From positions 46,716 through 110,715 of the forward strand of contig CAOJSF010000003.1 of assembly GCA_948442695.1 (NCBI GenBank): a DNA stretch of 64,000 bases. The letters run 5' to 3'. This document shows positions 1-64,000 of this stretch, in pieces; position 1 is the first letter of the stretch, and each line of letters opens with the position of its first letter. A model generated the notes under the pieces. The model was not told the DNA's origin, did no database searches, and worked only from the letters and a program-made list of their open reading frames with translations. The translations under genes were made by a program, and so were the position numbers. This DNA comes from an uncultured Clostridia bacterium (lineage in GTDB: Bacteria; Bacillota; Clostridia; Christensenellales; UBA1242).

Positions 1-576
1 ACCAACAAAGAAAAATGTGAGCAAACTGCAAAAGAACTAAAATGCGAATACTTTGTTTGTGATGTTTCAAAATTTGAACAAGTTGAAAATATGATAAAAA
101 ATGCGGGTGACATTGATGTGCTTATCAACAACGCAGGACTATGGATTCAAGAAGAACTTGATTTTAATGATTTTAACAAAATTCAAAAGGTCATTGAAGT
201 AAACCTGCTAGGCGTCATAAATTGCACAAAAGCCGTCCTCCCTACAATGAAAAAAGCAAGAAACGGGAATATAATAAATATCAACTCACAAGCAGGAATA
301 AACTACAAAAAAGAAAGAGTAGTTTATAATGCAAGCAAATGGGGTGTCACTGGTTTCTCAAAATCACTAGAAGATGAAGTGAAAAAATATGGAATAAAAG
401 TGACAAACATTATGCCGGGCAAAATGAAAACCGATATGTTTAAAAAAATGAATATAGAAAAATCAATGGATGACGGACTTGACACAAAAGAGGTCGCAAA
501 ACTAATTAAGTTTATTTTAGACCTGCCAAAAGATGTGAATATACCAGAAGTAGGAATTAAAAACATCTTCAATTAA
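1..576 (+). CDS. short-chain dehydrogenase/reductase (SDR), 5' end outside window
   Basis: Frame 1 is open from base 1, with no stop upstream of the tracked ATG at 91. It has an NNAG motif (LINNAGLW) and a catalytic YxxxK (YNASKWG). The stop is TAA. Confidence 0.85.
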   Translation, partial: TNKEKCEQTAKELKCEYFVCDVSKFEQVENMIKNAGDIDVLINNAGLWIQEELDFNDFNKIQKVIEVNLLGVINCTKAVLPTMKKARNGNIININSQAGINYKKERVVYNASKWGVTGFSKSLEDEVKKYGIKVTNIMPGKMKTDMFKKMNIEKSMDDGLDTKEVAKLIKFILDLPKDVNIPEVGIKNIFN

Positions 577-901
577 ATTCAAATTTACTTTTATATCAAA
601 TTTACTTTTATAATGATTTTATTCTCATTAACCAAAGTCTTTTATTTGCAAAAATTAATTTGATGGTGTTTAAATAAAAAATGGCATAATTTAGATAATT
701 TTGTTGAAATTTGCCACAACTTATCAAATTATAACGGTATTTTAGGAAAATTGAGAAAATTTATATAAAAAAGCAGAATAAACTCGAAAAAAGTAAAATT
801 AAATAATTGTTGTTTCTAAAATCTTGCAAGCAAAAATAAAACAAATTGTTCCTAAATTGTGTCTAAAAAATTAGTTTTAATAATATTAGTTACTAATAAT
901 T

Positions 902-1312
902 TTAATTATTTTTTTCTGAAACAACTTTTGTTAATGCATCTTGTAAAGTTTGTGAAAAATTTATATGCAAACTTTCGGCTTTATCATTTAACACTTTTGA
1001 TATATAAACTGTTTTTTTTATTGACTTGACCAAAGATTTTTTGTATTCATCATAGTTTAAATCTATTAAACTAACAAAATCAGATTTATTTTCTATTTTT
1101 ATCTCTGAAATATCAGATGCTTTTGGCATTTCTTTTTTTTCATATTCTATGAAATCAACCGCTAAATTGCCTATTAAATCTTTTGCCATATAAATTGCCT
1201 CTTGCAAATTTTCTCCACAAGTTGAATTATTTAAATCAGGAATAAAAACACTATACCCACCTTTCTCTTCTTTTCTAAAAATTGCTGGATAAATTAAAAT
1301 ATTATTTTTCAT
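902..1312 (-). CDS. HicB-family antitoxin-like protein
   Basis: The N-terminus YPAIFRKEEKGGYSVFIPDL..GENLQEAIYMAKDL matches the HicB/UPF0150 signature. The C-terminal TVYISKVLNDKAESLHINFSQTLQDAL resembles a ribbon-helix-helix tail. Confidence 0.6.
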   Translation of the reverse strand: MKNNILIYPAIFRKEEKGGYSVFIPDLNNSTCGENLQEAIYMAKDLIGNLAVDFIEYEKKEMPKASDISEIKIENKSDFVSLIDLNYDEYKKSLVKSIKKTVYISKVLNDKAESLHINFSQTLQDALTKVVSEKNN

Positions 1313-1340
1313 TTTCCCACCTTTTATTTTAAGTTAGGGA

Positions 1341-1483
1341 CTAAAATAAGCCCTGTCTTTTCAATTAATGATTTATGTTCTTGTCAATATATCCTTATTA
1401 CAAAACGGCACTAAAATTAAATTCTATTTATTCTCTTTTAAACATGTTATTCGAATCAACTTATCTATCCTCTTGTCAGCCAT
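1341..1483 (-). pseudogene. possible decayed hicA toxin remnant
   Basis: An ATG at 1483 gives MADKRIDKLIRITCLKENK, then TAG. Later frames read LVPFCNKDILTRT(TAA) and LKRQGLF, which resemble the HicA C-terminus (VP.H..KDL..GTL..ILKQAGL). The sequence is broken by stops and frame changes, and the central GSH segment is missing. Confidence 0.3.
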
Positions 1484-1756
1484 TTTCAAGAAGAACCTTT
1501 TTTAACTACATTAAGTTTTATTTTAAATAATAAAATACTCTGGTGATGTAAACTGCCTTATTTTCCTAGGTTTTACGGCATTTTAAATGAGTTAAAATTA
1601 AAATTTATAAAACTTTTATAAAAAACTTTATAAAAATGCTACAAAAATTATTAATTAAGAAACAAGTTATCTTTATGGTTGGTTTATTTTTAGATAGAAT
1701 AAGTGGACAAAGTTGCAAAATCTTTGCCCACTTATATTTTTTTATTTTTTACTTTA

Positions 1757-3190
1757 TTAGCAATATAATAGTTGATTTATTAAATTGCTTGCATTTTTAT
1801 CGGCTTCTTTTGTGTAGTGTGTGTAAATATTTAATGTTGTATTTGTATCACTATGTCCAGCTCTTGCTGATACTGTTTTTATATCCATACCACGAGTAAG
1901 TTGCATGGTAATATTTGTGTGCCTTAGCCCATGCGGAGTAATTTCTTTCAGTCCATTTTTTTGTTCAAACTGTTTTAACCATCTAAAAGTTGTTGCTCCT
2001 GCCATATTTGAGCCATCCCATCTTACAAATAGTCTATCGGTATTTGCCCATAAGTTGGCATATTTTATTTTTTCACTATCCCAAAATTTTTTGTAATCTT
2101 TTAATAATGTTACAACTCCACTTGGAATGCTAATTGTTCTGTTAGAATTTTTTGTTTTTGTATTTTTAGTTACAACCCCTATGCCACAAGCATATATACT
2201 ATTTCTTGAAATCGTTACTAGTTCTTTTTCAAAATCAAAGTCTTTCCATTCTAAACCTACCAACTCTGCGTTGCGAACACCCAAAGCAATCATTAAAGTA
2301 AATGCAACTTTTTTTCTAATATCTGTTTCATTGTTTATGCAATCTACAAAATGTTTTATAGTTTCTGTGTCATCTAATATTTCTTTTTTACCAGAAGAAC
2401 CTTTTTTAATAGGACGAATAAAATCACTAGAAGCATAATTAACACTAATTATACCTTGCCTTACTGCATCTCTAAGTATCGTATGTAGCATTATTTTAAT
2501 TGCATTATTTGAGCCTCTTGAATATGGAACTTGCTCGCTTTCGGCTTTAAAATAATCTTCAAAATTTATTTTTAAACCTCTACATATTTTTTTAGCCGTT
2601 TCCCTTTTTAATTTATTACCAACTTTATAAGCGACTTCTATGGTAGTATCAGCCAATTCACATAATTTTGCACAAGATTGAGTAGTTAGGTTTTTTGCAG
2701 TAACCAAATCTCTTATGCTTTGCTTCACGGTTATAGTTTCTTTTTTATGAGTTCGTTCGCATAGCCAATTGCAAAAGTCTTGTATTATAATTTGATTTAA
2801 ACCCCTTAAAGTGTATTTGCCTAATTTATCTTTAAAAATTTTTAAATAGCCTTTGCAACTATTATAATAAGAATAGCCTTGTTCGTGGTATATTAAAATA
2901 TCTTCTACCCACTTTTCAGCAAATTCATAAAATCCTATGTCTTCCATAGGCTTGTTTAAAATTCCATTTGAAAGCCTTTCAGTTTGTTCTTTTAAGTCTA
3001 ATTGACATTTTAGTTTATACGATTCAATTTCTTTTTTGCCCTTTAAGTGATTAGGTACTTTATATGTTTTAACTTTTTGTTTAAATTTTTTTGTTAAAGG
3101 GTCTTTATAGTTGCACCAAAATACAAATGAAAGTTCGCCTTTTTGATTATATCGTTCTTCTGTGTGCATTAAATCATTTTTATTCTTCAT
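1757..3190 (-). CDS. tyrosine recombinase / phage-type integrase
   Basis: C-terminal catalytic residues are present: HGLRHTNITMQL and ARAGHSDTNTTLNIYTHY. The track start at 3214 is a GTG. An ATG at 3190 with GAGG 6 nt upstream is the more likely start, and it overlaps the stop of the upstream xis-like ORF. All Trp codons are TGG. Confidence 0.9.
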   Translation of the reverse strand: MKNKNDLMHTEERYNQKGELSFVFWCNYKDPLTKKFKQKVKTYKVPNHLKGKKEIESYKLKCQLDLKEQTERLSNGILNKPMEDIGFYEFAEKWVEDILIYHEQGYSYYNSCKGYLKIFKDKLGKYTLRGLNQIIIQDFCNWLCERTHKKETITVKQSIRDLVTAKNLTTQSCAKLCELADTTIEVAYKVGNKLKRETAKKICRGLKINFEDYFKAESEQVPYSRGSNNAIKIMLHTILRDAVRQGIISVNYASSDFIRPIKKGSSGKKEILDDTETIKHFVDCINNETDIRKKVAFTLMIALGVRNAELVGLEWKDFDFEKELVTISRNSIYACGIGVVTKNTKTKNSNRTISIPSGVVTLLKDYKKFWDSEKIKYANLWANTDRLFVRWDGSNMAGATTFRWLKQFEQKNGLKEITPHGLRHTNITMQLTRGMDIKTVSARAGHSDTNTTLNIYTHYTKEADKNASNLINQLLYC

Positions 3191-3401
3191 CTGGTACCTC
3201 AATAATTTTTCCACCTAAAAATATTATAAGTGAATTGACATCAACTAAAATTTTGCTTGAATTAATTATGCAATCTATTTTTCCACTTTTGCATAATTGT
3301 CTAATAAATCACTCGCTTACTGCGGTATTTTTGTCAAGCGACCTTAATTCATCCATACAACCTTTTATGGTTTTTAATTCTGGCATAATTTTTTTAAACA
3401 T
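3180..3401 (-). CDS. excisionase-like small DNA-binding protein; needs TGA=Trp at codon 31, otherwise a truncated pseudogene
   Basis: An RBS (AAAGGAG) lies upstream of an ATG at 3401. Translation: MFKKIMPELKTIKGCMDELRSLDKNTAVSE[TGA]FIRQLCKSGKIDCIINSSKILVDVNSLIIFLGGKIIEVPDEE. The TAA stop overlaps the integrase ATG. The in-frame TGA is at 3309-3311, and the frame stays open after it. Confidence 0.5.
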
Positions 3402-3521
3402 ATTTTTTGCTCCTTTTTTTTATATTAATTTCATTTTTTAAAAAGTTCAAGGGTTTTGAAAGGTGTTTTTCAAGTTGTTTTAAGTTTGCCAAGTTTTTTT
3501 AGTAAAAGTATTATAAATGCC

Positions 3522-3578
3522 TTGCTTTAAGCTTGATTTTTGTTTATAATATTTTATAAATCATATTTAAATATGATT
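3522..3578 (+). promoter_or_regulatory. promoter (TTGCTT-17 nt-TATAAT) followed by a perfect 20-bp palindrome, a candidate operator
   Basis: The -35 TTGCTT is at 3522-3527 and the -10 TATAAT at 3545-3550. The palindrome AATCATATTTAAATATGATT is at 3559-3578, upstream of the 3642 gene and divergent from xis/int. Confidence 0.5.
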
Positions 3579-3641
3579 GCTAATTATATTTTTGATTACT
3601 ATATATATAATCATTCTAGACTTTTTTGCGGGAGGTAAACC

Positions 3642-4622
3642 ATGGATAATTTATCTAATACTTTTAAAACTAATTTGCAAAAACTTTTGGCTGATAATAA
3701 GATATACATTAACAAGAAAAACCTTTCTTCTTCTATCGGCTATAAAACTGCAAACTCTATAACAAAAGACTTAAATGGAAGCAAAGAGCCTTTTTGGCAA
3801 AAGGCTTGTAAGTGCATTGAATACCTTTATTCTAATGTGCCTTGCTTTACTTTAAACGACCTTATTCCAACCATGGACGAAAAGCAAGAAGATAAAAAAA
3901 GTTTTGCAGAACTTGAAAAGGACTACAAAACCTTAAAATCTAATTATGAGCAACTTGAAAAGAAATATAATAATCTTTACCAGTTTGCCAACTTTATTAA
4001 CATAATTAAAAACCTTTCAAACGAAAGGCAGGATACTTTATTTAATTTAATGTCAGCCGAATGCTTTGCTGACTTTTTAACCAAACTAAGAGATTATTCA
4101 CATAGAGCATTAATATTTGATAAGAATAATAAAAAATCTCATTATTCAAACACTTTTATATTTAAACCTTACAACTATAATACTTTTGCTTATGCTGATG
4201 CTTTATGCCAGCAAACAATACTTGCTTTAAGGCTTAAATATAGATTAAAAAACCAAGACGAATATGATAGAACAGAAGAAGAAAAAAAACAAAAACGTAT
4301 TGAAGAAAAGATAAACGAAATTAAAATTACAGGGAAAAGAAGAACTGTTAAAATGCGAATTAAAAATTTACTTGAAGAAACTAGTAATGCTGACAATAAA
4401 AAGGAATTTAGAAAAGATAGATTTAATGACCTAACTCGTTGGAAATTTAACCCTTTGGACTTTAAAGATAATACTCTTTGGAACTATGATTTTATCGATT
4501 ATAAAACCCTTTATAAAAAACAATTAGCAGAATTTATCGAAGAAGAATTTGGTAAAGAGTACTCACAAAAATATTTAAAAAAATCGATGAAAGATGAAAA
4601 CGACGATATATTTAAAACTTAA
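3642..4622 (+). CDS. hypothetical protein, possible N-terminal HTH, K/E-rich coiled-coil centre
   Basis: This is a 326-aa ORF with RBS GGGAGG upstream. It is transcribed divergently from xis/int. I recognise no family. Confidence 0.5.
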   Translation: MDNLSNTFKTNLQKLLADNKIYINKKNLSSSIGYKTANSITKDLNGSKEPFWQKACKCIEYLYSNVPCFTLNDLIPTMDEKQEDKKSFAELEKDYKTLKSNYEQLEKKYNNLYQFANFINIIKNLSNERQDTLFNLMSAECFADFLTKLRDYSHRALIFDKNNKKSHYSNTFIFKPYNYNTFAYADALCQQTILALRLKYRLKNQDEYDRTEEEKKQKRIEEKINEIKITGKRRTVKMRIKNLLEETSNADNKKEFRKDRFNDLTRWKFNPLDFKDNTLWNYDFIDYKTLYKKQLAEFIEEEFGKEYSQKYLKKSMKDENDDIFKT

Positions 4623-4696
4623 ATTACAATGCGTCTATGAGCTTGTTAAATGCGTCTACAATCAATCGCAACATTTAACTTAATAAAATATATTGC

Positions 4697-4867
4697 TTAC
4701 TGCATTTCGTCCGTTAAACTTTCAGTTTTTATAATCTTTAAAATTTCTTTCAACCCTTTCAAATCAAATGTTTGAATTGAAATTTCTAAAAATGTTTTTA
4801 AATCTTTCTCTAAAAGGCTTAATAAAATCTCTATTAAGTCTTTTTCAAATTCTTGTTCAACTTTCAT
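4697..4867 (-). CDS. small hypothetical protein (56 aa)
   Basis: It falls below the track's size cutoff. Translation: MKVEQEFEKDLIEILLSLLEKDLKTFLEISIQTFDLKGLKEILKIIKTESLTDEMQ. It continues the minus-strand gene string. Confidence 0.35.
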   Translation of the reverse strand: MKVEQEFEKDLIEILLSLLEKDLKTFLEISIQTFDLKGLKEILKIIKTESLTDEMQ

Positions 4868-4890
4868 TTTGCTTACTCCTTTTAAATTAA

Positions 4891-5235
4891 TTAGTCGGCT
4901 ATTAATTCAAAATATGGAAAGCCTTTTGTAAACTTTTTATTTGCTATTTGTAAATCTTTTTTCAACTTACATACTTTTAACCACTTGCAAGGCTTAATTA
5001 AATTTAGTTGTTTTATAAACACAAAATCGTTATTAAGAGAAAGATTAAAGTAATTAGTAAGTTCTTTTGCAGTTTGCTCGGCATCATAATCACTCATACC
5101 AGCACGAATAACGATTAAGTTATTATCAAAATGTCCTTTATTAACTTTATTATTTTTTATAATCTCGTCTATTTGTGCTTTTGTTAAAGCACTCTTTTTT
5201 ATTATTATGTCAATAAAGCCGTAACCAAATACCAT
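4891..5235 (-). CDS. hypothetical protein
   Basis: A 114-aa ORF packed tightly, 13 nt downstream of the preceding gene. Confidence 0.5.
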   Translation of the reverse strand: MVFGYGFIDIIIKKSALTKAQIDEIIKNNKVNKGHFDNNLIVIRAGMSDYDAEQTAKELTNYFNLSLNNDFVFIKQLNLIKPCKWLKVCKLKKDLQIANKKFTKGFPYFELIAD

Positions 5236-5247
5236 TTTGTTTGCTCC

Positions 5248-5733
5248 TTATATAAACTCAACTTTATCACAAGACAAATTTGTCAGCCTAATTTTATTAT
5301 TTATATCAAGCAGTTGCGTTTTTATATTTTTGCAATGAATTTTTTGCGTGTAAACCTCTTTACAATTAATAGAAGATAGGCAGGTAATTCGTTCACACTT
5401 TAAAAACTTACCGCTTATATTTTTATGTATTAATATGCTATCGCACACACACCAATCTTTTATAATCAAATCGTCAGCAAATATTTTATTGCAAGTAAAA
5501 GAATAGTTAAAAGTAATCGTTTTTGCCTTTACATACACGCAACATTCATAGTCTTTTTTGCTTACTTTTTGGCACTCATAAACTAAGTCAACAGCACAAT
5601 TAAATAAAACATCGACTTTCTCGCCATTTTCTATAAACTTAAATATAATTTGTTTATGCTTTCCGTCATACTTATCTGCGGGAACTATTTCAAGATACTT
5701 TTCTAATTCTTCTATTTTATTTATCGTTATCAT
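5248..5733 (-). CDS. hypothetical Cys-rich protein
   Basis: A 161-aa ORF with many Cys residues and an RBS-like AAGGAG upstream. Confidence 0.5.
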   Translation of the reverse strand: MITINKIEELEKYLEIVPADKYDGKHKQIIFKFIENGEKVDVLFNCAVDLVYECQKVSKKDYECCVYVKAKTITFNYSFTCNKIFADDLIIKDWCVCDSILIHKNISGKFLKCERITCLSSINCKEVYTQKIHCKNIKTQLLDINNKIRLTNLSCDKVEFI

Positions 5734-5796
5734 TTTAACTCCTTATTTAAAGCGGATTTTTTTATTTTTAAGGGGAAGTTTGTGATATTATTAATA

Positions 5797-6303
5797 TCAA
5801 GTAGGGCAGTTCTTATCAAGCCAATCAAACCAATATTTATCTAATATGTGTGGTGCAAAATCTTTGTACAACTCGCTTAAAAAATTAATAGCCAACTTTT
5901 CAATTATAAATTTTCTTGCAGTGTTTGAAAGCAATATATTAATATTTTCTTGCCTTTGTTTTTTTGAAATGTTTTCTATATCTAAATTTAGTTTAAAAGT
6001 ATCGTTAACTATTTTCATAAATCTATCGTCTTCAACCAGTTCTTCAAAAATCATATTTGAAAGTGATTTTGATATACTTTCATACTTGCTATACAAAAAT
6101 ATTTGTAAGCCAAATTTTTTAAACTTTTCAGCTGAAATAACTTTATAGCCATTATCCAACTTTTCAACTGCACCATATTTTATTAAATCTTCCATGGTAG
6201 ATTTAGCCTTTGGAAAACTCCACTTAAAAAGCCTTTGTAATGTTGCAATGTTAAAATCTTTGCTTTTTACAAGTCCCATAAATTTATTAAAATTACTTTC
6301 CAT
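5797..6303 (-). CDS. hypothetical protein with possible FtsK-gamma-like winged helix at the N-terminus
   Basis: NIATLQRLFKWSFPKAKSTMEDLIKYGAVEK resembles the S.s.lQR...y.rA....d.Le..G pattern. The stop is TGA, followed by TAT TAA TAA. Confidence 0.45.
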   Translation of the reverse strand: MESNFNKFMGLVKSKDFNIATLQRLFKWSFPKAKSTMEDLIKYGAVEKLDNGYKVISAEKFKKFGLQIFLYSKYESISKSLSNMIFEELVEDDRFMKIVNDTFKLNLDIENISKKQRQENINILLSNTARKFIIEKLAINFLSELYKDFAPHILDKYWFDWLDKNCPT

Positions 6304-6472
6304 ATAAACTCCTTTGTATCGGTTAGTACAAGCCGTTTAAATGCGTCTTACACCGTTCTTAATATTGTGTTTATATATTTTATTGCTTTTACATTTTGTG
6401 CTTTTAAACGCTAAGTTTTAATATCTAGTATTTTGTTTTTTTAAAGTAAAAGACAGCAAAAAACTTTGCTGT

Positions 6473-7354
6473 CTACATTTGGTTGTATGACATATATATT
6501 TCTATTGCATTTCGTTTTTTCTTTTTTGACGAAATAATCATACTAATACCTACAAAAAGAAAGATAAAAGTTAAAACTATACTACATATAACAACTGGTA
6601 TGTTTATACCAATATTTTGACTAGTGATATCTACGCCATTTATCAATACTACTGGTAAATTACTAAGAGAAAATAAAGTGCCAACAAAACCATAAATTCC
6701 TAATAACATAATAATTAAACCAAACCAAAATAATACTCTACTATTTTTTATTAGTGAGTTGATTTTTAATAAAACTTGTTTTCTGCAAAAATCAATAAAA
6801 TTTTCTTCTTGGTCCAGTCTCGAATAAATATATTTTTGAATTGAATTTATTTCATCAGCTGATTTTTTATCATTTATAAAATCGCATAGGTCTAAATTTT
6901 CTTCTAGTTCTATTAGGTCTAATTTTTTATTTTCTTTAATACACTTGAAACATTTCAATAATAAAGTTAATTGATTTTTTATAACAACTGATAAAACAAA
7001 CATAATCAACCCCAAAACACACAAAACTGAGGAAGAGAAACCTATTATCATTGAAATAGTGCCAGTATTAAAGAAAAAAAATGTTAAAAACATACCCCAA
7101 AGCCCAACAAGTCCTAAATATGAAAGTCGTTTTAAGATATTAATTTTGTTTTGCTTTTCGGTTATTTTAACAAAAAATTCACTTTTGCAATCTTCTTTAA
7201 ATGCTTTTTCTATTTCTTCGGTTATCTCTGCGTTTGAGTTAATATTATTATGTTGCATAAAAGCATATTTTAAAGTAGTATTTACTTCTTCAAAACCTAT
7301 TTTATCATTTATGTATTGACCTAATTGATAATAGTCAATTTTAATTTTTGCCAT
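6473..7354 (-). CDS. membrane protein with two pairs of transmembrane helices
   Basis: A 293-aa ORF. One hydrophobic pair is at about aa 78-125 and another at about aa 198-275, separated by soluble segments. It starts 2 nt after the stop of the upstream small ORF. Confidence 0.6.
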   Translation of the reverse strand: MAKIKIDYYQLGQYINDKIGFEEVNTTLKYAFMQHNNINSNAEITEEIEKAFKEDCKSEFFVKITEKQNKINILKRLSYLGLVGLWGMFLTFFFFNTGTISMIIGFSSSVLCVLGLIMFVLSVVIKNQLTLLLKCFKCIKENKKLDLIELEENLDLCDFINDKKSADEINSIQKYIYSRLDQEENFIDFCRKQVLLKINSLIKNSRVLFWFGLIIMLLGIYGFVGTLFSLSNLPVVLINGVDITSQNIGINIPVVICSIVLTFIFLFVGISMIISSKKKKRNAIEIYMSYNQM

Positions 7355-7356
7355 AT

Positions 7357-7542
7357 CTATCTTACCATTCTAGTATTTATTACAGAGCCTCTTTCGTTAT
7401 AGGTGTACATTGTTGTTCCCTTTTTTACAGTTACGGTAGTACTAGTATAGCCATGCAATTCTCCCATTACGGTAAAAATTGTACTGTTTTTTTCGTTATA
7501 AACATATACCGTTGAACCTTTTTGAATAGCAGTTATTATCAT
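7357..7542 (-). CDS. small beta-rich protein with an internal duplication
   Basis: The true start is probably the ATG at 7542, preceded by AAGGAGG. There is a repeated motif: KGSTVYVYNEKNSTIF and KKGTTMYTYNERGSVI. It is translationally coupled to the 6473..7354 gene. Confidence 0.5.
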   Translation of the reverse strand: MIITAIQKGSTVYVYNEKNSTIFTVMGELHGYTSTTVTVKKGTTMYTYNERGSVINTRMVR

Positions 7543-7589
7543 ATTTACCTCCTTATGATACAACCTTATTATATATATTTCTCAATAAA

Positions 7590-7645
7590 AAGTCAAATAT
7601 ATTTACTATAAGTCAATAAAATATTTAATTTAAAGTCGAAATGGA
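7590..7645. promoter_or_regulatory. three AAGTC(A/G)A direct repeats in the divergent intergenic region, candidate operator sites
   Basis: AAGTCAAATATATTT starts at 7590, AAGTCAATAAAATATTT at 7610 and AAGTCGAAATGG at 7633. They lie between the XRE gene and the 7542 operon. Confidence 0.35.
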
Positions 7646-7712
7646 ACAATCTTCTAAATTAGACAGACCTCAAAATCATTTATAATTAATTGTAGTAAAA
7701 GGAGGTTAGGCT

Positions 7713-8021
7713 ATGGACAATAATGAACTTATAAACCGAATAGGCTTTATTAGAAATCGTGCAAATTTGTCGGCAAGAAAACTATCAATGGAAATAGGTA
7801 AAAATGAGTGCTATATTCATAGACTTGAAACAAGCAAAACATTTGCTCCAACCTTTGAAACCTTAATGGATATTTTAGAGGCTTGTAATACTACCACCGA
7901 AGAATTTTTTTATTATAATATTTCAGCTTATAAACAAGATGAGGAAATATTAAAACTTTTAGAAACTGCCAGCCCAGAAAAGAAAACTGCAATCATTTCA
8001 TTATTAAAATTAAAACAATAA
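7713..8021 (+). CDS. XRE/Cro-CI family helix-turn-helix regulator
   Basis: IRNRANLSARKLSMEIGKNECYIHRLETSK is a typical HTH_3 pattern. A strong RBS (AAGGAGG) is present. Confidence 0.8.
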   Translation: MDNNELINRIGFIRNRANLSARKLSMEIGKNECYIHRLETSKTFAPTFETLMDILEACNTTTEEFFYYNISAYKQDEEILKLLETASPEKKTAIISLLKLKQ

Positions 8022-8058
8022 AAAAGAAGGCTTGATACTTTTCAGCCCTCTTTTATTT

Positions 8059-8634
8059 TTAATATTTCTTTGTGAAATAATCTTTACCTGCTTGCCATAA
8101 ATAAATATCTAGTTGTCTTAAAGTGAAGTCGTTTAACTTATAAAATTCTCTAAATGCGTTTAAAATAGAATAGAACTTTTTGTAATCTCTACAATCTTCA
8201 TAAGAGAATTTAAAAAACTTATCTTGCTTATTTAAGTGCATTAGCATTTTTGCCACATAACTATCAAATATAGGAAATTCATTGCCAAGATGATGAACAC
8301 AATATTTGGTTGCAAAAGAGTATATATTCCTATTTATGCCGTTTTTTGTTTTGTCAGCAATATCATTTACAACAGACAAATCTTTTGCTTTTAATTTTTT
8401 ATCTATGTTTAGCGAAACAATATACTCGGCTACCTTATATGTATTAAATATATTTGTGCTATAAAAGTCATTGAGTATATTAACCTTTAATAAAACTTCG
8501 CTAATATCATTATTGTTAGGGTAAAGGGCAAACAACTTTTTTAATGCCTTTTCTTGTTCTACATAGTTTGATTGCGTATCGCAAAGCATTAAATACTTTT
8601 CAACTTCTGCTTTGCATGGCTTTTTTATCTCCAT
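8059..8634 (-). CDS. hypothetical protein
   Basis: A 191-aa ORF. I recognise no family. Confidence 0.5.
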   Translation of the reverse strand: MEIKKPCKAEVEKYLMLCDTQSNYVEQEKALKKLFALYPNNNDISEVLLKVNILNDFYSTNIFNTYKVAEYIVSLNIDKKLKAKDLSVVNDIADKTKNGINRNIYSFATKYCVHHLGNEFPIFDSYVAKMLMHLNKQDKFFKFSYEDCRDYKKFYSILNAFREFYKLNDFTLRQLDIYLWQAGKDYFTKKY

Positions 8635-8720
8635 ATATACTCCTTTTATCTATTCAATCATAACATACAACTACATATTTTGTCAAACAAAACGAATAAG
8701 TGTTTACTATAAATAGATAA

Positions 8721-8756
8721 AAAATAAAAGTAAGTTGTTATACCTACTTTTATTTT
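8721..8756 (-). terminator. 12-bp perfect inverted repeat downstream of the Rep-like gene
   Basis: AAAATAAAAGTA at 8721-8732 pairs with TACTTTTATTTT at 8745-8756. The loop is 12 nt. Confidence 0.5.
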
Positions 8757-8824
8757 GAGTTATTTTATGGCTAACTACATTAATTTTAGCCGAGATTATT
8801 TGTGTTTTAACAATATAATCATAT

Positions 8825-18462: not shown

Positions 18463-18936
18463 AATTTCTCCTCTAAAAAAATCTATTGTCATTATAGCAC
18501 AAATAAACAAAAAATCAAACATAATAAGTTTAATTTTGTTTATCAATTTTTGATTTATTCTCTTGCAATAAGTTGATATCACCTTTGTTTATTAAACTAT
18601 AAGCAATCAAGAAACTATCAATTTCAATTTTCCCCGCTTTTTGTCTTTCTTATTGTAAAAAGACACTTATATTTTACAACTCTACAAGTTTTTTCAATTT
18701 TGATTATGACAATCTTGCAACAAACAGAAAACTATAAATTTTTTCTATGTCCACCTTTTCTATTTTTTCCTTTCTGTCGCTTTTGCTTATTCCTTCATGG
18801 TCAATCGAAAGCAAAATCTTCTTTCCTTTTGCCTCCACATTTTTTGACAAATTTTTATAAACAAACTCAATTTTTTAATAAAATAATATAAACAAAAAAA
18901 TATTGCCTGAAAAAGCAATATTTTTTATTTTTTCAA

Positions 18937-20121
18937 CTATTTTGCCACAACTTCGTTTTCAAGTTTTAAAAACAAAAGTTTGAGCGTTGAATCATCATTT
19001 GTGAAATAGTCTTTAAGTTTTTCATAATATGCTGGTGCATCCTCAAAGTCGTTTTTGTATGCAACGATATCTTCGCCATAAACTTCAACAAATTTATAAA
19101 CTGAAAATTTCTTCATTGCCTGACGGACATCTTTGCGATTTTCAGCAAAACGAGCAAAAACTGTTTTTAAAGATTTCACCTTTTCCACAATAGGATTTGG
19201 TTTTGGCTCTTCATTTTCTGACTCGCCTGGTTTTTCTTCATCTTTGTCTTCATTATTTAAAACTTCATCTTTCACAGCAGCGTCAGCCACTTTGCCAGCC
19301 TCAACTTCTCCTTCATCTTTGCCTGATTCATCTGGTTTTTCTTCTGGTTTTGGAGGAACAATGAGGTCTGATGTTTTTTCACTTGTTGCCAACTTATTAA
19401 AAGTCTCATAAACATCAAATGCGAAAAGTTGAGTGTCAAGGTCTGCACCTTTTCCAGAATCTATCAACAATACTTTAAAATCTTCATAGATTTTTAAATA
19501 TTCATAATCGATATAGAAATCAAACTGCTCCTTTGTCATGCTCTCTTTTCCGACATCTTTTGTCATGTTTAAATATCTGTCATTATACTTTGCAAGTGAG
19601 AACGCACAATCATAAACCTTGTTTATAAAATTTGTTACTGAAATTCTATAGTTGTAAAAATGTGCATTGTAAATTTCATAAGAGATATCATTAATATTGT
19701 TGATAGAAAGCAATTTGTCATGCTCACTCTTAACATTTTCATAGCCCTTTTTCATGGCTCTGACAGAATTATTCAAACTGGCATTTTTGACAACACCCTG
19801 AGTTGTATTTAGTTTTTCATAATAATCATCTATAAATTCAAGACCTGCCCCCAGCACAGTCACATAGTATTCATAACCTTCAAGCCCACTGTTTTGAGAT
19901 GTTTTGAATCCTATATCTTTGATTGAAAATTGAGTGCTTAAGCCGTTTGCTGTCTTTGTTTCAAAAAGCGATGAATCTTGCTTTATAGTATCCATAACTG
20001 AAGAATAGAGGTCATAACTTTTTTCTTTTTCCTCTTTCTCCCCACATCCAAAAAGGATAATTCCAGAAAGAGCAATGACAATCGATAAAACGATAGGCAA
20101 AATAAACTTTTTAATCGCCAT
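18937..20121 (-). CDS. lipoprotein, hypothetical
   Basis: A signal peptide with lipobox LFGC, and an acidic E/K/P-rich linker in the middle. Confidence 0.6.
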   Translation of the reverse strand: MAIKKFILPIVLSIVIALSGIILFGCGEKEEKEKSYDLYSSVMDTIKQDSSLFETKTANGLSTQFSIKDIGFKTSQNSGLEGYEYYVTVLGAGLEFIDDYYEKLNTTQGVVKNASLNNSVRAMKKGYENVKSEHDKLLSINNINDISYEIYNAHFYNYRISVTNFINKVYDCAFSLAKYNDRYLNMTKDVGKESMTKEQFDFYIDYEYLKIYEDFKVLLIDSGKGADLDTQLFAFDVYETFNKLATSEKTSDLIVPPKPEEKPDESGKDEGEVEAGKVADAAVKDEVLNNEDKDEEKPGESENEEPKPNPIVEKVKSLKTVFARFAENRKDVRQAMKKFSVYKFVEVYGEDIVAYKNDFEDAPAYYEKLKDYFTNDDSTLKLLFLKLENEVVAK

Positions 20122-21106
20122 AATTACCTCCTATGATGCTTTTCACAGTTTCGTAAAGCCCCTCTTTATCTTCAACACCTTCAAAAGTTTTTGTAAAATC
20201 AATCCTGCCACCCACTTTTTGTGCTGAAGCAAGGACTGATGAAAGGTCTTTTAATTTATAAACTTCAAAGAATCTTTCAAACTTATCAAATTTTGCCTTT
20301 ATCTCTTCATCAAAATAATAATATTTTATAGGTGAATCAAACGTTTCTGTCAAATTCTCTAAAACAAATCTTCCAAAGATAATAGTTGAAAGTTCTGCTT
20401 TATAATAATCGGTCTTGAGGTCTGTTCCTTTTTTGTCTTCCTCTTTGGTCTTTTCAAAACTTGAAATGACATCTTCAAACATCTGGTCAACAGTATTTAA
20501 TATAAGTCTGCTTGCGGTATTGTTTTCAAGGATATTACCCATAGAACCAGAATATGCTGAGTTTAGTGCAGCAACAGCCTTTTGATTTGCCTTCATCCAC
20601 CTTATAAAATCCGCTCTAAAATCAATGATTGCATTTCTCATAGAATCAGATTCTCTTGCAATTTCCTTCATCTTACTTAAAGAAGAAGCAAGTTTCTTTT
20701 GAATCTCTTTTGCCTTATTAAGATTGTTTTTAATAGGTTTAAAATTCTTTTTTAAATTTTTGTTGTTGTTTGCAAATATGATATTGTCATTATAGAATTC
20801 CAAAATTTCATCAACAGCCGTTGCCACCCATGCAATATCATTAAGTTCTTCCGAATATGCCTGAAATTTTGGGACTGCTTCAATTTTATCTCTCAGATTG
20901 ATAAAATCTTCCTGCTCTTTGGAAGAGTCAACCAAAAATGAAGAGTTTGTTGTTCTGTTTAATGTTTGAATTGCATTGTATGTATTTGGTGGAATGCAAA
21001 TTAAAACCACAACCACGGCTATTGCGACAAGCACAACAAGAGCAATGGCAACAAGCCATTTTTTCCCGCCACCTGCCGAATAACCTTTTGAACTGCTTTT
21101 TGCCAT
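20111..21106 (-). CDS. membrane-anchored hypothetical protein
   Basis: It has an N-terminal TM segment (WLVAIALVVLVAIAVVVVLICI). It overlaps the downstream lipoprotein gene by 11 nt. Confidence 0.6.
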   Translation of the reverse strand: MAKSSSKGYSAGGGKKWLVAIALVVLVAIAVVVVLICIPPNTYNAIQTLNRTTNSSFLVDSSKEQEDFINLRDKIEAVPKFQAYSEELNDIAWVATAVDEILEFYNDNIIFANNNKNLKKNFKPIKNNLNKAKEIQKKLASSLSKMKEIARESDSMRNAIIDFRADFIRWMKANQKAVAALNSAYSGSMGNILENNTASRLILNTVDQMFEDVISSFEKTKEEDKKGTDLKTDYYKAELSTIIFGRFVLENLTETFDSPIKYYYFDEEIKAKFDKFERFFEVYKLKDLSSVLASAQKVGGRIDFTKTFEGVEDKEGLYETVKSIIGGNYGD

Positions 21107-21196
21107 TTTGCCTCCTTTTATTTTTATTATTTACATCTATATTATATTTCGTAATCTAAAATACTATTTATTTTCAAATATTTATCTATTTATTTT

Positions 21197-21267
21197 AAAA
21201 ATGTTTATCTAATATGCTTATTTAAAAATGTTTATCTAATATGCTTATTTAAAAATGTTTGTTTATT
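21197..21267. repeat. 27-bp tandem repeat, about 2.6 copies
   Basis: AAAAATGTTTATCTAATATGCTTATTT occurs at 21197-21223 and 21224-21250, with a partial third copy. Confidence 0.8.
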
Positions 21268-21422
21268 AAAATTAGCAACCAAATTGTCTGACAAAATCAA
21301 AGAAATAATCATAAACTTGATTGCAAATTATAAAAAGCAAAGATTATTTTTTTACAATAATATATTACATCATTTTTTGTCCCAAAACAAGCAAAATCTT
21401 ATAAAACTTATAATTTTTTTGA

Positions 21423-22859
21423 TTAATCATCAAAAACATCCACATCAGCCATATTTTCGACTGGTGTTTCTTCAATTTTATCGACATCAACTCTCTCTTG
21501 CTTCTTCACCGGCGCTGTCTTTTCTCCTAGGTTGACAAAAGTTGTGTATTCGCCGATCCATCTAAGTTTGACAGTTCCTGTTCCACCATTTCTGTGCTTT
21601 GCAATGATAAGTTCGATTGTGCCAGGTTCATCCTCCTGCTCAACATCATTATATTTTTCTGGGTTGTATAAAAACATTACAATATCGGCATCCTGCTCAA
21701 TCGCACCAGAGTCTCTAAGGTCAGAAAGCATAGGTCTATGGTCACCCTGTCTGCTTTCAACTCCACGAGAAAGTTGGGAAAGTGCGATGATAGGCACATT
21801 AAGTTCTTTCGCCGCAATCTTCAAGTTTCTTGAAATATCACTGATTTCATTTTGACGATTGTCACCCTTTCTTCCACCTGCAGTGCTCATAAGTTGAACA
21901 TAGTCAATCATGACAATATCAAGCCCATCTTTTGCTTTAAGGCGTCTGCATTTTGTAAGAATGTCGGCTGGAGTGGTCAATGAACTGTCGTCGATGTAAA
22001 GACCACTTGACTCAAGTTTTTTAGCCGCAGTCCAAATCCTCTTCCATTCCTCACCATCCATAGACCCATTAAGTGCCCTAGACATAGGGACTTTTGCAAG
22101 CGAACAAATTGCTCTCTGCATAAGTTGGTCACGACTCATTTCAAGCGAAAAGATTGCACATTTTTTGCCCTGATCAATGGAAGCATTGACAAGAATGTTC
22201 ATAGAAAAGGATGTCTTTCCGATACCAGGACGGGCGGCAAGCAACACAAGGTCACTGTTGTGAAGACCATTTGTGATTGCATCAAGGTCACGATATCCTG
22301 TTGGAATACCTTTTATTGAATATGGGTCTTTCGCAATCTGGTCAAACTTGTCTATTACGTGCTTGACAGCACCATCATTGACACCAACATGTTCAAGTGC
22401 CGAACGAGACTGCTTCTCGGCGATATCAAATATCTCCTTTTCTGCAAGTTGAAGACATTTTTCCTTATCTTCAAATTCATAAGCACTTTCAATTATTCTT
22501 TGTCCTGAATATATAAGTTTGCGTTTGACAGAATCTGATTTGACAATTTCACAATAGAACTTAAAGTTTGCCGCTGATGGCACAACATTTGTAAGTGTTG
22601 TGATATAATCAATTCCACCTACTTTATCAAGCACCTTGTCCTGATCGAGTTGGTCTGTAAGTGTGACAAAATCGACAGGTTCAGAACGCTGATAGATTTT
22701 GTTCATGACAGAATAAATGGTCTTGTGAGATTGAGAATAAAAATCATCCTCCTTCATAATGCCAAAAATATCAATTTGCGCCTGCAAATCGATAAGAATA
22801 GCACCCAAAACTGACTGCTCTGCTTCTATATTATGTGGCATGATTTTATATTCTGCCAT
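21423..22859 (-). CDS. dnaB: replicative DNA helicase
   Basis: PHNIEAEQSVLGAILID, Walker A ARPGIGKTSF, and the SQLSR motif. Confidence 0.95.
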   Translation of the reverse strand: MAEYKIMPHNIEAEQSVLGAILIDLQAQIDIFGIMKEDDFYSQSHKTIYSVMNKIYQRSEPVDFVTLTDQLDQDKVLDKVGGIDYITTLTNVVPSAANFKFYCEIVKSDSVKRKLIYSGQRIIESAYEFEDKEKCLQLAEKEIFDIAEKQSRSALEHVGVNDGAVKHVIDKFDQIAKDPYSIKGIPTGYRDLDAITNGLHNSDLVLLAARPGIGKTSFSMNILVNASIDQGKKCAIFSLEMSRDQLMQRAICSLAKVPMSRALNGSMDGEEWKRIWTAAKKLESSGLYIDDSSLTTPADILTKCRRLKAKDGLDIVMIDYVQLMSTAGGRKGDNRQNEISDISRNLKIAAKELNVPIIALSQLSRGVESRQGDHRPMLSDLRDSGAIEQDADIVMFLYNPEKYNDVEQEDEPGTIELIIAKHRNGGTGTVKLRWIGEYTTFVNLGEKTAPVKKQERVDVDKIEETPVENMADVDVFDD

Positions 22860-23098
22860 GAGTCCCTCCTATGTTGAATTTTTCCTTTGTTGATTTTTTA
22901 AACATTTTATTATTTTTTATTGTTTTTCAATCATATATTTTTTTGAATTTAATCTTTTGCATTCAATTTTTTTATTTAAAATAAACCATTGTCTATAATT
23001 TTTCAAATTCGCATAAATATAGATAAAAGAATATTGATTAAAATCATTTTTTGCAGGTTTAACTTTTTATATTAAAGCCAAACTTTTGTTTTACAAAA

Positions 23099-23368
23099 TC
23101 ATTCCTTTGTAAAAGGGTCTTTCTTCCCGCTTTTGGCAATCCGATTTTCCCTTCTCTTATCAATCTTAGCACAAATCCACAAAAACAGCAAGTAAAATAT
23201 TGTCGTGATGACTATGATGACAAACACGCAAAGAGCGGTGTGGATTTTTGTGTATTTAAAAAAGAGAAAGGCGATGAAACCATCAATGAAGAGCATCAAA
23301 AGTAAAAAGATGACAAGTCTTTTACTGGATTTTTTTAAATCTCTCTTTTCTTCTGGGTTGATTATCAC
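23099..23368 (-). CDS. small membrane protein, hypothetical
   Basis: 89 aa with two hydrophobic segments. Confidence 0.45.
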   Translation of the reverse strand: MIINPEEKRDLKKSSKRLVIFLLLMLFIDGFIAFLFFKYTKIHTALCVFVIIVITTIFYLLFLWICAKIDKRRENRIAKSGKKDPFTKE

Positions 23369-23572
23369 TTCGCCCTCCTCTTATTGCAACAAATTTGCAA
23401 TAAATTAAAACAATTTAATTTTAAAACTCGTTCTTGTTTTAACTTTTCATTGATTAAATTTTAAATTAATTAAAAGAATCATTAAAACATATAATTTTCT
23501 TGATTAAAATAATTTCGCCTTATGAAATTTCATTTTTTTAAATCATTCAATATTTAAAAAAACTCTAAAAAA

Positions 23573-25405
23573 TTATATTTCCCCTCTCATAATCTTTCCA
23601 CGTTCTCTGTTTCTAAGGTTATGGTCAAGGATGATTTTACGTATTCTGAGACTCTTTGGAGTGACTTCAAGAATTTCGTCATCAGCCAAAAATTCGATAT
23701 CATCTTCAAGGCTCATCTTCTTTGGAGGAGTGAGTCTGAGAGCGTCATCAGAGCCAGACGCACGGCAGTTTGAAAGATGTTTTTTCTTGCAAACATTGAC
23801 AACGATGTCTCCGCCTTTTGGGTTTGAACCAACGACCATGCCCGCATAAACTTTCATGCCCGCTTCAACAAAGAGTTCTCCTCTTTCCTGAGCATTGAAA
23901 AGACCATAAACAATGGCTTCTCCGTCTTCATGGGCAACAAGAGATCCAACATCACGACGTTTGATTTCACCCTTCCATGGCTGATAATCATAGAAAACTG
24001 AGTTGATGACGCCTTCACCTTTGGTGTCAGTCAAAAGTTCACTCTTAAATCCAAAAAGTCCTCTTGAAGGAATCAAGAATTCCATTTTAATGCGGTTGCC
24101 ATGTGGATTCATCTGCACAAGTTCTCCCTTGCGGACACCCATTTTTTGCATAACAACGCCGGTGCAATCTTCAGGGACGTCAAGAATAAGTCTGTCAATA
24201 GGCTCACACTTAACACCGTCAATCACCTTAATTAAAACTTTTGGCATAGAAACTTGAAATTCATATCCATCTCTTCTCATATTTTCAATGAGGATTGAAA
24301 GGTGCATTTCACCTCTTCCGCTCACCTTGAATTGCTCAGCAGTTTCTCCATCTTGAACACGAAGTGAAAGGTCTTTGACAGCCTCTTTATAAAGTCTGTC
24401 TCGAAGATGACGAGAAGTCACAAACTTGCCCTCTCTTCCTGCAAGTGGACTGTCATTCACCATAAAGGTCATCTCAACACTAGGCTCTGCAATCTTGACA
24501 AACTCAACAGGCTCAACCACATTGCTGTCACAGATTGTATCACCTATTTGCACACCTTCAAGTCCGGCAATACATACAATTTCGCCCACACTCGCACTTT
24601 CAACAGGCACTTTCTTAAGACCTTCAAAAACAAAGAGGCTGACAACTTTAGATCTTGTTTTCTTGCTCTGGTCATGGAAGTTGCAAAGTGTCACACTTTG
24701 TCCAACTCTGATTGACCCTCTTGAAATCTTACCGACAGCAAGTTTTCCAACATATTCATTATGCTCAGCAGAAGAAACAAGCATCTGACAAGCCTCCTGA
24801 TCATCTCCTTCTGGCGCTGGAATATAATCAACAATTTTATTAAACAGAGCGTTCATATTTTCGCCCTTTTCATTTTGGTCTTCGCTTGCAATTCCCGCTC
24901 TGGCAGAAGCAAAGATAAATGGAGAATTAAGTTGTTCTTCATTTGCATCAAGTTCAAGGAAAAGTTCAAGCACTTCATCAATCACTTCGCTTATTCTCGC
25001 ATCAGATCTATCAATCTTGTTTACAACAACGATGACTTTAAGTTTAAGAGCAAGAGCCTTTTCAAGCACAAAACGAGTTTGAGGCATAGGTCCTTCATAA
25101 GCATCGACAACAAGAAGCACGCCGTCAACCATTTTAAGCACACGTTCAACTTCGCCACCAAAGTCAGCGTGTCCAGGAGTGTCGATAATGTTGATTTTTG
25201 TGTCGCCAAAAAGACAAGAACAGTTTTTTGAAAGAATGGTGATTCCTCTTTCTTTTTCAAGAGCATTTGAGTCCATAACTCTGTCTTCAACAACTTGATT
25301 ATCTCTAAAAACACTTCCCTGTTTCAAAAGTTCATTTACAAGTGAGGTTTTGCCATGGTCAACATGGGCAATAATTGCAATATTTCTAATTTTTTCGTTT
25401 TTCAT
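23573..25405 (-). CDS. typA: translational GTPase TypA/BipA
   Basis: IRNIAIIAHVDHGKTSLV, DTPGHADFGGEV and NKID. The likely start is the ATG at 25405, with AGGA 9 nt upstream. Confidence 0.95.
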   Translation of the reverse strand: MKNEKIRNIAIIAHVDHGKTSLVNELLKQGSVFRDNQVVEDRVMDSNALEKERGITILSKNCSCLFGDTKINIIDTPGHADFGGEVERVLKMVDGVLLVVDAYEGPMPQTRFVLEKALALKLKVIVVVNKIDRSDARISEVIDEVLELFLELDANEEQLNSPFIFASARAGIASEDQNEKGENMNALFNKIVDYIPAPEGDDQEACQMLVSSAEHNEYVGKLAVGKISRGSIRVGQSVTLCNFHDQSKKTRSKVVSLFVFEGLKKVPVESASVGEIVCIAGLEGVQIGDTICDSNVVEPVEFVKIAEPSVEMTFMVNDSPLAGREGKFVTSRHLRDRLYKEAVKDLSLRVQDGETAEQFKVSGRGEMHLSILIENMRRDGYEFQVSMPKVLIKVIDGVKCEPIDRLILDVPEDCTGVVMQKMGVRKGELVQMNPHGNRIKMEFLIPSRGLFGFKSELLTDTKGEGVINSVFYDYQPWKGEIKRRDVGSLVAHEDGEAIVYGLFNAQERGELFVEAGMKVYAGMVVGSNPKGGDIVVNVCKKKHLSNCRASGSDDALRLTPPKKMSLEDDIEFLADDEILEVTPKSLRIRKIILDHNLRNRERGKIMRGEI

Positions 25406-25741
25406 AATTTTCATCCTTTTTAACTTAAAGATTATATCATAATTTTTCCGCAATTTCAAGAATATAAAACAAATTTTAAAATATATCTCAAAATTTCTAT
25501 ATATTGCAATTTCTAAATTTCAAAATTTCTGAAATTCAAGACATCTGAATCTCAAGACTTTTAAAATTCAGAGCATCTTAATCTCAAAGTTTCATAATAT
25601 CAAAGTTTCATAATATCAAAGTTTCAAGACAATAAAAAATAAAACAACATTCAAAACTTATTTCAATTTCTTTCAACTAAAAAAACATATCGTATGATAT
25701 GTTTTTTCTTTACTCAACTTAATTTGTTTAATATAAAAATT

Positions 25742-27877
25742 TTAAAAATAATATTCTGGAATACAGTCATCCAAATTTTTATTTCTTGCCTCTATTTCAA
25801 GTTTCTCGAAATTCTTTTTGATAGTTTCTTCCATAATTGTTATGAATATATCATTTTCTGGATTACCCTCAACTTTAGAATAGACAATTTCCATTGCAAA
25901 GTCAACAAAATCCTCATTCTCTTCTTTGAAATAATCCAAAGGCATTCTCTCAAATTTTGAGATATCTTCGCAAAGCGAAACTAATAAATCATAATCATCC
26001 TTATCAAACTTTTTAAAAACGTCTCTTTCTTGAAATTGTGGCGGAGCATATTGAATGGAAGTCGCATCATTTAAAAACGCTCTCAATACTATTTCAGGGT
26101 CATTTTTCAATCTGTCTGATGCAAACTCAAGCATACTGCCCTTACTTTTTACAGCAGTTTTTACAACCTCAAAATCATCTTGCATTTCATAAGACAGCAC
26201 TTCAAAAAATCTTGAATCTTTGCTCATAAGTGCTAAAGCATATTTTTTAGTGCTTAATATTTCCTGCATTAAATCAGGATCTTTTTCACTATATTCTTGA
26301 AGGAATTTCATATAATCTAAAGAATTTATTTTTCTGATAATTTGAAACTCAGTCCCTTCAAAAATTTTGTCAAACTTTTCCATTACTGCATTGTTTATTT
26401 CTTTTTTATCTTGCGGAATCTCTTGCAATAGTTTTGCATTTTTAAATTTATCTATGACATTTTTGATTTCCACAGAATTTAAAAATTGCTTTTCATCGGT
26501 ATATAAAATTTCTTCAAAAATATCACGATAGACCTTTGCATATTCATTTTTCTCACCTGTCACATAATTCATGTCATCACATTTCTCATCTACAAGATCC
26601 AAAACTTGCTCATAATTCTTGCATTCTTCAAGCCTCAACAAAAATTTTGATTTGTCTGTTTCAAAAGAAACTGATTTGTATACTCTAGAAAGTTTTGTTT
26701 TAAATTTTTCAATAATCATCCTTTTTGAGAAATTGAAATAAACATCTTGCTCATTATCCTCTTTATTTTGGTTTGATTGCCCACCAACCCTATCCAAAAA
26801 CTTTGAAATAGAATCACCCGAAATGAATAATGTGCCAAAATTAAAGAACATTTCAATGTCTTTATTAAGTGTAACAGCCGTAAAGTTTCCACCCCACGTT
26901 GCATCACCTAAGAAAATTCCATCAACGCCATACTTTTCATCTTTAAGATATATTAAATTTGTTTGATGATTGAGATAGGTAAAATCCTTCTTATATTCAT
27001 CCAGACTTTCTTTAATTTCATCTTGCTTACTCTTCAACATCTTTTCTTCAATATCTAATTCTAGTGATCTTTTTTTATATAATTTGTCATCATTTTCATA
27101 ATCACCATTTATCAAAGAGGCCCTAGATTTGTCAAAAGCAATCTTGTCTTGATCCAACCTGTTTTGTTTATATAAAATTTTTTGACGGTCTGAATCTACA
27201 GCCACAGAACAACTTTCAATGCCAACCATAGAAAGAAGTGCTCGCAAATATTCACTTTTGCCAACACAACAACCATAATGATTATTGACTAAATCAACCA
27301 AACTTCTTGTTATACTGTATCCATCTGTTATTCTAGAAGCATTATCTTCATTAAAATAAGTTATATCATTTACAATCTGAAAACATATGAGATATTTTTC
27401 AAGTGGAGAGAGTTGATTATTGTTTCCATTCTCATCAACTATTCCATTGTTTATTTTTTCTGCAATCTCAGACAACTTGATATTTATCTGCACAATTTCT
27501 TCAAAACTTCTTTCTTTTTTATCAAAAATATCTGCAAAATCAAGCAATTCTTTATTAGAACTATAATTATCATAAGAAGAAAATTTAACAGTCTCTTCAA
27601 AAACAAGTTCTCCACCATTTTCATTTATGGCTTGATAATTTTCATTTAACGCTTTAAACTCGTCAGTCTTAAAGAAAAGGTCGCCGTCCGCACACTTAAA
27701 TTTAATCTTCTTTCCACCAAACTCTTTTTCAAAAACCTTTTCTTGAATACAACGCAAAAGCATAGGGTCAATAAGTTGAACTTTTGTCAAAGTCAAAGTG
27801 ACCATTTCATTTCCATGCTTTGCCTTATTGATAATTCTTTCGCCAAAATACTTAAGTTTGTCTTCTTGAGATTGCAT
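25742..27877 (-). CDS. hypothetical protein with a transglutaminase-like Cys-His-Asp core and DUF4116-like C-terminal repeats
   Basis: GCCVGKSEYLRALLSMVGIES is followed later by H..NLIYL...GDATWG. The C-terminal segments are of the form VKTAVKSKGSMLEFASDRLKNDPEIV. I assigned this from motif memory only. Confidence 0.5.
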   Translation of the reverse strand: MQSQEDKLKYFGERIINKAKHGNEMVTLTLTKVQLIDPMLLRCIQEKVFEKEFGGKKIKFKCADGDLFFKTDEFKALNENYQAINENGGELVFEETVKFSSYDNYSSNKELLDFADIFDKKERSFEEIVQINIKLSEIAEKINNGIVDENGNNNQLSPLEKYLICFQIVNDITYFNEDNASRITDGYSITRSLVDLVNNHYGCCVGKSEYLRALLSMVGIESCSVAVDSDRQKILYKQNRLDQDKIAFDKSRASLINGDYENDDKLYKKRSLELDIEEKMLKSKQDEIKESLDEYKKDFTYLNHQTNLIYLKDEKYGVDGIFLGDATWGGNFTAVTLNKDIEMFFNFGTLFISGDSISKFLDRVGGQSNQNKEDNEQDVYFNFSKRMIIEKFKTKLSRVYKSVSFETDKSKFLLRLEECKNYEQVLDLVDEKCDDMNYVTGEKNEYAKVYRDIFEEILYTDEKQFLNSVEIKNVIDKFKNAKLLQEIPQDKKEINNAVMEKFDKIFEGTEFQIIRKINSLDYMKFLQEYSEKDPDLMQEILSTKKYALALMSKDSRFFEVLSYEMQDDFEVVKTAVKSKGSMLEFASDRLKNDPEIVLRAFLNDATSIQYAPPQFQERDVFKKFDKDDYDLLVSLCEDISKFERMPLDYFKEENEDFVDFAMEIVYSKVEGNPENDIFITIMEETIKKNFEKLEIEARNKNLDDCIPEYYF

Positions 27878-28015
27878 CTTCCCTCCCTCAAAAGACTGTC
27901 CGAAACATTCTTTTTATATTTTTATTATACCATAGAAGAAAATATTGTCAAGGCTATGCAACTGATTTAATTTTTCCTCTCTAAAGACAATCACTGGAGA
28001 AGAAAACTTTTGTCT

Positions 28016-29385
28016 TTAAATTTCAAGTTCCTCATCTTCATAAGTTTCTTCACTCTTCTGTGGTTCTAAAATATTGTTATTAATCTTAGGATACTCAGTA
28101 TCCAACGCTTTTTTTTACAGAATCTGCAAGTGGACCATTTATATTTATGGTTTTTAAATTTGTGCAATCTTTAAACGCTTCCTTTTCTATATCTGTCAGA
28201 GTGTTTGGAATGGTGACTTCTGTCAAGTTTTCACAATGTTTTCATAAGCAATATTCTATAATTTTTACTAAGGATGGAATTGTGACTGCTTTCAAATTTT
28301 CACAACTATAAAATGCAAGAGAACCTATCTCTGTCACAGATTCTGGAATAGATATGCTTTTCAAATTTCTACAACACATAAACGCCGCCATTTCTATTTT
28401 TTTCACCGAGTCTGGAATGATAATATTTTCAAAATTATTACAACGCTTAAACGCTCCCTCTCCTATAGTTTCCACTAAATCAGGTATGACAACACTTTTT
28501 AAGTTTTCACAACCAGAAAATGCATGCCTTTCTATGCTTGTCACAAACTTTGGTATTGTGATTTCTTCTAGCATTTTACAATACTCAAATGCTCCATGCT
28601 CTATGCAAGTCACAGCCTCAGGAATATTGACATCTGTCAAACTTTCACAATTTTTGAATGCACCCTTGCCTATGCTTGTCACACTCTCAGGGATTGCAAC
28701 ACTTTTCAAATTTCTGCAATTAAAAAACGCTCCTTCACCTATTGCTTCAACAGAGGATGGAATTGTAATATCTGTCAAACTTTCACAATTTGAAAAAACT
28801 GCTCGCTCTAAACAAGCCAAAGATTTTGAAACGGAAACCTCTTTCAGACTTTTACAATAACTAAATGCATACATTCCTATTGCTTCAACAGAGTCTGGTA
28901 TGGAGATATTTGCCAAATTTTCGCAAAACCAAAATGCTTCATATCCTATTGATTTAACTGAAGATGGAATGTCAATATTCTCTAAACTTTCACAAGTACT
29001 AAAAGCGTCTTCCCCTATGCTCGTCACAGATTCTGGAATGATGACCTCTTTTAAATTTTCACAACTATAAAATGCAAGAGAACCTATCTCTGTCACAGAT
29101 TCTGGAATAGTAATTCTTTTTTAATTTTTACAGTCATAAAATGCACGCTTTCCTATTTCTTCAACAGAGTCTGGTATGATGATGTTTTCCAGTTGAAAAC
29201 AATCCTTAAATGCACATTTATCAATTTCTTTCACTGAATCAGGAATTATGACATTTGTCAAATTTTTACAATCTGAAAACGCATTTGCCCCGATGCTTGT
29301 AATATTCCTCCTTCTATTGTATTATTGTTTATCTTTTCTATATCGTTTAATCTACTTTAATTAGTTTGCCATCTTTAATATCCAT
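28016..29385 (-). pseudogene. BspA-type leucine-rich-repeat surface protein, multiply disrupted
   Basis: The LRR period (IPxSVxxIGxxAFxxCxxLxxV) continues across several lesions. There are two frame changes near the 5' end (about 29300-29350), an in-frame TAA at about 29126-29128, an in-frame TGA at 28242-28244, and a frameshift at the A8 run (28123-28130). The acidic tail ALDTEYPKINNNILEPQKSEETYEDEELEI lies in a further frame. Confidence 0.6.
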
Positions 29386-29415
29386 TTTTTGCCTCCCATA
29401 TTCTACTATACCCTT

Positions 29416-29443
29416 ATTATACTCGGGGGGGGGTAATTGTTAA
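29416..29443 (-). promoter_or_regulatory. promoter whose 16-nt spacer contains a C9 tract
   Basis: On the minus strand: TTAACA (29443-29438), then atta-CCCCCCCCC-gag, then TATAAT (29421-16). The GGGAGG RBS and the ATG at 29385 follow. Confidence 0.55.
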
Positions 29444-29723
29444 GTGCATAATAAAAAATAAGCAATCAAATTATCGTCATTTAAAAGCCTCATTTGATAA
29501 ATCAATAAATTTTGTTGTTTATTTAAAACAATACTTCTTTTATTATCAAAACAAATAAACGCATTGATTCTTTAAAATAAAAAACTCGAAACATAAAGTG
29601 CAAATTCAAAAAAAACCGCTGATAAGACATACAAAAAATTAATAATTAAAAACCTACCACTTTTGATTTCTATGACCTTTAAACAACAAAAAAAGCACCC
29701 ACAAAAAGAGCGCTTTTTTAAAA

Positions 29724-29930
29724 TTAGTTTAAACCATATTTCTTGTTGAACTTTTCAACATTTCCGCTTGTATCAACAACCTTCTTCTTACCTGTGAAGA
29801 ATGGATGACACTTATTGCAAATATCAATGCTGAGGTTTTCACCTTTAGAGCAAGACTTTGTCTTAAAGGTATTTCCGCAAGCACAAACGACATTTACTTC
29901 ATGGTAGTCAGGATGAATTTCCTTTTGCAT
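29724..29930 (-). CDS. rpmE: 50S ribosomal protein L31
   Basis: MQKEIHPDY...CACGN...[10 protein letters not shown]. Confidence 0.9.
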
Positions 29931-29984
29931 AACAACCTCCGTTTAAAATTTTTTTATATTCATAACTGCCAAAGGCAATTTAAA

Positions 29985-30245
29985 TTAGTCTCCTACATAA
30001 GGTAAAAGTGCAACATTTCTTGCTCTTTTAATAGCAGTGCAAAGTTCTCTTTGATGGAAAGAGCAAACACCAGTTTGGCGTCTAGGTAAGATTTTGCCTT
30101 TTTCAGTGATATATTTTCTGATTTTAGCAACATCTTTATAATCAATAGCCTTTTCTCCGGCTACGCAAAATGCACAAACTTTTTTCTTAGAAGGTCTGCG
30201 AAATTTCTTAACAAAAACCTTCTCTTCTGATTTCATTTCAGCCAT
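29985..30245 (-). CDS. rpsR: 30S ribosomal protein S18
   Basis: CAFC...[34 protein letters not shown]. Confidence 0.95.
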
Positions 30246-30261
30246 AATTATCTCCTTTTAA

Positions 30262-30672
30262 TTAAAATGGTAAACTGTCGTCATCATCGATAGGTTCAAG
30301 TTCAGCAGAGCCATTGCCAGCAGTCTTTGGCATATCACCGTTTGAATCAGAATTTTTAGAATTTAAAAATTCAACATCACTTGCAGTGATTTCAGTTGAA
30401 TAACGCTTTGTTCCGTCCTGTGCTTCATAAGAAACATTTTGGATTCTTCCAACAACGCAGCATTTTGAGCCTTTCTTTAAAAATCTATGACAGTTGTCTG
30501 CAAGGCCTCTCCAAACGACGATATTGAAAAAGTCTGCTTGAGGACCATTGTCAGTTGTGCTTGCAAAATTTCTTTGAACAGCCAAAGTAAATCTGCACAC
30601 AGAAACACCACTGTTTGTGGTATTAAGTTCTGGGTCTTTAGTCAAATTCCCGATTAAAATTATCTTATTCAT
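30262..30672 (-). CDS. ssb: single-stranded DNA-binding protein
   Basis: MNKIILIGNLTKDPEL, an OB fold, and the acidic tip DDDDSLPF. Confidence 0.95.
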   Translation of the reverse strand: MNKIILIGNLTKDPELNTTNSGVSVCRFTLAVQRNFASTTDNGPQADFFNIVVWRGLADNCHRFLKKGSKCCVVGRIQNVSYEAQDGTKRYSTEITASDVEFLNSKNSDSNGDMPKTAGNGSAELEPIDDDDSLPF

Positions 30673-30719
30673 TTTTCACTCCTTTTTTGTAGCCACAATG
30701 CCACAAGGCAATTCATCAA

Positions 30720-31001
30720 TTATTTTCTTACAAACATTTGACGAACAACGCCTTCAGTAATGTTCATGAGTTTTGCCATAGCGTCAACTTCGTTTGGATC
30801 AAATGTCATGTTCATAAGAACATAAAATCCTTCATTTCTGAAGTTGATAGGATAAGCAAGTTTTCTCATTCCCCATTTATCAATTCCTTCAACAACGCCA
30901 CCTTTTGCTTCAACATAAGAAGCAAATTTAGAGATTAATTCCTCTCTTTTTTCTTCGGCAACATCAGATGAAATGATATAAAGAAGTTCATACTTATTCA
31001 T
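30720..31001 (-). CDS. rpsF: 30S ribosomal protein S6
   Basis: MNKYELLYIISSDV...KWGMRKLAYPI. The likely start is the ATG at 31001, preceded by AAGGAGG. The track start is upstream. Confidence 0.9.
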   Translation of the reverse strand: MNKYELLYIISSDVAEEKREELISKFASYVEAKGGVVEGIDKWGMRKLAYPINFRNEGFYVLMNMTFDPNEVDAMAKLMNITEGVVRQMFVRK

Positions 31002-31482
31002 ACTTTTTACCTCCTTTTGGACAAAATGGTCTTTTTCTAAAAAGTTCAATTTTGATAATTTCAACAAAAACAAAGTCTCTGTCAACATTTTCAAATATTG
31101 CACACTTTAAAAAAGACAAGGATGGTGTCTAAATAAATTTGCAAATGACCAAAATTTTTCAGTTTCAATAAAACCTCAAAACCCTCTCGCCATTCTGCAT
31201 TAAAAAACACCCTGCTTGAGAAGGACATATTGCCTTGTCCAACCCATGCAAGGTGTATTATATAATCTTTTAATCATTTTGTCAAGCATTTAAACCAACA
31301 AAGAATTTATATTTTATTGATTTGATGCCTATATTAATGACCAACTTTAAATTTGAATTATGTTTTATTATTTTTTAAGTTTTGTCACTTTGCATTCCTT
31401 CCTCATCAACAATTTTTTAAAATTGTTTACATTTCTCTATCATCTTCCTGTTCTTGACAACTTATATTTTCCCTGATATCTT

Positions 31483-32343
31483 TCAACATATTCTGCTCGA
31501 TTGCATTCTTATTTTCTTTGCTGATTTTATTAAACATTTTTTTATAATTTTTTTACCATAACCATACAATCTTCCTTCCTCTTTATTTTTATGGTCATTT
31601 TGCATTAAATTTAAAAGCAATGTATCAATATATTTATCTTGAATATTATTTTTAATCACATTTTCAGTTGCCTTCATTTCGCAATCTTTCATTATCTCGA
31701 TAGCCTTTGAAAAATAATTTCTATCTTCGGCATAAAGTTTGTTTACTTCATGCCTTGCCATAGCCTTATTCATGTCTTTATCAACTGCTTTATCGCCTTT
31801 TTCAATCTTCTCTTTCAGTTTTGAAATTGTTTTTTTGCTCTTGCAAGTTTATTTTCAAGACTTGCTTTTTCTTTTTTCCACTCAGCAACCCTTCTCTCTG
31901 CCTTATATGAATCTTCTGCATAAGAAAATATTCTACATTCATCGCTATAAGAACAAATGAAATCTTTATAAGAGGAGTCAAACTTACTGTCATCATGCCA
32001 GTATCCACCAAAATCAAAAATAAGATCTCCCCCCCCCGCCAACCAGACTGCTAATTTCATTAAATCCATAAGCCGAACATAATAATTGAAACTTTTTATT
32101 TTCTTCTATATATGTTGGGTCATTTGCAAGCAATTTAAAGGCCTCTTGTTTTAAAAAGTTGTTTACAAGCATTTCTTTGTGTAAAATAACTTTTCTCATG
32201 TGAAAATATTCGTCTATTTCTTCGAGAACAGCAAAATCAATCTTTCCATCAAACTTCAAATCTTTTGAGATAACTTCATGATTAACAGGTCTTTCTATAA
32301 TTGTATAATCTTTAAAAAAAACTTTCAACAACATTTCTCGCAA
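31483..32343 (-). pseudogene. hypothetical gene split into three ORFs by a G9 tract and an A7 tract
   Basis: ORFs 32014..32343, 31815..32069 and 31483..31773 join into one frame of about 286 aa if the coding-strand G9 (32029-32037) becomes G8 and the A7 (31830-31836) becomes A8. Confidence 0.5.
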
Positions 32344-32620
32344 CTTATGCGTCCTGTTTTAATTTATTTATATCATTTTTATTTTCCATGTTCCCCTCCA
32401 CTTAAAATAGTTTATACTCTAATTATATATGGAGGGGAGATTGTCAAGTCTTTTTTTTACTAGATAATTTTTAATTATTCTTAAGTATGATTTTCACCTT
32501 AAAAAAAGATATCATTTATTCACATGGCAAATGATATCTTTAAAATTTTGTCTATATTATAAACACCCAAACAAAGTCAACAAATTGATATAGTTTGAAA
32601 TATTTTTTCAAGTCCACAGT

Positions 32621-34474
32621 CTATCTATTTTGAATTTTGTTTTCAATTATGATAAGAGGCACAAACATCTCTTCTGTGAGCGAACCGTGGTGACCTTTAA
32701 ATCTGTTTGAATCTTCGTGCTTTATAAAGTGTTTGTGACTTTTGCAAATTGCGATATAGTCACCCAGAAGTTCTCTTTCACCCTCAATGGACGGGTCTCC
32801 AAAATAACCTTTGCCAATGAGTTCCCCGCTTTTATGAAGTTGAAAATCTTCACCATAATTCTTTATAAACAGTTCTTTAAACTCCTCTTCACAACCCTCT
32901 TTGACCTTGAATGCGGTTGCCCTAGACTCAAGATAAGGAGGACATTTAAGAAGCGAATACAACTTTTCATCCTTATATATATCTATATAATCATCAATTT
33001 CAACCTGACCATGGTCGGCGGTGATGATAAAGAGTGTTTCCTTGCAAATTTTTGACAACTTTTCAATTTGCCTGTTTATATGATTTATGAGATTTTTTGC
33101 TTCTTTTGATGAAACCCCATTGTCATGCATGGTGGCATCTGGCTCTGGGCAATAACAATAAACAAATTGCCTGCCCTCTTCTTTGCAAATTGCTTCAATT
33201 TCCCTAAAATAATCATCAATTTGAGAGCAAATATGCCTGTTCTTTTCTATTCCATCATGCCAGTAAGCAGGGACAACATTGCTGATTTTATAATCTGTTT
33301 TTGCGTCTTTATAGAATGGAATAATGGGCAATCTTTTTGCCATAAAGCCGTCCTCAATCGGTTCACCCGTCTCTGAATCTTTTGAGAGATAAACATCGAC
33401 ATTTTTGCCCAACTCTTCAAAATTTATCGACCAGCCAAACATTCCATGCTCAAGTGGAAAACTGTTTGCAAGAAGTGTTGTTGCGTTTGTTGTCGTCGCA
33501 GGAAAGACAGAGGTGAGTTCTGCCTCAACACTTTTTCTTAAAATGGATGATTTATCTAAATTGATTTCCAAAGGATTTTTGCCCAGTCCGTCAAAGATAA
33601 TAAACACCACATTCTTATAATTCTTTTTCAATGTCTCATCCAAAACTTTCAATGTCTTGTTTTTATTGTCGCAATTTAAGAATGTTGCAAGTGAGGCAGA
33701 AACATTTATTATATTATTATTAAAATCTGGCTTTGTAAACTTGACTGAATCTGCCAAATTTATCTCTTTCCTCTCCTGCTCTGTCATATTTTCCTTCAAT
33801 GATGACTCATCATTTGATTCAGTGTGTTCTATCTTTAATGGGTCAGATTTTTCTATCTTTCCCTTTTTAGATTTTTTCTCTTTCTTGCTTCCATTTTCTT
33901 TCCCTTTTCTTTGAATATGAAAAAGACTTATAAACTTACCCAAAATCAAGATGATTCTTTCGCTGTGAAGCATAGAATATTTTTTGCAATATGCTTTGCC
34001 AAAGATTGTAAGTCCGGCAATGATTGCAGAAACAGCAGAAGCAATCATGACCTCCCAAAATGACCCCGCATAACGGACAATTAAAACCACAGTAATCGAA
34101 GTTCCTGCAGCACCCGACAAAATGCCACAAATATCACCTATCACGTCAGCAGAAACACTTGCAACCTTCTCTCTGTTGTCGATAAGACTTATTGACTCTT
34201 TTGCACCTCTTATCTTTCTTGAAGCCATTGCCCGAAAAGGCTCGTATGATGCCGAGGTAATCGCAACCCCCACCATATCGGCAATGATAGATATTCCGAT
34301 AAAAAACAAAATGACCACCACACTTATCGCAATGCCAGCACCAGTGAGTGCCACCTGACTTATCACGCCAAAGATAAATGAAAGACAAATTGACAGTGCA
34401 AGAACGATGAGAGGCCACCTCCACCAAATTGCGAATTTTGAGGGCTTTGTCTTTTTACCCTTTTTGTTTTCCAT
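32621..34474 (-). CDS. membrane-anchored alkaline-phosphatase-superfamily (phosphodiesterase/nucleotide pyrophosphatase-like) protein
   Basis: The N-terminal roughly 190 aa are polytopic. The C-terminal part has FIIFDGLG, SVFPATTTNATT, ITADHGQ and GHHGSLTEEM. Confidence 0.7.
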   Translation of the reverse strand: MENKKGKKTKPSKFAIWWRWPLIVLALSICLSFIFGVISQVALTGAGIAISVVVILFFIGISIIADMVGVAITSASYEPFRAMASRKIRGAKESISLIDNREKVASVSADVIGDICGILSGAAGTSITVVLIVRYAGSFWEVMIASAVSAIIAGLTIFGKAYCKKYSMLHSERIILILGKFISLFHIQRKGKENGSKKEKKSKKGKIEKSDPLKIEHTESNDESSLKENMTEQERKEINLADSVKFTKPDFNNNIINVSASLATFLNCDNKNKTLKVLDETLKKNYKNVVFIIFDGLGKNPLEINLDKSSILRKSVEAELTSVFPATTTNATTLLANSFPLEHGMFGWSINFEELGKNVDVYLSKDSETGEPIEDGFMAKRLPIIPFYKDAKTDYKISNVVPAYWHDGIEKNRHICSQIDDYFREIEAICKEEGRQFVYCYCPEPDATMHDNGVSSKEAKNLINHINRQIEKLSKICKETLFIITADHGQVEIDDYIDIYKDEKLYSLLKCPPYLESRATAFKVKEGCEEEFKELFIKNYGEDFQLHKSGELIGKGYFGDPSIEGERELLGDYIAICKSHKHFIKHEDSNRFKGHHGSLTEEMFVPLIIIENKIQNR

Positions 34475-34705
34475 AATAAAAAAAACTCCTTTGAATTATT
34501 ATATCATAAATAAATAAAAATAAAAAATCATTTTTAATTATTTTATTCGTCCCCTTTTCAATAATTATTATGAAAATTTATTAATTTTGTTAAAATTTTT
34601 GTTTTTTATTTATTTTTTTGCCTTTTTTTCATTATTTTTACTGAATTTTTTGATAATTCTTAATTATTTTTAATGAATTGTTTTTTATTTTTTGATATTT
34701 TAATT

Positions 34706-34765
34706 AATTTATTTATTTTACTTATTTAATTTATTTATTTTACTTATTTAATTTATTTATTTTTT
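34706..34765. repeat. 22-bp AT-only tandem repeat, about 2.7 copies
   Basis: AATTTATTTATTTTACTTATTT occurs at 34706-34727 and 34728-34749, with a partial third copy. It lies between the ncRNA terminator and the phosphatase-like gene. Confidence 0.8.
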
Positions 34766-34771
34766 ATAAAC

Positions 34772-35363
34772 AAAAAAAGGCATAACAATGTTATACCCCT
34801 TTGAGAAGGCAATCTATTGAGTAAACCTTGCGCCATAGGTTCGGTCGGATTTCCCATTCTCACACTCATCGTCACCGAATAAGCAGTTTCCTTTTAAGCA
34901 AGACATAACACCGAATCGCCACTTAGGTCGCACTATAATCCTCAATCTATCTGCAAAAATGCAACAGTCTAGAAGTTTTCCTTGACAGGCAGATGACTTA
35001 TTAGCCTTTTTTGCAAGTGAAATTTCAATGACAATGACACAAAATGCAAAGCGCTTTACATTTGACATCATTTCCGCCATATCCCGTGTCACTCACTCAA
35101 AGCAGGCTACACTGCACACAACTTTTATCGCAATGCAGGTTCTTCCTAGCAAGTAGATGATTTGACACCCACCTAAACTAGGTCTCCACGAAAAATGGGT
35201 CGCTCGCTGTATGCCATTACAGCACGCCCAAATTTCTTAACTTCCAGCACCAACCCCAGTTTGGGCAACCAAAGCCAGCACCAGAAACTTCACAGATATG
35301 CCCTTCGACGCTATTACTTCGCCCTCCTAAGTCACCATTCTGACTAGAATACTGCACCTTCTA
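34772..35363 (-). ncRNA. candidate large structured ncRNA (about 590 nt), family unassigned
   Basis: An extended -10 (TGgTATAAT, TATAAT at 35376-35371) lies upstream. The terminator is GGUAUAAC-AUU-GUUAUGCC plus U7 (34797-34772). The interior is visibly GC-richer than its flanks. It contains several clean local hairpins, for example GCTGTA-ATGGCA-TACAGC and GCAAAG-CG-CTTTGC. The only ORF, of 92 aa, has a composition atypical for this genome. Confidence 0.6.
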
Positions 35364-35390
35364 TAGTTATATTATACCATAAACATAATA

Positions 35391-35422
35391 AAAATGCAAG
35401 CAACTAAATTTTCTTGCATTTT
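35391..35422. terminator. 10-bp perfect inverted repeat flanked by A/T runs
   Basis: AAAATGCAAG at 35391-35400 pairs with CTTGCATTTT at 35413-35422. Confidence 0.5.
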
Positions 35423-35432
35423 TAAGGGTATG

Positions 35433-35575
35433 TTTGACTTTATTCATAAAAATTAAAACAGAAATTGAATTGACCGATTTTCATGAAAATTAAAACAGAA
35501 AATATTTGACCTCTTTTCATAAAAAACAAATCAGAAAATATTTGACTTTGTTTATGAAAACAAAACCATGTTTTT
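35433..35575. repeat. four tandem copies of a 36-bp unit
   Basis: Units start at 35433, 35469/70, 35505 and 35541. The consensus is TTTGAC-N8-TTCATAAAA-(TT)AAAACAGAAAATA. Nothing unique separates the copies. Confidence 0.8.
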
Positions 35576-35704
35576 CTCAATCAGACTCTTTTCGTTTAAA
35601 TAAAGATATCATTTTTAAATCTTTCAAATTAAATTTCAACTTTTTTATTTGTGCTTTTTTAAATCTACTAAACTTTTGACTTGACCCAACTCCATTATAT
35701 ACTA

Positions 35705-37045
35705 TCATTCTTCAATTTTTTGAATTTGATAGATAGTTTTGCTGTTTTCTCCTATCTTCACTTTGTCAGAAATCTCAATGCCGGCAACAACCAAAATTTC
35801 GCTGTCAGAGGCAAGCACAGGAATGAAGTCACGAAGTCTTGCAGGGATTTTTTTGTCAATCAAAAAACTTTTAAGTTTCTTTCTTCCTCCGCCAAACTTA
35901 CAAAACTCATCACCCTCTTGTCTAAAACGCCAGACAGCATTTTTTGGCAGAAGCGAGCCATCAATATATAGGCAATCATTTTGAAAATCTTTTATATCTT
36001 CCCTCTTGACTTTTTTGACTAACAATCTCCCCCAGCCCTCAACTTCAAATTCGCCCGACTTAAAAGCCCGATGAAAATCCTCAGTTTTTGTCTGCTTTCG
36101 ATGAATTGCGATATAGTCATATTCTTTGACAGCAACAATTCCAAAAGGCAAACTAAGTTTGTTGCCATTGTCTCCATTTAAGGCAAGTTTGCTGATAAGG
36201 GCAATGTGCCTCCTTTCAATGTCTTTGTTCACACCCAAAAGATTCATAGCCTTGAAAATAATTCTCGCCAAAATTGACTGACTATAGACAAAATATGATG
36301 TAGGAATTTTTGCTAATTTGCCATCAAAAATCAGAGCATCTTGATAAATCTGACTGTTTATATATTCATCATCCTGACTTGCCGATTTGCCAAAATTGAC
36401 AATGGAATTTATTGCACCAGGCCACCTTGCGACAATATCTTTCATAATCACATTTCTCAGATAATTGCGACTATAAGAGTTGTCGGCATTTGTATGGTCT
36501 TCAACATTCTTCAACCTATTCTTTTTGAGATAACCTATAATCTCCTCTTTTGAGGTGTCAAGCATAGGCCTGACATAACATCCAGAGACAGCATCCATAC
36601 CCTTTGCCCCTGCAAGTCCAGAACCCCTGAAGATGTGCATAAGAATTGTCTCTGCCTGATCATTTTTATGATGAGCAAGAGCGACTTTGTTGACAACGCC
36701 ACGACTTACAAGTGCGTCAAAAACTTTGTATCTGGCATCTCTTGCCTCAGTTTCAAGACTCTGCCCATTTTCTTTGGCAAGTTTTGGCACATCAACGCTA
36801 AACTGATAAAAATTAAGCCCCAGACTCTCAGCAAATTCTTTTACAAAGCCACAATCATCTCCACTGTTTTCTCTTATTTTGTGGTCAATATGAATCACCG
36901 AAACTTCAATCCCAAACTTCTTTTGATTTTGCGCCAAAAAATGAAGGAGAGCAATCGAATCACTTCCGCCACTGCATCCAACACCAACCTTGTCACCTTT
37001 TTCAAAAAGATTATTGCAAAAAATAAATTGCTCGCATGATTTCAC
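35705..37045 (-). CDS. tilS: tRNA(Ile)-lysidine synthase
   Basis: A PP-loop (VGCSGGSDSIALLHFL) and a length of 446 aa. Confidence 0.9.
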   Translation of the reverse strand: MKSCEQFIFCNNLFEKGDKVGVGCSGGSDSIALLHFLAQNQKKFGIEVSVIHIDHKIRENSGDDCGFVKEFAESLGLNFYQFSVDVPKLAKENGQSLETEARDARYKVFDALVSRGVVNKVALAHHKNDQAETILMHIFRGSGLAGAKGMDAVSGCYVRPMLDTSKEEIIGYLKKNRLKNVEDHTNADNSYSRNYLRNVIMKDIVARWPGAINSIVNFGKSASQDDEYINSQIYQDALIFDGKLAKIPTSYFVYSQSILARIIFKAMNLLGVNKDIERRHIALISKLALNGDNGNKLSLPFGIVAVKEYDYIAIHRKQTKTEDFHRAFKSGEFEVEGWGRLLVKKVKREDIKDFQNDCLYIDGSLLPKNAVWRFRQEGDEFCKFGGGRKKLKSFLIDKKIPARLRDFIPVLASDSEILVVAGIEISDKVKIGENSKTIYQIQKIEE

Positions 37046-37349
37046 GCAAAAAACCTCACATTTTGTTTAATTTAAATCAATTATACAGCATTTTTCCACA
37101 TCATTCAACTTTTATCATCAATAAATTTTGTTTAATATAAAGAATTTTGTCATAATTTATCTAAATAAGCAGACTTTTTTTATATTCTTCAAAAATTTTA
37201 AAATTATATATCTCTTAATTTGCAATCTTTCAAGTTTTGCTACATCTTCATAATATTACATCACTTACAAGAAAACACTCGCTTCGCTCTTGTTATTCTT
37301 GCGTCCCTAAAAAAAGCAGACCATATCAGCCTGCTTAAATCAAATATAT

Positions 37350-37796
37350 TTACATTTCTCCTTCATAGTCATTGACTTCGCTATCGGTTTCACAATTCTC
37401 TTCGTCAAACTCTTCATACTCACGATATTCCTTGCACCCAGTCTTGTTCAACTCTTCGATATCCGCTTTGATCTCATTGCAAAGTTTTATTTTTGAAGAA
37501 TCTAATTTGTCAAGTTCGTTTTGAACAACCAAAGCAGTCCCCCAAACTATTGCACCAGAGCCAGGGATATAAGGACCACCAAAAAAGCCCCTGTTTGATG
37601 TAATTCCCACTATTTCTGTCACAACGCCACCGATTAAGAAAAATGCCTTCTTTCCATATTTTGTCAAAGCATACATAAAGTTTAACAGCAATCTTTGCTT
37701 TGTCTTAAGAAGCGGTAATTTTATCTTAGCCTCAATTTTTTCATTATATTTATCCATGCTTTCCTTCCTAAAGTCAATCAAGTCGCACTCATTCAA
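37350..37796 (-). CDS. hypothetical protein with a Gly-rich hydrophobic core and an acidic tail
   Basis: A 148-aa ORF containing FFLIGGVVTEIVGITSNRGFFGGPYIPGSGAIVWGTALVV. Confidence 0.5.
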   Translation of the reverse strand: MNECDLIDFRKESMDKYNEKIEAKIKLPLLKTKQRLLLNFMYALTKYGKKAFFLIGGVVTEIVGITSNRGFFGGPYIPGSGAIVWGTALVVQNELDKLDSSKIKLCNEIKADIEELNKTGCKEYREYEEFDEENCETDSEVNDYEGEM

Positions 37797-37868
37797 TCAC
37801 AAGATTTTTCACCAAAATAAGTTTTATAAAAAATCATATCAAAAAATGATTGAAATTATTTTTTTGTA

Positions 37869-38042
37869 TTAGTCATCATCAAAAATTGTATGAGACATCA
37901 AAACGCTTCTGCTGAACAGTTTTAAACTTTCAAGCACTCTAATACATTCAATTTCTTTTTTCTTAAGCACAAGACTAATTGCCTCTTCAATGTACCTATT
38001 TATCATATCATATTCTGAACTTAGTTTGTTTTTCTCTTTCAT
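37869..38042 (-). CDS. small hypothetical protein (57 aa)
   Basis: It falls below the track's size cutoff. An RBS (AAGGGAG) precedes the ATG at 38042. The sequence begins MKEKNKLSSEYDMINRYIEEAISLVLKKKEIECIRVLESLK. Confidence 0.35.
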   Translation of the reverse strand: MKEKNKLSSEYDMINRYIEEAISLVLKKKEIECIRVLESLKLFSRSVLMSHTIFDDD

Positions 38043-38451
38043 ATTAACTCCCTTTGTAATTATCTCCTAAATATAAGCCTTTTAATACTGAAAAATCATT
38101 TTGCTCTATTGTCATGGCAAAACCAAAAAAAACCAAAACAATAAAATAAAGTTAAAAACACTTATTCATTTGTAAATATTTTTTTAAGTCATTTAAAACC
38201 TAAAAAACCATCCATAGACAATTTATGAATATTTTATCTGATAGTATACAAATTTTTTTTATAATGATGATTCACTTTCATCAATTTTTGCAAATTTTTA
38301 AAAATACATAATATATTTTTTGTTTACATTTATAATTATAATCGCCGACTTCACGCCTTTTAAAAGTTTTAATCATAAAATCGGCACCTATTTTACGCTT
38401 AATTAATAGTTTACAAAATTTCAACATTATCTGTTTTGTTTTTATAAATTA

Positions 38452-38973
38452 TTAAAGTTCAAGACCGCCTTCATCATACATTTCATCTTCAAACTCAAAA
38501 TCTTTGATATAATTCTTTCTTGCTTCAAGTCTTTCAATAGTATATTCTGCTATTTTATTATCATTTTCAATAGTCGACAAAACAAATTGAGGATTGATAT
38601 TCTCATGCAAAATTTGATTTACATTTGCATCAATCAATGTAATAGTTTGTGAATATCTATCAATATCTCTTTCAATAGACTTCAAAAAGAAAGCATAATC
38701 CTTGCGCGCTATCACACTTTTCATATTTTTTAGACTGATTTTTTGATTTTGATCAAGAAGTTTTGAAAATTCTGCTTTTATTTCCAACAATGCCTTAATT
38801 TCATAAGAATTGTCTACAACAGGCTCTCCTTGATAAACTTGTTTCAAATCAGCCAAAATGCCCTTTCTTTTATTAAAGTTTTCAATAATAGGGTTCAACA
38901 CACTATTGACTTTTTCGGAAAGTGATTCTTTATCAGAATATTCTTCACCTAAAAATTTATAAATATGTGACAT
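38452..38973 (-). CDS. paralog A of an unassigned ~170-aa family
   Basis: It probably starts at the ATG at 38973 (MSHIYKFLGEEY) with RBS GAGGTG. It shares the N-terminal Y.F.g.EY...L..eV motif, the central SIERD motif and the C-terminal pattern with B and C. Confidence 0.65.
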   Translation of the reverse strand: MSHIYKFLGEEYSDKESLSEKVNSVLNPIIENFNKRKGILADLKQVYQGEPVVDNSYEIKALLEIKAEFSKLLDQNQKISLKNMKSVIARKDYAFFLKSIERDIDRYSQTITLIDANVNQILHENINPQFVLSTIENDNKIAEYTIERLEARKNYIKDFEFEDEMYDEGGLEL

Positions 38974-39083
38974 AGTTTTCACCTCTAAATTTATTTTACC
39001 ACATATTAAGTGGTGTTGAACGACTTTTTTCATTTCAAAAAAGTCGTTTTTTCTGTTTTAATTTGCAATTAAAATAACCTTAA

Positions 39084-39587
39084 TTACATAGATATTTCGC
39101 TTTCATCTATCTTTGCAAAATCTTCAACAAACTTTTTTTCAACAGCAAATCGATCGAGATTGCAGTCAATGATTATGACATCATTTTCTGCAGCCTTTTC
39201 AACCATTCTTCTATCAAGTTTAAAATTTGAGGCTTCATAATATTGTTCGGTAAAATAGCCAAACAAAGATTCTTGCGATTCAATATCTAAAGCAATCAAA
39301 TTCAAAATTTCTGCTACGTCATTTTGACTAATCTTTTCTTTAAGAATATTCAACCTTTTATTTGCAAAATATCTTTCATCTGCAATTTTTCGATCATATC
39401 TTTCGTTGACCATTTCTATAATGGCATCTTTGGTGTTTAAAGTGCCTTTGTATTCATCTTTAAACTTAATGATTCTCTTTTTTACATTTTCAAGTTGTTT
39501 GATTTCAAAATTTATCTTTGCAAGAACTTCCTCTACTAAAGACTCTTTGTCATATTCTTTTTTAAAAAATTTATATTTTCTTTCCAT
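39084..39587 (-). CDS. paralog B of the same family
   Basis: It begins MERKYKFFKKEYDKESLVEEV and is colinear with A and C. Confidence 0.65.
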   Translation of the reverse strand: MERKYKFFKKEYDKESLVEEVLAKINFEIKQLENVKKRIIKFKDEYKGTLNTKDAIIEMVNERYDRKIADERYFANKRLNILKEKISQNDVAEILNLIALDIESQESLFGYFTEQYYEASNFKLDRRMVEKAAENDVIIIDCNLDRFAVEKKFVEDFAKIDESEISM

Positions 39588-39607
39588 GATTCACCTCTAT
39601 GTGGCTT

Positions 39608-40120
39608 TTATAAATCCATCACCTTTTCTTTGTCTTTAAAGTTGGCACTGCCATTTATAAACTCTTTTTGTTTTCCCAAAGTTTCAATTGACAGGTCAAC
39701 AAGTTTGATATCATGATCTATTGCAACTTCAACAATTCTCTTGTCAACTTTGTATGTGGTATATTTTTCTAAATGCTTAAATAGTGAAACAATCAAATCT
39801 TCATGCAATCTTAAGTCACGCTCTATGCTTTTAAGCACTGCAGTTATATCTTGCTTCTTAATAGATTCGTCAAGAGATTTCAATATTTCCTTTGAATGCT
39901 GATCGGTCAAATCCATAAGTTTTTCATATTTATTTAAAGCAAACATAACCTCTTTATTCTCTTCTTCTTTTATGATATGTTTATCACTCTTTCTCACCTT
40001 TGCAAGAACTTCTTTTACACTCTCAAAATTTTGAATCATGACGCTCACGCATTTGTTAACCTCAGCATTCAATTCATCATAATTGTATTCTTTTCCGTTG
40101 AAACTATAAATTTGATCCAT
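39608..40120 (-). CDS. paralog C of the same family
   Basis: It begins MDQIYSFNGKEYNYDELNAEV and contains LKSIERDL. Its promoter and 5' UTR are near-duplicates of those of A. Confidence 0.65.
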   Translation of the reverse strand: MDQIYSFNGKEYNYDELNAEVNKCVSVMIQNFESVKEVLAKVRKSDKHIIKEEENKEVMFALNKYEKLMDLTDQHSKEILKSLDESIKKQDITAVLKSIERDLRLHEDLIVSLFKHLEKYTTYKVDKRIVEVAIDHDIKLVDLSIETLGKQKEFINGSANFKDKEKVMDL

Positions 40121-40237
40121 CAGTTTTCACCTCTTTTCAATATTTTATCACATTTATAATGCCCTTGAACGACTTTTTTTATATCAGAAATGTCATTTTC
40201 TCTTGACAAAATTCACTTTTTCTTTATAATATATAAT

Positions 40238-40651
40238 ATGATAAACATTTATAAAAGATTAAATTGCGCAATTGACTATATTGAAAGCAATTTGTTTGAA
40301 GACCATGACAGCAAAAAAATCTATCAGATTTTAGAACTAAACAGTTCTGTTGCGAATCCTGTTTTCGAACTTTTTGTTGGCTATACAATAAAGGATTATA
40401 TCAGAAAACGGAGACTAAGCGAAGCGGTCTTTATGATAGAAAACGACAGAATCATTGATGTTGCAATATCTTGCGGTTACAACACAAGGGAGGGATTTTC
40501 TCGTGCTTTTCATGCCTTTCATGGTGTCAATCCTTCCAAATGCCTGACAAATTTCAGATATCTTGAGAGAGTTCATTTTGATGAAGAATTGCTTGCCCAC
40601 CCTATAAAAAATTGCAACTTTGAGACTTTTAAAAAAAGAGAAAAGATTTGA
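40238..40651 (+). CDS. short AraC/XylS-family HTH regulator (DNA-binding domain only, MarA/SoxS-sized)
   Basis: AISCGYNTREGFSRAFHAFHGVNPS. The likely start is the ATG at 40238. TTGACA (40203-08), a 17-nt spacer and TATAAT lie just upstream, so the mRNA may be leaderless. Confidence 0.75.
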   Translation: MINIYKRLNCAIDYIESNLFEDHDSKKIYQILELNSSVANPVFELFVGYTIKDYIRKRRLSEAVFMIENDRIIDVAISCGYNTREGFSRAFHAFHGVNPSKCLTNFRYLERVHFDEELLAHPIKNCNFETFKKREKI

Positions 40652-40942
40652 AAACAAAGTCTATCAAAAACCTGCCACATCCAACTTTTCTTTATATCAA
40701 AAAAAGACTGAAATCAATCAGTCTTTTTTTAGAAACTAAAGCAAATCATAAATGGAATTATTGTTTTTTCAGCACAGAAGAAACAACTCGAATGAAACGA
40801 GTTTTTTTAGAGACAAGAGAAACAACACGAATAAAACAAGTGCTTTTCTGCACGGAAGAACTGACTCGAATAAAAAGGCCGTTTTCTTGATTTTTAAAAT
40901 AAATTAAAATTTGAATATCTTTATTTTCATCATCTTAAATAT

Positions 40943-42454
40943 TCATTTCTTCCCACCTGAAACCTTTTCAAGAATCAGTTTCAAATATTTTGAAGTGAGA
41001 GGTAATGACAAAACAAAGTATATTGCCATGCCCAGCAAAACTGCAAGAAGAATGGCAAAAAGTCCGGACATAAGCGAAAGAAAAATCTTTACAATCATAA
41101 ACATTATTATCACTGAAAGAATGGGCAAAACACAATCAAAAAATGGAAGTTTTATAAGATTACCCAGTTTTATAAGCACACAAACTGACACGATAAGAGA
41201 AAGCACAATATTGCTTATGGCGATTGAATAAATTGATATTTGTGACATAGGTGCAAAAATAAACAGAAATGCAATCTTCCCAACTCCACCTATCAAACTG
41301 AATGCAAAAGAAAAACTATAATATCCATTAGCCTGCAGGATTGAAAGTAAAAATTGCATGATAGCGGTAAGAATAATTGAAATGCCCGTCAAAATGGTCA
41401 GTTGCATTGCAATCTTGTTTAACCCTTCAATGACACCTGGATAAATAAGTGGATAAAGTCCTCCCGAGATTGACATTATACCCACAACCAGTGGGAGCAA
41501 GATATACCACATTGCAAGAAAAGATTTTTGTATAATCTCCTTCTGCCCATCTCTGTCTCCTTTTGCAACGAGATATGAAATGTTTGGCAAAAGTGAAACA
41601 GCAACTGCAACCGAAATGATAAGCGGAAAATTCAAAATTGCACCAACCACACCTGTCTGCAAACCATACAGTGATGTCGCAAGCACTTTTGAAAGCCCTG
41701 CCTTTGTAAGAAGGGAGATTATGAAAAGTGATTCAATCGCATGAGAAAGAGGCACAACAACACCTCCAAAAGAAAGTGGCAAAGATGCAACAAAAAATTC
41801 ATGCCTGCCAGACCTGTTAAAATCCAAACCCTTGACTTTAAAACCACAATAGGCAAGATAAATTGATGCAAGCACCTCGCTTGTAAGAATCCCCAAAAAA
41901 GCACCAAAGACACCTCTTGCAACAGTGCCTCCGCTCAACAAATAAGCAAAGACAAGCCCAAATCCAAACTTCGCCACCTGCTCAATAATTTGGCTCACTG
42001 CCGTAGGTGTCATATTGTTATAGCCCTGCATAAGTCCTCTCATAACCCCTACAAACCCGCCCAAAGGAAGAATAAGTGCTATGAGAAGATAACAATTTGC
42101 ACCCTCATCAATTCCTTGAACTGAGGCAAGACTTCTTGAAAACAAAAGAAACATTGCCGAAAATAATATACCCAGCCCCAAACTAAACATAAGTCCATAT
42201 CTAAGATAGGAACCCACAATTTTCTGGTCGCCCCTTGCTCTTGCACTTGAAACCAGTTTTGAAAGAGCGTTTGTCACCCCACCAGAGACAAACACCAAAG
42301 CAAGCGAATAGATTGACATGACCATTTGAAAAATGCCTATTCCCTCCATTCCGACAATGTTTGTAAGAGGCAATCTAAACAGCCCGCCAAAAAATTTGCA
42401 GATGATTCCGCTTAAAATAAGTATAAAAGCACCATTCCCAACATTGTTTTTCAT
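40943..42454 (-). CDS. MOP-superfamily flippase (MurJ/SpoVB-like)
   Basis: About 14 TM segments. The N-terminus reads ILSGIICKFFGGLFRLPLTNIVGMEGIGIFQMVMSIY. The likely start is the ATG at 42454. Confidence 0.8.
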   Translation of the reverse strand: MKNNVGNGAFILILSGIICKFFGGLFRLPLTNIVGMEGIGIFQMVMSIYSLALVFVSGGVTNALSKLVSSARARGDQKIVGSYLRYGLMFSLGLGILFSAMFLLFSRSLASVQGIDEGANCYLLIALILPLGGFVGVMRGLMQGYNNMTPTAVSQIIEQVAKFGFGLVFAYLLSGGTVARGVFGAFLGILTSEVLASIYLAYCGFKVKGLDFNRSGRHEFFVASLPLSFGGVVVPLSHAIESLFIISLLTKAGLSKVLATSLYGLQTGVVGAILNFPLIISVAVAVSLLPNISYLVAKGDRDGQKEIIQKSFLAMWYILLPLVVGIMSISGGLYPLIYPGVIEGLNKIAMQLTILTGISIILTAIMQFLLSILQANGYYSFSFAFSLIGGVGKIAFLFIFAPMSQISIYSIAISNIVLSLIVSVCVLIKLGNLIKLPFFDCVLPILSVIIMFMIVKIFLSLMSGLFAILLAVLLGMAIYFVLSLPLTSKYLKLILEKVSGGKK

Positions 42455-42505
42455 GGTTTTATGATGTCTAAAGAAAATAAAAGTATACAAATTTCAAAGT
42501 TTTAG

Positions 42506-42707
42506 TTGACAAATAAATAAAAATCGGTTAGAATATCCATGTTTATATTTTATATTTTGTGACAGACATCAATCCGCACAAAAATTCAGATCCGCACAAA
42601 TAGTCTGAGTTCAAAAACTTTAATTATAATCAACTCCTTCAATTTTTATTAATTAAAATTTTAAAATCGATGTTTGTACAAAATATAAAGTCTAAACATT
42701 TTTTTTA
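42506..42707 (+). promoter_or_regulatory. promoter plus a long-range inverted repeat and T8 upstream of pnuC (candidate leader/attenuator, or a MITE-like insert)
   Basis: TTGACA (42506-11), a 17-nt spacer and TAGAAT (42529-34). The arms at 42539-42570 and 42669-42699 are complementary at about 28 of 32 positions, and T8 (42699-42706) follows directly. The interior carries ATCCGCACAAA twice. Confidence 0.45.
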
Positions 42708-42867
42708 TAATTTCAATTTAAACAATAGTAATTGTTTCAAAATTGTTTTTTATATTTTTGATATTTTAAAATAAAACAATGCTGTTTTATTTTTTTATCA
42801 GTCTTTATTCAAAACTTTATCAAGAGACTTAAATAAAGTTTAAATTCATCATACAAAAGGAAAAATT

Positions 42868-43908
42868 ATGGCAAACAACAAATGTAAAACTTTTTTTGTA
42901 AACTTATGGAATAAAATCAAACAAATCTCAATCAAAGTTTGGAAATACTTTTCGTTATATGAAAAATTATGGTTTTTGACAATAACCATTCTTGCATTCG
43001 TATTTGCTTTTGTTTTTCCTGAAGAAGATGTGGGCGGAATAAATGGCAAAGTGATTATGACACTTTATCTTGTCGACATTTTTTCAAATATCCTATGCGA
43101 ACTTCTAATATCTAAACAGTCCAAATGGAATTTCCTAGTTTCTCTTATTGTAGAATTTACCGAAATTGCAATCTGTATTGTTTGTGCATATCGATTCGCA
43201 ACCATGGCTGTCACAATCTTCTTCTGGATACCTGTCGATATTATCAGTTTCTTCGTTTGGCATCGTCACCCTGATAAGAGAGAAACTGAACTTACCGAAG
43301 TGCGAAAACTCAAAGGCTGGCAGGAAGCACTCGTCATTGCCGGAATTGTTGTTTGGACTGTGGGAATAGGTTATCTTCTCACCCTCATCGACACAGAAAA
43401 TGGAATTCTCTCATCTTCACCTGTGCTTGAAAAAATTGTTTGCTATTTTGACGCTTGTTGCAGTGCTGTCGGAATCGCAAATGGTCTGTTTATACTCTTT
43501 CGATATCAAGAACAATGGATTGCATGGTATATCTGCACCTTCCTTGAAATAGCCATGAATATCATGGCTGGACAATGGATTTTGCTGGTCTTGAAGGCAG
43601 GCTATTTGACAAACACCACATATGGATACATCAAATGGAACAAATATATAAAGGAAAAAAGAAAACTTGAGCAAACTCAGCAAAATGATTCCTCAACCAT
43701 GCAAAATATTGAAAATGAGACGATAGAAAACAAAAATATATCACAAGAGTCAATAGAGCAAAACCTTATAGAAAATGATGAACATAAAACAGCAAACATA
43801 CCAGTGCAAGAAGAAAACATCAACCAAAATGATAAAAATCAATCAGAACAAGAAAATGAACATACTCAGTTTGATAAAATTGAAAACACTTCAAAACAAA
43901 AACCTTAA
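42868..43908 (+). CDS. pnuC: nicotinamide riboside transporter PnuC with a low-complexity Q/N/E-rich C-terminal extension
   Basis: Motifs LISKQSKWNF, FFWIPVDIISFFVWHRH and WIAWYICTFLEIAMNI. Confidence 0.8.
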   Translation: MANNKCKTFFVNLWNKIKQISIKVWKYFSLYEKLWFLTITILAFVFAFVFPEEDVGGINGKVIMTLYLVDIFSNILCELLISKQSKWNFLVSLIVEFTEIAICIVCAYRFATMAVTIFFWIPVDIISFFVWHRHPDKRETELTEVRKLKGWQEALVIAGIVVWTVGIGYLLTLIDTENGILSSSPVLEKIVCYFDACCSAVGIANGLFILFRYQEQWIAWYICTFLEIAMNIMAGQWILLVLKAGYLTNTTYGYIKWNKYIKEKRKLEQTQQNDSSTMQNIENETIENKNISQESIEQNLIENDEHKTANIPVQEENINQNDKNQSEQENEHTQFDKIENTSKQKP

Positions 43909-44031
43909 TAAAATATTTAAACTTTTGAAACTAGAAAATAATACCCTTATGTTTTGAAACTAGAAAATAATACCCCATTTATTGTTTATAAATTTTGAAT
44001 CCAACAAAACCGAATTAATTAAATTATAAAC

Positions 44032-44063
44032 AAAAAAAAGCATATCAAATGATATGCTTTTTT
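44032..44063. terminator. bidirectional terminator between convergent genes
   Basis: A8-GCATAT-caaatg-ATATGC-T6. Confidence 0.6.
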
Positions 44064-44069
44064 AAACAA

Positions 44070-44543
44070 TTAAAGATTAACATTCGCAACTTTTTCACCT
44101 TTGCAATATAAATCAAAAACATCATTTCCTACATATGAAACATTTGTAAATGTAAGAATTACTGTTTTATCTTGATTTGCTTCAAGTGAAAACGAGATGT
44201 ATGGGGCAGAAGTTGTAGTATCAGTATAAAATCTTTGGCAATATGATTTTGCTTTATCTAAATTTGGGTGGTTGACATTATTAATAAAAATTTCAACACA
44301 AGAGAAATTTTTTGTTTCTTCAGTATTATTCTTAAAATTAACAACTATCGCCATATAATTCTGAGGTATATTCTTAAGAGAATTTATTATTGTGTATTCA
44401 ACCTCTGCGACTTCTTCCTCTTCCCCAGGTTTTTCACCACAAGCAGTAAACAATATTGATGAAAATATAATACAAATTGTTATAAACGCTATAAAAATAA
44501 TATAAAATGATTTTTTATTTGCTTTTGTCATTTCTTTTCTCAT
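44070..44543 (-). CDS. probable lipoprotein, hypothetical
   Basis: A signal-like N-terminus ending ILFTAC, followed by GEKPGEEEE. Confidence 0.55.
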   Translation of the reverse strand: MRKEMTKANKKSFYIIFIAFITICIIFSSILFTACGEKPGEEEEVAEVEYTIINSLKNIPQNYMAIVVNFKNNTEETKNFSCVEIFINNVNHPNLDKAKSYCQRFYTDTTTSAPYISFSLEANQDKTVILTFTNVSYVGNDVFDLYCKGEKVANVNL

Positions 44544-44590
44544 TAAATTAGTATATTCTATCTATAAATCTTTATCAAAAAACGTTTTCT

Positions 44591-46030
44591 CTAAAAATCA
44601 CTGTAAGCCTTTTCTTCATCCTCAATTCCATCACTTGCAGAACTAAGACTTTCTTCATCCTCAATTCCATCACTTGTAGAACTAAACTTTTCTTGACTTT
44701 CTTCATCATGCAAAGAATTAAAATCAATCGTGAAGTTCCTTAAAGATTCATCAATATCTTCCTTTTCCTCAAATTTTGAATCCCCTGCATTAAGTTCTTC
44801 CCTAGAATTAGAGCCTGATCCGAAGATAGCCTGATCAACTATATCTTTTCCTATATCTATGATATTTTCTATGACATTACCCATAACGGCACCAGCGGCA
44901 ATTTCAATCATATCTTTGATAAAATCACCTACTCCGCTTGCCGAAGATGAAGAATGTGATGGTTCATCAAGTGTAACTCCTTGTCCTTTTTCCTTCTCGT
45001 CGTCTTTCTTTGCTGGTTTCTTTTTGGCAGAACTTGAAGACGATTTCTTTTCCGCTGATTTTTTTGCAGAAGATTTTTTGCCCGCTTTGAGCATCTTCTG
45101 TTTGTCAGTTTTGTTGTGAGACTCCATTTCCATAGGCCCTCTCATAGAAGCCTTGTCAATTTGCATGAGTGTCTTATTCATCTCCATGACAATCCTTTGC
45201 ACCTTGACTGGGTCGAGCCCTATCTTTTCATAACCACCATATTCATCAATAAGCCTGTCAAGTAAAGCCTTATAACTTGTATAACGGAATTTCTCATTGA
45301 TTTCAATATCGCTCTCTGAAAGAAGCAATCTATATTTTGCCAGAAGTTCTTGTCCCAACGGCCCACAAGACTCAAGTTCTTGAAGCAAACTCATAACAAA
45401 TATCTGTGAAGCGGTGTCATAGAGCCCGCCAGTGATAAGTTCAAAATCAAAAGCATCTTGCATTACAACGGCAAGTTCTGGCACAGCAAAATCATCGACC
45501 TTAACATTTACATCCACAAGGTGGAAGGCCTTGCGAAGTTTTATACGGAAATCGTCATCATACTGGTCTGTATAGTTTGCAATATGTGAAACAATATATT
45601 CATTTCCTAAAAAGTTGTCAACATATTCGGCAAGGTAAAGAGAGGCAACAGCAGTTCCGTCCTCCTGTTTTTTGATTTTTATTGTGTAATAAAAATGCTT
45701 TTTCATATAAAGAGCAATTGCTTTATAATACTCCTCGCCCTGGTCTTCAATTTCCTTTTCCATGTTGATAAGGTCACGCTTGATAAGGTCAGGGATGACA
45801 TAATTGCCATTTTCATCAACCTTTCCAACCAGTTTATATTTCATCGCCATTGTTTTCATTCTATATTTATAAAATGTGACAAAGGCTGGCTGGGTCACAA
45901 CAATGTCGCTCCCAAACACAGGATAAGGTTTGACTTCAACCTTCTCTTCCTTTTTCTCTTCATTTTCATTTGATTTTGCCACAGGTTTCTCCTGCACTGA
46001 GGCAAATCCTACGCTTTTATTAAATTTCAT
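44591..46030 (-). CDS. hypothetical protein with a K/S-rich and acidic disordered C-terminus
   Basis: The ATG at 46030 (MKFNKSVGF) avoids the 76-nt overlap with the upstream gene that the track start implies. I recognise no family. Confidence 0.55.
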   Translation of the reverse strand: MKFNKSVGFASVQEKPVAKSNENEEKKEEKVEVKPYPVFGSDIVVTQPAFVTFYKYRMKTMAMKYKLVGKVDENGNYVIPDLIKRDLINMEKEIEDQGEEYYKAIALYMKKHFYYTIKIKKQEDGTAVASLYLAEYVDNFLGNEYIVSHIANYTDQYDDDFRIKLRKAFHLVDVNVKVDDFAVPELAVVMQDAFDFELITGGLYDTASQIFVMSLLQELESCGPLGQELLAKYRLLLSESDIEINEKFRYTSYKALLDRLIDEYGGYEKIGLDPVKVQRIVMEMNKTLMQIDKASMRGPMEMESHNKTDKQKMLKAGKKSSAKKSAEKKSSSSSAKKKPAKKDDEKEKGQGVTLDEPSHSSSSASGVGDFIKDMIEIAAGAVMGNVIENIIDIGKDIVDQAIFGSGSNSREELNAGDSKFEEKEDIDESLRNFTIDFNSLHDEESQEKFSSTSDGIEDEESLSSASDGIEDEEKAYSDF

Positions 46031-46074
46031 AATTTCATTATAAATCAAAACTTTATAATTGTCAAAATATTTTT

Positions 46075-46389
46075 TTAATTTTTCCTTAAATATGACACGC
46101 AAAATGGTTTTTCTTTGATAGAATTTAGAGTGATTCCATTTGAAACACAATCACCATTGTGATTAAACAGACAGTCTGCCTTACATTTTATTTCAAGTGT
46201 CTTTGAATCTCTCTGAGGTGCATAGTCAGGCACCTGAGTAAACATATGCTTTGTCACATCCTGACTCTCTTTGCCATCCTCCTTTTCATATGTCGAACAG
46301 ACTATCTCTCCATCCACCAAAATATTCTTAGCCTTGCAGGTAAATCTATCATTAAATTTGCAAAGTCCCTTTCTGCATCTTATATCCAT
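46075..46389 (-). CDS. DUF1540-like Cys-rich protein
   Basis: There are two C..C.....C modules: IRCRKGLCKFNDRFTCKAKNILV and IKCKADCLFNHNGDCVSNGITL. Confidence 0.6.
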   Translation of the reverse strand: MDIRCRKGLCKFNDRFTCKAKNILVDGEIVCSTYEKEDGKESQDVTKHMFTQVPDYAPQRDSKTLEIKCKADCLFNHNGDCVSNGITLNSIKEKPFCVSYLRKN

Positions 46390-46545
46390 TTTCGCCCCTC
46401 CTTAAAGAAAATTATTGACAAAAAAAGTTGTTTTAATCATTCAGTTATGCTATTCATTTGACAAAATTTCAAATTACGCTATTTATTTGACAAAATTTTA
46501 AAATTAATTTACAATAAATGTAATAATGACTAAAAGGAGAAAGAA

Positions 46546-46989
46546 ATGAAGGTTTTATTATTAAGCGATGTTCGAGGAACAGGCAAAAAAGGAGAAATAA
46601 AGGAAGTTGCAGACGGATATGCAAACAATTTTTTAATTAAAACAGGCAAAGCAAAGCGTGCAGACAGCAGTGCCATAAGCGAAAACAAAAACAAGATTGC
46701 CGCAAACGACTATCATAAAGAAATGGAAAGACAGGAGGCAGTTGCCCTTTCAGAAAAACTTAAAGGTCAAAAATTTTCTGTCAAAATAAAGTGCGGTGAA
46801 AATGGTAAAACTTTCGGCTCTGTGACAGCAAAAGAAATTGCTGACGCACTAAGTTTAAAGGGCTTTGACATTGACAAACGCAGAATAGAACTTAAAAACC
46901 CTATTCGCACTATCGGAGATTTTGAAGTGATAATAAAACTTCATTCAACAGTCTCTGTCAAAATCACAGTTGAAGTCACTTCTATTTAA
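46546..46989 (+). CDS. rplI: 50S ribosomal protein L9
   Basis: [31 protein letters not shown]. Confidence 0.95.
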
Positions 46990-47196
46990 CTTTTAAAACA
47001 CTTGTGAAATTTTTGCTTTGCTATAAAAAAGAAAAAAGATTTATAGTTTAAATTATTTAGTTTTTCACATTATTTCTAAAAAAAATTTTGAAAGGCAGGA
47101 AAAATAAACCTGCTTTTTTAAACTTTTAAAATTTTATTTTCATAAAAATATTGAAATGTGACTTTATATATGTTACAATTCCTATGGAGAAAAATT

Positions 47197-48192
47197 ATGA
47201 ACGCTTATCTTGAAAAAATTAAAAATTTGTCAACAAGCGAAATCCTTGCAAGCATTGACAATAATTTCTATCAAAACATCACAGATAAAAACGAACTTAA
47301 AAAGTTTGCACAAATATTTGCCTATAAATATTGTGAAGAGCGAAACATATCTCAGGTTTATGTAAGATTTATAAAAATGAATCCAGGAGAAATGGGCGAA
47401 TACGGAAACAGCAACTTTATTGTCGGCATAAATGCCAACTTTTTAAAAGCATTTGAAATCTTTAAAGAAATTCAAAACATTGATTATGTATTTGAGTTTT
47501 GCAATACCATTATTCATGAACTTCGTCATCATGAACAGATTTTATCTTTTGGACATGACATACATCCTGTAGTAAAAAATTTTGCAGTGATTTGCAAAAG
47601 TCTTCCAAATTATGGATTCTTAACAAATTATTACACCTATTCATGCAACCCTATCGAACTTGATGCAAGACACTTTGCTTATAAAACTCTTTCTAATATA
47701 GAGTCTTTTAAGCCATATTTAAAAAGTCAAAGTTATGTAAAAATTGAAACAAACGGACTCAACAACTCATTCCTTAATGTCGTAGAACTTTTAAATGACA
47801 AAGATTTTGTAAAAGGCGGAGAATTTACAAATACAAAAAAATATCAAGCAAACATCAAAAATATAAAATCTTATATTAAAAAACTGGCAAAAGACAATGG
47901 CATAAATATCGTGGGGGGGGGACCTTCTAAAATCTTTACATGGCAACAAAATCTTGAAAACATCAAATTCAGCGGAATTCTCGGTGCTGAAATTGCACCA
48001 GATTTCTTCTCAAATCCTTTCACAAGTGATTTCAATTCACAAGAAGTTGAAGATAAAGTAAACGAGGAAATTGAGATATTTGACGAGATAATTTTTGGTG
48101 ACCCTGCTGACTATGACCAAATGTTGGCATCTGTCAAAACTGCATCAGTTGAAAACAATGATTACTTTGAAATTGAAGTCGAGGCTGAATAA
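47197..48192 (+). CDS. hypothetical HExxH (putative zinc metalloprotease-like) protein carrying an in-frame G9 tract
   Basis: NTIIHELRHHEQ contains HExxH. The likely start is the ATG at 47197. The G9 tract at 47913-47921 encodes VGGG and is in frame. Confidence 0.6.
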   Translation: MNAYLEKIKNLSTSEILASIDNNFYQNITDKNELKKFAQIFAYKYCEERNISQVYVRFIKMNPGEMGEYGNSNFIVGINANFLKAFEIFKEIQNIDYVFEFCNTIIHELRHHEQILSFGHDIHPVVKNFAVICKSLPNYGFLTNYYTYSCNPIELDARHFAYKTLSNIESFKPYLKSQSYVKIETNGLNNSFLNVVELLNDKDFVKGGEFTNTKKYQANIKNIKSYIKKLAKDNGINIVGGGPSKIFTWQQNLENIKFSGILGAEIAPDFFSNPFTSDFNSQEVEDKVNEEIEIFDEIIFGDPADYDQMLASVKTASVENNDYFEIEVEAE

Positions 48193-48384
48193 TCTAAAAA
48201 TTGATGTTTTAGATTTGTAAAAAAATTAGTTGTTTTATAAAAAATTTTAATAAAAAATTAAAATAATCAATAAACAAAAAATATCTGACAAAATCTGACA
48301 CAATTAGAAAAAAATCGAAGATAAAAATACGACATAAAAAAGTTTTTTATCATAAAAGACTTAGTTGAAACATAAGAGGTAACA

Positions 48385-49128
48385 ATGAAAATAAAAAATT
48401 TCTTTTCAAAGATTAAATATGCAATCATCCCGTTTATTATTTTTATAATAGTCTTATTTCTCTCATTCTTTGGTGTGGAAATGCTGTATAAAGCGGGACT
48501 TATCAATGCGTCTCAATATCACCTATCAATATTTGACCAGTATATTCCCCTTGTGCCTGAGTTTATTTATGTCTATTTCCTCACCTTCCCACTGGGCATT
48601 GTGCTGTTCTTCTATTTGGCATACTCAAACAAAAAAGCCTTTTATAATCTCTATGTCACTCTTGTAATTTCTTTTGCAATCTCAGGTTTTATCTACTTTT
48701 TCGCAGAAACTATTTTGACAAAACCTGACTTTGACCCTGTTTCATTCACCGACAAACTTCTTGTTTGGACATGGGGCTCAACTGCACCAGTAAACAACTT
48801 CCCTTCTCAGCACTGCTTTATGGCAATCGCAATCATAATCGGATGTTTGACTGCAAACGGCAAAGGCAAAGAAAGGAAAATGAACAAAATTTTCATCTAT
48901 GCATCGGTGATAATCTCATTGCTTATCTGTATGTCAACAGTATTTACAAAACAACATTATTTCCTTGACATTCTCGGTTCTTTTGATATTATGCTTATTG
49001 TATATTCTATTGTCAGAGTTTGCGGAACTGGAGATAAACTTGCAAACTGGCAGGAAAAACGAGAAGAAAAAAGAAAAGTCAAAAAGATTGAAAAACAGAT
49101 GAGAAAAGAAAGCGAAAATGCAAAATAA
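48385..49128 (+). CDS. PAP2-superfamily (PAP2_C-like) membrane phosphatase/transferase
   Basis: About 6 TM segments, with FPSQHCF and KQHYFLDILGS (HxxxD). Confidence 0.6.
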   Translation: MKIKNFFSKIKYAIIPFIIFIIVLFLSFFGVEMLYKAGLINASQYHLSIFDQYIPLVPEFIYVYFLTFPLGIVLFFYLAYSNKKAFYNLYVTLVISFAISGFIYFFAETILTKPDFDPVSFTDKLLVWTWGSTAPVNNFPSQHCFMAIAIIIGCLTANGKGKERKMNKIFIYASVIISLLICMSTVFTKQHYFLDILGSFDIMLIVYSIVRVCGTGDKLANWQEKREEKRKVKKIEKQMRKESENAK

Positions 49129-49240
49129 TCAAATATTGAAATCAATGAAAAGTTATCTACTTATTTTGACCTGTCAATACTTTAAAACAACAAAATAAAA
49201 AACACTTAAAATTTAATTTTAAATATTAAGTTTGAGAATA

Positions 49241-49269
49241 AAAAAACCACGGAAAAATCCGTGGTTTTT
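49241..49269. terminator. bidirectional terminator
   Basis: A6-CCACGGA-aaaa-TCCGTGG-T5, between convergent genes. Confidence 0.7.
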
Positions 49270-49419
49270 CATATTATTCATCTGAAATAATATTTATTAA
49301 ATTGACTTGCCATACAGCACTTTTATTAAATTTCTTCAACAACTAAGATTTTTTATCTCTACAAAACATCAAACAATATTCTTTAATCAATGTTTTAGTT
49401 GCAATTCAACAAAAAATTA

Positions 49420-52400
49420 TCACTGATTTGCAAGTTTTTCAAGTTTCTTCTTTCTTCTAATTGTAAGAAGAATGATGATAAGCACGATTAAAATAATCAC
49501 GAATATCAACACACAAACAACAATAATTACAGTGTTGAGTGCCTGTTTGTCAATTTCAAACTTAGCATCCTTACTTACATGCCAGAATAGACCGCTTATT
49601 GAAAGTGATGGTGATGAGTAAGACTTAAAGTGGCTTACATTTTTAAATGTATGTTTTCCGATGATAACCCTTCCGGCAAAAGAATTTTCCTCTGTGCCGA
49701 CAGGCTCCCAGAATCGACCATAGAAGTCAATATCATTTGTCACCTTATAAACGCACTTGCTGTATTTTACTCCATCCTCATTTTCAAGTCCATTGTTGAC
49801 AAGATATGCCATGAGTGCAAAGTCTTTTGCAGAAGCAAGTTTGTATGGTTCTTTATTAGTTCCGTTTCCAACAAACGCTGATGCTCTTGCATCCTCATCA
49901 GTCCAAAGAAGTCTTGTAAAATAGATATTGAATGACATATTATAGTCAAAGAATCTATCCATAAACTCTTTATTGATTTGAAGTATGTTGCTTGAAACAT
50001 ATTTTGAAACATCATACAAAGCACCATCAATAATGAGATATGCTTTTTGATAAGCATAATTTGCAGAAGGATTTATGCGAATGTTGTAAGTGTCGCCATA
50101 TTTAAGCACGATAGGTTTGCCATTTTCAATCCTTTCTGTCTTGTTTGCACCGATTACATAATCAAGGTAGCCCAAACGAGAAGGCTCTTTGCTGTCAACA
50201 GGATTTATGATAAGAGTGTTGAAAGTCATAGAGATATCTTCTTTAGTCACAGGGATTGACAGAAGTAATGAATAATTGTTATCAGCCTCTGTCAAGTCCT
50301 CAACAGCAAATGTATATGTGAATACATAGCAATCATTTTTCTCATCGTATACGCAGTCAAATAGACTGTTGTCAAAGCCATAGCCTCTTGTTTTCTTGAT
50401 GCGAACAACGATTGTGTCGCCAACAAGAGCGGTGAAATTATTTTTATAATCAACTTCTCTGCCGTTTACTTTGACATCAATAATCTTATGAGAAGCGCCT
50501 AAAATTTCGCTTTCAAAGTTGACTAAAATATTTCTTCCTTCAAATACTGCTGTAAGAGAGAGAGGTCTGTCAATGAGATTTGTAAACTCATAGACCATTT
50601 CGCCATTTGAATTTGAACTGCCCTGATAGATTTCTTCAGTCTCATTGTCAATCCAGTAAAGGAAACGATATCCTGTATTTGGCACTGCAACAAGCGAGAG
50701 AAGTTTGTTTATGTCATAGTTGCCATTCAAAATTCCGCCGTCCTGTCTTGCAAATGAGTTTCCTCCATTTGCCAAACCATTGTTGGTATTTTTGATTTTG
50801 ATATTGATTGTTGGGTTATATCTTGCTCTGACAATGTAGTTGCCCATTTCAAGAGTGAGTTTGAAATTGTCATTTTGGGCAATTTCTTCACCGCCCTCAA
50901 ACTGAAGCGTGAATCCTACAAATACATAGCCATCAATCTTTGGTGCTGTAAATGTAAGTTCTGAGCCAACGCCAACTTCAGCATACCACAAATCTTCCTG
51001 TCCGATCCATGGGTCGAAACTATTGATATTTGTTGCAAATGAGCGGATATTCAAATCTTTATTATTGTTTGCAATTGTCACTGGCACAACTTCAACTCTC
51101 ACAGATGCACGATTGAAAATCCAACCAGCATAAAGGGTGAATGTGTCAGTAGCAGGGTCAAAGTTGCCCTCTGCTTTATACTTGCTTCCGTCATAGGTAT
51201 AACCGCTATGTTGCCAGTTCATGACAACTTCGCCATATCTATCAATATACTGTTCTCCATAAGAATTTTCAGCAGTGAAATATCCAGTGAATGTGAAATC
51301 TTTCTTAGATGCGAAAATCTTTCCTTTATCACTTGCTGATAAACTATCAAGATTCCACTCTTCACCATATCTCACCTTTTCGGTCATAGTGACAGAAATG
51401 TCTCTTTCGACATCAACCACAAACTTAACCGAATATTCTTTTGGTTTAACATAGATTACAACTGTTCCGTCAGAAATGACATCTCTGATTGTGAGGTTTG
51501 CTGTTGCAGTGAAGCCTGTTCCAGTCTGAACTGGGTCCTGACTTTCAACCTTTCCTGCAATGACATTTCCGTTGTCCTCACCGCCGATAATGTCATATTT
51601 GATGTTTCCGTCTTCGTCAGTGACGAGAGAATAAGAAATCATCGAACTTACTGTCATGTTTAAAGTTCCGCCAGTCACGATAGACACATTTACATTGTCA
51701 CCACGACTAGGGTTTGAAGAAACAAGTGCTGATTTGGTATCAACAACAATTACACCACCATGAACAGACTTAACTTCTTCGCCTTCATTTGAGAAGATGA
51801 CTTTAAGTTTGTTTTCTCTTGCTGTGAAGAGAACTGTGATTTTAGAATCATTTGTTGCACCCATAACAGCATAGACTTTTTTGTCGTTTATATTAAGTTC
51901 GTTTACAATAATTCCAACACTTGTGGAAATTGATGCAGTAAAGCCTTCTTTAGCCTCAACTTCAAAGTAAAGCACTTCATCAGTGTGAGAAAGAATCTTG
52001 TAATTTGCACCCAGTAAAAGTTTTCCTTGATATTCTTTATAGACATCATTTCCCAGTCTGTCGCCATTTTTGTCAACTACCCAGACACATCCACCAGCAT
52101 CAGTGCCGAGATTGTCAACATAGTTGATAATTGTGCCTGCCTGAACGATGACATCAATTTCGCCTGCCTTAAATACAATCTCAATAGAAGAAATTGTGCT
52201 GTTAAGGTCAAGTGCGATAGCAAACTTGTTTCCATCAAAATGATATTTTTCATCCGTCAGGTCAATTCTGCTTCCGTCAACTAAGACATAGTCAAGTTCA
52301 TATCCAGAAGCAATCTTAAGTGTAATATCAAGATTTAATCCTAAGAAGAACTTAGCATTTGTTGTCCCATTGACTTCAACTGAAATGTTTTCATCAACTT

Positions 52401-55400
52401 GAGAGGCAACAAATCCATTTTTGTTTGTCTCTGCATTGTTTGTTGTCCTTGCAGTAAGAGAGATATCTCTTGCCTTTCTTGCAAAGGTTGCAAAGATTTC
52501 AATAATGCCATTTTCACCATTTCTTTCAAGGGCATCTTTGATTGCACTTGAAACAATGAAATTGATGTTTCCTTCTTTAGAAATAATTTGTTCGTCAATC
52601 ATCCAACCTGCAAACTCAAAGTTTGGAAGAAGTGTGTTTTGACTGAGCACGATTGCACTGCCAAAGTCAACAGTTTGCTCACTATCGCAGGTAATCTGAC
52701 CATACTCTTCCTGTCCTGGCATAACACTTATGTGGAAGTTGAAACTTCTTGCTTTTGCAAGGAATGAAATAGCAAAGTCTTCATCAAATCCTGCAATAGT
52801 TGCAGTGAAATGATAATATTTGTCATCTTCAGAGTAATAGTTGTTTACACTGCCATCAACCACATAGTCAACAACGCCTGTGTTTGGAATGCCAGCAGTA
52901 TATCCATATGCCATAACACCATAAATTACAAAAGTTTCACCGGTTTTCACCATGAAGGTGTCACCACTGAGGTTTATGTTTGTTGTGCCAAAGGTCAGAC
53001 GCATGAAGATATCACTTACATCGCCTATAGTCACTTTGTTGATAGATGGAACTGCGTCAACTGTGATTATCGCATTTGCAGTAAACTCGCTCCAAACAAC
53101 TGTGAGAGTTTTTCCGTCTTCAGAGATTGTTGTTGTAAACTTGCCGTCCCCTCTGAATGAATAACTTGTATCTGAGAAGTTGTAGCCTTTCTTAGCCTTA
53201 TAAACAATCTCGACTTCCTCACCTGTGCGGGCAAGAATGTTTGTTTGAGATTCCACTTCTTCGCCATTTACAAAGGCCTCAAAACTGTCAACATTTGTGT
53301 TGAAAAGTGTGAGAGTGTTTACATTTGGCTCAAGTGTGAAATGTAAAACACCATCTTCAAAGAGATTTTTAATGACAATTCTGCCATTGATTTCTTCAAT
53401 AGTCGCCTTTATTGAATTTTCGTTATAGATAAATCCATAACCTTTCTTTGCGGTGATTTCAAGTGTCAGACTGTCCTCTCCATAGACAAGACCAAAACTT
53501 GTTCCGTTTGCAATTTCCTGACCATTTGTTTTGATAGTCAAGCCTTCGTCAAATGTGATTACAACATCAAAACTCTGACTAATCCAGTCGGCAGTCAAAG
53601 TGATGTGGTAAGCATCATCTTCATCTTTTTCGCCTATTGTAGAGATAGGGTCTCCTTCAGCGTAAGTCTTGCCGTCTTTGTCTTTCCAAAGTGGAGCCCT
53701 TCCTTCCAAAGTTGCACTTGGCATTGATGAAATTGCCTCACCATAAACGCCTTCTACAATCTTAGAAGCCTCATCTTCGATTATTCCCTCTGTTGGGTCA
53801 AAGGTGATGATGTATCTTTCACCCTGCCAGCCAGCCTTGACGACAATTGTCTTGTCACTGTCAAGTTCTTCAAAAATATCATCAATCAATTCTTTAAGTG
53901 AATTTTCATTCAACAATACATCTTCAAAACTATAACCTATGAAATTGTATGTTCCGTCTGTGACTTTGAGACTTGCAAGGTCATCTCTTGTCATAGATTG
54001 AAGATCAAAATAATTGAAAGTCTGAGTAAGAGTGTTTGTATCAACTCTGTTTGTAAATTGTGGCAAATTAGGGTCGATATTGAAAGTGATTTGTATTTGG
54101 TCAAAAGTCACATCAAGTTTAATTTCAGATGCAATTTTTCCAAATCTGATAATTCCATTGTTTTTGCCTATGTCTGTCAAATCTTTGTCTTGAGACTGAC
54201 CTATTGCAAGGTTGTAAGATCTGATTTTATAGCCTCGGACACTTTCCACTTCAATTTGAACATCACTGAAATATTCAATGTATTTTTTGCCGTCAATTTC
54301 TATAATCGAACCATTTGTCGCAGTAAATGTGAGATTTTTTATTTGAAGTCCTGAGATGTTTATCTCATACTTTTCAATTTCCCAAACTGCATAGATAGTA
54401 AGATTAAGATTTTCTTCATTACTATTAAGTGATAAAGCCTTCATCACGCTTTCAAAGTTGTTTGTGTCAAATGTGATATATCCATCACCATCTTTTATCT
54501 TCCAGCCAGAGAACACATATCCCTTTCTTGAAGGCGCTTTGAAAGAGTTGTAAATCTCTTCAACACTTTCATTGTGTGGGAAATCAACAATATATGTCGC
54601 ATTATCTCCTGTTGGCAGAAGTTTGTCATTTACAAACTTGCCACCGCTTACAAGGTCAGTATGCTCTGTTGTCGCATTGACAGTGACAGTGATTGAGAAT
54701 GCTTTGATTGTCCCCTTTACATTATCCTTGACTTTATAGTTTGCACTATCTTCACCCTTAAGAACAATTGTCACAGCCTTATCTTCGCCAGGTTCGCTAG
54801 TCTGATAACCGCCCTTAGCAAGGTCGATTGAAAGGATGTCACCTGTCAAGATAAACTGGTCAATATTGTCACTAAGGTCAGATGGAAGAAGTGTGTTCTC
54901 GTCATACATCTTGACAATTTCAAGACCTGAAAGGTCAAGTTCCAACTGCTCAATATTGAGAGTAACTTCATAGCCTTCACTGTTTAATCCTGTAAAGTTG
55001 TCAGATGTGAATAAGAATTTTATTGTCCTTCTTCCAGCCTTTAAGTATCCGCCGGTAGAAAGGTCATTTTCGTTTAGAATTACAGCCGAAACTTGAACAT
55101 AACCCTTGTTTATGTCATCAGTTACATTTCCGATTGAGAATCTATAACCATTTGTAAGGGCAAAAGCCTGTTCAACTGTGATTCCGTCTTTAATTTCTCC
55201 ATAAGTTAAGACTTTGTTTATTACGTCAAAAGCAACGCTTTCAACTTCAGTGGTCAAGATTTGACCAAATAGATTTGTGCTTGCAAGGACATAGTTGCCT
55301 GCATTTGCACCGCCCAGCATAACATCAAGAAGTTTGATGTTCTGGCCTACAATGATTTGAGAGTATCTTCCTGTGAGGTAAACTTCTTCGCCCTCAACAA

Positions 55401-58400
55401 TTCCCTCTATGACAGCATCATTTCTGCCGATGATTTCATCACGATTGAATCTCTTTGAAACAGAAGTCACATTGAGTGTTTTCTTTTCAATTTTAAGTCT
55501 TGCAAGAGATTTATCTACAAACTCAATTCCAGAATATGTAAATTCTTCAAACGCATTTAATGAAACGCTTAAGTTGTAGTCACCAGCATTTGCACTTATT
55601 GAATCAAAAGTGAAATTCATAAGTTTGATATGATCAAATTTTGCGTCATCTGAAATATAAATCTTTTCGACATTTTCGCCGTTTACTGAAAGATAATATA
55701 GTTCAAACTCAACGCCGTCAAGAAGAGTGTCATTATGATAGAGTGATAAAATGAATTTGTTGTTCTCAACAGTCACAACCTGTCTGTTTACAACAAGAGA
55801 ATTATAAACATATTGTGGTCTTTCTTTGAGTTCTACCTGAAGATTTGCATTTGGTGTTTGAATTTCAAGATAAGCCTCAAATCCCTCTAAGTCAAGTGCA
55901 TAATTGACTCTGTTTGCTTCGTCAATAATTTCTGGATTGATGAGAAGATAACTTCCAACTGCACCGCCATTTTCTCTTCCAAACAAGATTGCAACGCTTT
56001 CACTATTGTCACCATGCTCAATCTCAACCTCATGTCTAAGAACTGGGTCATTTGTGCCCACATATTTTACAAAATTGATTTCATCATTAAAATCTTGAAG
56101 AGAAATAGTATATTTCTTTATTACAATTTGTTTGTCTATTGTCACTTCATTATTTTCAAATTGATAGATGTTTGCAAGTCTAGAGTCAACAATCGCCCTG
56201 ATTGTGTAAGTTCCAGCATTTTTAAGCACTGCAGATTGACCAGAAGAATCAAGAATATTTACATGGAAATTGTATCTGTTGTTGACCGAATTGTCAATCT
56301 TAGGTATGCTTTGCAAATTTACATTATTCAATTTTCCATCATCTTCAATCATTAAATTTACATTTTGGACGCTGTTATTATAAGTATAATCTTCGCTTTC
56401 AAGATAGAAATAAATCATTCTCTTTCTGATTGCAAGTGTTACATCACCGCTCTTAGTGAGAGTTTGGTCACCAAATCCATCATTATAAGTAAGAGTGACA
56501 GAGACAGTGTAAGTATCGCTTAAATCACAACCTGCCATGCCATCTTTATCTTTGATGATAAATGAGCCATTTGCAGAATTGAAACTAAATTCAATTCCCT
56601 TTTCGCTGTTTAGCATTTGTGCATTCAAAGTGCTTCCGTTTGGAGCATCAACTCTAATAAATGATTCAAGTTTTTGCTCTATCTCGCTTTCATTTGCAAA
56701 CAATGAAAGTTCTCCAAATACATCAAATTCAAAATCAGAGAATTGCCATTTTGCAGTGATTGATTCAACTGAGCCTGAATTTTTTACAGTGAAGTAAGTA
56801 TAATCCTCATCAAAAGTGATGTCAAATCTGCTGTTTCTTTGTTGGTTGTAACCATTGAATGTAAGATATTTACCCTCATTGTGAATAGGGTTTAAATACT
56901 GAAGTGTATTGTTTGAAACTGAAACATAGATTGTCTCATTTCTGTTTCCTTCATTGCTCATTCCAGTGTTGTAGTCTACATTGACTTTGACAACATCGGT
57001 GAGAACTGCAGTATAATTGTTTGTTTGGTCATCTGACACAGAAGGTGAAATTGTTGAAACATATCCTGCATCTTTCCAACTATCAAACACCCCTTCAAGG
57101 AGATTCATGTTTGTATTGTTTGTAAGAGTCAAAAGTTTCAATGCATTTGCACGCTCTTGACTGAGTCTGATATTAAGTTTTACTGTAAAAGGATAAAGTG
57201 CCATAACTTCATCATTGACAAAGAGTTTGAGCATGCTTGTTCCATTTCCGACAAATGAGAAGAGAATATTGCCATCAATCTCAACATTGCCTTGATTTGA
57301 CTGAGGCAAATTGTATGCCTTTCCATTAATTTTAAGGTCGCTAAGTTCAAATACATCAGTCTCACCCAGATAATCAGATGTGAGCGATGAATTAAGTCTT
57401 CCATAGTTTGCAACAAGATATGCAAGATTATATGTATATCCTTTTGCAGTATCAATGCCCTTCAAAAGGAATCTTGAATCGCCATGGATGTCAAAGTTTG
57501 CAATGTTCCACTCATAATTGCTTGTTATGTCACCCTCAATTTCAAGACCATAGATATTGAAGATGTCTTTATCTATATTATAGTCCTCGCTTCCAGTATA
57601 GAAACCAGCATCGTTTTTGAGAAGCATAATCTTATTGAATGTATAAGAGAAAGCCTTTCCATTTGCATAGTCACCGCTAAAGTGTCTGTTGCCAAGGTTC
57701 TCATATACTAAAGCATTGATATTATCAAATTTATATGCAGAACCATTTGGGAAGTGAATTGTAAATTTCGCTTTTTCAATAGTAAGCACATTTTCAAGTT
57801 CTACCTTAAAGCCGTCATCTTCTGGCAATACATTTATGATAAGGTTTGCAAAGTTTGCACCCTCTTTGCCTAAGATAGGTCTTTCTGGATTGAGCCTTAA
57901 TGTGATATCTTTTTTATCGTTTGCATTTGCACTTGCATTAAAGTCACCCAAAATTTCAAATCTATTGAAATATTCTTCGGTTTGCCCGATTGTAAATTGT
58001 CCTAGATTTTCATTTTTAGTCTTGTCTTCACCCTTCCAGTCATACTTAAGCATAAATTTGCCGAAGTTGTTGGTTGATGAAGGAGAGAAGTCATTTGATG
58101 CATTGTAAATTGAAGATAAGTTGTGGTCAAAGAAATAAAGTTCGTTCTTAACCATATTGAAGGTGAGAATTCGGCTGATGTCAGAATATTCAATCGAATA
58201 TGCACCCTCATCATTATATTTTGTAAGAGTATCTTTTACTTTGATGATATATTTAATTAAATATCCACCACTTAAATCAAGATTTGAAATATTGAAATCT
58301 TTGATGTTTGCAAAGGTCTTGACCTCGCCACCATTTAAAGTGACCTGATATTCAACCCCAACAATCTGTTCACCATTTTTAAGTATAGGATTGCTTAAAA

Positions 58401-61400
58401 TGTTGATGTTTTCTTCAACATGATTTCCTCTTGCCTTTGCAGTGATGATATTATAATCATTGAGAAGATAGAAGTTTCTTGTCTCTCCAACATCCTCTAC
58501 AAAATTGATTTCACTCTTAGTTGCATTTTCTTTGTCCTTAATCCATGTTGGGACAATAGAGATGTCAGCAGTTGTAAGATATTTTTCTTGTGGTTTAAAC
58601 ATTGATACGGTCTGTCCGCCATTGCTTGATATAGACCAAAGATTGACATCAGCACTATAGCCATATCTCGAAATGACAAGCACGCCATCACTTATTGCAT
58701 CCAAAAGATTTTGTGCAACATTGTTAAACTTGACATGAATGGCAATTCTTCCGTCGATAATCTCGCCGTAGTCATTTGTATCAAGGTTTTCATTCCAGTC
58801 ATATCTATAATAATCATTTTCAGAGTTGTCGAGATAGATGAGATAATCTGCCTCTTCTCTGATAGTGTTGATAAAGATATTGTCATCACCTGAATTTACT
58901 GCAAATCTATATTCATCCTTGATGAAAGAAAGGAAGATTTCAGGAGTGATTGTGATTTTGTTTGCCTCACCCTGTTCTGACCAAACATAACCATCTTTTA
59001 CCTCATCTTGAGAAAGAGAGAAGCCTTTTGCATAATAGCCAAATATGGTTTGACCAGAAAGAGTTGTTCCGCTTATTACATAAGTTGCAAGTCCGTTTTT
59101 GTGATTTGGGACAGGAGTTGTAGTAAAGTAAATTGTGTCACCGATTGAAAGACCTGTCTTTCCAGTAGTAGAACTGCTTACAATAGTAGTTTCATCAATG
59201 ATTGCACTATAAGAAATTATCTGCCACCTGCAAATAAGTTCTACCTCTGCCTTTCTTTGAAGCATACTTTCAGCAAGACCATTCCATGCCTGGAAACTGT
59301 CACCACTGATGTTGTTGATAATTATTCCATCAGAGTTTTTAGCCTGCTTAAAGAGTTCATCCCAGCCTTGTGCAGAAATTGAATATCTCATGTTGTCATT
59401 GTCAACATTTCCAAAGTAAACCATTGTTCCGTTTACTGTCACACCATTTGGGATATAACCATTAAATGAATATCCTAAGTTGTAGAAAGCATATTTGCTT
59501 AAAGAAATTGATTCATTATATTTGAAGTTTTGTCCAGCAAAAGTGCGGTTGATTGTGCCGTCCTCGGCATCAACAAGCACTCTGTTTTCATCATTAAGTC
59601 TACTGTCACTATTTTCATACAATTTGCCATGTTCGGCAGTGCCGGCATTATATTTTGCTGACACAGTTCTTCTTCCAACAAGTGCCGCAACATCGTTGCT
59701 CACATAAGTGCCTTCCTTATCAGCACTCATCTGGGCAAGCCCGCTTACAAACTCGCCGTCTGTCAAGAATCCATTGAAGTTTCCATTCGAGTCAACATTG
59801 ATTGATTTGCCATTTTGCAGATACCAACCGAGAAGATAGAATTGAGAATGAATTGATATGCTTGCCAGTTGAGTTGAACCATTTGATAATGAAAGTGCTC
59901 CGTCTGCTCCGATTTTATATGTAAGGTTTTCAATTGAATAAGCAAGAATAGCCTTGTCCCCAACGCCTAAATACCCCTCTTCGTCAAGCACGTGAACCTT
60001 GTCAATCAAGAGACTCACTGTGCGATATTCAAAGAAGATTTTGATTGTTGTATCATAGCCACCCAGAGAAAGTTCAAAATTGCCTTCCGCTGTTCCTGGA
60101 TTTGCAGGCTCTACAAGAGAACTGTTTGTATAACCCTCTTTTTCCCAACTTTCAGGGTTGCCACTGTTGTTAAATCCAACCTTAAGTTTTCCGTCCTGAT
60201 AAAGTTCATAGCCTGCATATGAAAGTGCGCCACGGCCTACATCAGAAAGCATGAATGAGAAGTTGTACTTTCCGCCACCTGCAAGAATGCTAGGAAGTTG
60301 TGGTGAAGAAAATCCAAAACTTACCTGACTGAAATAGTTGTCAGCAAATTCTGCCATAATCTGGTCTACACTGTCACTAGGTATAACTGCACTATCACCC
60401 TCAACCTGAGAAACAGGCGTGAGATTGCTTCCCGCATAATACTCAACTTTTATGTCATAAGCCCTTTCTTTATAGTATACATCAACCACATACAAAGGTG
60501 CTTCTTCATGCGTGAATGCCTTTTTAAACAGCATATTTCCTGCTGGAGAAATATAACTTGTGTTGTAATAAAGGTCAGAATATTTTTCGCCACTGTCTAT
60601 CATTGAATAAACGGCAGGGTCTCTGCTGTATTGAGGAGGATCTGTCCCCTCAAGAAGATCTGAAATCACCACCTTATAAGCCTGATATTTTCCGCTTTTC
60701 TTTGATGAAATCACTCCTGTTGCACTCATTCCAAAAAGTTCACCTGTCACATTCTGGAAATAAGAAGAGTTGTTTATGCTTACGCCAACCCCAGTCATAT
60801 CATCAAGTGCTTCACGATTATCAACATCACCTTTATAAAGATTGATTGCAATCTTTGTCTTAGGTGCACCGATATAAGGTCTAAATGTATTTGCATATTC
60901 TTTTACATTGTTTAAGTTTACATCCCATTTATCAAAGAAGTTGTTTTCTGGATCCACCCCTTCAAACACACTGCTTGCGTCACTTGAAGGAGAGGTCTTG
61001 TATGTAGAGAAGACTGATTCATCCGCGCCACCATTTGACAACATGAAATTGTCTGTCTCTATATTGAGAAGAAATCTTCCGATTGTCTCAGATGAAATCT
61101 TCAGTTCGATGTCCTCGCCTAACCTAGTCATCAAGAAAAAGTTGGTTGTTCCATCACTTTCAAAAATGTCATCATTGTAATATAATTCAGGATACACTTT
61201 ATTTCCATTCTCATCAAGAAAAGTATCAAATGCCTTCTCGTGTTGTCTGCCTTTGGCATAGCCGATATAATTTAAAGGATATTGCCCTATAAAGAATCCA
61301 TATTCATCTAAATTGTCTACATACTCATCATAATATTCATGTTCTACTTTATTATTTAACTTAACTCCATTATAATCTAGAATTTCGCCGTTTTCATTTA

Positions 61401-64000
61401 TTCCACTGAAGCCTCCCTTTAAATGAAAAGAGAAACTTGTTGGAATATCAACGAGATGTGGAGTCAAGTCAACAAAAACATTATCTCTTTCAATGACAAG
61501 CACCACATAGCCACCAGGTCCAACAACATTGTCAAGAGTTACTTCATATTCCTTTTCATAGTAGAATGTGTCTCGAGTGAGTTCAATCTCATAATTACTG
61601 TTACTTTCTCCTGAATAATTCAACCAGTTAAGTCCTGTTTCAACTTTATCATAAAAATCATTGTTTTTGGTTTCATTTCCGTTGTATTCAAAGCCCTCTC
61701 CAGTTGACTCTAAAAAGTTTGGATATGGACCAGAAGATTTATTTGCTTGATTTCCTTTGAAATTGACAGATTTATCTATGGTTCCCCATTTATAACCACC
61801 TAAACGATAGCCTTTTGCGAGAGTGATTTTGAATTTATAACTATCACTGCCCTCAGCAAAATGGTCAGCGTTTTCATAGATTATGCCATCTTCAAGCATA
61901 CCTGCACTTGCCTCTTTAAGTCCTTCAATCTTTGCAACGCCGTTTTCATGGGCAATCATGCCTTTGATTTTGTCAACAGTAGAGAAATTGTTTTCAATCT
62001 TTCCGCCCTCTTGTAAAGAGTAAGCAAATCTTACACCAAAGTTTCTTTGAACCTGATCATTGTAAGTCCAGTCGAAATAGTAAGTCTCATTTTCATTGCT
62101 ACCTGCAGTCAGCATGTTTGGATAACTATTTTTAAAGTCATCAGCATTTTCAATGTTTACATCAACCTTTTGATCTTCTCCATTTTCATAACTTTTTGTA
62201 TAGAATTTTTCAAAGTTGTATCCTGCCCTTTGTTTCAGTCCAGGATATTTATCAAAGATTTCACAGAAAGGAGTGTCATAAGGGAGTTCGATAGTGGAAT
62301 TTCTATAACCATATCCATAATTGAAATTTGTTGAAATAGTCGCTTCATTGTAGACAATCTCATGAGTCATAAGTTTTAAACATACAGCAAGAAGTATATT
62401 TTCTGGAAATTGTTCTACTAGTTCTTCATCAAGTTCATCATAAACAGGATTCCCATTTTCATCAAGATGAACTTTCCATAAATAATCTATTAAAAATTGC
62501 TCATATTCAGAATAATGTTCAAAAATAAACTCTGGCAAAACAGCCTTCTTGCCTGGATTAATGATATATGGCTGTTTATCATCTTCAACATCAACTCTAT
62601 ATTTAGGCATTTGACTACTATAGATTCTAGAACGGTTTATATCTGCCACCTTATTGTTTTCACTGCCAGTGACTAAAAATCTAAAGTCCTTTTCATACCA
62701 GTCGTTATTGCCTGTTTTAAACTTTCCTTCGCCAGACTTTAAAACAATGACATAACCAAAACCTACCTCACCATAATATTTATTAACTTCGCCGATTTTA
62801 TCATAAGTAATTTGACTATTCACTTGTTCATAATAATTTTTATTAATAGTGCTTTCTCCATCAATAGTATTTCCAGTAAAGAAATAATATTTTTCCTCTC
62901 TTCTTTCTGCGTCATTCGATGCATTGCCTTGAAAATATCCGATAGAAGGCAAAGTTTCAGTCGAAGTCTTATCAAAGCAGTTTATAAAGACACTATTATT
63001 TGCCCTGCCAGCCAAAATCCCTTTTTTAACATTTGTATCTGTAATATTTGTAAGTATTTGGACGCTTCCATCCAAAATAAGGTCACAAATTGTTGCATCA
63101 TCAAGTGAGCAGAAAAGACCTCCTAATGAATTCATACTACCTTGAATTGTTACATCGGCAACCGTAATGTTTGAGATTGTATGCCCATTTCCATAAAACA
63201 CACCCAAAAAACTGTTTATAGGAGTCCATAAAGATTCCCTTAAATCAATGTCCGCTTCCAGTGAATAAGTCCCTATTGCAAATGCAGGGAAATAACTATA
63301 TCTGTCACCTTCTACAATTCTAGGGTAAACTATATTTTCATTGCCAAAAAGAGTTTTAATCGCAAATTTATTTTCATCATATGCCTCTTGTGACATAACT
63401 TCATTAAGAAAAGTCTGTTGTTGCTCTATGCTATCGAAGTATTCGTCGTGCAATTTAAAATAATCATAAAATTGAATCTGCAATGTCATTTCATAAAAAT
63501 CAGCATTTTCCAAAATATTTATATTGTTTGCAATCATTGTAAGATCATTTACATCATTGATTTCCATAAAATATTTTCTGCCATATTTTTCGATAGGCTG
63601 TCCATTTTCATCTTCATGATAAAAATATTTCAATCCGTAAATGTTTTCTATTGCATCTTTTCTTGCCTGCTCTCTTGCCAGTGCTAATTCTTCTTCGCCA
63701 GGCTCAGCATTTGTGCCATGCTCGTCCTTAAACTTTTTTATGTAATCATCAATATACTGGTCAATATAAAGGTTTATTGTGTGCTCAAAAGAATGATCAA
63801 TTATAAAATCATAATAATCGGCCATTGAAGTAAACTTTTTTTCCTGTTCACTCAAATAATCCTCTTCTGCCGCTTTCTTTGCTCTCATTTCCTCAACCTT
63901 AGCCTGAACTTTAGGATAAGCATCAAAAGGAAAACGGTCAAACATATATGTTGACGCAAAAGTACTTGAACTCAAATTGGAATTCAAACGATTTCTAAAT
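49420..64000 (-). CDS. giant repeat-rich surface protein (at least 4855 aa) with a C-terminal membrane anchor; 5' end outside window
   Basis: The frame stays open to base 64000, and the track start is a TTG. The C-terminus LNTVIIVVCVLIFVIILIVLIIILLTI plus RRKKK is an anchor. There are many F/Y-x-G-W/Y repeat signatures (GYVFSGWKI, FEFAGWMI, FTFTGYFT, YRFLYWID) like Listeria-Bacteroides-type repeats. NAGNYVL and SANYKVK segments resemble adhesin MBG-type repeats. Confidence 0.85.
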   Translation of the reverse strand, partial: FRNRLNSNLSSSTFASTYMFDRFPFDAYPKVQAKVEEMRAKKAAEEDYLSEQEKKFTSMADYYDFIIDHSFEHTINLYIDQYIDDYIKKFKDEHGTNAEPGEEELALAREQARKDAIENIYGLKYFYHEDENGQPIEKYGRKYFMEINDVNDLTMIANNINILENADFYEMTLQIQFYDYFKLHDEYFDSIEQQQTFLNEVMSQEAYDENKFAIKTLFGNENIVYPRIVEGDRYSYFPAFAIGTYSLEADIDLRESLWTPINSFLGVFYGNGHTISNITVADVTIQGSMNSLGGLFCSLDDATICDLILDGSVQILTNITDTNVKKGILAGRANNSVFINCFDKTSTETLPSIGYFQGNASNDAERREEKYYFFTGNTIDGESTINKNYYEQVNSQITYDKIGEVNKYYGEVGFGYVIVLKSGEGKFKTGNNDWYEKDFRFLVTGSENNKVADINRSRIYSSQMPKYRVDVEDDKQPYIINPGKKAVLPEFIFEHYSEYEQFLIDYLWKVHLDENGNPVYDELDEELVEQFPENILLAVCLKLMTHEIVYNEATISTNFNYGYGYRNSTIELPYDTPFCEIFDKYPGLKQRAGYNFEKFYTKSYENGEDQKVDVNIENADDFKNSYPNMLTAGSNENETYYFDWTYNDQVQRNFGVRFAYSLQEGGKIENNFSTVDKIKGMIAHENGVAKIEGLKEASAGMLEDGIIYENADHFAEGSDSYKFKITLAKGYRLGGYKWGTIDKSVNFKGNQANKSSGPYPNFLESTGEGFEYNGNETKNNDFYDKVETGLNWLNYSGESNSNYEIELTRDTFYYEKEYEVTLDNVVGPGGYVVLVIERDNVFVDLTPHLVDIPTSFSFHLKGGFSGINENGEILDYNGVKLNNKVEHEYYDEYVDNLDEYGFFIGQYPLNYIGYAKGRQHEKAFDTFLDENGNKVYPELYYNDDIFESDGTTNFFLMTRLGEDIELKISSETIGRFLLNIETDNFMLSNGGADESVFSTYKTSPSSDASSVFEGVDPENNFFDKWDVNLNNVKEYANTFRPYIGAPKTKIAINLYKGDVDNREALDDMTGVGVSINNSSYFQNVTGELFGMSATGVISSKKSGKYQAYKVVISDLLEGTDPPQYSRDPAVYSMIDSGEKYSDLYYNTSYISPAGNMLFKKAFTHEEAPLYVVDVYYKERAYDIKVEYYAGSNLTPVSQVEGDSAVIPSDSVDQIMAEFADNYFSQVSFGFSSPQLPSILAGGGKYNFSFMLSDVGRGALSYAGYELYQDGKLKVGFNNSGNPESWEKEGYTNSSLVEPANPGTAEGNFELSLGGYDTTIKIFFEYRTVSLLIDKVHVLDEEGYLGVGDKAILAYSIENLTYKIGADGALSLSNGSTQLASISIHSQFYLLGWYLQNGKSINVDSNGNFNGFLTDGEFVSGLAQMSADKEGTYVSNDVAALVGRRTVSAKYNAGTAEHGKLYENSDSRLNDENRVLVDAEDGTINRTFAGQNFKYNESISLSKYAFYNLGYSFNGYIPNGVTVNGTMVYFGNVDNDNMRYSISAQGWDELFKQAKNSDGIIINNISGDSFQAWNGLAESMLQRKAEVELICRWQIISYSAIIDETTIVSSSTTGKTGLSIGDTIYFTTTPVPNHKNGLATYVISGTTLSGQTIFGYYAKGFSLSQDEVKDGYVWSEQGEANKITITPEIFLSFIKDEYRFAVNSGDDNIFINTIREEADYLIYLDNSENDYYRYDWNENLDTNDYGEIIDGRIAIHVKFNNVAQNLLDAISDGVLVISRYGYSADVNLWSISSNGGQTVSMFKPQEKYLTTADISIVPTWIKDKENATKSEINFVEDVGETRNFYLLNDYNIITAKARGNHVEENINILSNPILKNGEQIVGVEYQVTLNGGEVKTFANIKDFNISNLDLSGGYLIKYIIKVKDTLTKYNDEGAYSIEYSDISRILTFNMVKNELYFFDHNLSSIYNASNDFSPSSTNNFGKFMLKYDWKGEDKTKNENLGQFTIGQTEEYFNRFEILGDFNASANANDKKDITLRLNPERPILGKEGANFANLIINVLPEDDGFKVELENVLTIEKAKFTIHFPNGSAYKFDNINALVYENLGNRHFSGDYANGKAFSYTFNKIMLLKNDAGFYTGSEDYNIDKDIFNIYGLEIEGDITSNYEWNIANFDIHGDSRFLLKGIDTAKGYTYNLAYLVANYGRLNSSLTSDYLGETDVFELSDLKINGKAYNLPQSNQGNVEIDGNILFSFVGNGTSMLKLFVNDEVMALYPFTVKLNIRLSQERANALKLLTLTNNTNMNLLEGVFDSWKDAGYVSTISPSVSDDQTNNYTAVLTDVVKVNVDYNTGMSNEGNRNETIYVSVSNNTLQYLNPIHNEGKYLTFNGYNQQRNSRFDITFDEDYTYFTVKNSGSVESITAKWQFSDFEFDVFGELSLFANESEIEQKLESFIRVDAPNGSTLNAQMLNSEKGIEFSFNSANGSFIIKDKDGMAGCDLSDTYTVSVTLTYNDGFGDQTLTKSGDVTLAIRKRMIYFYLESEDYTYNNSVQNVNLMIEDDGKLNNVNLQSIPKIDNSVNNRYNFHVNILDSSGQSAVLKNAGTYTIRAIVDSRLANIYQFENNEVTIDKQIVIKKYTISLQDFNDEINFVKYVGTNDPVLRHEVEIEHGDNSESVAILFGRENGGAVGSYLLINPEIIDEANRVNYALDLEGFEAYLEIQTPNANLQVELKERPQYVYNSLVVNRQVVTVENNKFILSLYHNDTLLDGVEFELYYLSVNGENVEKIYISDDAKFDHIKLMNFTFDSISANAGDYNLSVSLNAFEEFTYSGIEFVDKSLARLKIEKKTLNVTSVSKRFNRDEIIGRNDAVIEGIVEGEEVYLTGRYSQIIVGQNIKLLDVMLGGANAGNYVLASTNLFGQILTTEVESVAFDVINKVLTYGEIKDGITVEQAFALTNGYRFSIGNVTDDINKGYVQVSAVILNENDLSTGGYLKAGRRTIKFLFTSDNFTGLNSEGYEVTLNIEQLELDLSGLEIVKMYDENTLLPSDLSDNIDQFILTGDILSIDLAKGGYQTSEPGEDKAVTIVLKGEDSANYKVKDNVKGTIKAFSITVTVNATTEHTDLVSGGKFVNDKLLPTGDNATYIVDFPHNESVEEIYNSFKAPSRKGYVFSGWKIKDGDGYITFDTNNFESVMKALSLNSNEENLNLTIYAVWEIEKYEINISGLQIKNLTFTATNGSIIEIDGKKYIEYFSDVQIEVESVRGYKIRSYNLAIGQSQDKDLTDIGKNNGIIRFGKIASEIKLDVTFDQIQITFNIDPNLPQFTNRVDTNTLTQTFNYFDLQSMTRDDLASLKVTDGTYNFIGYSFEDVLLNENSLKELIDDIFEELDSDKTIVVKAGWQGERYIITFDPTEGIIEDEASKIVEGVYGEAISSMPSATLEGRAPLWKDKDGKTYAEGDPISTIGEKDEDDAYHITLTADWISQSFDVVITFDEGLTIKTNGQEIANGTSFGLVYGEDSLTLEITAKKGYGFIYNENSIKATIEEINGRIVIKNLFEDGVLHFTLEPNVNTLTLFNTNVDSFEAFVNGEEVESQTNILARTGEEVEIVYKAKKGYNFSDTSYSFRGDGKFTTTISEDGKTLTVVWSEFTANAIITVDAVPSINKVTIGDVSDIFMRLTFGTTNINLSGDTFMVKTGETFVIYGVMAYGYTAGIPNTGVVDYVVDGSVNNYYSEDDKYYHFTATIAGFDEDFAISFLAKARSFNFHISVMPGQEEYGQITCDSEQTVDFGSAIVLSQNTLLPNFEFAGWMIDEQIISKEGNINFIVSSAIKDALERNGENGIIEIFATFARKARDISLTARTTNNAETNKNGFVASQVDENISVEVNGTTNAKFFLGLNLDITLKIASGYELDYVLVDGSRIDLTDEKYHFDGNKFAIALDLNSTISSIEIVFKAGEIDVIVQAGTIINYVDNLGTDAGGCVWVVDKNGDRLGNDVYKEYQGKLLLGANYKILSHTDEVLYFEVEAKEGFTASISTSVGIIVNELNINDKKVYAVMGATNDSKITVLFTARENKLKVIFSNEGEEVKSVHGGVIVVDTKSALVSSNPSRGDNVNVSIVTGGTLNMTVSSMISYSLVTDEDGNIKYDIIGGEDNGNVIAGKVESQDPVQTGTGFTATANLTIRDVISDGTVVIYVKPKEYSVKFVVDVERDISVTMTEKVRYGEEWNLDSLSASDKGKIFASKKDFTFTGYFTAENSYGEQYIDRYGEVVMNWQHSGYTYDGSKYKAEGNFDPATDTFTLYAGWIFNRASVRVEVVPVTIANNNKDLNIRSFATNINSFDPWIGQEDLWYAEVGVGSELTFTAPKIDGYVFVGFTLQFEGGEEIAQNDNFKLTLEMGNYIVRARYNPTINIKIKNTNNGLANGGNSFARQDGGILNGNYDINKLLSLVAVPNTGYRFLYWIDNETEEIYQGSSNSNGEMVYEFTNLIDRPLSLTAVFEGRNILVNFESEILGASHKIIDVKVNGREVDYKNNFTALVGDTIVVRIKKTRGYGFDNSLFDCVYDEKNDCYVFTYTFAVEDLTEADNNYSLLLSIPVTKEDISMTFNTLIINPVDSKEPSRLGYLDYVIGANKTERIENGKPIVLKYGDTYNIRINPSANYAYQKAYLIIDGALYDVSKYVSSNILQINKEFMDRFFDYNMSFNIYFTRLLWTDEDARASAFVGNGTNKEPYKLASAKDFALMAYLVNNGLENEDGVKYSKCVYKVTNDIDFYGRFWEPVGTEENSFAGRVIIGKHTFKNVSHFKSYSSPSLSISGLFWHVSKDAKFEIDKQALNTVIIVVCVLIFVIILIVLIIILLTIRRKKKLEKLANQ

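Follow-up and report, generated by a model that had tools for sequence, protein, structure and literature searches.

The locus lies on the minus strand of the window, by which is meant the whole 64,000-nt stretch of DNA that was analysed and whose GC content is 32.7%. The rpsF-ssb-rpsR-rpmE cluster ends there in a predicted intrinsic terminator and is followed in turn by a promoter-like site built around a poly-C tract (T1), the remnant of a BspA-type LRR gene, a DUF4116 gene and bipA (Table 1). The terminator is predicted to insulate T1 from read-through, and the LRR gene is an insertion between rpmE and the DUF4116 gene. The rpmE-bipA interval is an accessory island, with a gene content that varies from one species to the next. 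At L009:351-9704, eight tblastn segments within 9.7 kb of this interval mark an array of DUF4116 paralogues, and a single DUF4116 paralogue lies immediately 3' of rpmE at L008:1790-3952, while L010 carries, 140 nt past rpmE, a C9-spacer promoter predicted to drive an unrelated 136-aa gene. Elsewhere in the window, a full-length OLE (ornate large extremophilic) RNA (34790-35376, minus strand; Rfam RF01071, 396 bits, E=7e-113) is located between a phosphodiesterase-family gene and the next gene upstream, a find in keeping with a Firmicute, and an exceptionally long ORF (>4855 aa; 49420-63987, minus strand) runs off the window end; this ORF reaches 4914 aa in L093, has only a faint Flg_new_2 match and probably encodes a huge surface or adhesin-like protein.

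Table 1. Features of the window referred to in the text, with predicted elements named by their sequence-based assignment.
Feature	Position	Strand	Remarks
Intrinsic terminator of the upstream rpsF-ssb-rpsR-rpmE cluster	29689..29719	-	12-pair stem and T-run; genes by Pfam marks
-35 hexamer TTAACA	29438..29443	-	5/6 match to TTGACA
Promoter spacer, 16 nt, ATTA-CCCCCCCCC-GAG	29422..29437	-	sequence and promoter scan
T1, poly-C tract, C9 in the window	29425..29433	-	core of the 16-nt spacer
-10 hexamer TATAAT	29416..29421	-	6/6 match
Shine-Dalgarno GGGAGG	29392..29397	-	6 nt 5' of ATG (29385)
Remnant start of the LRR gene, ATG and 11 codons (MDIKDGKLIKVD), then TAA 29349-29347	29347..29385	-	identical in all assemblies
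LRR frame lesion 1	near 29350	-	1 nt missing, GATT^AAAC
BspA-type LRR pseudogene body	28095..29346	-	longest open piece 29096-28242; Pfam LRR_5 (PF13306)
LRR frame lesion 2	near 29305-29302	-	AT duplication (2 nt)
LRR in-frame stop TAA	29123-29121	-	
LRR-unit deletion polymorphism, 759 nt = 11 x 69 nt, in-frame	28275..29034	-	between two copies of the unit ESVTEIGSLAFYSCENLK
LRR in-frame stop TGA	28244-28242	-	
Promoter of the next gene (DUF4116), TTGACA-16-TGgTATAAT	27924..27951	-	perfect extended -10
DUF4116 gene	25742..27877	-	downstream of the LRR pseudogene; bipA next
T2, G9 tract in a gene of no known family (32343..31815)	32029..32037	-	G9 splits the ORF, G8 fuses it
T3, G9, in frame (GGG, Gly-Gly-Gly) in an intact 331-aa gene, 47197-48192	47913..47921	+	

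The T1 site reads ...gcacTTAACAattaCCCCCCCCCgagTATAATaagggtatagtagaatatGGGAGGcaaaaaATG... on the minus strand, and a promoter scan returned it as an 11/12 match with a 16-nt spacer. A homopolymer is thus found between recognisable -35 and -10 hexamers, and T1 is predicted to form the spacer of a strong sigma-A-type promoter; the preliminary description, which had read C9 as the core of a 16-nt spacer between TTAACA and TATAAT on this strand, is confirmed by both the coordinates and the scan. It had also placed this promoter directly 5' of the RBS and ATG of an LRR gene, which holds for the RBS and the ATG themselves, but the ATG opens an ORF of only 12 codons. With regard to the tract, runs of G or C in the window comprise C4 (50), C5 (5) and C9 (1) together with G4 (9) and G9 (2), and those of length 6-8 are missing altogether. 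Under a first-order Markov model of the window about 0.022 runs of at least nine G or C are expected versus three observed (T1, T2 and T3), a discrepancy by which a chance origin of C9 is ruled out and which bears out the earlier remark that a G/C 9-mer is very unexpected in DNA of about 30% GC. With a length at which hypermutability is expected, and with its over-representation, T1 has the properties of tracts in porA/opc-type switches.

It may be asked whether C9 acts in RNA instead, in a transcript starting further upstream, as an anti-Shine-Dalgarno partner of GGGAGG, given that the C-rich and G-rich segments are only 27 nt apart. The probability of this reading is negligible: a strong terminator lies just upstream, half of the promoter family described below has G-tracts, which are unable to pair with a Shine-Dalgarno sequence, and the predicted fold leaves the C-tract unpaired. 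The hairpin was rejected, the fold being no better than shuffles (z=-0.12).

What lies downstream of T1 is clearly of LRR type, as a 284-aa open piece matches PF13306 (LRR_5) with E=3.2e-112. However, the LRR body sits in frames other than that of the ATG and contains in-frame stops, and the gene has no intact frame, a full reading requiring two frame repairs and two stop read-throughs. Restoring a T in GATT^AAAC and removing the AT duplication near 29305 yields a plausible N-terminus, ...KVDLNDIEKINNNTIEGGITSIGANAFSDC..., with both stops persisting. The lesions are real and not sequencing errors, because all assemblies of the species, made independently of one another, show them in the same form; these assemblies come from seven samples of a nearly clonal population, and the apparent fixation of the lesions may simply reflect this low diversity. 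Rescue by an alternative genetic code was likewise discarded, as reading TGA as Trp mends only one of the four lesions and table 11 already gives the window an uninterrupted ORF of more than 4855 aa. A search for a close intact orthologue with the repaired protein gave, as the best of 7228 LRR_5 hits, a generic match of about 50% identity (<=51%). Since the lesions are shared and no close intact orthologue was found, the gene is best described as a lineage-specific pseudogene, a state common to all seven samples. Moreover, inspection by eye of the repaired N-terminus (MDIKDGKLIKVDLNDIEKINNNTIEGGITSIG...) for a signal peptide found no hydrophobic segment, and hence no sign of export or anchoring.

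These observations bear directly on the reading in which the organism uses the tract to phase-vary a BspA-type LRR surface protein that is still functional. Such a reading draws on the promoter, RBS and ATG being in place, on LRR units that still score E=3e-112 against PF13306 and on a sister species that has the same arrangement with an intact gene, and it is nevertheless very improbable in view of a 12-codon ORF, of frame lesions and stops, two of each, common to all assemblies, of a repaired N-terminus devoid of a signal peptide and of the lack of an intact orthologue among the 7228 hits. Neither the functional LRR gene nor the surface protein that the preliminary description had assigned to this locus is thus sustained, the former being contradicted by the 12-codon ORF, the two frame lesions, the TAA and the TGA, and the latter finding no support in a repaired protein without a signal peptide.

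Alternatively, T1 could have acquired a new target and remain in use: its transcript would cross the dead LRR array, reach the DUF4116 gene and contribute variably to expression there. Between 29416 and 27877 on the minus strand the sole terminator-like site is a weak one (28817-28801), which lies within the deletable 759-nt segment and is missing from the short haplotype, so that transcription could in principle continue. Such read-through is possible but unnecessary, because the DUF4116 gene has its own strong promoter, a perfect extended -10 site at 27951-27924, and can be regarded as independent of T1; in addition, the -35 and upstream element of T1 look degraded, and 0.7-1.5 kb of untranslated RNA would be exposed to Rho termination. 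We consider read-through from T1 unlikely, though not far-fetched.

Variation in tract length was assessed in metagenome assemblies of independent origin, which were recovered by exact-protein look-ups on flanking genes and match the window at 99.6-100% identity; tract alleles in this set are assembly consensus calls at a coverage of 1.9-9x. T1 is C9 in four cases, namely the window, ERZ13657893 (L001/L088), ERZ13657768 (L006) and SRR14038236 (L090), and C8 in three, ERZ14867582 (L002), ERZ14864651 (L003) and SRR15604614 (L004), with identical flanks in C8 and C9 assemblies, so that the tract varies between strains. The heterogeneity across assemblies that had been proposed as a check is therefore present, as C8 versus C9, and a C10 (17-nt) allele of T1 was seen in none of the seven samples. 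L002 has no SNPs over 7.2 kb relative to the window, yet its T1 differs. The 759-nt LRR segment is kept in the window and L002 and missing in L001, L003, L004 and L090; both T1 alleles thus occur on the long as well as on the short LRR-array haplotype, and at least one of these two characters must have changed more than once. A scan of JGI metagenomes for T1 with a variable tract returned none, and the family pattern recovered there a single locus, L106.

T2 is G8 in ERZ13657893 (L001), giving one 172-aa ORF, and G9 in the window, L002 and L104, where the ORF is split into 109 aa and 84 aa; it looks like a classic intragenic phase-variable tract that would be OFF in the window. T3 is G9 in five of five covering assemblies, including ERZ14864651, in which T1 is C8. 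Pfam and NCBIfam searches with the T2 gene, the T3 gene and several tract-controlled genes found no family, and the T3 product contains an HELRH (HExxH-like) motif. Additional differences among these near-identical strains were noted. In L002 an 8-nt deletion cuts the phosphodiesterase-family membrane protein (32621-34474, minus strand; Pfam Phosphodiest) from 617 to 560 aa, and the same gene has a 3-nt ACA-repeat indel in L001 (sites ~32839 and ~33475 for the L002/L001 changes). An intergenic T5/T6 difference at 47061 (plus strand), between the window and L093/L094, is the sole A/T-run polymorphism.

Short-read chemistry is known to handle G/C homopolymers poorly, and it may be objected that the tract is static, with C8 versus C9 and G8 versus G9 arising from mistakes in the sequencing or assembly of such homopolymers in low-coverage short-read metagenomes. 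The coverage of 1.9-9x, the error-prone nature of G/C homopolymers in short reads and a Logan contig (L095) that ends 3 nt into T3 are all in keeping with this objection, as is the comparison of T1 with T3 alone, which is not significant (3/6 vs 0/4, p=0.2). As a control, A/T 7- and 8-mers differed in 0 of 109 comparisons versus 4 of 13 for G/C 9-mers (Fisher p=8.1e-5), a contrast that does not fully exclude an artefact because Illumina chemistry makes more errors in poly-G/C than in poly-A/T. On the other hand, T3, a tract of equal length and composition, is G9 throughout, even in the assembly where T1 is C8. The two variable tracts shift in opposite directions (T1=9 and T2=8 in L001; T1=8 and T2=9 in L002), which excludes a sample-wide contraction bias. 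Furthermore, C8 recurs in three independent samples and two assembly pipelines, G8 at T2 restores a full-length ORF, which is unexpected of random error, related promoters vary too (C9/C10, G8/G9), and errors would leave the existence of the tracts and their placement in promoter spacers unexplained. An entirely static tract is accordingly judged to be clearly unlikely, and the length differences are better accounted for by real variation, which may arise by replication slippage.

To place T1 in its lineage, BipA-anchored loci were collected from GTDB representative genomes (1.46 Mb, 80 sister species); the same genomes gave no match to the neighbouring DUF4116 gene. By these loci the window falls among MAGs of uncultured gut Clostridia, and the nearest sister species have 95-96% BipA identity, and two of three are labelled MGBC. 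G/C runs in these loci number 196 of length 5, 12 of length 6, three of length 7, two of length 8, seven of length 9 and one of length 10. Eight of the 13 runs of at least 7 sit between a perfect TTGACA (TTGACT in L013) and a TAnAAT-type -10, although such spacers make up only 3.3% of the sister sequence (p=1.7e-9 for the enrichment). The sequences point to a promoter family with a common layout, consisting of an A-rich upstream stretch, TTGACA, 3-8 nt, the G/C tract, 0-3 nt and TAnAAT. The nearest relatives of T1 read TTGACAatt-C9-gagTATAAT (L037a, L037b, L107), others have a C10 version (L108, L109) or an interrupted C8A version (L106). In the family alignment T1 deviates by an imperfect -35 (TTAACA), the sole imperfect one in that alignment (L013 being given elsewhere as TTGACT), by one extra spacer base and by the absence of the A-rich upstream element. 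In several members GGGTAT follows the -10, and a sigma-B-like reading of this motif was set aside when inspection by eye found no GTTTAA-type -35 at the right distance.

The predicted targets of the family include a lipoprotein (L008), a Listeria-Bacteroides-repeat (Flg_new) surface protein (L013), signal-peptide proteins (L027 and L036) and tandem paralogues of no assigned function (L037). In L025 the tract promoter precedes an intact gene for a 458-aa protein that combines LRR_5 repeats (E=1e-30) with a signal or anchor at its N-terminus, and this promoter type, TTGACAaaaaagtc-G(n)-TAATAT, is 100% conserved ahead of orthologues that are only 75% identical. Eight assemblies have G8 in this promoter, which gives a 16-nt spacer, and one (L114) has G9, which gives 17 nt. 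A tract-spacer promoter predicted to drive a BspA-LRR surface protein is therefore a feature of the lineage and not of T1; likewise, a switch placed ahead of a functional gene is found in sister species (L008, L013, and L025 with its orthologues) and not here. The idea of phase variation of surface proteins through a tract in the promoter spacer, which the preliminary description had put forward for this site, thus gains from the identical architecture ahead of sister-species surface proteins and fails at T1 itself, where the cargo is dead. Three sister species also share an orthologous intragenic G-tract (L043:17943-17950, L067:17906-17914 and L074:17994-18002) in a gene with an IDPIDGT motif in its N-terminal part; G9 gives one ORF of ~372 aa, and G8, as in L043, gives two of 212 and 181 aa.

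The spacing of ordinary promoters provides a reference for this family. Among strong promoters of the lineage, a 17-nt spacer is found at 109 sites, whereas any other length between 12 and 22 nt accounts for 28-46, and a reversed-sequence control gives 10-20 sites at every spacer length, which upholds the earlier statement that one extra C would bring T1 to the optimal 17 nt. T1 itself has 16 nt with C9 and 15 nt with C8. Almost all tract-bearing promoters (T1, L008, L010, L013, L025, L027, L036, L037, L106-L117) likewise have 15-16 nt, and 17 nt is seen only in the related LRR promoter of L114; these totals come from differing partitions between tract and non-tract bases. Such clustering is unexpected if tract promoters are often ON, and it may mean either that the genes concerned are low or OFF in most cells or that 15-16 nt is the working state. 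The notion that a G/C tract twists the helix so that 15 nt is equivalent to 17 nt was rejected by reasoning from textbook twist values.

The second option, in which the G/C tract is itself a promoter element, as a regulator site or a DNA-structural feature, and 15-16 nt is the working state and not a slippage OFF state, takes its appeal from the clustering of totals at 15-16 nt through partitions as different as 6+9, 8+7, 7+8 and 8+8, and from L106, which stays at 15 nt despite its interrupted tract (C8A). It nonetheless has to contend with G-tracts and C-tracts that both occur on the coding strand and at differing offsets from the -10, with lengths that vary within species, with the existence of one 17-nt allele and with the ordinary promoters of the lineage, among which neither 15 nor 16 nt is in excess. 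Besides, the switching of reading frames by equally long intragenic tracts speaks for a general slippage system. We regard a role of the tract as an element in its own right as decidedly improbable, and slippage within the spacer remains the preferred reading.

Taken together, it seems probable that T1 is a genuine promoter tract of the slipped-strand type, belongs to a family spread across the lineage and now persists as a relic before a pseudogene. In the proposed mechanism, 8-9 bases of the 15-16-nt spacer would come from the poly-C run, and replication that adds or drops one C would change the distance between the -35 and -10 boxes and, with it, promoter strength. Across this uncultured low-GC gut Clostridia lineage, the tract family would control accessory genes, many of them for surface proteins. 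At T1 the LRR cargo appears to have been inactivated by at least four lesions common to all sampled strains, and the promoter itself appears to be drifting, having acquired TTAACA and an extra spacer base and lost the A-rich upstream element. The tract probably still mutates (C8/C9) but would switch at most a non-coding or read-through transcript, since its cargo is dead and its promoter is drifting. The combination of degraded promoter and dead cargo suggests a decaying relic, a term that assumes no function for the 12-codon ORF or the transcript. As for the lineage as a whole, chances are about even that these Clostridia, known as Christensenellales-like MAGs from the guts of mouse, human, rabbit and deer, run a poly-G/C "phasome" in the manner of Campylobacter or Neisseria, its main class being, unusually, a conserved tract-spacer promoter module that drives lipoproteins, repeat surface proteins and BspA-LRR proteins, rests 1-2 bases below 17 nt and is low or OFF in most cells and ON in a minority, with T1 as a decaying member.

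The literature retrieved describes this mechanism for Neisseria, Bordetella, Treponema, Campylobacter and others, and contained no report of a repeat-tract switch for Christensenellales-like gut Clostridia; in it, phase variation of gut commensals has been studied chiefly via invertible promoters and methylation switches, and repeat-tract switches are mostly those of Gram-negative pathogens and mycoplasmas. If the family is functional, single-base slippage would let uncultured gut Firmicutes vary the surface encoded by their BspA-LRR, Listeria-Bacteroides-repeat and lipoprotein genes, a variation that would be hidden by assembly consensus and misread by gene callers as frameshifts or pseudogenes. 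G/C 7- to 10-mers between TTGACA and TAnAAT offer a signature by which MAGs can be searched. In this regard, T1 matters chiefly as an entry point and as an example of a switch after gene death, whereas the family represents the more valuable lead.

Several known systems can be compared with T1 and its relatives. In Mycoplasma hyorhinis vlp and Haemophilus influenzae hif, a repeat tract in the -35/-10 spacer underlies ON/OFF switching of surface proteins; unlike T1, these promoters use poly-A or TA dinucleotide repeats and not G/C homopolymers. The fim tract of Bordetella pertussis lies between an activator site and the -10, and not in a plain -35/-10 spacer. Both this tract and that of Treponema pallidum tpr are homopolymeric G/C tracts in the promoter region, as at T1, in lineages unrelated to the present one. 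The tpr poly-G and fim poly-C promoter-region tracts are reported to modulate transcription of surface-protein genes (PMC7864442, PMC1891110).

At the level of the genome, the resemblance is to the poly-G/C phasome of Campylobacter jejuni, which, like this lineage, combines a low-GC (~30%) genome otherwise depleted of G/C runs with several tracts of modal length 9, both intragenic and intergenic and some of them on pseudogenes. Campylobacter jejuni is without mismatch repair. Unlike in Campylobacter, where the tracts are mostly in ORFs, those of the sister loci are mostly (8/13) in promoter spacers. Pseudogenes with tracts in C. jejuni include cj0046 and cj0565, and a bias towards insertions at G8 and deletions at G11 or longer holds its tracts at G9-G10 (PMC8355987).

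The closest parallel at the level of the promoter is provided by Neisseria meningitidis porA (poly-G) and opc (poly-C), whose spacers between -35 and -10 contain a G/C homopolymer and change in length by one-base slippage. Expression from porA is full with 11G, ~2-fold lower with 10G and ~13-fold lower with 9G (PMC3639595). The 15- and 16-nt spacers of T1 fall in the same range, below an optimum of 17, and T1 agrees with switches of this type in where the tract lies, in its over-representation and in its variation between strains, and at most in part in how its spacing relates to the optimum. It differs in that its host belongs to Gram-positive-type uncultured gut Clostridia and not to the proteobacterial pathogens, its cargo is a pseudogene and its alleles stop at 16 nt. 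By analogy, T1 would have worked as a porA/opc-type promoter-spacer homopolymer switch, within a genome whose set of tracts may be likened to the Campylobacter phasome.
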